From the IMG/VR virus record IMGVR_UViG_3300049442_000178: a stretch of DNA of 40,347 nucleotides; one strand, written 5' to 3'. A model generated the notes under the pieces. The model saw only the letters and a program-made list of their open reading frames with translations, made no database searches and had not been told where the DNA came from. Both the position numbers and the translations under genes were made by a program. Positions 1 through 40,347 of the stretch are shown here, in pieces (within the stretch, counting starts at the first letter, position 1; each line of letters opens with the position of its first letter). The stretch comes from a virus.

Positions 1-127
1 ATGTCGGTCCTGCCATGGGCCGCAGCATCAAAGGCGTGGCCAATGCGCTCTACTCCCCCACGCCGCCCTCGGCCGCGCTGCAGGACGCGCTGGTGTGCTG
101 GCTAGCGACCCCGGACCCCGCCCCCCC
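1..127. repeat. Terminal overlap, copy 1, identical to 40221-40347. Marks circular closure; unique genome length is 40220 bp.
   Basis: Direct comparison of the window ends. Both copies read atgtcggtcctgccatgggc ... ccggaccccgccccccc, 127/127 identical. A CDS reads through the junction. Confidence 0.95.
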
Positions 128-356
128 TTCAGCCGGCGAACCCCGCCTCCGCATGTGCGCCCCCTCCGCGAAAATTCCGGCGTCCGGGGAAGTTGTTAGT
201 CCCCGTATAACGGCGTGGGAATATCTGGTGATTCGTCTGCCGGATCATGACTGGGTGTGTCAGGCGGCGCTGCTGACGTTGCACGGGGAGGTTGGCTGGC
301 GTTTGGTGAGTGTATACGGGGGCGTTGCGTATCTGTGCCGGAAGGTGCCAGAATGA
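1..356 (+). CDS. 3' portion of the junction-spanning CDS (starts GTG 40124; 150 aa on the closed circle). HTH-like N-terminus with a DUF4177-like C-terminus.
   Basis: ORF 15..356 is in frame with 40124..40347 through the overlap (224+229 nt = 151 codons). MRITDVGPAMGRSIKGVANALYS looks like a helix-turn-helix. C-terminal ITAWEYLVIRL...HGEVGWRLVSVYGGVAYLCRKV resembles the WEYKV...GWELV pattern of DUF4177. Confidence 0.6.
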   Translation, partial: VGPAMGRSIKGVANALYSPTPPSAALQDALVCWLATPDPAPPSAGEPRLRMCAPSAKIPASGEVVSPRITAWEYLVIRLPDHDWVCQAALLTLHGEVGWRLVSVYGGVAYLCRKVPE

Positions 357-377
357 CGCTGGATGGTGGGGGTTTGC

Positions 378-1082
378 ATGAAGCATCTATTTCTCGCTGC
401 CGCTTTGCTGGCCGCCTTGCCGTTCGCGCGGGCGAACGCCATTCTGCAATTTTCGGCGGATGTAAACGGCAACGTGTTCAGCTGCGTGGATAATACCGGC
501 TGCGACACCAACCCTGCCGTGGGGACGATCACGACCGGGACGCTGACTTTCGGTGCGCTGACCTTCCTCGGCAGCGCCCAGACGCAGACCACCGGCGCCA
601 CCAACACCCTCGATACCACATCGTTTCAGATTACCAATTCTGGCGCGGCCCCCGCACCGATATCGATTGCTGTTGGCGGCACCGACTTTACTGGTCCGGT
701 TACGACGCTGAGCGAGAGCGCCTCGGGGACGTGGCAGAATGCGGCGGGCAGCACGATCGACAACTCGTTCTACGCCGATCACGCGAACACGGAGGGAGCT
801 AACACTCCGACCGACCACCCCGGTGTATTGCAGGCCGACAGCGGCGTTATTACTGCGAGCGGACTTACCGACTCGTTCTCCTTCAACGCGTTTTCATCGT
901 TCGTTGACCCTGATCTTTACTCGATGACCTTGCAGACCGTGGGCACCCTCACGGGTAACGGCGGGCAGCTCACCGGGCGTTCGCAGGCGATCGTCGCGGT
1001 CAACACGCCGGAGCCCGCCTCTCTTGCGCTCCTTGGGTTTGGTTTGGTGACGCTGGGTTTTATTCGTTGTTCCCGCGTTTGA
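378..1082 (+). CDS. Secreted PEP-CTERM-anchored protein (phage moron).
   Basis: Signal peptide MKHLFLAAALLAALPFARANA with an A-N-A cleavage motif. The extreme C-terminus TPEPASLALLGFGLVTLGFIRCSRV has PEP, a hydrophobic helix and a basic tail, which is the PEP-CTERM sorting signal. I preferred ATG 378 over ATG 363 because the signal peptide starts there. Confidence 0.8.
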   Translation: MKHLFLAAALLAALPFARANAILQFSADVNGNVFSCVDNTGCDTNPAVGTITTGTLTFGALTFLGSAQTQTTGATNTLDTTSFQITNSGAAPAPISIAVGGTDFTGPVTTLSESASGTWQNAAGSTIDNSFYADHANTEGANTPTDHPGVLQADSGVITASGLTDSFSFNAFSSFVDPDLYSMTLQTVGTLTGNGGQLTGRSQAIVAVNTPEPASLALLGFGLVTLGFIRCSRV

Positions 1083-1217
1083 ATTGCTGCCGTATCATGA
1101 TGAATCGCGTGCGTCGCGTCGTGTGTATCGTTGGCGGTTGTTTATTGCGGGCTTGATTAGCGTGGTATTGGCGGCGCTGGTGGTGCTGACGATAATTCTG
1201 CTTTCACAATAGGAGTT

Positions 1218-1598
1218 ATGACGATGGCCGCGCCTTTTCTAGCTACGATCACGTTGCTTGGTGGTGGGGCGCAGCCGAAGGGCGGCACGACTCATCTTGC
1301 CCTGATTACGCCTCTCGGTGGCGGTCACGCCGATGCTGGTCTTCCGGGTTGGTCTGGTCCGGTCGACCCTGGTTACGGTCATCCGGACGGCGGCATTCCG
1401 GTGCATCCGTCGCAGGGGCTGCCGTGGGACCCTGCCCGTCCCGACAACGGCGTTCCTGTACCGCCTGAGACGTGGCCGGCCCAGCCGCCCCCGCCGCTCC
1501 CGCCCCACCTCGAGGATCAGGTGATTGTAGCCATCCACAGGCCGGGAGTCACCGAATGGACGGTGAAGGCCTATCCGGTGGCGTCGCCGAAGGTCTAG
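1218..1598 (+). CDS. Hypothetical Pro/Gly-rich protein.
   Basis: ORF with AGGAG about 7 nt upstream of the ATG. High third-position GC. No recognisable domain. Confidence 0.5.
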   Translation: MTMAAPFLATITLLGGGAQPKGGTTHLALITPLGGGHADAGLPGWSGPVDPGYGHPDGGIPVHPSQGLPWDPARPDNGVPVPPETWPAQPPPPLPPHLEDQVIVAIHRPGVTEWTVKAYPVASPKV

Positions 1599-1600
1599 TG

Positions 1601-1834
1601 ATGAGCGATGGTCCGGGCAAGGATTCGCCCGGCCTTGCGCATGGCGGTTTGCGGCTGGTCGGGCAGGTTACGGAGATGTTGGGCCCGCACCTGACGACGT
1701 TAGTTATACTCAACGTGTTGATATTAGGTGGGTTAGGTTGGTACATCAATGCGCGTGCGCAGCACACGGCGCGGCTGTTGGAGGACACGAGTCACCAGTT
1801 GACGGCGTGTTTGGAGGGTAGGCGTGGGTCGTGA
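1601..1834 (+). CDS. Small single-pass membrane protein (77 aa).
   Basis: ATG 1601 lies 2 nt after the upstream TAG. Hydrophobic span LTTLVILNVLILGGLGWYI. The 3' end overlaps the terL start (GTGA). Confidence 0.5.
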   Translation: MSDGPGKDSPGLAHGGLRLVGQVTEMLGPHLTTLVILNVLILGGLGWYINARAQHTARLLEDTSHQLTACLEGRRGS

Positions 1835-3258
1835 CTGAGTGGGGCACGGCGATAGCGGGTGCGGAGAATCCGTTTGCGGTAGCGATAGAGCGGTATGGCC
1901 GTGCCCCGGTAGGGTTTGTGCGGGAGGTATTGGGGGCAGAGCCTGATGCGTGGCAGTTGGCGGCGTTGCAGGCGTTGGCGCGGGGTCACACGCGGATTGC
2001 GATACGATCTGGCCATGGTGTGGGCAAGACGGCGTTTGCGGCCTGGGCGATGACGTGGTTCGCGAACACACGCAGTCCGTTCAAGGTGGCGGTGACGGCC
2101 CCGACCGCGCCCCAACTCTTCGATGCGTTGTGGCCCGAACTCGTCAAGTGGTTCAATTTGTTGCCGGCGGACTGGCGGAGGCTTTGGGACATCACATCGG
2201 ATCACATCACGCTGCGCGGCGACCAGGAGTGTTTCATCACGGCCAGGACGAGCAGATCCGACACGCCCGAGGCGATGGCGGGGCTGCACAGCCAACACGT
2301 GCTGTTGGTTGCGGACGAGGCCTCGGGCATTGACGAGGCTGTATATGAGGCTGCGGGGGGAAGCATGAGCAGCCCCGGCGCGATAACTCTGCTGATCGGC
2401 AACCCGACCCGTTCCACCGGATTTTTTTGGCGTTGTCATGTGATGGAGCGGGACCGGTGGTTCACGATGCGGGTGAGCAGCGCGGACAGTCCGCGTGTGG
2501 CCAAGGCGTTCGTGGAGGAGTTGGAGCAGCGGTATGGCGTGGACTCGAATGCGTATCGGGTGCGCGTTCTCGGGGAGTTTCCTGCTGCCGATGCTGACAC
2601 GCTCATAAGCGCTTCCCTTGTTGACTCAGCGATGGTGCGGGACATTCCTTTGGACACCTCGGCGCCCGAGATTTGGGGTGTGGACGTGGCGAGATTTGGC
2701 ACGGATGCGAGTGTCCTGGTGAAGCGGCGCGGGTCGGTGGTCACTGAGATGCCGCGGCGGTGGCGGAACATCGACACGATGATGCTGGCGGGGGCGGTGA
2801 AGGCCGAGTTCGATGCGTCTCTCAATGCCAAGCCTGCGCTGATTGTCATCGATGTGATCGGGATTGGCGCGGGGGTGGTGGACCGGCTGCACGAGCAGAA
2901 TCTGCCGATACTGGGGCTGAACGTGGCGGAATCGCCGAGTGTGACGGGGCGATATGCGCGGTTGCGGGACGAATTGTGGGTGCGGTGCCGGGAGTGGTTG
3001 GAGACGCGATCGGTCCGGTTGCCCAGGGATGATCAGTTGCGGGAGGACCTGGTGTCGCCGCGATATTCGTTCCTGAGCGATGGGCGGCTTCAGGTTGAGT
3101 CCAAGAGCCTGATGCGGAGCCGGGGGCGGCCGAGCCCGGACGCGGCGGATGCGTTGAATCTGACGTTTGCCGAGCAGGGCCTCGGGATCGGGTCTGGGAT
3201 GACATCGGGGCTGCACGGCGGGGCGGCGATGCGGATGGAATTGGCGGGGATGGAATGA
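1831..3258 (+). CDS. terL: Terminase large subunit.
   Basis: Walker A SGHGVGKTAF, Walker B LLVADEASGI, coupling motif LIGNPT. The C-terminal nuclease-type segment is WGVDVARFGTDASVL ... PDAADALNL. Length 475 aa, immediately upstream of the portal gene. Confidence 0.9.
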   Translation: MTEWGTAIAGAENPFAVAIERYGRAPVGFVREVLGAEPDAWQLAALQALARGHTRIAIRSGHGVGKTAFAAWAMTWFANTRSPFKVAVTAPTAPQLFDALWPELVKWFNLLPADWRRLWDITSDHITLRGDQECFITARTSRSDTPEAMAGLHSQHVLLVADEASGIDEAVYEAAGGSMSSPGAITLLIGNPTRSTGFFWRCHVMERDRWFTMRVSSADSPRVAKAFVEELEQRYGVDSNAYRVRVLGEFPAADADTLISASLVDSAMVRDIPLDTSAPEIWGVDVARFGTDASVLVKRRGSVVTEMPRRWRNIDTMMLAGAVKAEFDASLNAKPALIVIDVIGIGAGVVDRLHEQNLPILGLNVAESPSVTGRYARLRDELWVRCREWLETRSVRLPRDDQLREDLVSPRYSFLSDGRLQVESKSLMRSRGRPSPDAADALNLTFAEQGLGIGSGMTSGLHGGAAMRMELAGME

Positions 3259-5990
3259 GCGACGCAGTCGGATTCGGTTCTGGCGTGCCCGGCATCCCGA
3301 CGGGTGCGCCGGGACTTGGCGGGGGGCCGCTCCCTGCGACGGCTGGCCCCCCGCCAATGCCCCCGCTGCCGGGTCTGATTCCACCCGGGGCGATGCGGCC
3401 GACGGGTTTGAATCTGGGGAGCGAGCAGGTGCTCGCTTTTTTAATGAAGAACCCGCGCGAGCCGGATCCGGATGACAGCGACGACGCGCTGCCGACTGGA
3501 TTGCGTGCGTATGCGGCGGGGCTAAGGCCGGCCATTCGGCCCGAGGGTGTCGGGTGGCAGCAGGAGATCATTTACGAGAAGCTGGGCAAGACGGATCGGG
3601 AGATAGAAGAGGTTGCGCGGTATTATTTCAGCAACGCGATGAACTACGACGCGGCGCTGTCGCGGGAGCGGGTGACGGCGAGCCAGTACTATGCCGGTCG
3701 GCCGTTCGGGGACGGGAGCGAGCAATTCGGGCGATCACAACTGGTGATGACGGTGGTGCGGGATACGATCCGCTCCATGCTGCCATCGCTGCTCAGGGTA
3801 TTCACGGCGGTTGAGGACCCGGTGTCGTTTGAGCCGGCATCGTCCGAAATGCTCGGCAACGACCAGTTGGCGACGCTGCTGAGCCGACAGGCGACGGATT
3901 ATTGCCGGTGGGCGTTGTTCACGGCGAACCGGGGCTGGCAGGTGCTGCACGATTGCCTGCTGGACGCGCTGACGCGCAAGGCCGGGTGGGTGCGGTGGCA
4001 CTGGGGGGCGCGGCGACAGATCCGGACGGAAGTGTGCGAGGGGCTGCTGCAGCCGCAGCTTCAGTTGCTGTTGGCCGAGCCGGGGATTCAGGCGCAACGG
4101 ATAGTCAGAAGGCCGATGACGCAAGGCGAAATCCAATCTCTGCAAAAGACCGCTGACGGCCAGATGTGGCTGGGGCAGGGCGGTGCCCCCGAATATTGGT
4201 CTGCGACGATTACCCGTTCGGCCCAGCAGGCGTGGCCGATCGTCGAGGCGGTGCCGGCGGAGTGCATGTGGATCGATCCCGGTGCGACGACGATCGAGGA
4301 CGCGCGGAGCGTCTGGCATGTGCGGGACGTGACGGTATCTGAACTAATAGAAATGGGACTTCCTGAGGATAAGGTGTTGGCGCACCGCGATGTCATGATG
4401 CGCTCTCAACAACGCAGAGAACTCATTGCCCGGAACGAGGCGGCGGGGCGGAACATCGGATCAAGCCCGCCGATCGATCAGAGCATGGCGTACGTGCGCT
4501 ATTGCGAGGGGTGGATTCGGGCGGACGCGGACAACGACAACCGGGCAGAGCTGATCCATGTCCATATGCTCGGGAACGCGACGAGCCTGGTGCAGTGGGA
4601 GCGCGTGGACGAGATACCGGCAGCGTGTTTCACGCCGTATCGGGAGCCGGGGCGGGTGATCGGTTCGTCTGTCGCCGACATGGTGATGGACCTGCAGAAG
4701 ACCGAGTCGCGGGTCATGCGGGCGGTGCTGGACAGCCTCGGGCAGGCGATGTTCCCCCGCACGAGTGTCGTTCTCGGGCAGGCCAATCTGGCCGATGTGC
4801 GGCAGACGGCGATCGGGGCCATTATCCGGGTCGCGCAGCAGGGCGCGGTGCAGGAGTTGACGAAGCCGTTTACCGGCAAGGAGGCGCTGCCGGTCCTCGA
4901 AGTCCTCGAAGCTGTGCGGGAATCCCGCACGGGGATCACGCGGGCGAGCCAGGGCCTGACGGTGGACGAACTGCAGTCGACGGCACCGCTCGCTGTTTCA
5001 CAGCAAACATCGGCCGCGCAGGACAGACTCGACATGGTCGCGCGGACGCTCGCCGAAACCGGGCTGGCGCCGCTGTATACGGGCTTGCTGCGGATGATGG
5101 CGCGGCAGCAGGACCGGCCGAACGTGGTGCGGATACGCGGTGCGTGGGTGTCGATCGACCCGCGGGCCCTGGCGACGATGTGGGAAACGTCGGTGAACGT
5201 GGGCGGCAAGGGAATGCCGGCCGAGCGCATGGCGCTGCTTGGCCAGATAGCGGCGAAGCAGGAAATGTTGGTGGCGCAGTTGGGCATCGCTAACCCGCTG
5301 GTGGGCATCCCCGAATATCGGAACACGATGGCGCGGATGCTGGAGACGGCGGGCATCAGCGACGTGAGCAGCTACTTTAAAATGCTGCCGCCGGGGTTCC
5401 AGCCGCCGCCGCAACCGCCCCCGCCGCCGAACACGGATTTGATCCTCGCCCAGGTGCAGGGCCAGAAGACCGCGGCCGATGTCGAGAACACGAGGGCCGA
5501 TCAGCAGACGAAGCGGGCGCAGTTGCTGCTGGAGGACGACCGGGAGCGGGACAAGGCGGCGCTCGATGCGTGGACGCGGACGTGGGTGGCCGCCGCGCAG
5601 TATGGATCGCCGGCGCCGAGCCTCGACGAGTTCCGCACCGCCATGGCCTCGCGGGTAACCCCCGCCGTGGGCATGCTGGGGGATCTGCCGACACCGAGCA
5701 GCCCGATGCCGCCGGCGACGGCTCCCGGTGCGCGCCCGCCGCCTCCACAGGGCCCGCCAGGGATGCCGCCACGGCCGGGGATGCCACGGCCTGCTGGAGT
5801 TGGAGCGCCGGCCGCGCCGAGCATGTCGCCCCCCATGCCGCCCGATGCCGCCACGGCGATGGCCGTGAAGGGGGCGTTGATGGGCAGAGGGCTCCCGAGC
5901 GCATACGGCCAGATCGCGAATCGGGCGATGGCCGGGGCGGTGGCGGGGCCGGGCGGGCCGGTGTTGCCGGGAGGGGCGGGCGGTGTTTGA
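3255..5990 (+). CDS. Portal protein with low-complexity Gly/Pro-rich N- and C-terminal extensions.
   Basis: ATGA overlap with terL. The core (about aa 110-700) shows portal-like segments ASQYYAGRPFGD...VMTVVRDTIRSMLPSLLRVF...VSFEP. Position is between terL and scaffold. 911 aa. Confidence 0.75.
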   Translation: MSDAVGFGSGVPGIPTGAPGLGGGPLPATAGPPPMPPLPGLIPPGAMRPTGLNLGSEQVLAFLMKNPREPDPDDSDDALPTGLRAYAAGLRPAIRPEGVGWQQEIIYEKLGKTDREIEEVARYYFSNAMNYDAALSRERVTASQYYAGRPFGDGSEQFGRSQLVMTVVRDTIRSMLPSLLRVFTAVEDPVSFEPASSEMLGNDQLATLLSRQATDYCRWALFTANRGWQVLHDCLLDALTRKAGWVRWHWGARRQIRTEVCEGLLQPQLQLLLAEPGIQAQRIVRRPMTQGEIQSLQKTADGQMWLGQGGAPEYWSATITRSAQQAWPIVEAVPAECMWIDPGATTIEDARSVWHVRDVTVSELIEMGLPEDKVLAHRDVMMRSQQRRELIARNEAAGRNIGSSPPIDQSMAYVRYCEGWIRADADNDNRAELIHVHMLGNATSLVQWERVDEIPAACFTPYREPGRVIGSSVADMVMDLQKTESRVMRAVLDSLGQAMFPRTSVVLGQANLADVRQTAIGAIIRVAQQGAVQELTKPFTGKEALPVLEVLEAVRESRTGITRASQGLTVDELQSTAPLAVSQQTSAAQDRLDMVARTLAETGLAPLYTGLLRMMARQQDRPNVVRIRGAWVSIDPRALATMWETSVNVGGKGMPAERMALLGQIAAKQEMLVAQLGIANPLVGIPEYRNTMARMLETAGISDVSSYFKMLPPGFQPPPQPPPPPNTDLILAQVQGQKTAADVENTRADQQTKRAQLLLEDDRERDKAALDAWTRTWVAAAQYGSPAPSLDEFRTAMASRVTPAVGMLGDLPTPSSPMPPATAPGARPPPPQGPPGMPPRPGMPRPAGVGAPAAPSMSPPMPPDAATAMAVKGALMGRGLPSAYGQIANRAMAGAVAGPGGPVLPGGAGGV

Positions 5991-6255
5991 CGGGATTCAA
6001 TCGCCGAAGCGGCGGATCACTACACGCGAGGGGCGGACGCTATTGCGACGTGCGGACGCGATTTGCGAGGCGGAATGGCAGGTTGAGTTGGCGCAGCGCC
6101 GTGTGCTGCGTATTGCGCGCCATCATCAGCGCTACGTGGCCAAGCTGAACCATCGGCTCGGCTGCAGAGGCGCCACGGGCGATGATCTGATAACGGAATG
6201 GTTGGTGCAGGAGCTGCGCATCGATATTCCGGAGCCGGGAGCGCAGGGAGGGTGA
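5983..6255 (+). CDS. Hypothetical protein (90 aa).
   Basis: GTG start overlapping the portal 3' end. Acceptable codon bias. No domain recognised. Confidence 0.45.
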   Translation: MFDGIQSPKRRITTREGRTLLRRADAICEAEWQVELAQRRVLRIARHHQRYVAKLNHRLGCRGATGDDLITEWLVQELRIDIPEPGAQGG

Positions 6256-6256
6256 C

Positions 6257-6421
6257 ATGAGCCTGCTGGGCGTCGTGCTGCTGGTCGTGCTCCTGGTGCT
6301 GCTGCTCGGGGGCGGATTCGGGTTCGGCGTCTACCAGGGGCCGTATGCCTATCACTACGGCGGCGGGCTGGGGCTGATCCTGATCGTCGTACTCGTCCTG
6401 CTGCTGATGGGGAGGCTGTGA
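6257..6421 (+). CDS. DUF3309-like small membrane protein (54 aa); not in the supplied ORF track.
   Basis: My own translation: MSLLGVVLLVVLLVLLLGGGFGFGVYQGPYAYHYGGGLGLILIVVLVLLLMGRL. It has two hydrophobic helices and a G/Y-rich loop ending LLLMGRL, as in DUF3309 proteins. ATG lies 1 nt after the upstream stop. Confidence 0.6.
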   Translation: MSLLGVVLLVVLLVLLLGGGFGFGVYQGPYAYHYGGGLGLILIVVLVLLLMGRL

Positions 6422-6597
6422 TGGGCATCGGCGAGATATTCTGGGTCCTGATGTTGATCTGGATCGTGTTCGGGTTCTGGGGCCTCTACACGCCGCAGGG
6501 CGCGGTCTACTGGCCACGCGGAAACATGGTGTTGTTGTTCGTGCTGCTGTTCCTGCTCGGTTGGCACTCGTTCGGCTTCATGATTAGGGGGCAGTGA
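6421..6597 (+). CDS. Small two-helix membrane protein (58 aa); not in the supplied ORF track.
   Basis: My own translation: MGIGEIFWVLMLIWIVFGFWGLYTPQGAVYWPRGNMVLLFVLLFLLGWHSFGFMIRGQ. TGATG overlap with the previous gene. Confidence 0.55.
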   Translation: MGIGEIFWVLMLIWIVFGFWGLYTPQGAVYWPRGNMVLLFVLLFLLGWHSFGFMIRGQ

Positions 6598-6855
6598 GTG
6601 CCGCTAACGACTGAACAGATGACGGCGGCGACGGCAGCGCAGCGGTTGCTCGCGGACGAGGGGCTGCGCGGCATCCTGAACCGGATCGTCGAGGACGCGG
6701 CGCAGAAGGCGGTGTTTGGCGATAGCGAGGCGGCGCGGGAGGCCAACCGGCAGCTGGTGCTGGCGATCAGCCGGATCCGGGGCGAACTGCAGGCCGATGC
6801 GGAACTGCCCGCAAGCGAGCGCGCGGCGGAAGCGGAAGCGAAGGCGTTTGAATAA
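6598..6855 (+). CDS. Hypothetical head-module protein (85 aa).
   Basis: GTG start directly after the upstream stop. Ala/Glu-rich and helical-looking. Stop overlaps the next ATG. Confidence 0.55.
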   Translation: MPLTTEQMTAATAAQRLLADEGLRGILNRIVEDAAQKAVFGDSEAAREANRQLVLAISRIRGELQADAELPASERAAEAEAKAFE

Positions 6856-7382
6856 TGGCAATCGAGGACGACAAGAACTTTCGCGACAGCGTCAATCTGG
6901 GCGCTTTCGATGCGACTGGGAACATGCAGGGGCAGATCGCCGCCGAGTATGGCGGGGCCGTTGATATCGGCGCTGGCGGTGGCCCCACCGGCCATGGCGG
7001 GTTTGATTTCGGCCTCGATCGAGGTCCGCGGGAGGGGGAGGTGTCGATGCAGGGCACCGGACTCCCGCACGCCGGGCAGCCCAGTTCGATTGGCAGCCTC
7101 GTCGGAACGGTTCTCGGCATTCCAGCTAACATGGTGGGCGGGCCGTTGGCCGGGTTGGCCGTCAAGGAGCTTGGAAAATACGGCCCTGGCATGTTCAACG
7201 AGATTACCGGCCGTGCCGGAGGGTCGATGCTCGGTCCCGGTGGAATGCCCGCTCCGGGCGAGATCGCCGCGGTGGGGCGTGGTGGGGGCGGCGGGCTGCT
7301 GGGGATCGGCAACGACATGACCAACGCCGACGCGCTCGCGGCGCTCTACACGCTGCTCATGGCCAAGCAGAAGGCGGCATAG
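6855..7382 (+). CDS. Hypothetical Gly-rich head-module protein (175 aa).
   Basis: ORF translationally coupled on both sides. Composition GGGPTGHGGFDFG...GRGGGGGLLGIG. No domain recognised. Confidence 0.55.
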   Translation: MAIEDDKNFRDSVNLGAFDATGNMQGQIAAEYGGAVDIGAGGGPTGHGGFDFGLDRGPREGEVSMQGTGLPHAGQPSSIGSLVGTVLGIPANMVGGPLAGLAVKELGKYGPGMFNEITGRAGGSMLGPGGMPAPGEIAAVGRGGGGGLLGIGNDMTNADALAALYTLLMAKQKAA

Positions 7383-7385
7383 CCA

Positions 7386-8495
7386 ATGTCCGAATCCACC
7401 AGCACACCGGCCCCGGCAGCCCCGGCACAGGGACCAGATGCGGCGCCCGCCACCGCCCCGCCCCCGGTCTCCCAGCCCCGCCTCGGCGTCTCCGAAGCCG
7501 CCCGGCTGCTGAGCCAGCAGCGGAGGGCAGCCGCGCCACCGGGAACGCCTCCCGCAGCACCCGCGGAGCCCGTGCGCAAGCCGTCCCCGAATGAGGTGGC
7601 GGCCACGGCGGCCGAGGCGGCGAAGCCCGAGGCGTCGGTGAAGTCCCCACCCCCCGTGGCTCCGCCGAAGGCTGGCCCGGACGGCCTCAGCGCCATCGAT
7701 CGCGCCCTCGGCGTGCCAGGCGAGGCGCCCGCGCCCCTGCAGCAGCCCGATACCGGGCCGGCGATCGAAATCGAGGGACAGCGCTACACCCAGGCTCAGC
7801 TCGCCGCGGCAGTGCGGCAAGCCGCGGACTACACCCAGAAAACGCAGGCGCTTGCCGAGCAGCACCGCCAGCTCCAGGCGCAGCAACAGGCCCTGGCCCA
7901 GGTGCTGCCCTACATTCAGCCCGAACTGGCCAGGCTGGGCGAGATCGTCGGTGCCCAGGCACAGAAGCCGGATATCGCCCTGATGCAGCAGGACCCGCAA
8001 CGGTATTTCACCGAATTGCACCGCTTCGAGCAGATCCGCGCCGAGCAGGAACGCCTCGGCGGGCTGACACGTATCCAGGCCGAGGCGGCCGAGCGGGCCA
8101 TGGCCCAGCAGGTGGCGGTGGCCAACGAGCAATTGGCGAAGGAATTTCCGTTCTGGGGGGATCAGAAGGAGCGAACCGCCGCGCAGCAACAGATCGTCGA
8201 GTGGGCCACGACGAAGGGAGGGTTCACGAGGGACGAACTGCGCGGCTTGTCGGACCCGCGGGCATTGAAGTTGATGATGAAATCAATGCAGTTCGATAAA
8301 TGGGTGTCAGGGACGAGGACATCCGCCCCGGCCCAGACGACGAACGCCCCCGTGCGCGGGACCGCCCCGCCGCCGGCACCGACCGAACGCGTCAGCGTGG
8401 CAACGCAGGATTTTGAGGCGAAGCCATCTATCCGCAGCGGCGCCGCACTCCTGGCCGCCAGGCGAGCCAATACCAACGGCGCGGGAAGGCGTTGA
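7386..8495 (+). CDS. Putative scaffolding protein.
   Basis: Lies between portal and major capsid. Has an Ala/Pro-rich N-terminus followed by long Q/A/E/L-rich coiled-coil-like stretches (QKTQALAEQHRQLQAQQQALAQV..., RIQAEAAERAMAQQVAVANEQLAKE). Confidence 0.55.
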   Translation: MSESTSTPAPAAPAQGPDAAPATAPPPVSQPRLGVSEAARLLSQQRRAAAPPGTPPAAPAEPVRKPSPNEVAATAAEAAKPEASVKSPPPVAPPKAGPDGLSAIDRALGVPGEAPAPLQQPDTGPAIEIEGQRYTQAQLAAAVRQAADYTQKTQALAEQHRQLQAQQQALAQVLPYIQPELARLGEIVGAQAQKPDIALMQQDPQRYFTELHRFEQIRAEQERLGGLTRIQAEAAERAMAQQVAVANEQLAKEFPFWGDQKERTAAQQQIVEWATTKGGFTRDELRGLSDPRALKLMMKSMQFDKWVSGTRTSAPAQTTNAPVRGTAPPPAPTERVSVATQDFEAKPSIRSGAALLAARRANTNGAGRR

Positions 8496-8537
8496 CAGCG
8501 TGTCCGCCCATCGCATAATTTAGACGAGTCGCCCGAA

Positions 8538-8613
8538 GGAGTGCTTGCACCCACTGGAGGGCGGGAAGTGCCGTCGCTTGGCTGACGCCGGATCCGGGAG
8601 TGCTTGCACCCAC
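8538..8613 (+). repeat. Two copies of the 17-mer GGAGTGCTTGCACCCAC (8538-8554 and 8597-8613) in the 208-nt leader of the capsid gene.
   Basis: Read directly. Each copy contains the near-palindrome GTGC-TT-GCAC. This is the largest non-coding gap in the late block. Confidence 0.8.
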
Positions 8614-8703
8614 CCGGGCCACCCGCCGCCATCCCATTGCGAAACCCCGGCGTCGCATCTCGCGTCGCCCCTTTGGTTTCATACGTAGCAATGGAGATAC
8701 GGC

Positions 8704-9687
8704 ATGGCCGTTGGCGCACAGGGTGCAGCACCCTCAGGTACATACGTCGAGACAGCCGCGATCGGGGTCAAAGAGGATCTCGCCGATATCATCTACCGCA
8801 TCGATCCCGACGAGACGCCGCTGGTGTCGGCCGTGTCGAGAGTCGGCGCCTCGCAGGTTCTTACCGAGTGGCTGATTCAGGAACTCAATGCGGCGTCGGA
8901 TAACGCGCAGCCGGAAGGCTTCACCGCCGTCATGCAGACGGTGCTCAAGCCGGTGCGTCTCAACAATGTGTGCCAAATCCTGGCGCGGACGGTCGGCGTG
9001 TCGAATACGCTGCGCAGCGTGGATATGGCGGGCGGGGAAGATGAATATAATCGCCAGCTGATCCTGCGCGGCATGGAGGTGAAACGCGATCTCGAACTGA
9101 TCGTGACTTCCCCGCTGGTGCGGACGATTACGGATCCGCGGCACATGTCGGGCCTCCCGTGCTATTGCGTCAATGGCTCGCGCGGCACCGGCGCCGGCGT
9201 CATGCCGATCGGCGACGGCTCTAACGCCGGCACGCTCGGCACGCTGCGCGATCTCGATCTGGCTACCGTCAATGCGGCCGTGCAGGCAGCCTGGCAGGCA
9301 GGTGGGAAGCCGACATTGGCGATCATGAGCGGCAATATTAAGAATTACTTCAGCACGCTCTCGCAGGGGGGCACCGCGAATCCGATTGTGGCCCAGAATA
9401 TCCAGAACGTCACCAGCCGCGAGGGCGTCACCATCATGGGCGCCGTGGATGTTTACAGGACGAATTTCGGCGCGCTCCAACTCGCCCCGGATCGCTTCTG
9501 CCCGCTGCACCAGATTCTGCTCGTGTCGCCCGACTATCTCGAAATCGCCCCGCTGCCCGAACGCGACATGGTCCAGCAGGATTATGCGGTCACCGGCGAT
9601 AACTCTCAGGGCGGCGTCGTCTTCGAAGGCACCATCCGGCCAACCGCACCCAAGGCCCATGCCTGGATCGCGGATCTCAATCAGTGA
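8704..9687 (+). CDS. Major capsid protein (DUF5309 / SU10-type, HK97-fold family).
   Basis: GGAG 9 nt upstream of the ATG. N-terminal pattern KEDLADIIYRIDPDETPLVSAV...TEWLIQEL is typical of the DUF5309 coat family. 327 aa, directly after the scaffold gene. Confidence 0.75.
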   Translation: MAVGAQGAAPSGTYVETAAIGVKEDLADIIYRIDPDETPLVSAVSRVGASQVLTEWLIQELNAASDNAQPEGFTAVMQTVLKPVRLNNVCQILARTVGVSNTLRSVDMAGGEDEYNRQLILRGMEVKRDLELIVTSPLVRTITDPRHMSGLPCYCVNGSRGTGAGVMPIGDGSNAGTLGTLRDLDLATVNAAVQAAWQAGGKPTLAIMSGNIKNYFSTLSQGGTANPIVAQNIQNVTSREGVTIMGAVDVYRTNFGALQLAPDRFCPLHQILLVSPDYLEIAPLPERDMVQQDYAVTGDNSQGGVVFEGTIRPTAPKAHAWIADLNQ

Positions 9688-10004
9688 CGAGTCAGCCGCT
9701 CTATCACCGCTACGATCCGGTCACCCAGCGATCGACCGAGATCGAAACCGACCCCGAGGCGGGCCTCGTCATCTGGCACACCCAAGGCGTGCGCGACATC
9801 GTCGAGGACTGCAAACGACAGGCCTCGAATTTCGACAAGCACGCGAAACGCCCCGACGGTTTCACCAAGGTGGCCAGCATCCCGCTGGTGATCTGGCGCC
9901 AACTGCAGAAGCTCGGAATCACCAATGATGAGAAGGCGCTGAATGCGTGGCTCGACAACCGCGACAATCGCGTTTTCCGCACCGATGATGGAAGGAAATT
10001 GTGA
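9684..10004 (+). CDS. Hypothetical virion-module protein (106 aa).
   Basis: GTGA overlap with the capsid gene. Protein-like composition. Confidence 0.6.
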   Translation: MTSQPLYHRYDPVTQRSTEIETDPEAGLVIWHTQGVRDIVEDCKRQASNFDKHAKRPDGFTKVASIPLVIWRQLQKLGITNDEKALNAWLDNRDNRVFRTDDGRKL

Positions 10005-10387
10005 TGGCATCCCAAACCAGCGAACACTCCCACCCCGTGGCGCGGCAGGGACCCGGCACCCACGCGGTTAAGCCCGCTCCCCAGGCCGTGCCGATCCTGG
10101 CCGACGATATCGACCCGGTGCTGCTCGTCCGCCTGTATCCGGACGAAGTGAACCTGGCCGGCGCTAAGACCGCGGCGCTCGCGGCCGGAAACGCAACCAT
10201 GGCCGCCGGCGCCGAATTGGAGTTGTCACGGATCGAGTTCGATCCCGCCGCAACCGGTGCGCAGCGAAAGGAGGCGGCCGTCGCAAGGGCGCAGGCCGGG
10301 GTCAAGGCCGCCGCAGAGCACGGGACGCCACAGGATAAGGAAGCGGCGGCAGCCGAACTCAAACGCGCCCAGGCGCTGCCAGGGTGA
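10004..10387 (+). CDS. Hypothetical virion-module protein (127 aa).
   Basis: TGATG overlap with the previous gene and GGAAGGA upstream. Ala-rich C-terminal helix. Confidence 0.55.
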   Translation: MASQTSEHSHPVARQGPGTHAVKPAPQAVPILADDIDPVLLVRLYPDEVNLAGAKTAALAAGNATMAAGAELELSRIEFDPAATGAQRKEAAVARAQAGVKAAAEHGTPQDKEAAAAELKRAQALPG

Positions 10388-10390
10388 TCA

Positions 10391-11023
10391 GTGGCGACCT
10401 ATGCGCAGCTGAAGCAGGACGTTGCCGCCTGGCTTAATCGCCGCGACATCAACCCACTCATCCCCGGCTGGGTGGCGATGGTCGACACCGAAATCGCGGA
10501 AACGCTGCGCGCCCGCTGCATGGTCGTGTTCGGAACGCAGGCCATCACCAGCGCCTATCTCACCATGCCGCCCGACTTCTGCACCATGGAGAGCATTCGC
10601 GACAATACCACCGGCGAACTGTTCATACTGAAGGACGAGTGGAGCGGGCACTGGGCCGCCGCCGACTTCAACACAGGGACCCCCTGTACCGCGTATCGGC
10701 TCCTGCACGACTGCATCGAGTTTCTGCCTCACCCGCCCGATCCGCTTCCCGCAGGGTGGCAACCGCAAACTGCTCGTATGGGCTGGTACGCGAGGCCGCA
10801 GCCCCTCGTGAACGACACCGACACGAACACGGTGCTGGAGGCGCTCTATGCGGTCTACCTGTTCGGAGTCTGCAAATACGGCGCGATGTTTGAACTGGAC
10901 GATGACCGTGCATCGCAGATGGATGCCGCGTGGCAGCAGGCCGTCACCAGGGCTAACATGTGGAAACAGCAGAGCGACTACAGCGGCGCGCCGTTCACGT
11001 CGGAACTAGCAACGGTATTTTGA
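10391..11023 (+). CDS. Putative head-tail adaptor / head completion protein.
   Basis: The N-terminus YAQLKQDVAAWLNRRDINPLIPGWVAMVDTEIAETLRARCM resembles adaptor proteins I have seen after capsid genes. The function is assigned from position and this motif only. Confidence 0.4.
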   Translation: MATYAQLKQDVAAWLNRRDINPLIPGWVAMVDTEIAETLRARCMVVFGTQAITSAYLTMPPDFCTMESIRDNTTGELFILKDEWSGHWAAADFNTGTPCTAYRLLHDCIEFLPHPPDPLPAGWQPQTARMGWYARPQPLVNDTDTNTVLEALYAVYLFGVCKYGAMFELDDDRASQMDAAWQQAVTRANMWKQQSDYSGAPFTSELATVF

Positions 11024-11035
11024 GGAATTAAGCGC

Positions 11036-11590
11036 ATGGATACCGAACGCGGCAATGCCCAGGACTTCGCAGGGGCAACGGTCACTCTTGGCGACAGCAT
11101 CGATGAACGAGCCGGCCTGACCGGTGTGTGGCGCGTCGAGATATTCGATGCCGACGGCGTGTTGCAATGGGATGAGACGCTGGAAAATCTGATTACCACA
11201 CAAGGCAAGAACGACATGCTCAGCATCTACACGCTGGGAACGTTTGCGCCGATCTTCGCCAGTGCGTTTACGGGTGCCACGTCTCCATCCGCTGCGGCCA
11301 CGTATCTCGCCCCCGTGGTGACGGAGGTTACTCCTGCTCAGTTGGCCGCACGCGTCTCGCTGACGTGGGGAGCAGCGTCAGCCGGTGCGATTGTGGGTAC
11401 TGCTGCATTGAACATCACCGCCAATGCAACGCTCACCGGCATCATGGCGATGAAGGGGGCTTCCGGCATCGCCACGCCCGGCAATACAGCGGCGGCCGGC
11501 GGCGTGCTGCTGTCCGAGGGCGCGCTCGGCACGGCGCAGGTGATCAGTACGACGGGCACGGTCAATCTCTCCTACACGCTGAGTGTGTGA
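11036..11590 (+). CDS. Hypothetical structural protein (184 aa).
   Basis: ORF in the virion block with good codon bias. No domain recognised. Confidence 0.55.
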   Translation: MDTERGNAQDFAGATVTLGDSIDERAGLTGVWRVEIFDADGVLQWDETLENLITTQGKNDMLSIYTLGTFAPIFASAFTGATSPSAAATYLAPVVTEVTPAQLAARVSLTWGAASAGAIVGTAALNITANATLTGIMAMKGASGIATPGNTAAAGGVLLSEGALGTAQVISTTGTVNLSYTLSV

Positions 11591-11940
11591 TGGCAAAGAA
11601 AATCATCGTGCTTGAGCGTGTCGGCGAGCCATCGGATGACAGCTACAATTATGTATTCTGGGCGAGTGTGCCGACCGGGCGCGAGCCCGCATATGCCAAT
11701 GCGGCGAAGGTCAGCGCGTATAAGGACGCGACGCCAGAGGAGCTGACTGCGCTACAGGATGGCACCGTTGTCGAGCGCACCGGAACGTTGGCTTATCCTG
11801 CCGGCGGCAGCGGCAACTTCAAGCAGGACCTGCAACGGTTGTTCAACGAGTTTCAATCCGAGATCAACAAAGCCAATCCATGGGTACGTTACGGAACCAG
11901 CTACGACGGCACGACGTGGACTAATGCGGGGACACCGTAA
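11590..11940 (+). CDS. Hypothetical structural protein (116 aa).
   Basis: ATG 11590 overlaps the upstream TGA (TGATG). The sequence upstream within ORF 11365..11940 is off-frame-looking. Confidence 0.55.
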   Translation: MAKKIIVLERVGEPSDDSYNYVFWASVPTGREPAYANAAKVSAYKDATPEELTALQDGTVVERTGTLAYPAGGSGNFKQDLQRLFNEFQSEINKANPWVRYGTSYDGTTWTNAGTP

Positions 11941-12428
11941 TGACCACCAACAAGATCAGCTATGGCACCAGCACTGCAATTACCTGCACGTTCGCGTCGC
12001 TGGCGACCTCGGCAACGGCGGGGCAGAGCTGCGCGTCGGTCGATAACGGCACAAATCTCTACGACGATGCGATGCTGACCATCGGCGTCAAAACCAACGC
12101 CGCTGCACTGGGCAACGACAAGGCTTGCTACATCTACCTTTACGGCTCGGAGGACGGAACGACGTTCAGCTCGACCAGCGAGGTGGTGGGCACGAATGCA
12201 GCGGTGACGTTCGACAATCCCACCAATCTCAAGGGGCCGTATGTTCTAGCGTGTCCCGCCTCTGCACAGACTTACCGGCTGGTGATCGGTTCGATTGCAT
12301 CGGCATTCGGCGGGATCATGCCGCGTAAATGGGGATTTGTGATCCAGAACTACACCGGACAAATTCTCGATGCGACGGAGGGTAATCACCAGAAAACTTA
12401 CACCGGCATAGCGTATACGGACGCCTGA
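11940..12428 (+). CDS. Hypothetical structural protein (162 aa).
   Basis: TAATG overlap with the previous gene. Beta-rich composition. Confidence 0.55.
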   Translation: MTTNKISYGTSTAITCTFASLATSATAGQSCASVDNGTNLYDDAMLTIGVKTNAAALGNDKACYIYLYGSEDGTTFSSTSEVVGTNAAVTFDNPTNLKGPYVLACPASAQTYRLVIGSIASAFGGIMPRKWGFVIQNYTGQILDATEGNHQKTYTGIAYTDA

Positions 12429-12431
12429 TCC

Positions 12432-13916
12432 ATGCTCTATCGTCCGCGCATATGGCAGGGACAGCCGTGGCCCGGCGCGCCGATCGAGATCAATCGCTCG
12501 CATCCTCTGGCCCGCGCCGTCTCGTGTGTGACGCTGTTCGGCCAGAACGGTCGGGTGCGGACGCTGTTTCCGAACCAAAAGAGAAGCCTCGGTGCGGCTG
12601 ACTTACAGGGTGCCGCGACAATAACAAAGGCCGCCAAGGGTCTGGGTCTGCGCTGCACCGCAAACGGGCAGTTCTGGGGAAGCCCGGCGTCCACCAATCA
12701 ACCGAACGACGGCTCGATGACATACTCGCTGCCGACTGTCGGCAGCATCCTGATCCACCTCACGGCATCGCACGCTGCGAACAACAGCACGTTTAGGTAT
12801 CTGTTTGAGATGGGGCCCGACGGGCTGTTCGGGTCGCAAAACGGATCTTTCGTTCTGCTCCACTACAACGACAACACTATCTATTTCGGCTGGACGGCGA
12901 CGGTTGCCAATCGAGCGACCTATTTGAGCACCAGCGCAACCGATCCTTACGGTGCCGGTGATACGTTTACGATCGGCGGTTCATGGTCGGCCAGCCAGAC
13001 GCGCCTTTATTGCAAGGGGCGTTTTCTCGCGAACAATACGAGCGCACCGACGCCATGGAGCACGGCAGGTTCGTATCTTAAGGTCAACGGCGAAGTAAGT
13101 TTTTTCGCCAATCTCCCGTTTACACAGGCCGCAAACAACGGCGCAGTTTATTCGTTCGTGGTCTGGGATCGCGTCCTGACGGACGCCGAGTTCGCCGAGG
13201 CAAATGCCGACATCTACGCTTTCCTGCGTCCCGTCAAACGGTGGCGCGGAGCCACGCTACCGCCGAGTGGCTTCCCCGTCAGCATCACCGAAACCGGCGC
13301 TGCCGCCGACGCATTCTCGGTCACCGTCGCGGGGCCGTTCGCCGCTGCGATCACCGAGACGGGCGCGGCAACGGATGCCGCCACGCTCACCAGCGTTCGC
13401 AGCATTGCCATTGCCGAACCCGGCGCTGCAACCGATGCATTCGCCCTCACCAGCACCCGCGCCGTCGCCGTCGCCGAAACCGGAGCGGCGACCGAGACGT
13501 TCACCGCGGTCATCGCCGGCGCGGGGGCGGCTGTCGGCGTCACTGAGGCAGGCTCGGCTACCGATGCCTCGACACTTACCAGCACCCGCGCCGTTGCCCT
13601 CGCTGAGGCCGGCGCCGCCGCCGATAGCTTCGCCGCGGTCATCGCCGGCCAGTCTTTTGTCGCGCTCGCCGAAAGCGGTATCGCCTTCGACGCCTTCTCT
13701 GTGCAGATCTCCGGGATACCCGTCTATCCGGGAGGCTGGATGCCCGTGGAGGCCTGCAAAGCCGGCGCCCGGGCTTACGGGACCGGGCCTTACGGAATGG
13801 GGCTCTATTCACGCAATAGACCCGGCGACTGGCCTGCGCTGAAGCCGTGCGAACCGGGCATTTGGCAATTGATTCCGGGTTGCGGCGAACCCACGACAAC
13901 GAGGCAACGGCTATGA
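12432..13916 (+). CDS. Tail fibre-like protein with a LamG/concanavalin-like jelly-roll domain and a C-terminal array of 7 repeats of about 20-22 aa.
   Basis: LamG-like ending AVYSFVVWDRVLTDAEFAE. The repeats are I/V-[TA]-E-x-G-A-A-x-D-A-F/x-x-L/V-T. The C-terminus carries YGTGPYGMGLYSR. Confidence 0.6.
   Translation: MLYRPRIWQGQPWPGAPIEINRSHPLARAVSCVTLFGQNGRVRTLFPNQKRSLGAADLQGAATITKAAKGLGLRCTANGQFWGSPASTNQPNDGSMTYSLPTVGSILIHLTASHAANNSTFRYLFEMGPDGLFGSQNGSFVLLHYNDNTIYFGWTATVANRATYLSTSATDPYGAGDTFTIGGSWSASQTRLYCKGRFLANNTSAPTPWSTAGSYLKVNGEVSFFANLPFTQAANNGAVYSFVVWDRVLTDAEFAEANADIYAFLRPVKRWRGATLPPSGFPVSITETGAAADAFSVTVAGPFAAAITETGAATDAATLTSVRSIAIAEPGAATDAFALTSTRAVAVAETGAATETFTAVIAGAGAAVGVTEAGSATDASTLTSTRAVALAEAGAAADSFAAVIAGQSFVALAESGIAFDAFSVQISGIPVYPGGWMPVEACKAGARAYGTGPYGMGLYSRNRPGDWPALKPCEPGIWQLIPGCGEPTTTRQRL
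13284..13715 (+). repeat. In-frame tandem repeat, 7 units of 60-66 nt, inside CDS 12432..13916.
   Basis: Units start ITETGAAADAFSV, ITETGAATDAATL, IAEPGAATDAFAL, VAETGAATETFTA, VTEAGSATDASTL, LAEAGAAADSFAA, LAESGIAFDAFSV. Confidence 0.8.
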
Positions 13917-16900
13917 GCGGCAATTTCACGACCACACCGAACTACGGACTCTATAAGCCTACGCCCAACGCCGACTATGACGTGTGGGGCGACCATCTCA
14001 ACGCCAATGCGGATACGCTCGACTCGCTTATTGGAACTCTATCCGCCAGCACCGGCAGCGGCGTTTTCGGCGTAGACGCCTATGGCGCAAAGGGGGATCG
14101 CCAGCAGTATTCCGGCGCGCTGACGGTCGCGGCCGGAACCAATCCAACGCTCACTATCGCCGGCGCGGATCTGAGTGCGGTTGTGCCCGGGCAGCTCGTT
14201 GTGCTGCCGCTGGGCGGCGCTTCGGGCGCCGGGGTCAAGGCCGCGGTCGCGTCGGTCAATGTTGCCGCTCATCAGATCCTTCTTACGGGCAGTGTGGCCA
14301 CGGCGCTCACGGGCATTGCGTATCAGGCGAGCGGCAGCCCCGCCATTGCGATGACCGGCAGTCCCCCTGTTCCAATGGCGGGAACAGGCGTGACGCCACT
14401 GGATGTCTACACGCTGGTCGGTGGGGCATCCGTAGTCGCCGCTCAAGTGACGGTGCAAACCACGACGGTCGTCAAGGTCGTCGCAGTTAACACGGCTGGT
14501 TCCGGCGGTATCGCCGGCACCTATACTTTTATCGGCACATCGCCAGGGGCCACTAAATTCCAGTTTACAGGCACGATCAGTGGCGGTGTGCTCGCCGGAT
14601 TTTCCAATGTCACGCCGACGGTCGGTGGTTCCTATCAGAAAAACCCCCCTGCACTGCAGGCGGAGCCGATTGTTGACGTGAACGGGGTCAGCGGCCTGAC
14701 TGGTGCAACCGTCATCCTCTCAATGGGCGCGAACAGCACGCAAATTCAATTCCAGGCATCGACGATAGCGAACGTCACCAGAGCGGGCGGATACTCGACT
14801 CTCCCTCCCGATCTCGCTCACGTAGCCACAACGGGTCCGGGCACGGGCGTTGTCTTCGATATGACGGGGAGGTGGTTCGCGCCGACCGTGGTGATCGGCA
14901 CCGACAATGCGCCTGCCATCAACGCGGCCAGAAATGCGCTGGTGGCACAGGGGTTTGTGGATGCTGTCGGAAGGCCGGCCGCAAGAGCGACGCTCGTGTT
15001 TTCATCGGGTGGCGACTATCTCGTCAATGGCCCGCTGAATTTCACCAGCATTTCAAATCTGGCCATCAACGGCAATCGCGCCCGCATCTACTCGTGCGCA
15101 GCCGGCAAGCCGATATTCGATGCGCTTGATACCCAGAATGTCGCATTTACCAATATGTCGATCACTGGCGATGCCACGTTCCCGCCGCGCTGGGCGTTCC
15201 AGTATGGCCGGATTTCCAATACCATCGTTGCTCCAGCCAACACATTCGATCAGCTCTTCATCGGCGGGACATTCGTTGATGCCGGCTTCGACTACAATTG
15301 CTGCTCTGAAGCTATTAACATGGGGTTGGTACGAGGGAATTTTATCGCCCCTTACGGTCGCATCGAGGACGCTGCAAATTCCAGCTTCTGGAACGTTACG
15401 TCGGATTTCGTCACCAGCGCCATGACTGATGACCATGCGCAGCCTTTCGAGGGGGGCAATCCCGGTCAGGTGTCGCTGATCAATGAACATCCCAACGGTT
15501 GCGGCGTGTGGATGCTGGGCGGTTCGATCCATGCCTATGACAATTCCTATTTCTTCTGCCACCAGGATGTCTTCGTCATTATCGTGTCCTCGCTCGCTTC
15601 TGTTGCAACAGGGTTGCAGGCACCGAATTGCCACATCGAGGGGGCGCGCCGTGCAGTTGTGTTCCGTAAAGGACCGACAAGCGGCTACGGCGTTCCGCGG
15701 TTTGATCGGTTCGTATTCAGCGACAGCGGTTGTTATGTCACCGAGAACCTATTCGGCGTTACCGAGACGGGAATTGTCCATGTAAGAGTGTTTAACAGCG
15801 ACATAACCGTAGGGTTTGGCAGCCCCACCGCGGGGTATTTTGACGACGAAAGCATGGTGACGCACTCATCCATCATTGTAGGCGCGGATGGAGGGGTAGT
15901 CGGCCGGTGGCAGCAAAATGTTCCGGCGGATATGACTGGTCTCGCGCTCCTCACCGGCTCAGACGCTCCGGAGTTGTTCGCATACAACCTGGTGGCGCAA
16001 ACCGATACCGACATCAACGGTCAGCTATCGGTAAGCGGCCCGGCTCAGACGGCTGGTCAGTTGAGCGTCTCGGACGGCACGGTGGCATCGATCACCGTCA
16101 ATACGTTTGGTTTTTACACCAATCCCGATTATCCGACAGTGACGATTGATCCGTCGCCCGGCGTTTCGGCAATTGCGTCGGTCACTGCGATGCAGTGGCT
16201 CAGCGACATGCACGTCGTCGCAGGCGGATCAGGGTATGCCGTCAATAACATCGTCTCGTTTAATCCCGTGCACGGCACCCACAGCATCGTGGCCAAGCTG
16301 CGTGTCACGGGCGTGGACGGCTCCGGGGCCGTCACCTCGTTTGTCGGATATGATCCCGGCGCCTATTCGGCATATCCGCCTGTCGGGGCTACGACGACAA
16401 CGGGCGGCAGCGGTACCGGCCTCGTCATCAGTCCGCTGGACTGGGGGGTGCGTAAAGATGCGGCCGGAACCGGCGTCACGGTAACTACCCCTGGCAGTGG
16501 CTATACGTCGTTTCCGGATGCCACTTTCTCGGCTCCGGTGAACGGCGCGAGTGCAGCGCGCGGCACTGTCGTGATGGGCAAGGCCTGGTCAGCCGACAGC
16601 GCGAGCTCCGTCTTTAATGTTCCAACCACTGCGTCAGCCGATATCACTTGGACGAATGGCGGCCCGGTATCAAACCATGCCATCATTGGCGATGGCACGA
16701 ATGCCGGGTTCGTACAATTCAACGGTCCATCTGGTACCGGGGGGTTCTTGCAATTCCGTACAGGAGATTTTAGTGCTGGTTCAGCCGCTGTACGTTGGAT
16801 GCTGCAGAACAAGATTACCGAGGCCACGAGCAATGCCGGCTCAAATCTTGTCTTGTCTTCATTCTCTAATACGGGAACGTTCATCAGGGACACGTTTACC

Positions 16901-17074
16901 ATTACACGCAGTAATAGTAGCTTCCAGTTGTCTTCCAGCTTCAGCGTTTGGAATGCAACGCCTCCCGCTTCTAAACCCGCAGTGACAGGCTCGAGAGGAG
17001 GGAACGCTGCCGTCGCGTCATTGATCACCGCACTGGCAAGCTATGGCTTGATAACTGACAGCACGACGGCATGA
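13913..17074 (+). CDS. Tailspike / tail fibre with right-handed beta-helix (pectate-lyase-like) domains; possible polysaccharide depolymerase.
   Basis: ATGA overlap at 13913. N-terminus TTPNYGLYKPTPNADYDVWGDHLNANADTLDSL is the common fibre N-terminal adaptor motif. GVDAYGAKGDRQ is a pectate-lyase-type start. The later segment INAARNALV...LVFSSGGDYLVNGPLNFTSISNLAINGN is typical of beta-helix. 1053 aa. Confidence 0.7.
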   Translation: MSGNFTTTPNYGLYKPTPNADYDVWGDHLNANADTLDSLIGTLSASTGSGVFGVDAYGAKGDRQQYSGALTVAAGTNPTLTIAGADLSAVVPGQLVVLPLGGASGAGVKAAVASVNVAAHQILLTGSVATALTGIAYQASGSPAIAMTGSPPVPMAGTGVTPLDVYTLVGGASVVAAQVTVQTTTVVKVVAVNTAGSGGIAGTYTFIGTSPGATKFQFTGTISGGVLAGFSNVTPTVGGSYQKNPPALQAEPIVDVNGVSGLTGATVILSMGANSTQIQFQASTIANVTRAGGYSTLPPDLAHVATTGPGTGVVFDMTGRWFAPTVVIGTDNAPAINAARNALVAQGFVDAVGRPAARATLVFSSGGDYLVNGPLNFTSISNLAINGNRARIYSCAAGKPIFDALDTQNVAFTNMSITGDATFPPRWAFQYGRISNTIVAPANTFDQLFIGGTFVDAGFDYNCCSEAINMGLVRGNFIAPYGRIEDAANSSFWNVTSDFVTSAMTDDHAQPFEGGNPGQVSLINEHPNGCGVWMLGGSIHAYDNSYFFCHQDVFVIIVSSLASVATGLQAPNCHIEGARRAVVFRKGPTSGYGVPRFDRFVFSDSGCYVTENLFGVTETGIVHVRVFNSDITVGFGSPTAGYFDDESMVTHSSIIVGADGGVVGRWQQNVPADMTGLALLTGSDAPELFAYNLVAQTDTDINGQLSVSGPAQTAGQLSVSDGTVASITVNTFGFYTNPDYPTVTIDPSPGVSAIASVTAMQWLSDMHVVAGGSGYAVNNIVSFNPVHGTHSIVAKLRVTGVDGSGAVTSFVGYDPGAYSAYPPVGATTTTGGSGTGLVISPLDWGVRKDAAGTGVTVTTPGSGYTSFPDATFSAPVNGASAARGTVVMGKAWSADSASSVFNVPTTASADITWTNGGPVSNHAIIGDGTNAGFVQFNGPSGTGGFLQFRTGDFSAGSAAVRWMLQNKITEATSNAGSNLVLSSFSNTGTFIRDTFTITRSNSSFQLSSSFSVWNATPPASKPAVTGSRGGNAAVASLITALASYGLITDSTTA

Positions 17075-17099
17075 CGACAACGGAAGGGACAACAGGTTG

Positions 17100-17420
17100 A
17101 TGGCAACTACAGCAGGCCAAATGTCACAAACGCCGCCGGGCGATCCGCAGTGGAAAGCCTGCGACGGGAAATACTATTTCGGCTACGCGAACCTGCCGGC
17201 TCCGCCGCGACCGCACACGATCGCGCCCAGCGTCGGCACCTATCGCGATTACTGGCGCAGGAACATGGGATTCGCGCGGACCCGTGGCATCGGCGGGTGG
17301 ATGATCGGGGTGCCCTACGACCCGGCAGCAACGTGGTTCGTGTCCCTGGCCGACGACAGCGTCGAGACGACTCTGGTGACGCCGCCGACCGTCCAGAAAC
17401 CGCCCGCTGGTGTGAAATAG
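17100..17420 (+). CDS. Hypothetical protein (106 aa).
   Basis: ORF in the tail block with GGAAGGG upstream. No domain recognised. Confidence 0.5.
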   Translation: MATTAGQMSQTPPGDPQWKACDGKYYFGYANLPAPPRPHTIAPSVGTYRDYWRRNMGFARTRGIGGWMIGVPYDPAATWFVSLADDSVETTLVTPPTVQKPPAGVK

Positions 17421-17429
17421 GGGGCCGCA

Positions 17430-18299
17430 GTGCCGACGCAGACCGACAATCTGGCGCTAGAGCTGCCCGTGGTGGGGGCCTCGCGGGATACGTGGGGAAC
17501 CACTCTTAACCAGAATTTCACCAAGATCGACACGGTCATGCCGATCGGCTGCGTATTGGATTTCGCCGGGCCGAGCGCCCCGCCCGGCTGGTTAATCTGT
17601 GACGGTCGGCTCATTTCCCGCACGACATACTCGGATCTGTTCGCCGCCATCAGCACCACCTGGGGCGCGGGCGACGGCACCACGACGTTTAAGTTGCCCA
17701 ACGCTGCGGGGCGTGCATCGGTCGGACCTGGCGCCGTTACCGACGCCAGTGGGCATGTTACCGGGTTTGCGTTTGCGGAGATGGCGGGCAACACAGGGGT
17801 TTCACTCGCGCAGGCAAATCTGCCGAACGTCAGCTTACCGAGCAATACGACTGGGGCTCACGCTCACAATGCAGTGGCCTCGAACGCCGACAGAAATCAC
17901 ACGCACACCGGAACCACCCACTATACCGGCCACGAGGGGGACCATCAGCACACGGTTCCCAACACCACCAGCGGCGCAACGCCTACTGGCTCGCTCGCGT
18001 CCGGGGCGGTTCCCGTCGGCGGCCCGTCGGTCACGTCGGTCGATGGTCAGCACCAGCATACCCTGGATATTGACCCAGCCGGAGTAGATCACACGCACGC
18101 CATCCTTCTAGATAGCCAGGGCGATCATTCGCACACCGTTAGCCTCGGCGGCAGCGCTCAGGTGTTCTCTGTCATTCAGCCCGTCATCGTGTTCAATAAA
18201 ATTATCTTCGCCGGCCATCAGGCAGCTCCGGGGACACTGTTGGCGGCAACTGCCGCGCCCGGTGGCACACCGGCGGCGCCCCTGCGCGGGAACCACTGA
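17430..18299 (+). CDS. Tail fibre protein with a phage tail-collar domain and a His-x-His-rich distal part.
   Basis: N-terminus LALELPVVGASRDTWGTTLNQNFTKID. Collar-domain motif PIGCVLDFAGPSAPPGWLICDGRLISRTTYSDLFAAISTTWGAGDGTTTFKLPNAAGR. Six HxH motifs (HAH, HTH, HQH, HQH, HTH, HSH). Confidence 0.8.
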   Translation: MPTQTDNLALELPVVGASRDTWGTTLNQNFTKIDTVMPIGCVLDFAGPSAPPGWLICDGRLISRTTYSDLFAAISTTWGAGDGTTTFKLPNAAGRASVGPGAVTDASGHVTGFAFAEMAGNTGVSLAQANLPNVSLPSNTTGAHAHNAVASNADRNHTHTGTTHYTGHEGDHQHTVPNTTSGATPTGSLASGAVPVGGPSVTSVDGQHQHTLDIDPAGVDHTHAILLDSQGDHSHTVSLGGSAQVFSVIQPVIVFNKIIFAGHQAAPGTLLAATAAPGGTPAAPLRGNH

Positions 18300-19939
18300 T
18301 GGCTCGGGTAACCCAGGCCCCGCCCCCTGGCGTGGTCCGCAATGCCACGCCGGAGGCGACGCCTGGGCGGTGGTTCGATGTGAATCACATTCGGTTCCGC
18401 GGCGGCCAGATCCAGCCCATCGGCGGCAACGTCGCGCTGCAGGATGACACGGGAAACGATCTATCGCTCCCGCTCCAGCCGGTCGGCGATCCCGATATTC
18501 CGCCCGGCGCCGACTGGCCGAGGGACATCCTGACATGGCACGACAACAGCCTCCCACCCGTGCGATGGGCTGCGATCGGCACGGACTACCGGCTCTACGC
18601 CTATCGCTTCGACACCCATGCGCGCTACGACATCACGCCGTCGGGTGTCGGCCGCCTTGATCCTCCCGGCGCGTTCGTCGGCTACGGGGCTGGCGATTAC
18701 GGCGAGGGCGACTACGGCACCAGCCGTGAGGGGGCCGACATTGGCGTCACCGACATCGCGGCCGTCATGGGCGACATTTGGAGCCTCGACACATTCGGAG
18801 AGGATCTGCTGATTGTGCCGACACAGGACGGGCACCTATACCGCTGGTCGCCGTCTCAGGCTTTATTCGATCCGGACGATTCGGCGCGATTGCCTGTTCT
18901 GAATACCCACGCACCCACCAACAACCGCGGGGTCATCGTCACCGACCAGCGTCATGTCGTGTTGCTCGGGGCCGGCGGCGACCCCCGCAAGATCGCCTGG
19001 AGCGACCAGGAAAACCCGGACGAGTGGGCGGCCGACGTTGCCAACCTCGCCGGCGACAAAATGCTGGTGACGCAGAGCGTCGTGATGACGGCGAAAAAAG
19101 TCAGCGACGGCATCCTGATATTCACCGGCAACGACGTTCACCGCATGACATACGTGGGCGCGCCGTACGCGTACGGCATCACGCAGGTCGGCTTTGCTTG
19201 TGGACCGCTGTCGCCGCGCGCGGTGGTGTCGATCGGGAGTGTGGTGGTTTGGCCCGGGGCGCAGACATTCTGGGGCTACAGCGGCAATGTGCAGCCGGTG
19301 CCGTGCGATGTCGGGGACTGGTTCTACTCGCTCCTGAACCGGGATTTTGTCGGCCGCGTGTTCGGTAGCCCTAACCCCGCATTCTCGGAGTTCTGGTGGG
19401 ACTGGCCGGATGGCGAATCGACCGAGTGCAGCCGGTATCTGATTTTCAACTATGGGGATGCTGCCAAGCCATGGGCGATCGGCACACGCAATCGCACCGC
19501 GGCTGATCCGTCCGGCACAATGGATAACCCGGTGCTGGGCGGTTATCTGGCGTCGTTCGTCCCTCCCCATCACGGCTCAATATTCCTCCATGAATTCGGC
19601 TGGACGAATAATGGCCAGGCACGCGCGGTTTCCCGAGGCATCTATGCCGAGAGCGGTGCAATTGCGCTGGGCGAAGGCGATAAGCGGGTCCACGTCAAGC
19701 AAGTGATATTCGATTCCGCGCCGCCGCAGGGTGCGGTCGTTTATTCCTTTTTCGTCCGCGAGGAGCCGGGCGACGATACCGGCGAGTTTCAAACCGAGTA
19801 CTATACCGACGTGCATGCCGGCCTGATGGACGTGCGATTCTCTGGACGGAGTGTTCGCATGCGCGTTGTGGCACTGCAGGATGGTCCGTGGTCGGTCGGT
19901 CGGCCGCGGCTCGACATCCGGCCTGGTGGACGGCGCTAA
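18299..19939 (+). CDS. Hypothetical large tail-module protein (546 aa).
   Basis: TGATG overlap with the fibre gene. Beta-rich, with W/G/D-rich repeats suggesting a propeller-like fold. Function not recognised. Confidence 0.55.
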
Positions 19940-20433
19940 TGGCGTTTGTTCGCAATCCGCCCGCGCCATTCATCGCCCCCGTATCCGGGGGCATGGAATT
20001 ACGACTGGCCCAGATAGCCGATGCGATAAACGGCAAGGAGGCGAGGGGCGCGCTGATAACTTATGCGCAGCTTCCACCGGAGGTTCGACAGGTCCCTATC
20101 CCGTTTGTCTTCGCTGGCAAACCAGCATCAGGCGCAGTCATCAACATTCCCATGCCGTGGGCGTTGACTGTTCCGGCGTCCCTGGCGGGTACGGTTGTTT
20201 ACGGTCTGACCCCGGCGACGGCAGACGCATTGTTCGTCTTAAATCGGATCATTGCGGGCGTGACGACCGTGCAGATAGGCACCATTACGATAACTTCCGC
20301 CTCGCATACCAGCGTCAGGCTCGCAGGCGGAGGCGGCCCGTCTTCGACCGGCGATGTGCTGCAGATGGTCGCACCTCCGCAGGATTCTACGCTCGCCGAC
20401 GTGGGGATAACGGTCCTCACTTATCGCACATAA
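19939..20433 (+). CDS. Hypothetical tail-module protein (164 aa).
   Basis: TAATG overlap at 19939. Protein-like composition, in contrast to the overlapping 325-aa frame. Confidence 0.55.
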
Positions 20434-20444
20434 GGAGAAACGCG

Positions 20445-20828
20445 GTGGCTTTCCAGTATGGCACGACCCTGCGCAACAATCAGGTGGCGCAGATACAGAC
20501 GACGATCGGCGTTAGCGGCACATTGAAAATATTCTCGGGCGCGGAGCCGGCCAATTGCGGAGCTGCCGATCCGACCGGATTGCTGGCAACGATCGTCCTG
20601 CCGGCGGCGTTTCTCACCTCGTCGGGCGGCGTTACGACCCTGGCCGGCACCTGGAGCGTTGCCGCTACCGGCACCGGCACGGCACAAAGTTTCCGCATGT
20701 ACGACGGGTCCCTCGTGTGTCATGTGCAGGGGAACACGACGACCGATCTGGTGCTGAACAACACATCAATAGCATCGGGTCAGACCGTTACGGTAACTGC
20801 ATTCACCGTCACGGCCGGCAACGCCTAG
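20445..20828 (+). CDS. Hypothetical tail-module protein (127 aa).
   Basis: GTG 20445 is preceded by AAGGAGA. The upstream part of ORF 19851..20828 is Arg/Gly-rich, off-frame-looking sequence. Confidence 0.55.
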   Translation: MAFQYGTTLRNNQVAQIQTTIGVSGTLKIFSGAEPANCGAADPTGLLATIVLPAAFLTSSGGVTTLAGTWSVAATGTGTAQSFRMYDGSLVCHVQGNTTTDLVLNNTSIASGQTVTVTAFTVTAGNA

Positions 20829-20836
20829 CCTGAATT

Positions 20837-22897
20837 ATGCCCACCGGCACCCTGAGTGCCGTACAGGCATCGCACCGTCTTTTTTCAGCTGGTGGTGCCC
20901 CGGCTCCTCTGCGGCCATTCGGCAAAGGGAGCTTCGGTCCCGGTCCCTACTCGCGGTACCTGCCATATATCATTGGCCAATTATCCAGGGCGCAGGCGAG
21001 TCAGACTTTTGTCGGTCGCGGCGCCCCCCGCGTTGGTGGCACTCTCTCTCGTCCGCAAGCAGCGCAGACATTGGCCTCGACAGGGATCATCGGTGTAATT
21101 GCCACCCTGTCCAGGGCCCAGGCGGCGCAGAGCCTGATTGGTGCCGGTGGTCCCCGCGCCAGCGGGGCACTCGTTGTCACCCAAGCCGGCGAGGCGCTCG
21201 TTGCCTCTGGCAGCCCTGCTGCAGTTGGTGCTTTGTCCAGATCCCAGGCGGCACAAAGCCTCATTGCTGCCGGCGGGCCACGAGCCAGCGGTTTGCTGAC
21301 GGCTACACAGGCCGGCCATGCTGTTATTGCCTCGGGTAGTTCTGCAGTCGTTGGCGTCCTGTCCCGCATCCAGGCGAATCATAGCCTGGCGGCTACGGGG
21401 CCGAATATCATTGCCGGGTCGGTGGTTTTAACCCAGGCGGCGCAGACTCTTGCTGCCGCTGTGATTTTGAACATCACCGCCACGCTCTCGCGGACGCAAG
21501 CAGCCGAGAGCGTGTCGGCGGCGGGCAGCGCCAGTATAGTCGGCATCCTGTCCAGACTGCAGTCGGCACAAGGCCTCGTCGCTGCCGGTGGTGTCCGTGT
21601 TGGTGCGACGCTGGTTGCTGTGCAGACAGCTCATAGCTTTGCCGCTGTTGGTGGCCCGCGCGCCAGCGGTGCGGTGACCGCGACACAGGCGGCTCATAGT
21701 TATGTCGGTTCCGGTGGTCCTCGCATAGGCGGTCTGCTCTCGGCTATCCAGGCCAATCACTCTCTTTCGGCTACGGGGCCGAATATCATTGCCGGCACGC
21801 TGCTTCTGAATCAGGCGCCACACAGCGCCGCCGCCTCGGGCGCTTTGCCAATTATTGGCAGGTTGGCCGGTGGTCCACGACCGTACGGCAAAGGAACGTA
21901 TGGCTCGGGCCCGTATTCACGCAACTTCGCTAAAACAGATCAGACTCTTGTTGCCGCCGGAAACGTTCGGACTGGCGGCATCCTGTCCCGCATCCAGGCA
22001 GCACAAAGTCTCGTCGCGGCAGGTGGTGTTCGTGTTGGTGGAACGCTAATTGTTGCGCAGGCGGCACAGCGCCTGGTTGCTGCAGGGATTTCGTTTGTTG
22101 GCAGCACGCTCGTGGCTACCCAGGCGGCGCAAACTCTTGCGGCGGCGGGCAATATCCGCATAGGCGGGGCGCTGGTTGCTACCCAGGCCAATCACTCTCT
22201 TGCAGCGACAGGGCCGAATATCATTGCCGGTGCGTTGCGGCTGACTCAGGCGCCGCACGCTTTCGCCGGCGTGGGGTCTACCGGCATCGTTGCCATGCTT
22301 ACGCGGACGCAGGCGGCACAGACGTTGACTGCAATCGGAATCGATCCTGTTGCCGGCATGTTGGCCAGAACGCAGGCGGCGCAGAGTCTCGTCGCCGCCG
22401 GGACTCTCCCGATCATTGCAAGGCTCGTCGGGTCACAGGACGATCAGATCCTATCCGCCGTCGCCGGCCTTGGCACTGGCAGCATACTGATTGCCAACCA
22501 GCAGGATCACACCCTGATTGCCGCCGGCGGTTTTCGCGTGGATGGAATGCTGGGCCGCACGCAGGCGAATCACACGTTGCAGGCCAGCGGTCCAGGGATC
22601 ACAGCCGGCGGGCTCATTGCTGCTCAGGCGCTGCATACTCTGACGGCTGCCGGCGCCACCGGCAATGCCGGCACGCTCTCTCGTCTGCAGGCCGCGGAGG
22701 TGCTGACGGCAACCGGGTTATCCTCGCTCGGGGCTGTCTTGAATATTATACAGTCCAGTCAGACGCTGATATGCTCCGCGGTGTCCGGGATCGAGGGTGG
22801 CGCAGTCGTGACTCAGGGCAACCACACATTGACGGCGGAGGGGCTGACCGAAATGGTGGCCGCACCGGAACAATTACGAGCCTTGGTGCTGGCATGA
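20837..22897 (+). CDS. Repeat protein made of about 30 perfectly phased 21-residue units in two halves; putative fibre/solenoid virion protein.
   Basis: Manual parse gave 1 N-terminal unit, then FGKGSFGPGPYSR, 14 units, YGKGTYGSGPYSR, and 15 units. Consensus L-x3-Q-A-x-[QH]-x-L-x-A-x-G-x5-G-x. Confidence 0.7.
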   Translation: MPTGTLSAVQASHRLFSAGGAPAPLRPFGKGSFGPGPYSRYLPYIIGQLSRAQASQTFVGRGAPRVGGTLSRPQAAQTLASTGIIGVIATLSRAQAAQSLIGAGGPRASGALVVTQAGEALVASGSPAAVGALSRSQAAQSLIAAGGPRASGLLTATQAGHAVIASGSSAVVGVLSRIQANHSLAATGPNIIAGSVVLTQAAQTLAAAVILNITATLSRTQAAESVSAAGSASIVGILSRLQSAQGLVAAGGVRVGATLVAVQTAHSFAAVGGPRASGAVTATQAAHSYVGSGGPRIGGLLSAIQANHSLSATGPNIIAGTLLLNQAPHSAAASGALPIIGRLAGGPRPYGKGTYGSGPYSRNFAKTDQTLVAAGNVRTGGILSRIQAAQSLVAAGGVRVGGTLIVAQAAQRLVAAGISFVGSTLVATQAAQTLAAAGNIRIGGALVATQANHSLAATGPNIIAGALRLTQAPHAFAGVGSTGIVAMLTRTQAAQTLTAIGIDPVAGMLARTQAAQSLVAAGTLPIIARLVGSQDDQILSAVAGLGTGSILIANQQDHTLIAAGGFRVDGMLGRTQANHTLQASGPGITAGGLIAAQALHTLTAAGATGNAGTLSRLQAAEVLTATGLSSLGAVLNIIQSSQTLICSAVSGIEGGAVVTQGNHTLTAEGLTEMVAAPEQLRALVLA
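20981..22860 (+). repeat. 63-nt in-frame tandem repeat array with a higher-order period of about 378 nt.
   Basis: The 20-mer gggccgaatatcattgccgg recurs at 21398, 21776 and 22211. The first spacing is 378, which is 6 x 63. Confidence 0.8.
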
Positions 22898-23265
22898 GCG
22901 ACGACGAGCGCAGGGACAGATTCGAGCGGGCACTGGCCGACGGCGGATGCACGCATTCGGTTGCCGATGTGCTCCAGCTCATCAAGGCCGGCCGGGCGCA
23001 GCTCTGGGAGCGTGGCGACGGGACGATCGTCACCGAGGTTCACACGTTCCCGCGGCTCAAGAGCGTGCATTACTGGCTTGCCTCCGGCGAACTGCACGAT
23101 TGCCTCGGCCTGCAGGACGAGATCGACGAGTGGGCGCGAGGCGAGGGCTGCGAGATAGCGACGATCGTAGGCCGGCGCGGCTGGGGACGGGCGGCGAAGG
23201 GCTGGACGCTCGACGGGTATCACTATCGCAAGCCGCTCGGACATTTTTGGAGTGATCGGCCATGA
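22894..23265 (+). CDS. Hypothetical protein (123 aa).
   Basis: ATGA overlap at 22894 and ATGA overlap at the 3' end. No domain recognised. Confidence 0.55.
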   Translation: MSDDERRDRFERALADGGCTHSVADVLQLIKAGRAQLWERGDGTIVTEVHTFPRLKSVHYWLASGELHDCLGLQDEIDEWARGEGCEIATIVGRRGWGRAAKGWTLDGYHYRKPLGHFWSDRP

Positions 23266-24398
23266 GCACCAGCGGCACCCCGATAACCACGACATCCACG
23301 AGCAGCGGCGGCACGGCGATACCGGACTGGATGACCCTTGCCGCGCAGAGAGCGGTGGGAACGGCGACGGATCTGAGCCAGCGGCCCTACACGCCCTACA
23401 CGGGCGAGCAGGTGGCGCCGACGACCGCCGATACGAACGCGGCATACCAGGCCGTGCGGAACATGCAGGGCGCAGGCGCGCCGGCCTACACCGCCTCCGA
23501 GAACGCCTATACCGGACTGCTCGGCAGTGCCGTGCCGATGACGCCGGACGCGGTCAGGAACAACGCCGCGAATCTCTACGGCGGCTTTGCGCAAGGTGTT
23601 TTTACGCCGGCCATGCAGATGCTGGCACCCTATGTCGGCACCGGCCCGGCGACGGCGGCGGGGGTGGGCGCCAATGCACAGGCGCTGATGAGCCCGTACA
23701 CGGCGAACGTCATCGATCCGACGCTGGCGGCGGGCGAGCAGGCGCGACGGCTGGCGCGGCAGACGATTGCCGGGAACGCGAATAACGCCGGCGCGTTCGG
23801 CGGTTCGCGGCAGGGCGTGACCGAGGGCGTGTCGGACGCGCAGATGGCACTCGGGACGCAGCAGCAAATCGGAAATATGCTGACGGGCGGGTGGAATGCA
23901 GCGCTTACGCCGGCCTATGGTCTCGCGACGACCGGAGCGGCGCAGGGGCTGTCGGCTCGGAACACGCTGACCGGGCTGTTGGCTCCCGGCTACCAGAACG
24001 CGCAGGCGACGGCCTATGGCATGGGGGCTAATAATCTCCAGGCAGGCCTTGCCGCGGCAGCGGGTCTGCCGGGTGTCGCGACGGCGGCCCAGGCCTACGG
24101 CCAGAAGGATGCCGGGTTGATGCAGGCGATCGGCACGGCCCAGCAGGGGCAGCAGCAGAATGTTGACACCGCAGCCATGGGCGACTTCTACGCCGCGCAG
24201 AACTGGCCGGTGCAGAATCTGGATTTGTTGACGAGCACGCTGGGCGGCGTGCCCTATTCCACCAGCGGCACCAGCACGGGCACAGCGCAGCAGAGCACGA
24301 CGCAAAACGTACCGGGGTCAATTCTCGGCGGGACCGCGCAGGCCCTGGCCATTGCCAAGGGGGCGAAAGACGTTGGCTTGTTAGGGTGGTTAGGCTGA
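23262..24398 (+). CDS. Putative internal virion / ejection protein (378 aa).
   Basis: Ala/Gly/Gln/Thr-rich. Lies within a block of large proteins that ends with the SLT-domain protein. Assigned from position only. Confidence 0.4.
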   Translation: MSTSGTPITTTSTSSGGTAIPDWMTLAAQRAVGTATDLSQRPYTPYTGEQVAPTTADTNAAYQAVRNMQGAGAPAYTASENAYTGLLGSAVPMTPDAVRNNAANLYGGFAQGVFTPAMQMLAPYVGTGPATAAGVGANAQALMSPYTANVIDPTLAAGEQARRLARQTIAGNANNAGAFGGSRQGVTEGVSDAQMALGTQQQIGNMLTGGWNAALTPAYGLATTGAAQGLSARNTLTGLLAPGYQNAQATAYGMGANNLQAGLAAAAGLPGVATAAQAYGQKDAGLMQAIGTAQQGQQQNVDTAAMGDFYAAQNWPVQNLDLLTSTLGGVPYSTSGTSTGTAQQSTTQNVPGSILGGTAQALAIAKGAKDVGLLGWLG

Positions 24399-24832
24399 TG
24401 GCGTTTTTCGGTTTGTTCGGTAGCCCTGACAGCCCGTACAGCACGGGGAGTCAGTACACGTCCTATGTTCCGGGCGATCCCCAATTTGCGGCGGGGTTCG
24501 CAAACCCCGGGGCTCTGGCTACCGCGGCCAATGCCGCGGGGCGGCCGGGGACAGAGGATCTCAACCAGACCGACACCAGTTGGCTCAGCAAGGCCAGCAG
24601 CCCCGCCCTCGTGCAGGCGCTGCAGGACGCCGCCAAGAGCAGCGTGTTCAATCCGAAGGACCCGCCACCCCTGGCCGCGGCAGCTATCCCGACGGGAAAG
24701 CCTGGCGCTCCTGCGCGTCCGCAGTCGCTCGACGCGCTCGTGCAGTTCCTGGAGAAGCAGCGGGCGGCATACGGCACGCTGAGCGGCCAGCCGGTGCAAC
24801 GGGCACAGACGCTCGGGCTTTTGGGGTTCTGA
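24398..24832 (+). CDS. Hypothetical protein (144 aa).
   Basis: TGATG overlap at 24398. No domain recognised. Confidence 0.5.
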   Translation: MAFFGLFGSPDSPYSTGSQYTSYVPGDPQFAAGFANPGALATAANAAGRPGTEDLNQTDTSWLSKASSPALVQALQDAAKSSVFNPKDPPPLAAAAIPTGKPGAPARPQSLDALVQFLEKQRAAYGTLSGQPVQRAQTLGLLGF

Positions 24833-24834
24833 TC

Positions 24835-27099
24835 ATGGCAGACGACACGCAGCCGCCGACCGATCCGAACGTGCTGAATGCGGCCTTGCAGTACCTCATC
24901 GGACAACGGCAACAGGCGGCACCCTCTCCGGCTCCTGTAGACCGCTCCATCATTTCGCTGCTCGGCGAGGCTGTGGGCGGCGGAAGCATGGGCTTGTCGC
25001 CGGCGGATCGGGAGGCGGCCGGCACGCGGGCACTGCTCAACTTCGGTGCGAATCTGTCGGCGGCGAGCGGGCCCAGCACGATACCGCGGTCGTTCGGCCA
25101 GATATTTGCGCAGGGCGTGGGCGGGGCGCAGCAGAGCCTGGCCGGGAGCGAGGCCGTGGGCGCGTCTCGCCTGGCCGCGCAGCAGGCCTACGAGGAGAAG
25201 CAGCAGGAGCTGCGGCTCAACGCCATCAAGGAGGCGCTGCCGTTCCTGAAGATGACGCAAGGCGCTGCTATCCCCAACACGCTCGTTTCTGGCGCCGGAC
25301 CACGCACCAGCATCGCCGCGGTCGATGTGCCGGCCGGCAACTACGGTGCCGGTGGCCCCGGCGCTGACGCGAAGGTGCCGGCCGAATGGCTGCCCTATTA
25401 TCAGGAGGCGTCGGCGCGCACAGGCATTCCTGTGGATGTGCTGATTGCCCAGGCGCGGCAGGAGAGCGGGTTCAACGCCAACGCTACCGGCAAGGCCGGC
25501 GAGATCGGCGTACATCAGATCAAGCCGACGACGGCGGCCGATCCCGGGCTCGGTGTAAAGCCGCTTGATCCCGCGCTGCTCAAGGACCCGCGCGCCAACA
25601 TCAACTTCGCTGCGGACTACCTCAAGGCGCACTTGCCTCCCGGCGCCGATCCTACAGACCCGGCCGCGATCCGTCTGGCGCTCAAGGGCTACAACGGCGG
25701 TGGCGATCCGAACTATGTGGCGAACGTCACGCGCTACCTGCCCGTTCCGGCCGCTCCGAAGGCCGCTGACGGCACATCTACCGCGGCCCCGTACAAAGTG
25801 GCCTCGACAGGCGCGACCGCCCCGCCGACCTCCACCGCGCCTCCTGCGCCGGGCAGCGTGGCGGCAGAGACCGCAGGGCTGGTGATGCCTCCAGGCGCAA
25901 CGCCCCCAGCAGCTCCGGCACTACCAACCGACGGCAAGCTGACGTTTGAACAGTTCCAGGCATTGCATCCAACAACGATCGACCCGGCCAGCTACACGGT
26001 GACGCCGCCCAATCTGGACGCGCTTCTGAGCGCCCGCGATCAAGCCAAGCGGCAATTGGATCTGGCCAATCGGGGCATCGCCGGCGATCCGGACAAGGCG
26101 CTGACCGCCTACACTGCGGCCGCTAAGGATGTTACTGACGCGCAGGCGGCGGCTACGGTGGAATCGGCAAAACTGCGGCAGAAAATGCAGGAGGATGCGC
26201 GCACTCACCAGCGCGCACTCTACACAGATGAGATGAAGCGGCAGCAGGAAATTGAAGAGGCCGACAAACAGCGGGGGGCGGCGGTCGCACTGAAGACGCA
26301 GGAAGGCCAGCAGGCGATCGATCTGGCCAAGGTGCAGGCTGGCCAGACGTATCACCAGAAGATTGCCGAGGAAGCGGCAAGCGCCGCGCAGAAAAACACA
26401 ATCGAACCGATGTCCGCGGCCGGCTTGAAAGCGCATCAGATGAATCTGGGCCTGTCACAGATGCTGCCATTGCTGGCGGATCTGCCAAAGGGCGGCGGGA
26501 TATTAGGCTCCGTGCTGGACGCTCACCCCGATCTGGCGCCGCTGTTTAGCACCGCAGGCATCCTGAACGATAAACAGGCCGACGCCGTGCGCCTGATTAA
26601 CGGGCTGGTGGCGAACATCAGCACCGAGATGAAACCGGCCGGCCTCGGTGCGCTCCGGGAATATGAATGGGATGCTTTCAAAGCGCAATTGCCGAACATG
26701 CTCTCGACTCCGGCCGGACAGCAGAAGGCGGTTGCGATGCTGATGAATATGAACAACCGCATTCAGCAGGAAGGTTCTTGGATGAACAGCTATTTCAACC
26801 GCAAGATCCCGGATGAAACGACGCTGGGCAGAACCGTCTCAGCGCACAATCTCGAAACCGACAATCCAAGCGAAACCGTGCAGCAGCGTATGGACAGGGA
26901 ACTAGGACCGATCATCCCGTCATACAGCGGCCCTCCCAGCGGCAGCGGACAGGCGCAGTGGGAACAATCGCTCCCGCCCGGCAAGCCTTACTACAAGAAG
27001 TGGGCGCTGCCAGATCCACAGCGCCCTGGTCAGCCACTGCGTGACGAGCGCGGCAACATCAAGACAACGACGACAATGGAAGTTCGGCCATGGCAATAG
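24835..27099 (+). CDS. Internal virion protein with a lytic transglycosylase (SLT) domain.
   Basis: The ARTGIPVDVLIAQARQESGFNANATGKAGEIGVHQIKPTTA ... ALKGYNGGGDPNYV segment fits the SLT motifs E-S, GxxQ and Y. The catalytic-type Glu codon is at 25462-25464. A long coiled-coil-like segment follows. 754 aa. Confidence 0.8.
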   Translation: MADDTQPPTDPNVLNAALQYLIGQRQQAAPSPAPVDRSIISLLGEAVGGGSMGLSPADREAAGTRALLNFGANLSAASGPSTIPRSFGQIFAQGVGGAQQSLAGSEAVGASRLAAQQAYEEKQQELRLNAIKEALPFLKMTQGAAIPNTLVSGAGPRTSIAAVDVPAGNYGAGGPGADAKVPAEWLPYYQEASARTGIPVDVLIAQARQESGFNANATGKAGEIGVHQIKPTTAADPGLGVKPLDPALLKDPRANINFAADYLKAHLPPGADPTDPAAIRLALKGYNGGGDPNYVANVTRYLPVPAAPKAADGTSTAAPYKVASTGATAPPTSTAPPAPGSVAAETAGLVMPPGATPPAAPALPTDGKLTFEQFQALHPTTIDPASYTVTPPNLDALLSARDQAKRQLDLANRGIAGDPDKALTAYTAAAKDVTDAQAAATVESAKLRQKMQEDARTHQRALYTDEMKRQQEIEEADKQRGAAVALKTQEGQQAIDLAKVQAGQTYHQKIAEEAASAAQKNTIEPMSAAGLKAHQMNLGLSQMLPLLADLPKGGGILGSVLDAHPDLAPLFSTAGILNDKQADAVRLINGLVANISTEMKPAGLGALREYEWDAFKAQLPNMLSTPAGQQKAVAMLMNMNNRIQQEGSWMNSYFNRKIPDETTLGRTVSAHNLETDNPSETVQQRMDRELGPIIPSYSGPPSGSGQAQWEQSLPPGKPYYKKWALPDPQRPGQPLRDERGNIKTTTTMEVRPWQ

Positions 27100-28934
27100 A
27101 AGCGTCAGCTTCGGACGATCTTCCGATTCTGCCGGCCGAGGCGGTCCCGGCCTCGCCGTCGATTCCCGAGCAGCAACGCCAGCACGCGGCGGAGCAGCCG
27201 CCGGCCGCTCTCTCCGGCGACGATAGTTTCCCGCTTGTGCCGCCGTCCCCGCCCCCGCGCAGTTTCCTCAACCGATCATGGAGCACACTTCAGGACGCGG
27301 CCGCCGCACTCACACCGAACATGGACCCGAACGCGACGCCGGGACCAGGCAAGACATTAGCCGACAGCGTGGTGCGTGGTGTTGCCGATGTAACCCATCC
27401 ATCGATTGCGTGGCTCGCACGTCAGTTCGGCAACGACGAGCCAACGCAGCGGACTGAAGCCTGGCGCAAGGATTTCGAGGACAAGTATCGGGACAGCTCG
27501 TTGGCCACGGCAGGGCGCGTCGCCGGGCAGATGATAGGAGCCGCGCCGGTAATGATGGCCGGTGGTATGGCGGCTCGTGCTGCCGCGGAAGCGGTGCCGG
27601 CCATTGCGCCTGCGTTGACGTTCCTGGGCGGCGGCGGCAGCGCTGGGGCTGACGCAGGCCTTGTGACACGGCTGTTAGCACGCGCAGGCTCGACGGCTGC
27701 TCAGGGAGCGATACAGGGCGGCGTCCAGGGTGGGCTGACCGCCGGCCCGGACCAGTCAACGCTGAGCGGTGCGGTAAGCGGTGCGGAGACGGGCGCCGCA
27801 CTGGGGCCGGTGGCCGCGGCTGTCGGCAAGCTGCTGAGTTACCCGGTGCAGGGGTTGGCGGCCTTGAGAGGCACGCTCCCGAATCTGGTGCAAAAAGATA
27901 TCGCGCCACTAGCGGATAAATTTGTCAATGAATACAAAATCCAGCTTGACCCATCGCAACTGACCACAAACCCGTGGCTCAGACAGGTGACGGATCAATT
28001 AAGTAAACTGCCTGCCGCGGGTTCGGCTGAGCGGATAGCACAGGGCCGCTTGCAGTGGCAGAAGGCGCTGGCGGGAGAAATGGGAGAATCCACCGATAGC
28101 GGCATCACGCACAACGTGATGGCGAGCGCGCGCGATCGTATTCAGCCGGGCATGGACGCGATCGTGAACAACAACGTGGCGAAAGCGGATGGGGGTTTTT
28201 ACCGGGACCTTGCTCAGCACGCTCAGGAGCTGCCGAAGTTCGGCCCGACTGCGGACCAGCTGGCGCCGATCAAGGCGCAATTCCAGAACGTCATGAACGC
28301 AGTTAAAGACGGAAAGATTGACGGCCCGACCTACCAGAACCTGACGCAAAAAGGAGGGCCGCTAGACACCGCCATCGGCAGCACGGACCCGTTGGTGAGC
28401 GGATTCGCCATGAAGCTGAAAGACGCGGTGGACGGTGCGTTCCAGCGCTCGGTTACACCGGAAACCGCGGCGAAATGGCAGCAACTGCGCTACCAGTATC
28501 GGGTGATGAAGACGATTGAGCCTCTGGTCGAGCAGAAGGGGCTGACTGGGGACATTGATCCAAATGCGTTGCTTCAGCGGGTGCGGGCTCAGTCGGCGAA
28601 ATTCGACAGCAGCAATCAAGGACTGGCATACACAGGTGGCGGCAAGCTCGGTGATCTGGCCTACGGCGGGCAGATATTTTTTGGGAAGCCGGCGGACAGC
28701 GGCACGGCTGGGCGTACGTGGGCGCAGCACTTCGCGGACAAGCCTTTGGCAGCAATAGCAACATCGCCGGTTTTACTTGCCAACCGAGGTCTGCAGTCGG
28801 TCGTGCGTAATCCAGCGACAGGCGCACGGATGATTGCGAACACTATAAACCCGCCCGCCCCGGTGCCGAACCTGGTGCAGCAATTCGGCGTTCCGGCCGT
28901 TGTCTCGACCCGGAATCTTTTGGGCATCCAGTAG
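27090..28934 (+). CDS. Putative internal virion / ejection protein (614 aa).
   Basis: Overlaps the SLT protein's 3' end and is the last gene of the late block. Has a Gly/Ala-rich hydrophobic stretch. Function assigned from position only. Confidence 0.4.
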   Translation: MAIEASASDDLPILPAEAVPASPSIPEQQRQHAAEQPPAALSGDDSFPLVPPSPPPRSFLNRSWSTLQDAAAALTPNMDPNATPGPGKTLADSVVRGVADVTHPSIAWLARQFGNDEPTQRTEAWRKDFEDKYRDSSLATAGRVAGQMIGAAPVMMAGGMAARAAAEAVPAIAPALTFLGGGGSAGADAGLVTRLLARAGSTAAQGAIQGGVQGGLTAGPDQSTLSGAVSGAETGAALGPVAAAVGKLLSYPVQGLAALRGTLPNLVQKDIAPLADKFVNEYKIQLDPSQLTTNPWLRQVTDQLSKLPAAGSAERIAQGRLQWQKALAGEMGESTDSGITHNVMASARDRIQPGMDAIVNNNVAKADGGFYRDLAQHAQELPKFGPTADQLAPIKAQFQNVMNAVKDGKIDGPTYQNLTQKGGPLDTAIGSTDPLVSGFAMKLKDAVDGAFQRSVTPETAAKWQQLRYQYRVMKTIEPLVEQKGLTGDIDPNALLQRVRAQSAKFDSSNQGLAYTGGGKLGDLAYGGQIFFGKPADSGTAGRTWAQHFADKPLAAIATSPVLLANRGLQSVVRNPATGARMIANTINPPAPVPNLVQQFGVPAVVSTRNLLGIQ

Positions 28935-29043
28935 AGCTGAACCAGTTGATGCTGGCGATTTTGAGCAGGACATACACCAGCAGGCACAACGCCGCATAGA
29001 TGATCCATCCGACCACGAACACAGTTACGATAGTTTCGACCAT
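28843..29043 (-). CDS. Possible small membrane protein (66 aa); holin-like topology; weak call.
   Basis: N-terminus MVETIVTVFVVGWIIYAALCLLVYVLLKIA is strongly hydrophobic and is followed by a basic tail. The last 92 nt overlap the convergent gene 27090..28934, and that part looks off-frame. Confidence 0.3.
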   Translation of the reverse strand: MVETIVTVFVVGWIIYAALCLLVYVLLKIASINWFSSTGCPKDSGSRQRPERRIAAPGSAPGRAGL

Positions 29044-29049
29044 GGGCCC

Positions 29050-29121
29050 CTAGAATCGCGTTTCCATTATCAGGCACTTGAGAACCCAGACCGCGAAAGC
29101 AAATCCGAGCAGGGTGATCAT
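29050..29121 (-). CDS. Possible 23-aa hydrophobic peptide; weak call.
   Basis: My own translation: MITLLGFAFAVWVLKCLIMETRF. The start lies 4 nt after the upstream stop (29126). Confidence 0.2.
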   Translation of the reverse strand: MITLLGFAFAVWVLKCLIMETRF

Positions 29122-29125
29122 GGCG

Positions 29126-29884
29126 TCAGCGCACCATCGCGCGCAGGCCGAATGCCCGATTACGGGCCAGATTACCGATTGGTGGAGGGTTGCCACCTAT
29201 CACCTGTGGCACTCCGCCCCCGCCTTCGGTGCGGAATCGCGCCGGCCCAGCCGCCTCAAGGGCCCTGGATTTGCGCTTCGGCTGTGGGCTGGCAGCCTCT
29301 GGCTTGACGGCTGGCATGCGCTCCAGCCACGCCTCAAGTTTAGCAATGGTCGGCTTGCCGGCCACCGCGCCTGTAGGTGTCAGATAGGAAGTGAGCGATT
29401 GAGGAGGGATGCCGATCTCAGCGGCGATTTCCGGCTGACTGAGCCCCCGCGCCTTGCGCTGCTCTGCGATGGCGGCTTTGAACATCGGTCGCTTTTGCTC
29501 CCATTCCGCCGGGGCGTGGCGTTGTCCGCCTGTCCTATGCCACATGGCGCGCACAACCTGGGCAGCGCCGGCTAATTGAACATCGAATGGCTTGGGCACC
29601 CGTCCTGCGTCGAAATCAATCAGCGCGATCTGCGCTCGACGCGGGGTCAGGTAGATATAGCGCAACTCTCGAACCGGGTCCGTCCAGCGAATGGTGGACA
29701 GGTCCACCGACACGGATTGCGCATTCGGCACGGCGGTCTTGATGGCATCTGCGATCATGCAATGCCCACTATCGCGTTTCGTCGCTGCGCGGATGATCTC
29801 GGCGGAGACCGGAATCGTGATGCGTGGTGCCCGCGGGCCTGGCCGTCGAGCAATTCTGCCGACTGGTTTTGTGCTCTTGGTCAT
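29126..29884 (-). CDS. DNA-binding protein with an XRE-type helix-turn-helix in its C-terminal half (252 aa).
   Basis: Start moved to ATG 29884 (AAGGAG upstream), because the longer ORF overlaps erf. HTH segment: RKARGLSQPEIAAEIGIPPQSLTSYL. Confidence 0.6.
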   Translation of the reverse strand: MTKSTKPVGRIARRPGPRAPRITIPVSAEIIRAATKRDSGHCMIADAIKTAVPNAQSVSVDLSTIRWTDPVRELRYIYLTPRRAQIALIDFDAGRVPKPFDVQLAGAAQVVRAMWHRTGGQRHAPAEWEQKRPMFKAAIAEQRKARGLSQPEIAAEIGIPPQSLTSYLTPTGAVAGKPTIAKLEAWLERMPAVKPEAASPQPKRKSRALEAAGPARFRTEGGGGVPQVIGGNPPPIGNLARNRAFGLRAMVR

Positions 29885-29957
29885 AGGATTGCGCTCCTTG
29901 GATGACGTGTCCAGTTCCTTTGGAACCAAAAGAGCTAGACTACGCTCAAGGGTCGTG

Positions 29958-30815
29958 TCAAGCGCGCCACCTGTCGCCGGCGGTGATCGCCGGGTCAACG
30001 TCGCCCGTGCCCTCGTCGCCAATGATGTGCGCCAGGTCCGCCCGACCGTAGGCCGCCGTGAATGCGTCCACGACGCGGGCGGCGCGTTCGGACTGCACCG
30101 CGCCTTCGCCGGCGGCGGCCAGCACGCGCTTGACATCGCTGCGCTCGGCGATGGCATCGACGCCGAGGCGGCTCTGTGCCTGGGCCAGATCCGTTTCGAG
30201 CGCGAGCATCCAAGCGTCGAATTTCGACAGCGACTTGTGGGGCGCCGTCTGAACTGGTGCCGGTGCGGACGCTATGCGACGCGTAGCCTCGCCGTCGTCA
30301 TCGTCGTCCACCAGCGTGATGTTGAGCGCCATCGTCAGCAGGTAGCGGCGCAGGTAGGTAACCGTGCTGCCGATCGCCTGCACGCCGGTTTTGCTCTGCT
30401 TCCCGCCCGTGCCCACGGCATCGATCGGCGCGGACAGCCCGAGCGTTTCCGAGTGACCGCCGACGTGCGAAAGGGTGCATGTGACGTGCACGCGCCCGTC
30501 TGGTGTTGGCTCGGAGCCAAACCGCACGCTAAATCCGTGGCGGCTGTAGATGGGCCGCACGGCCTCATCGATCGTCTCCAGCTTGGCGTAGCGGGTGCCC
30601 AGATGCGGGTTGCGGGCATCGCGGGCTACCGGCTCCAGTTCGCCGGCAACCGCCGACAACGCCTCGGTGAATGCCTGCTTGGCCCGGGTACGCATGACGC
30701 GTTCCTGCATTTCGAGCAGTGCGGCGAGTTTGCCGACATCAACGCTGGGATCGCGGGACGCTCGCTCGATAATGTTGAGCAGCGAGACGGGCGGCGTGGT
30801 GATGATGTCGGACAT
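29958..30815 (-). CDS. erf: ERF-family single-strand annealing recombinase.
   Basis: The RYAKLETIDEAVRPIYSRHGFSV ... VQAIGSTVTYLRRYLLTMALNITLVDDDDDGE segment matches the ERF pattern (xY..L..v.....P.l.k.G ... TYarRY...llgi..eDDDdg). Start ATG 30815 has GGAGAG upstream. Confidence 0.75.
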   Translation of the reverse strand: MSDIITTPPVSLLNIIERASRDPSVDVGKLAALLEMQERVMRTRAKQAFTEALSAVAGELEPVARDARNPHLGTRYAKLETIDEAVRPIYSRHGFSVRFGSEPTPDGRVHVTCTLSHVGGHSETLGLSAPIDAVGTGGKQSKTGVQAIGSTVTYLRRYLLTMALNITLVDDDDDGEATRRIASAPAPVQTAPHKSLSKFDAWMLALETDLAQAQSRLGVDAIAERSDVKRVLAAAGEGAVQSERAARVVDAFTAAYGRADLAHIIGDEGTGDVDPAITAGDRWRA

Positions 30816-30816
30816 G

Positions 30817-31245
30817 TCAGGCTCTCCGTTTGGGACGAGCAACTATTTCCCCGTCCTCGGTTATTATCTTGAGTTGCACCTGGTCGAACTGCAGCGGGAA
30901 CGTAAATTCCTCGACTAGGGCGGGGTGCATTTTCCGCAGTTCCTTCCAGTCGGTTTTATCCTGCGTGATGGTCAGCACCTCGGCGACAAACTTATTCCCC
31001 GTGCGTGCCGATGGATCGCTCAAGAGCAGAGCACGGAGACTGTCCTCCCGCTCCCGCAGCGCCTTGATTTCATCGCGGGTGGCGGCGAGTTCGTCGGCCG
31101 GCGGGACGTTGGGGCGATCGAACGGCAGATCCCTGATTTTCCCCCACAGTGTGCTGAGGGCGTGACGTGGCGGCTGGTCGTCATCCCACAAGGCTATTTC
31201 CGCCTCGATCAGCGCCATGATCTGCTGGCGTATTTCCTCGCTCAT
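30817..31245 (-). CDS. Hypothetical early protein (142 aa).
   Basis: Tightly packed with neighbours (stop adjacent to the erf start). Acidic helical N-terminus. Confidence 0.55.
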   Translation of the reverse strand: MSEEIRQQIMALIEAEIALWDDDQPPRHALSTLWGKIRDLPFDRPNVPPADELAATRDEIKALREREDSLRALLLSDPSARTGNKFVAEVLTITQDKTDWKELRKMHPALVEEFTFPLQFDQVQLKIITEDGEIVARPKRRA

Positions 31246-31478
31246 GCGGCGTCTCCGGGATCGGGGTCAGCGTCGGACCCGTGCGGGTGCAGCCCGATTA
31301 CCTGCACCGGCTTGCGCGGGCGTCCGGTGGCGGGGCGCTGGCCGGTGGCGCGCTCGACGGCGATGATCATGGCCCGCACCTCGTGGAGGCGGGCTTGGAG
31401 ATCGACCAGGGCAGTCGTGAGTTCCTGTTCCCGTTTGCGGAGCCAGTCGAGGCCGGTGATGTTGGTGGTGTCGTTCAT
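31242..31478 (-). CDS. Hypothetical early protein (78 aa).
   Basis: ATGA overlap with the downstream gene. Coiled-coil-like LRKREQELTTALVDLQARLHEVRAM. Confidence 0.5.
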   Translation of the reverse strand: MNDTTNITGLDWLRKREQELTTALVDLQARLHEVRAMIIAVERATGQRPATGRPRKPVQVIGLHPHGSDADPDPGDAA

Positions 31479-31529
31479 GGTGCGTCTCCGAGGAGTTGGG
31501 ACGCCGGCGCGAACCGACGCCCCGATAGA

Positions 31530-31664
31530 TCAGAAGCAGTAGGTGTTGCACTGCTGCTGATTGCCGATCGTGTAGCAGTTGGTGGTGCAGGTGTAGGCGT
31601 CGGCGGCGCTGGAGAGGACGGCGAGGCCGAGCAGCAGCAGGGCGGCGGTGATGATGTTGCGCAT
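31530..31664 (-). CDS. Small secreted Cys-rich peptide precursor (44 aa; predicted 21-aa mature peptide with 4 Cys).
   Basis: AGGAGA lies 7 nt upstream of ATG 31664. Signal peptide MRNIITAALLLLGLAVLSSAADA (A-D-A). Mature peptide YTCTTNCYTIGNQQQCNTYCF has two CxxxC motifs. Confidence 0.6.
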   Translation of the reverse strand: MRNIITAALLLLGLAVLSSAADAYTCTTNCYTIGNQQQCNTYCF

Positions 31665-31697
31665 GGCGTTGTCTCCTGGTGTGTTGTAGCGACTGCA

Positions 31698-31747
31698 CGC
31701 ATACGCTTCGGTTGACGGTGTGTCAACGGCACAATACACTACGCGCC
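31698..31747. promoter_or_regulatory. Divergent promoter/operator. The palindrome GTTGAC-N5-GTCAAC (31711-31727) contains the -35 boxes of both promoters.
   Basis: Plus strand: TTGACG (31712-31717), 17 nt, TACACT (31735-31740), then ATG at 31748 with no SD. Minus strand: TTGACA (rc of 31721-31726), 17 nt, TATGCG (rc of 31698-31703). Confidence 0.55.
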
Positions 31748-31951
31748 ATGAATGACGATCAGATCCTCCGCCTGCTGTCGCGGTCCATCCGCGAGGCGGG
31801 CAGTCTACGTAAGTGGGCAGCGGCGCACGACATCAGCCCGAGCTATGTCTCGTCGGTGCGACTCGGGCGAAACCCGCCGGCGGACAAAATCCTGCGAGAG
31901 CTGGGGCTAGAGCGTCGGGTGACGGAGACAGTGCAACGGAGGCGGGCGTGA
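31748..31951 (+). CDS. Cro/YdaS-like helix-turn-helix regulator (67 aa), probably translated from a leaderless mRNA.
   Basis: HTH segment GSLRKWAAAHDISPSYVSSVRLGRNPP. ATG lies 7 nt after the predicted -10, with no Shine-Dalgarno. Confidence 0.55.
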   Translation: MNDDQILRLLSRSIREAGSLRKWAAAHDISPSYVSSVRLGRNPPADKILRELGLERRVTETVQRRRA

Positions 31952-32103
31952 TAGGACCGGCGCCGGTTGATCTGTGGGAGCGTGTAATCGCCCGCCTCGC
32001 ACAAATTATCGCAGATCGAGAATTAGGCTTGCCGAAGCCGACTGTGGTGCCGTTCCGGGAGCCGGCGCCGACAGTTCGTAAGGACGAGCGCCCGGATGGG
32101 TGA
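31948..32103 (+). CDS. Possible small protein (51 aa).
   Basis: GTGA overlap with the upstream gene. The 3' end overlaps the next ATG. No domain recognised. Confidence 0.3.
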   Translation: MIGPAPVDLWERVIARLAQIIADRELGLPKPTVVPFREPAPTVRKDERPDG

Positions 32104-32839
32104 CCTGCACGTTGTGGCGCTATCCGGCGGGGCCGACAGCAGCGCCATGGCATTGCGGCTGCACGAGATGCACCCGGACATCCCCTACGCCTACGTCTGC
32201 ACACCGACTGGCGACGAGCTACCCGACATGTTTTCGCACTGGCGGCGGCTGTCCGATCTCCTCGGGTCGCCCATCCAGCCGATCATGCACAACCGAATGC
32301 TGCGCGGGCTGATCGACGACCAGCAAGCGCTTCCTAATCACCGGCAACGCTGGTGCACGCGCATGCTCAAGATCGAGCCCTATGCGGCATGGTTGATGCG
32401 CCAGTCGGATACGCACGACCGGATCGTGTCCTACGTTGGCCTGCGGGCGGACGAGCCGTTGCGCGAGGGTGGGGACTATAGCGACGTTCCGGGTGTCGAG
32501 CGCGCGTTTCCGCTGCGTGACTGGGGGTGGGGGCGAGGCGATGTGCTGGCCTATCTGCGCGAGCGTGGGGTGACGATCCCGAGACGCACTGATTGCGCGC
32601 GATGCTTCTGGCAATCGCTGCCTGAGTGGCATGACCTGTGGCGCGACCATGCGGACATTTGGGCTGACGCGGTGGCACAGGAGGACGCGACTGGGCATAC
32701 TTTCCGTAGTCCCGGGCGTGATACGTGGCCGGTGGGGCTGCGCGAGCTCGGGGAGCGGTTTGGCCGTGGCTACGTTCCGCGCGAACAGCACGATTTATTT
32801 GAGGCGCTCGGGCTGCGGTGCCGGGTGTGCAGGATCTGA
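32096..32839 (+). CDS. PAPS-reductase-family / PP-loop ATPase protein.
   Basis: PP-loop VVALSGGADSSAM. RWCTRMLKIEP, VGLRADEPLRE and FPLRDWGWGRGDVLAYLRERGVTIP follow the order of conserved blocks in the PAPS_reduct family. Confidence 0.65.
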   Translation: MGDLHVVALSGGADSSAMALRLHEMHPDIPYAYVCTPTGDELPDMFSHWRRLSDLLGSPIQPIMHNRMLRGLIDDQQALPNHRQRWCTRMLKIEPYAAWLMRQSDTHDRIVSYVGLRADEPLREGGDYSDVPGVERAFPLRDWGWGRGDVLAYLRERGVTIPRRTDCARCFWQSLPEWHDLWRDHADIWADAVAQEDATGHTFRSPGRDTWPVGLRELGERFGRGYVPREQHDLFEALGLRCRVCRI

Positions 32840-33291
32840 TGGCTAGCTACCACGACGAGGCGTTTTGCAAGATCCTCCATGCCCTGTGGATGCAGCGCCC
32901 GCAGCTATCGTGCCTCCAGATCGGTGCGATGACGGGCCTCACCGTTGGCCAGATCGTGGGGCTGGTGCGGCGCTGTGGCTGGCCGCACAGGCCGAGGGTG
33001 GTACCGGTGCGCAAGCCGGCTCCCGAGCCTGTGGCGCCCGTGCCGGAGCCGCCTCCGCCCGTGCGGGCTGCGCCCAAGCCGTCCCCGCCGTCGCCGGCAA
33101 CATGCCAATGGCCGCTGTGGGCGCATGACGAGCGGGCTCCGAAGCCGCCGCGGTTCTGTGGCGCAGCCGTGGTGCCGGGGCTGAGCTACTGCCGGGAACA
33201 CGAGCGCGTCTGCTTCATTCGCCCGCCACGGCATCGGGCGGAGGATGGCGGCACGTCATACATGATCCGGCATTCTCGGTTGGTGCTGTGA
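32839..33291 (+). CDS. gcrA: GcrA-like cell-cycle regulator homologue.
   Basis: N-terminal HTH-like LWMQRPQLSCLQIGAMTGLTVGQIVGLVRRCGW. Pro-rich linker. C-terminal CQWPLW....FCGAAVVPGLSYCREHERVCF fits the GcrA pattern C.WP.G...F.FCG...G.PYC..H. Confidence 0.7.
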   Translation: MASYHDEAFCKILHALWMQRPQLSCLQIGAMTGLTVGQIVGLVRRCGWPHRPRVVPVRKPAPEPVAPVPEPPPPVRAAPKPSPPSPATCQWPLWAHDERAPKPPRFCGAAVVPGLSYCREHERVCFIRPPRHRAEDGGTSYMIRHSRLVL

Positions 33292-34454
33292 GCGCGTATT
33301 ACAATGAGCACGACCGGTTCTGCGCGGGGTGGCTCCGCAATTTGGCCGCAGCTGGACTTATTCCCGCAGGCGACGTTGACGAGCGAAGCATTGTCGATGT
33401 CAGTCCCGGCGATCTCCGAGGCTACACCCAATGCCACTTCTTCGCCGGGATCGGCCTCTGGAGCCACGCCCTCCGCCTCGCCGGCTGGCCCGACGATCGC
33501 CCCGTCTGGACCGGCTCGTGCCCATGCCAACCAATTTCGGTCGCAGGGCAGCAACGAGGCGCTGCCGACGAGCGCCACCTCTGGCCCGCTTTTTACAGCC
33601 TCATCGCCGAGCGCAAGCCTCCAGTGGCGTTTGGGGAGCAGGTTGGAGGCGCGGCTGGCCGGGAGTGGCTGTCGGCTGTACGCCTTGACTTGGAGGACGC
33701 AGGATATGCCTGCGGGGCCGCCGATCTGTGCTCTGCGGGCGTCGGCGCGCCGAACATCCGGCAGCGGCTCTTCTGGGTGGCCGACGCCGACATCTGTCGA
33801 GCGCAGCCGCGACGAGGAGACGCTGGCGAAATGTGCGGAGTTCCGGAAGCGCAACGCGGGCCAGAACACGGTGCCGCTGTATCTGGGGGAGACTGCGCAA
33901 CTGGCAGGCTGGCCGACGCCACGGGCCGGGAACAATGCGGGCCACGGCAACATCGACAGGACGAACGACCCGGGGAACGTGCGCCTGGAAGACACGGCGC
34001 AGCTGGCGGGGTGGGGCACGCCGACATCGCAGGACGGGGAGCACGCGGGGGTGAGCCCGGCGGAAGCGGCCCGCGATCCGAACAATCTGCGGACACAGGT
34101 TCATATGGCGGGCTGGGCAACACCGGCATCGCGCGACTACCGGACGCCGAACCACTCGACCTATGCGGAGCGGGGCGGCGGGACGAAGGGCGAGCAGCTC
34201 CAGAACCAGGCGGCCCACGCGCTCCATGGCGCGAGCTTGAGTGGATCGACTGCCTTGACGGAAAGCGCCGGCCTTCTCAATCCATATTTCAGCTCATGGC
34301 TGATGGGCATTCCGAGAGTCTGGCTAGAGCACGCACCTTCCCCCTTGCCCCGCGTCAGCCGGGCGACGTCGGCAAACTCAGGGCAATCGGCAACGCGATC
34401 AACCCGGTCGTCGCGGCGCAGTTCATAGCGGCGTGGATGGAGTGCGCGCCGTGA
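33288..34454 (+). CDS. DNA (cytosine-5) methyltransferase. The longest ORF is given here; coding signal in the middle third lies in the +1 frame (see findings).
   Basis: In this frame: motif I FFAGIG (33438-33455), IV CPCQP (about 33522), VI FGEQV (about 33633), VIII NIRQRLFWV (about 33753-33779), X IGNAINPVVAAQF (about 34384-34420). ORF 33304..34428 (+1 frame) carries four GW[PGA]TP repeats and LNPYFSSWLMGIPRVW. Confidence 0.75.
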   Translation: MSAYYNEHDRFCAGWLRNLAAAGLIPAGDVDERSIVDVSPGDLRGYTQCHFFAGIGLWSHALRLAGWPDDRPVWTGSCPCQPISVAGQQRGAADERHLWPAFYSLIAERKPPVAFGEQVGGAAGREWLSAVRLDLEDAGYACGAADLCSAGVGAPNIRQRLFWVADADICRAQPRRGDAGEMCGVPEAQRGPEHGAAVSGGDCATGRLADATGREQCGPRQHRQDERPGERAPGRHGAAGGVGHADIAGRGARGGEPGGSGPRSEQSADTGSYGGLGNTGIARLPDAEPLDLCGAGRRDEGRAAPEPGGPRAPWRELEWIDCLDGKRRPSQSIFQLMADGHSESLARARTFPLAPRQPGDVGKLRAIGNAINPVVAAQFIAAWMECAP

Positions 34455-34903
34455 GCGCGTATGAGCCCCGGCCGAGGCCCAAGCCGTTCCGGCTACGCGC
34501 CCCCGTGGTGCCGGAGCAGGAGCTGCACGAGGCGGTGGCGAAGGCGCTGGCGTTCCTGGTGATCCCCCCGGCGCAGTGGACGACATTCCCGGCGGGCAGC
34601 GTGCCATTACCCCCCGAATTCGCAACGAAACTTTATCGCCTCGGCCTCGCCCGCGGCTGGCCGGATATCCTGCTGATACATCAGGGGCAGACGTTCGGGC
34701 TGGAACTAAAACGCCCCGGTGCTTCGCTGTCGGCCACAAGGACCGTCCGCACCAGGCGCGGCAGCCTGCGGGTGCTGATCGGCCAGCGGGACGTGCATCC
34801 GCTGCTCGAGGCGGCGGGGATGCGGATCGCCGTGTGTCACAGCGTAGACGAGGCAATCGACCAATGCCATGCCTGGGGAATTCCGATGCGAGGACATTCC
34901 TAG
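34451..34903 (+). CDS. VRR-NUC domain nuclease.
   Basis: GTGA overlap at 34451. PD-(D/E)xK-type GWPDILLIHQGQTFGLELKRPGASLS ... CHSVDEAIDQCHAWG is characteristic of VRR-NUC. Confidence 0.65.
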   Translation: MSAYEPRPRPKPFRLRAPVVPEQELHEAVAKALAFLVIPPAQWTTFPAGSVPLPPEFATKLYRLGLARGWPDILLIHQGQTFGLELKRPGASLSATRTVRTRRGSLRVLIGQRDVHPLLEAAGMRIAVCHSVDEAIDQCHAWGIPMRGHS

Positions 34904-34948
34904 GCCGTGGACGCCATGCGTGGGCTGCCGGTTCGTCCGGCGCACGCT

Positions 34949-35012
34949 GCCGGGGACGCTTCGCCCCCCGGCGCGGCGGTGGGGGCATAGCGTAGCCCAA
35001 GGGGCCCCCACC
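34949..35012. terminator. Two GC-rich hairpins in the gap between the convergent operons; candidate bidirectional terminators.
   Basis: Hairpin 1: GCCGGGG (34949-34955) / CCCCGGC (34966-34972). Hairpin 2: GGTGGGGGC (34978-34986) / GCCCCCACC (35004-35012). Neither has a U tract. Confidence 0.35.
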
Positions 35013-35022
35013 GTCGCAGCCC

Positions 35023-35205
35023 TCAGGGTGTGGCGTTTGGCTCATCCCCGTCGAGGATCGCCTGAGCCTGCTCGCGGATAGCCTCCAGCGTGCCATCGTA
35101 GCCGGCCTCCCCGTCCTCGCAGAGTTGGACGAGGCGGATGATGGCCTGCGCGCGGACCTGGGCGAGGCCGAGCAACCAGTCGGGATCACGGTCAGGATCG
35201 GTCAT
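35023..35205 (-). CDS. Hypothetical early protein (60 aa).
   Basis: ATG 35205 in ATGA overlap with the upstream gene. Acidic helical protein. Confidence 0.5.
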   Translation of the reverse strand: MTDPDRDPDWLLGLAQVRAQAIIRLVQLCEDGEAGYDGTLEAIREQAQAILDGDEPNATP

Positions 35206-35432
35206 GGCATGGCCCGGCGTCGCACCAGCTCGTGGGCAGCACCCTCCTCGTCCCATCCCCCGGCCCATAGCGGGGCGGCCTCGCGCAGGCTCATGAGAGG
35301 CTCACCAGAGGCCTCCAGGCAGGCATTGGCCAGTGTCCACCAGTCCATGTAGCCGCTGGCGCTGGCGAGGCGCTGGGCGGCCCTGGCGGCGGATGGGAGG
35401 CTGGCCAGCAATGGCCGGGGTCCGTGGCTCAT
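35202..35432 (-). CDS. Hypothetical early protein (76 aa).
   Basis: ATG 35432 in ATGA overlap with the upstream gene. Confidence 0.5.
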   Translation of the reverse strand: MSHGPRPLLASLPSAARAAQRLASASGYMDWWTLANACLEASGEPLMSLREAAPLWAGGWDEEGAAHELVRRRAMP

Positions 35433-35842
35433 GGCGCGTCGTCCTCGGTCAGGCCCGCACAGTCCCAGTGGCACTCATGGTTGCCAGCGCACCAGTCGGG
35501 ATCGGGGCAGCCGGCGGGGTAGCAGCTCCGCTGCCATGGCTCACGGGGCCGTGCGGCGCAATCAGCGGCGTATTCCTCTGGGGTGCGCGGGGTGCAGCCG
35601 CGGGCGATGTCACGCGCGCGGATGACGGCGTAGGGGACCGGTGCAATCGGCTCGCGGTCGGCGCTGTCAGCGGCAACGAGATCGGCAAATGGATCGGTGC
35701 TCACGGCCTCCACGATCAGCTTCGGGGCCGGTCTGTTGTTCCAGGATGGTCCGATGTCGGTCTGGCCAAGGCGCACGTCGGCGGGCAACGCATTGACGAA
35801 GATTGTGGTGCCGAGAACCTGGTTCGTGATGCGGAAGGTCAT
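35429..35842 (-). CDS. Hypothetical early protein (137 aa) with a Cys/His-rich C-terminus.
   Basis: C-terminus CAARPREPWQRSCYPAGCPDPDWCAGNHECHWDCAG has 7 Cys and 2 His, so it may bind metal. Confidence 0.55.
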   Translation of the reverse strand: MTFRITNQVLGTTIFVNALPADVRLGQTDIGPSWNNRPAPKLIVEAVSTDPFADLVAADSADREPIAPVPYAVIRARDIARGCTPRTPEEYAADCAARPREPWQRSCYPAGCPDPDWCAGNHECHWDCAGLTEDDAP

Positions 35843-35854
35843 GGCGTGATCCTT

Positions 35855-36070
35855 TCAGGCGTTGGCGGGGGTGCGGAGGAGGGCGGCGCAGTAGCCGGCG
35901 AAGTATTCAAGGCTGGTGACGGTTGCGACAGCGATCGCTTCAGCGGCCGGCTCGGTGGCGGGCTGGTAGTGGGCGGGGACGGTGGTGGCGTAGCCGGAGC
36001 GGTCGAGCAGGGCGAAGGCAAGGGCCACGGCCTCGCGCCGGGTGGGGGCGGAAGCGAGGGGTTGGGTCAT
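35855..36070 (-). CDS. Hypothetical early protein (71 aa); its N-terminus is paralogous to that of 36228..36440.
   Basis: Starts MTQPLASAPTRRE. TGATG overlap with the upstream gene. Confidence 0.5.
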   Translation of the reverse strand: MTQPLASAPTRREAVALAFALLDRSGYATTVPAHYQPATEPAAEAIAVATVTSLEYFAGYCAALLRTPANA

Positions 36071-36231
36071 CACGCGGCGTCCACGCGCACGACAAAGCCC
36101 TCAGCGTATTCGATCTGCTGTGCCTCTGCGACGGCGCGGCGCAGTGTCCGATAGGTGACGGGATGCACGCACCATCCGGACACCAGCGACCAGACCAAGA
36201 TTGCGTAATGATGGCGGCGGGTTGTCATCAT
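36070..36231 (-). CDS. Hypothetical early protein (53 aa); not in the supplied ORF track.
   Basis: My own translation: MMTTRRHHYAILVWSLVSGWCVHPVTYRTLRRAVAEAQQIEYAEGFVVRVDAA. It fills the gap exactly, with overlapping stop/start codons at both ends. Confidence 0.45.
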   Translation of the reverse strand: MMTTRRHHYAILVWSLVSGWCVHPVTYRTLRRAVAEAQQIEYAEGFVVRVDAA

Positions 36232-36440
36232 GCCGCCTCCACCAGCTTCATAAGCGCGTTGTTGCCGCCCCAGGTGTTGGTGCTGGAGGCGTCAACCACT
36301 TTCAGCGTCTGCCCATTCAGCAAGAAGGTGCTGCCGAGAACGATGCTGGGGCAGTCGATGCCTTGTTCGCGGAGCCACTTGGCGAGGCCGAGGCGGGTGT
36401 TCTTGCGCTGGGTGGGGGCGGTGGCGAGGGGCTGGGTCAT
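36228..36440 (-). CDS. Hypothetical early protein (70 aa).
   Basis: Starts MTQPLATAPTQRK. ATGA overlap with the upstream gene. Confidence 0.5.
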   Translation of the reverse strand: MTQPLATAPTQRKNTRLGLAKWLREQGIDCPSIVLGSTFLLNGQTLKVVDASSTNTWGGNNALMKLVEAA

Positions 36441-36655
36441 CGGCCCAGCCCTGCGTTGACGATGACCGAGCCGTCGATGAAGGCATCGAAGCGGGCCTTG
36501 CCGGCGATGCGGAGGGCCTCGAGGGCGGCGTCGTAGCGGGCCTGGGCGCCGGCGGGGACGCGCTTGTATTCGAGGGCGCGGCGGGCAGCGCGGAACTCGT
36601 GGCGGGCGGCTTCTTCGGCGGCTTCGAGGAGGCGGTATTCGGTGGGGCTGGTCAT
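36437..36655 (-). CDS. Hypothetical early protein (72 aa); first gene of the leftward operon.
   Basis: ATG 36655 with AAGGA upstream. Helical, Ala/Arg/Glu-rich. Confidence 0.5.
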   Translation of the reverse strand: MTSPTEYRLLEAAEEAARHEFRAARRALEYKRVPAGAQARYDAALEALRIAGKARFDAFIDGSVIVNAGLGR

Positions 36656-36683
36656 CGGGGGCGTCCTTGGTTGGTGTGACGTC

Positions 36684-36747
36684 GTTATACCGGGTGGTTT
36701 ACACCTTGTCAACACCTATTTACACCGGCCGCGAATTTATTTATTCT
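36684..36747. promoter_or_regulatory. Second divergent promoter region, with a direct repeat TTTACACC (36698-36705 and 36719-36726).
   Basis: Minus strand: TTGACA (rc of 36707-36712), 17 nt, TATAAC (rc of 36684-36689). Plus strand: TTTACA (36719-36724), 17 nt, TATTCT (36742-36747). Confidence 0.6.
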
Positions 36748-36770
36748 CCCCGCAGCAACGGAGAATGAAT

Positions 36771-36968
36771 ATGCCCAACCAACGCGCCAAGGATCGCACC
36801 TGTGTCGGAATGTGGATGCCGCACGCCGACCGAAAGCTGGTGGAGCGGGCAGCAGCCCTCGCACACCGCACACTCACAGACTACTCACGACTGGCAACAG
36901 TGGCGCAGGCGCGCAAGGACGTGGATCGCGCCACTCCCCGCCCGCGCCGGCCCGCCCATGCCCGGTAA
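36771..36968 (+). CDS. Ribbon-helix-helix (CopG/Arc/DUF1778-like) DNA-binding protein.
   Basis: GGAG lies 7 nt upstream. VGMWMPHADRKLVERAAALAHRTLTDYSRLATVAQARKDV fits the beta-strand, helix, helix pattern of RHH proteins. Confidence 0.55.
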   Translation: MPNQRAKDRTCVGMWMPHADRKLVERAAALAHRTLTDYSRLATVAQARKDVDRATPRPRRPAHAR

Positions 36969-37158
36969 TCCGTGGGAGCATCTCGACGAGTCGAGCGACG
37001 GCTGGCTCGATCGCATGGCAGTGCCAGGCGGCTGGATCTATCGGCAGGTCTACTTTACCGCGCCGTCCGGAGATGTCACCGCAACGGCGCTCGTGTTTGT
37101 GCCTGCTCCCGTCACCGAGGAACTGCCCCATGCCCACCGGGTCACGCCCGGTGGCTGA
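36958..37158 (+). CDS. Hypothetical protein (66 aa).
   Basis: ATG 36958 overlaps the 3' end of the RHH gene. Confidence 0.4.
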   Translation: MPGNPWEHLDESSDGWLDRMAVPGGWIYRQVYFTAPSGDVTATALVFVPAPVTEELPHAHRVTPGG

Positions 37159-37351
37159 TATCCCCGTCGACCCCGGACTGAGCGTGCGCACCGTCACCGA
37201 CCGGGACGGCTATCGCTGGACGCTCGTGGCCCTCGGCCCGGTGCCACGCCTCGTGGCCATGGGCGCCCGCGCCTACCCTACCGACTGGCAGGCGCGCCGG
37301 GCAGGGCAGCGCGTCGCCGTCGCTTACACCGTCGAGCTGGAGACGGACTAG
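37130..37351 (+). CDS. Hypothetical protein (73 aa).
   Basis: ATG 37130. Overlaps the previous gene by 29 nt. Confidence 0.4.
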   Translation: MPTGSRPVADIPVDPGLSVRTVTDRDGYRWTLVALGPVPRLVAMGARAYPTDWQARRAGQRVAVAYTVELETD

Positions 37352-37421
37352 GGCGAGGGGATTAGTGGCGCGCGGGCGGTGACAGGACTAGCGTCACAGC
37401 CCTGTAATCCGGGAGGCTCCC

Positions 37422-37652
37422 ATGCCCGTAGCACGCAATGACGACGCCGCTGCAGCCCGGGAGCCGGAGGACGGCTGGCAGGTCGTCGCCGACGCCACAG
37501 GCAGCCTCAACGTAATCCCCGTCGCCGACTGGGCAACGCACCGGCTGGGCCCGCTCTGCTGGTGCCGACCGGATCGGGACGATGACGTCATCGTTCACCA
37601 CGCCGCCGACCGCCGCGAGGAATACGAGGAGAGGCGCCGGCAGCCGTCATGA
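37422..37652 (+). CDS. Hypothetical protein (76 aa).
   Basis: GGGAGG upstream. The HRLGPLCWCRP...VIVHHAADRREEYE pattern recurs in small phage proteins I have seen. Confidence 0.5.
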   Translation: MPVARNDDAAAAREPEDGWQVVADATGSLNVIPVADWATHRLGPLCWCRPDRDDDVIVHHAADRREEYEERRRQPS

Positions 37653-37683
37653 AAAAACCCCGCCGGGTGGGAGCCTGGCGGGG
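37651..37683 (-). terminator. Hairpin with a run of 6 A on its plus-strand 5' side. It is a canonical intrinsic terminator only for leftward transcription.
   Basis: Stem CCCCGCC (37658-37664) / GGCGGGG (37677-37683). On the minus strand the stem is followed by TTTTTT. Confidence 0.45.
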
Positions 37684-37768
37684 CCTAGGCGGGACAGCTA
37701 ATTCAACATGGATAGCCGCCAAGACATATCACGCTTCCCGCCTCCCGCAACATCCACAGGAGGCATTC

Positions 37769-37978
37769 ATGCCGCATTTTATCGTCATCAAGGCCAATTA
37801 TCTCGCCGATCTGGTCGCCGGGGGCGTCCTGACGTTCAGCGAGGCCACGGATAGCCTCATGGCTGACGCTGTCGCCCGCGGCTGGTGCAATGACTATGCC
37901 CATGGGCTCCGCGCTGAAAACGTCCTGATGTCCGTCCTGGCCGGGGAGGCGGAACGGGCGCGGGAGAGAGCGCCGTGA
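37769..37978 (+). CDS. Hypothetical protein (69 aa).
   Basis: AGGAGG lies 6 nt upstream of ATG 37769. GTGA overlap with the next gene. Confidence 0.55.
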   Translation: MPHFIVIKANYLADLVAGGVLTFSEATDSLMADAVARGWCNDYAHGLRAENVLMSVLAGEAERARERAP

Positions 37979-39048
37979 AAGGCAATGGAGCAGACGTTCC
38001 GCCAACCCTCGCCCTCGCGTTCGGAGAAGACGCCGCTAAAGCCCCGGCCGTCGATTCCGCCGTCGTGCGGGGCCTGCTCCACGCAGGATCCATTACCCTG
38101 ATCTATGGCAAGCCCAAGTCGGGAAAATCGTTCCTGGCCACGCACTTGGCACTCGCTATCGCCGACAAAACACAGCGCCGCTGGATGGATCACGAGATCA
38201 AGCGACACGGACCCGTAGTCTATGTCGCGTGCGAAGGCCACGGCGGCTATTGGAAACGCCTGAAAGCAACAGGGCAATTGATCCCTGATCATTTCGTGCT
38301 GGCCACAGGGCGCCCGAAACTTATCATCAACCCGGATGCCGGCGGCTATGTCTGGGTGCCTAATCCAGCCGATGTCCTGGCGGCCGTTCAAGCCGTAACT
38401 GATAACACAGGGCCGCCAGTCGCAGTCTTTATCGATACCGTGTTCCGATCGTTCGGCGGCGCAGATGTCAATAGCAGTGCTCACATGAATGCCTACATCG
38501 CCGCCGCCCAGATCATCGCCGATCAGGGTATCGCCGTCGCACTCATTCACCACGCCACCAAAGGCACCGGCACCCCGTCAGGGAGCGTCGCACTCATGGG
38601 CGCTGCCGATACCCTCATCAGGGTCGAAGGCCGTGAAGACGGCACCAACGGATGGGAAGTCGAGCAGGCCAAGGACGATGCCACTACCACGTTGCGTGGC
38701 TTCAACCTCGAGACCATCGACGGCATCCAAGACGCCTTCGGAGACATCGTCTCATCCTGCCGCGTCGTTGATCTCGGCACCAGCATTGCCCAACCAGCGA
38801 AATCCAAGGGCGGCAGACCCGGCAAGGTGGATCGCCGCGATGCCGTGCTCGAACTGCTGCGAAGAATGGCAGCAGGCTCTGACGATGGTCGCGTTAACAT
38901 CATCGATTGGCGGGAACAGGCTTACAAACATGTCCTGGTAAACATCGATAAAACAGACACTAAGCTGAAAGCCTTCAATGCAGCCTTTAAGAAGATGATG
39001 GACGCAGACCAGATTACCGCAGACGGAGGATACATCACTCCATGCTAG
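37975..39048 (+). CDS. AAA_25 / RepA-like RecA-fold ATPase (putative replicative helicase or initiator).
   Basis: Walker A YGKPKSGKSF, Walker B VAVFIDTV. ALIHHATKGTGTPSGSVALMGAADTLIRV is typical of the RepA/AAA_25 family. Confidence 0.7.
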   Translation: MKGNGADVPPTLALAFGEDAAKAPAVDSAVVRGLLHAGSITLIYGKPKSGKSFLATHLALAIADKTQRRWMDHEIKRHGPVVYVACEGHGGYWKRLKATGQLIPDHFVLATGRPKLIINPDAGGYVWVPNPADVLAAVQAVTDNTGPPVAVFIDTVFRSFGGADVNSSAHMNAYIAAAQIIADQGIAVALIHHATKGTGTPSGSVALMGAADTLIRVEGREDGTNGWEVEQAKDDATTTLRGFNLETIDGIQDAFGDIVSSCRVVDLGTSIAQPAKSKGGRPGKVDRRDAVLELLRRMAAGSDDGRVNIIDWREQAYKHVLVNIDKTDTKLKAFNAAFKKMMDADQITADGGYITPC

Positions 39049-39131
39049 CCGGAAATAACCTGCCGGAAATAACCCCCGGAAGCCGGAAATACCCTTTCAT
39101 CCGGCGCCGGATGCACATGCCGGAAATAACC
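39048..39131 (+). repeat. Iteron cluster with 4 copies of GCCGGAAATAACC (39048, 39062, 39082 with one A missing, 39119) plus partial copies.
   Basis: Read directly. It begins at the stop codon of the ATPase gene. The palindrome CCGGCGCCGG lies at 39101-39110. Confidence 0.85.
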
Positions 39132-39173
39132 CCCCGGAAAAAACACTCTTAAGAGGTGTTTTTTTCCGGCGGG
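39131..39173. terminator. Long imperfect hairpin (stem of about 20 bp) with A6/T7 arms. Either a bidirectional terminator or an origin unwinding element.
   Basis: CCCCCGGAAAAAACACTC-TTAA-GAgGTGTTTTTTTCCGGcGGG. The pairing was worked out by hand, with two single-base bulges. Confidence 0.55.
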
Positions 39174-39224
39174 GGAGGTTGTTATTCCACGGCCTGGTAA
39201 GTGCAGCCGCCCAGTTTCTTCCGG

Positions 39225-39557
39225 ATGAAGCAAATCGTGACCCTCTCAGACGACATCGCAGCCGTGGCCCAAGCCCTCGAACGCGCCGAGCAAACAGCTC
39301 AGCCAGCACTCACCGCTTTCTGGGAAGCTCACCGCGAACTAATCCAACTTCACGCCAACCGAGCCGCAGGCGAACCATGCCCGAAACAGCAGATCATCAA
39401 TGCATACGATCGCAGACTCCACGCAGGACACGCCGCGTTCCCCTTCACCCAACCCGTTCGTATCCTCGCAGCCCAACTCCACGACCTGATCAAGGAACGT
39501 GACTACATATTGAAACAGGCCGTGAAACGGACTAAGCAACTATCATTGCTGGACTAA
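39225..39557 (+). CDS. Hypothetical protein (110 aa).
   Basis: ATG 39225 within ORF 39201..39557. Helical composition. Confidence 0.5.
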   Translation: MKQIVTLSDDIAAVAQALERAEQTAQPALTAFWEAHRELIQLHANRAAGEPCPKQQIINAYDRRLHAGHAAFPFTQPVRILAAQLHDLIKERDYILKQAVKRTKQLSLLD

Positions 39558-39565
39558 TGGGGACG

Positions 39566-39604
39566 GGACTATGCTTTCATAGTCCGTGTCTCATAGGATG
39601 AGAC
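39566..39604 (+). promoter_or_regulatory. Two tandem perfect hairpins immediately upstream of the start codon of the DUF5681 gene.
   Basis: Hairpin 1: GGACTATG-CTTT-CATAGTCC (39566-39585). Hairpin 2: GTCTCAT-AGG-ATGAGAC (39588-39604). The only SD-like AGGA (39595-39598) sits in the loop and 3' arm of hairpin 2. Confidence 0.6.
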
Positions 39605-40009
39605 GTGGGTGCTAGCAGCAAAATCAGCCGCAGAACACGCGGATCTTGGAAACCAGGCCAGTCCGGTAACCCGAAAGGACGGCCGCGAGCACCAGAAGAT
39701 ATCGCGCTCCTGTGCCGTATCCATACCGCAGAATGCGTCCAGACACTCGTCGAGACAATGCGCAGCAAATCGCACAAGGACCGCATTCCAGCCACCATGG
39801 CGCTGCTCGACCGCGGCTGGGGCAAGCCACGCCAGCAGCTCGAAGTCTCCGCCGACGCCGACGCCATCGGACTCCACCTCGTCGCCGCCCGCGCCTTCGT
39901 GGCGCTCGCCGAGGCGGCTGAGGCCAACGCGCCGCCGACGATCGACGCCGAGGCGGAGGCGCGAGTCCGATCGCCGGCTGCCCTCGACGCTCCGAAGCCG
40001 ACCGAGTGA
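39605..40009 (+). CDS. DUF5681-type protein; candidate terminase small subunit.
   Basis: N-terminal WKPGQSGNPKGRPRAP and LLDRGWGKPRQ motifs are typical of DUF5681 phage proteins, which often sit upstream of terL. Confidence 0.5.
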   Translation: MGASSKISRRTRGSWKPGQSGNPKGRPRAPEDIALLCRIHTAECVQTLVETMRSKSHKDRIPATMALLDRGWGKPRQQLEVSADADAIGLHLVAARAFVALAEAAEANAPPTIDAEAEARVRSPAALDAPKPTE

Positions 40010-40123
40010 TAGCGATACCATTGCGCCTATCGCCAGCTATTCAGGGTAAATATTGGGTAAATGCGGGGCTAAGCCATTGATAATGCTTACTCAAGGTCAG
40101 AGTATAGAGCCGGCGGTGGCCTG

Positions 40124-40347
40124 GTGAGTGTCCGTGCGGTCGGTCAGGGCTGGGAGAGTTGGGACGATCTGCGCTTGCGGGTGCGGGCCGAGGCGCCCCG
40201 GCGCGGCATGCGCATCACCGATGTCGGTCCTGCCATGGGCCGCAGCATCAAAGGCGTGGCCAATGCGCTCTACTCCCCCACGCCGCCCTCGGCCGCGCTG
40301 CAGGACGCGCTGGTGTGCTGGCTAGCGACCCCGGACCCCGCCCCCCC
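40124..40347 (+). CDS. 5' portion of the junction-spanning HTH/DUF4177-like CDS (continues at 128..356).
   Basis: GTG 40124 is the first start after the in-frame TAA at 40070. The frame is continuous with ORF 15..356 through the overlap. Confidence 0.55.
   Translation, partial: MSVRAVGQGWESWDDLRLRVRAEAPRRGMRITDVGPAMGRSIKGVANALYSPTPPSAALQDALVCWLATPDPAP
40221..40347. repeat. Terminal overlap, copy 2 (identical to 1-127).
   Basis: See copy 1. Confidence 0.95.

Follow-up and report, generated by a model that had tools for sequence, protein, structure and literature searches.

Beads of the fold class discussed here are dimers strung on an extended chain in the phages Bas63 and GP4 (PMC12609058), and structures of the same class have been described for Milano and for A511, where BW3 is the extended chain on which the dimers are strung (PMC10811340). 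In GP4 Fiber I and in the whisker-collar of Bas63 and Sf14, each bead has a helix at its N-terminus and a sandwich that only a second protein, the rope, completes; the bead dimers lie end to end on this rope, which is attached at one end to a collar or adaptor. The GP4 components are the gp80 fiber I beads, the 'rope' protein and gp77, an Ig-like fiber-tail adaptor. The GP4 rope is probably gp79, the equivalent of Gervaise gp17, which has a 20-residue period, and its gene adjoins that of the Gp80 fiber I protein, close to the Gp77 adaptor gene. The garland proteins of 7-7-1 and Milano, which are structurally related to T4 gp8 and A511 gp105 (BW3TFN connectors), are dimeric, are present in the virion, are encoded beside a fibre gene and contact fibres; they differ in that they decorate the outside or the tips of folded fibres, and no rope has been reported for them. 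Classical fibre shafts include the triple beta-spiral of adenovirus and reovirus, with its 15-residue repeat, and the triple beta-helix of T4 gp5 and gp12, and the filamentous haemagglutinin beta-helix has a repeat of about 20 residues. Here we describe a gene from a 40,347-nucleotide stretch of viral DNA (IMG/VR record IMGVR_UViG_3300049442_000178, hereafter the window) whose product consists largely of tandem 21-residue units, together with its small upstream neighbours A and B. We hypothesize, with about as much belief as doubt, that the repeat protein is the rope of a beads-on-a-string virion fibre, with about 30 bead-binding sites and an anchor at its C-terminus.

Organization of the 21-residue array

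Reading of the sequence alone had proposed an open reading frame made of about 30 repeats, counted as 14 units followed by 15. The same picture came from a profile of 28 units cut by hand, which located 30 units from residue 6 to residue 676 in a layout of 1 + 14 + 15 (Table 1). At lags of 21, 42 and 126 the self-identity of the protein was 0.346, 0.337 and 0.30, respectively, compared with a maximum of 0.154 in 200 shuffles. The spacing between units is exactly 21 residues in 27 of 29 cases and the remaining two spacings, of 43 and 40, fall at the two head motifs. The consensus proposed earlier (L1, Q5, A6, Q/H8, L10, A12, G14, G20) was sharpened by counts over the 28 units: Q5 occurs in all of them, L1, Q/H8 and G14 in 25 each, A6 and A12 in 22, L10 in 21 and G20 in 19. 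Each half had also been thought to be headed by a GKG..G.GPYSR motif, and we found two GKGxFGxGPYSR motifs, with the cores FGKGSFGPGPYS (residues 28-39) and YGKGTYGSGPYS (residues 350-361). Apart from a variant in locus L014, the form GKGxFGxGPYS occurs only in the lineage of the window itself, and its presence across loci does not track that of gene A. As for the supposedly perfect in-phase register, it holds within the blocks but not across them: blocks 1 and 2 have no common register because they are offset by 19 residues. In block 1 the mean identity of units is 0.388 at a unit-lag of 1, 0.437 at 2 and 0.47 at 6, and these super-periods are backed by the DNA repeat families D2 and D3. A 20-mer does recur at 21398, 21776 and 22211, in agreement with duplication of blocks at the DNA level; the 378-nt super-repeat seen by the sequence-only reading separates the first two block copies, but the third copy lies 435 nt further on. 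Tandem Repeats Finder reported no array in the DNA of the repeat gene, to which it is blind because identity between units is only about 35-47%. Charged residues make up 7% of the protein and aromatic residues 2%, and it is without a globular domain. In the relative L101, only 6 units stand where the window has block 2.

Table 1. Positions of the repeat gene, its parts and its neighbours in the window
Feature	Position	Strand	Description
Gene A	19939..20433	+	164 aa; putative anchoring partner of the C-terminal tail; conserved next to repeat genes
Gene B	20445..20828	+	127 aa; putative 'bead'; GTG start preceded by GGAGA; small, conserved virion protein
Repeat protein gene	20837..22897	+	686 aa; 30 units of 21 residues; putative 'rope'
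Unit 0	20852..20914	+	Residues 6-26; unit HMM match projects to residue 6
Head motif 1, FGKGSFGPGPYSRY	20918..20959	+	Residues 28-41; kept in relative L101 as YGKGPYSYGPYSRY
Block 1	20981..21862	+	Residues 49-342; 14 in-phase units; two-unit and six-unit super-periods
Linker with head motif 2, LAGGPRPYGKGTYGSGPYSRN	21863..21925	+	Residues 343-363
Block 2	21926..22864	+	Residues about 362-676; 1 degenerate and 14 in-phase units
C-terminal tail, PEQLRALVLA	22865..22894	+	Residues 677-686; putative anchoring strand
Downstream gene	22894..23265	+	123 aa; start overlaps the repeat-gene stop (ATGA); weak match to phrog_22172 only

Relatives and neighbours of the repeat protein

The repeat had been described as one that fits no known family, and this was borne out: no family of Pfam, PHROGs or NCBIfam covers it, and searches of the PDB gave no significant match, with noise only from phmmer (armadillo designs, E > 0.1) and no match to a triple-unit profile. 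An idealised unit array compared with Pfam reached only a sub-threshold match to Fil_haemagg, at 17.2 bits against a cut-off of 21.5 bits. In 50,697 phage records, neither tblastn of the repeat protein nor megablast of a 24-kb part of the window found a match, results to which the low-complexity filter may contribute. Our search of the literature, outside which the GP4 structure paper fell, found no description of a tail fibre with 21-residue repeats or of a GP4 rope. The repeat defines a large family of 586 representative clusters, whose members are found in phage structural modules and mostly combine the units with lectin-type domains; lectin, discoidin, CBM, Ig and fibre-tail adaptor domains occur among them. 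In the relative P0015 the units are followed by a C-terminal S74 intramolecular chaperone, and in P0080 the array is followed by a C-terminal Gp77 collar/adaptor domain (residues 614-695), with a B gene 2.4 kb upstream. The window's own repeat protein has no Peptidase_S74 domain in Pfam and no match to Gp77 (PF23148). In phage phiM5 the syntenic slot holds a tailspike which was detected in virions. Taken together, the receptor-binding slot and the lectin-type, S74 and fibre-adaptor domains of relatives support the earlier suggestion of a virion fibre component, and by these sequence relationships the repeat protein would occupy the receptor-binding slot.

Protein B matches phrog_3758, 'virion structural protein', and has 966 relatives, of which the best 120 are 82-94% identical to it; in two phages it is 94% identical, with flanking genes at only 54-79%. 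Its AF2 model (pLDDT 77) consists of an N-terminal helix (residues 11-24) and a beta-sandwich, with 9 strands in all. Foldseek matched this model to 9rkv_A, the 7-7-1 garland protein (E 3e-5, TM 0.55-0.59), to the Bas63 whisker chains 9mt4 K/L/M (E 0.016-0.1, prob 0.96-1.0) and also to the Sf14 neck 9c39_K and A511 gp105 6hhk. The predicted structure thus places B in the fold class of the garland and whisker bead proteins of 7-7-1, Milano, Bas63 and A511, with a structural likeness to whiskers that is moderate (TM 0.5-0.63) and a sequence identity to 9rkv_A of only about 20%. A profile of B also found 44nx_B ('Structural protein', E 3.9e-9) and, among the proteins of phage 7-7-1, 7-7-1_000105 (E 1.3e-11) and 7-7-1_000103 (E 0.006). 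Its closest solved relatives are the 7-7-1 garland (7-7-1_000103, which is 9rkv_A, with the paralogue 000105) and Milano gp125/gp127. No Pfam family was found for B, and hhalign of its profile with that of GP4 Gp80 (PF23140) gave a prob of 0.1, which is no relationship.

The pairing of a B gene with a gene of about 21-residue periodicity is near-obligatory. In the window the two are adjacent, B ending at 20828 and the repeat gene beginning at 20837. At a B identity of at least 70%, 17 of the 21 complete IMG/VR loci have an ORF of at least 3 units, nearly always directly downstream, and both genes were present in all 8 contexts that we inspected individually. When a periodic partner was defined by a period of 20-22 or 40-43 residues with z > 6, 55 of 64 loci had one no more than 3.5 kb downstream of their B-like gene (kinship between loci being ignored), compared with 2 of 74 in the upstream control. 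The same pairing is seen in the cultured phages Seuss, Pan4 and 7-7-1, where the units of the periodic partners (Seuss gp039, Pan4_26 and 7-7-1_000108/000109) are unrelated in sequence. Detection by the unit HMM drops from 81% to 38% and then to 9% as B identity falls, and the periodicity persists. A period that is kept while the unit sequence diverges would be expected if the size of the bead sets the period.

The ATG of gene A overlaps the upstream stop codon as TAATG. Homologues of its product adjoin repeat-protein genes in L001, L002, L004 and L005 (E 1e-28 to 1e-34), and it has no similarity in Pfam or the PDB or to Gp77, nor any match in the phage records. The C-terminal tail of the repeat protein has the form RxΦΦΦA-COOH, common to P0003, P0005, P0006, P0007, P0008, P0012, P0022, P0024 and L101. 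Gene A and this tail were found together in 8 of 8 loci and were both missing in 15 of 15, kinship between loci again being ignored. Residues 678-685 are modelled by AF2 as a short helix with low confidence.

A possible rope with beads, or a shaft

How might such a rope be built? We propose that the roughly 30 tandem units would be serial docking sites for protein B, the conserved half of each unit (LxxTQAxQTLxAxG) being the strand which B captures and the variable half a spacer. Attachment of the fibre to the particle would fall to the RxΦΦΦA tail together with protein A, and the N-terminus of the rope would point outward, the lectin-type host-binding domains of relatives lying at that end. 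Block duplication could readily alter the number of units and with it the length of the fibre. Binding of B to the units is suggested indirectly, by synteny, by the conserved period, by the co-variation of unit and B sequences and by analogy; either one B monomer or one B dimer would sit on each unit, and the site of attachment on the virion and the host ligand of the fibre are both putative. The polarity of the putative rope is shown, at the level of domain order, by the fused collar domain of P0080, where the array with its C-terminal Gp77 has the same polarity as the rope-collar fusion of Bas63. The conserved upstream B and the tail-paired A favour a beads-on-a-string assembly over an autonomous fold of the repeat. 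The rope is also favoured by the 20-residue period of the probable GP4 rope, by the high identity of B between phages with diverged flanking genes and by the make-up of the repeat protein, with its few charged and aromatic residues, no globular domain and a poor monomer model. Several points speak against the rope. A string of 30 beads or bead dimers would give a fibre of about 100-200 nm, which is long for a 40-kb podovirus, and in P0015 the units are joined to the S74 intramolecular chaperone, by which fibres that fold by themselves as trimers are typically recognized. Further points are the regular strands that AlphaFold gives residues 370-500, the lack of sequence similarity between B and Gp80, the moderate likeness of B to whiskers and the place of its closest solved relatives, in 7-7-1 and Milano, on the outside of folded fibres.

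Could the repeat protein instead be an autonomous beta-structured shaft of an undescribed type, probably trimeric, to which B is only accessory, decorating or cross-linking the folded fibre as a garland or connector? We considered a beta-solenoid, a triple beta-helix and a triple beta-spiral-like form, and we regard a shaft as a serious alternative which is nevertheless somewhat doubtful. A self-folding solenoid or beta-helix had been the first structural proposal for this gene. The AlphaFold monomer is poor overall (mean pLDDT 47.6), a Foldseek search with the complete model found no significant match (best E 0.32), and no solved fold corresponds to it. Within this model, however, residues 370-500 form two short, regular strands per unit at a pLDDT of about 75, which hints at an autonomous fold, and the top matches, non-significant as they are, are beta-solenoids. 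The sub-threshold Pfam match points in the same direction, being to the beta-helix repeat of filamentous haemagglutinin, as do the S74 chaperone of P0015 and the position of the 7-7-1 and Milano garland proteins on folded fibre tips; it may also be that the invariant Q5 and the Q/H8 form internal polar ladders. What a shaft leaves unexplained is the 20-21-residue period of B partners that are unrelated in sequence, as well as the co-variation of the unit sequence with B, and the array that carries a C-terminal collar domain has its counterpart in the Bas63 rope.

It is improbable that B is a Tfa-like assembly chaperone, absent from the mature fibre, and the repeat protein a conventional side fibre. 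Tight synteny of a small gene with a fibre gene is typical of fibre chaperones too, as in the Tfa/gp38 systems of lambda, Mu and T4, and the fibre has diverged much more than B. Chaperone genes, however, usually lie downstream of the fibre gene, whereas B lies upstream of it in nearly all loci. Moreover, B-like proteins are annotated or detected as virion structural (phrog_3758, Seuss gp033, Vibrio CKB-S1 and 7-7-1_000103/000105), and the virion models 9rkv and 44nx ('Structural protein') include the nearest solved relatives of B. A tail needle or a component of an ejection conduit, which the sequence-only reading had named beside a fibre, or an internal virion protein would fit the place of the gene directly upstream of ejection and internal-virion genes (23262-28934). 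Such a role is very improbable, since the protein resembles neither the P22 gp26 needle nor any ejection protein, relatives lie in myovirus and SU10-like podovirus modules away from ejection genes and carry lectin, discoidin, CBM, Ig and fibre-tail adaptor domains, and the syntenic phiM5 slot encodes a tailspike. Lastly, short reads can mis-assemble repetitive DNA. Contigs from the two independent runs SRR26075068 and SRR26075050 carry the same 686-aa gene without a single DNA difference, and as both are short-read assemblies a shared collapse is formally possible. That the array is an assembly artefact or non-coding low-complexity DNA is nevertheless hardly conceivable: the gene was recovered twice, the units have diverged (60-83% DNA identity), which makes collapse unlikely, the frame is open over more than 2 kb in DNA of 64% GC, homologues number in the hundreds and the layout recurs in a close relative whose unit number differs.

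Returning to the rope with its beads, if this model is true, fibre length would be digital, set by the number of units, and lectin modules and anchors would be swappable, which would be useful for understanding host-range evolution and for phage-fibre engineering. Is it possible that the arrangement is more widespread? A rope of about 21-residue units with a B-type bead could be a general, modular and as yet unnamed design for long flexible fibres in podo-, myo- and siphoviruses, in which bead size fixes the period, unit number fixes fibre length and swappable end modules (the tail peptide with A, a fused Gp77 collar, or others) fix the attachment site. We offer this broader reading as a tentative one and think it rather unlikely to hold as a whole. 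If it does, the long curly capsid fibres of the flagellotropic phage 7-7-1 could consist of the B-like 000105 and the periodic 000108/000109, and there would be testable candidates for other fibres which are seen by cryo-EM and lack assigned proteins. The repeat family (586 clusters) and the B family (>960 clusters) are all labelled "hypothetical" in public data; recognition of the fibre module would annotate many phage genomes, and a small conserved gene followed by a gene of 20-21-residue periodicity would be the sequence rule for spotting such fibres.

Comparison with known fibres

With classical fibre shafts the array shares a short and strict period, conserved small and hydrophobic positions, glycine at turns and two predicted strands per unit. 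It differs from them in its period of 21 and its TQAxQTL core, in having a small partner gene and in the lack of any profile match or significant structural match to them. The likeness to GP4 and Bas63 lies in the predicted helix and sandwich of the small bead, in a period close to the 20 residues of the probable GP4 rope and in the arrangement of genes, the bead and rope genes being adjacent there as in the window, and P0080 fuses the array to Gp77 just as Bas63 fuses its rope to the collar. The components themselves are different: B has no detectable sequence homology to Gp80 and the TQAxQTL unit is unrelated in sequence. The window has no Gp77 domain either, and appears to use a C-terminal peptide and the unrelated protein A in its place. 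The putative rope of the window would also be far longer, with about 30 units compared with 2 dimers in Bas63 and 5 dimers in GP4, and, unlike these two systems, many of its relatives insert lectin-type domains into the string.

Array and family

The repeat gene lies in a genome of about 40 kb (64% GC) with the gene order terminase, portal, scaffold, capsid, tail, ejection genes, and it was base-for-base identical on contigs from two sequencing runs. The in-phase 21-residue array that the sequence-only reading had described was borne out with small corrections. Self-identity of the protein peaks at lags 21 (0.346), 42 (0.337) and 126 (0.30), shuffled sequences reaching at most 0.154, and a profile made from hand-cut units located 30 units across residues 6-676, spaced by exactly 21 residues in 27 of 29 cases. 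Within the unit Q5 is invariant and L1, A6, Q/H8, L10, A12 and G14 are nearly so, and the first block has super-periods of two and of six units. The claimed 378-nt super-repeat applies to one pair of copies of a 20-mer only; the copies lie at 21398, 21776 and 22211, so that the other pair is 435 nt apart. Position 8 is His rather than Gln in 12 of 28 units from the window (for the most part QANHSL or QAAHS), against 8% across the whole family; such a change could confer sensitivity to metal or pH. Judged from the sequence, the two stop/start overlaps (see table) are consistent with translational coupling along a tail-fibre-ejection operon.

Features of the window and of related loci
Feature	Location	Strand	Size	Remarks
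Protein upstream of gp10-like gene	window 13847-17074		1075 aa	no Pfam match
Tail-collar-domain protein	window 17430-18299		289 aa	PF07484
TAATG	window 19937-19941			stop of 546-aa P22-gp10-like gene overlaps start of A
Gene A	window 19939-20433	+	164 aa
Gene B	window 20445-20828	+	127 aa	phrog_3758 'virion structural protein'
Repeat-protein ORF	window 20837-22897	+	686 aa	pieces 1-6 follow
Piece 1				unit 0
Piece 2				head motif FGKGSFGPGPYSRY
Piece 3	residues 49-342		14 units
Piece 4			21 residues	linker with YGKGTYGSGPYSRN
Piece 5			15 units	first degenerate
Piece 6	window 22865-22894			C-terminal tail PEQLRALVLA
ATGA	window 22894-22897			repeat-gene stop overlaps start of next gene (123 aa)
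NosD-like beta-helix protein	L101 94-2700		868 aa	corresponding region of related locus
B relative	L101 6001-6384
7-7-1_000105	Agrobacterium phage 7-7-1 (JQ312117, L017) 7888-8319		143 aa	'structural protein'
7-7-1_000108	L017 9851-10873		~12 x 21 residues	periodic structural protein, 'GDWEYPxYS'
7-7-1_000109	L017 10867-12294		5 x 21 residues	periodic structural protein, tail RRGVMVVQTL
Gervaise gp17 (GP4 gp79 equivalent)	Ralstonia phage Gervaise, GP4-like (L018) 9364-10341		325 aa	Gly/Ala-rich
Seuss gp039	Caulobacter phage Seuss (L009) 12177-12983		12 x 21 residues	'VSIAASLSKTMSSMSRSITMA'; 'hypothetical protein'
Pan4_26	Pseudanabaena phage Pan4 (L010) 10337-12229		~13 x 20 residues	'GAVRVAGTASGSLPLTGSAT'; 'hypothetical protein'

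Does the repeat belong to a described family? The first reading could name none, and our searches agree: the protein had no significant match in Pfam, PHROGs, NCBIfam or, by sequence, the PDB, nor did a triple-unit profile of 60 sequences in the PDB, and an idealised array matched the filamentous-haemagglutinin repeat only below threshold. The AlphaFold monomer was poor (mean pLDDT 47.6), and Foldseek returned for it only beta-solenoids, all non-significant. At E <= 1e-3 an exhaustive HMMER search found 586 representative clusters, of which 147 reach E <= 1e-10. In 164 members we counted 660 spacings of 21 residues against 180 of 22-25, with a median of 8 units per protein; the window protein is the extreme among them, as it has 30 units and repeats make up 92% of it (59% in the runner-up). 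The domains that accompany the repeats are of carbohydrate-binding or adhesion type, namely Laminin_G_3 (14 of 54), F5/8-type-C, CBM96, SPRY, Ig/TIG and DUF4082, and one member each carries the S74 chaperone and the Gp77 domain of the GP4 fibre-tail adaptor. The genes sit in structural modules of unrelated virion types, in E217/Pa193-like myoviruses, SU10-like podoviruses and the phiM5-like podovirus of the window, and in phiM5 the syntenic slot is occupied by a tailspike detected in virions. The repeat protein is therefore a fibre component, as had been one of the earlier suggestions; a tail needle or ejection conduit, also suggested, found no support. The repeat defines a genuine family of phage fibre proteins that is widespread and unnamed. 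In the closely related locus L101 the array retains its two end pieces, the two head motifs and a first block of 14 units; its second block has 6 units, against 15 in the window. Such aromatic/Gly head motifs are restricted to the window's lineage; the arrays of some relatives, the members P0021 and P0080, are interrupted by aromatic 'PF(S/A)xDFSxDFG' inserts, which resemble the window's FGKGSFGPGPYS head motifs and the 7-7-1_000108 unit.

Protein B and its periodic partners

Both small genes upstream of the repeat gene, A and B, are conserved beside its relatives. We found 966 relatives of B, the best 120 of which are 82-94% identical; relatives in this range fall into more than 120 distinct 90%-clusters and span podo- and myovirus backbones. 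Between the window and L101, B is 94% identical, compared with 65-79% for flanking genes and 54% for the repeat protein. Either B is conserved to a degree unusual for a small structural gene, or it is frequently transferred horizontally. The B model (pLDDT 77) is a beta-sandwich with an N-terminal helix, and its best structural match is 9rkv_A (E 3e-5), which is the small chain in the tail-fibre model of phage 7-7-1; its gene, 7-7-1_000103, comes immediately after the one for the long tail fibre. The other best matches are Bas63 whisker chains, an Sf14 neck chain and A511 gp105. By sequence, the B profile best matched PDB 44nx chain B, a 147-aa 'Structural protein' (E 3.9e-9); this entry was not in the Foldseek structure set compared, and a literature search for it found no paper. 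The profile also matched 7-7-1_000105 (E 1e-11), and B had no sequence relationship to the GP4 fiber I family, Gp80.

The most useful result here is the generality of the pairing of a B-like gene with a gene of about 21-residue period. When IMG/VR loci around B relatives were scored for an ORF with at least three units, such an ORF turned up in 17 of the 21 complete loci with B identity >=70%, in 3 of 8 at 55-70% and in 1 of 11 at 40-55%, nearly always downstream of the B relative and on its strand. A test independent of sequence (period of 20-22 or 40-43 residues, z > 6, start no further than 3.5 kb downstream from the B-like gene) detected a periodic protein in 55 of 64 loci, compared with 2 of 74 in the upstream control. 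Cultured phages keep the periodic partner though its unit sequences are unrelated, as in Seuss gp039 downstream of B-like gp033, in Pan4_26 downstream of B-like Pan4_24, and in 7-7-1_000108 and 7-7-1_000109. A constant period with divergent sequence, tracking B, is what bead-defined spacing predicts. In phage 7-7-1, 000105 is nearer to B than the published garland protein is, and the periodic 000108 and 000109 follow shortly downstream; a 2025 cryo-EM paper states that the capsid-fibre proteins of this phage are unknown and gives these two no assignment. We propose this group as candidates for the capsid-fibre proteins of 7-7-1.

A proposed string, bead and anchor

The mechanism with the best support, to which we give an even chance, is a beads-on-a-string fibre. 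The repeat protein would be its string and B its bead, while A and the C-terminal tail would together form its anchor. Bead dimers of this fold class have incomplete sandwiches that the rope chain completes, and in GP4 Fiber-1 dimers are carried by a separate rope protein that interlocks with an Ig-like collar (PMC12609058). Milano garland proteins have the fold common to T4 gp8 and A511 gp105, and in A511 an extended BW3 chain strings three gp105-fold dimers (PMC10811340). The Bas63 rope has about 45 residues for its two dimers, so by analogy one 21-residue unit could bind a B monomer or dimer. The closest solved relatives of B, however, are described as decorating folded fibres rather than as strung along a rope. 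The main rival, which we hold somewhat less likely, is that the repeat protein is an autonomous, self-folding (trimeric) beta-structured shaft to which B is accessory. The S74-bearing relative keeps this in play, as does the locally confident predicted beta structure at residues 370-500 (pLDDT about 75, two short strands per unit).

As to the anchor of the string, A is encoded in all 8 loci whose repeat protein has the RxΦΦΦA tail and in none of the 15 that lack this tail (Fisher p = 2e-6, counting loci as if unrelated by descent). Other lineages end, for example, in ...HWTGSEWRPT, ...GWWSGSIP or ...YYYRRRMRR, or in a fused Gp77 domain. Together, this co-occurrence and the differing ends suggest interchangeable anchor modules. 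A itself had no relationship to Gp77. P0080, with a B gene 2.4 kb upstream, has its array at residues about 3-490 and the Gp77 collar domain at 614-695, the same order as in the Bas63 rope-collar fusion. Gervaise gp17 has a significant 20-residue period, and its gene is next after the Gp80 fibre I gene, between it and the Gp77 adaptor gene; its equivalent is probably the GP4 'rope'.

The tail-collar and 1075-aa genes of the window and the beta-helix protein in the corresponding region of L101 make it probable that the phage carries a second, conventional receptor-binding protein. Under either reading of the repeat protein, the fibre is a variation on a known phage appendage type and not a categorically new system.
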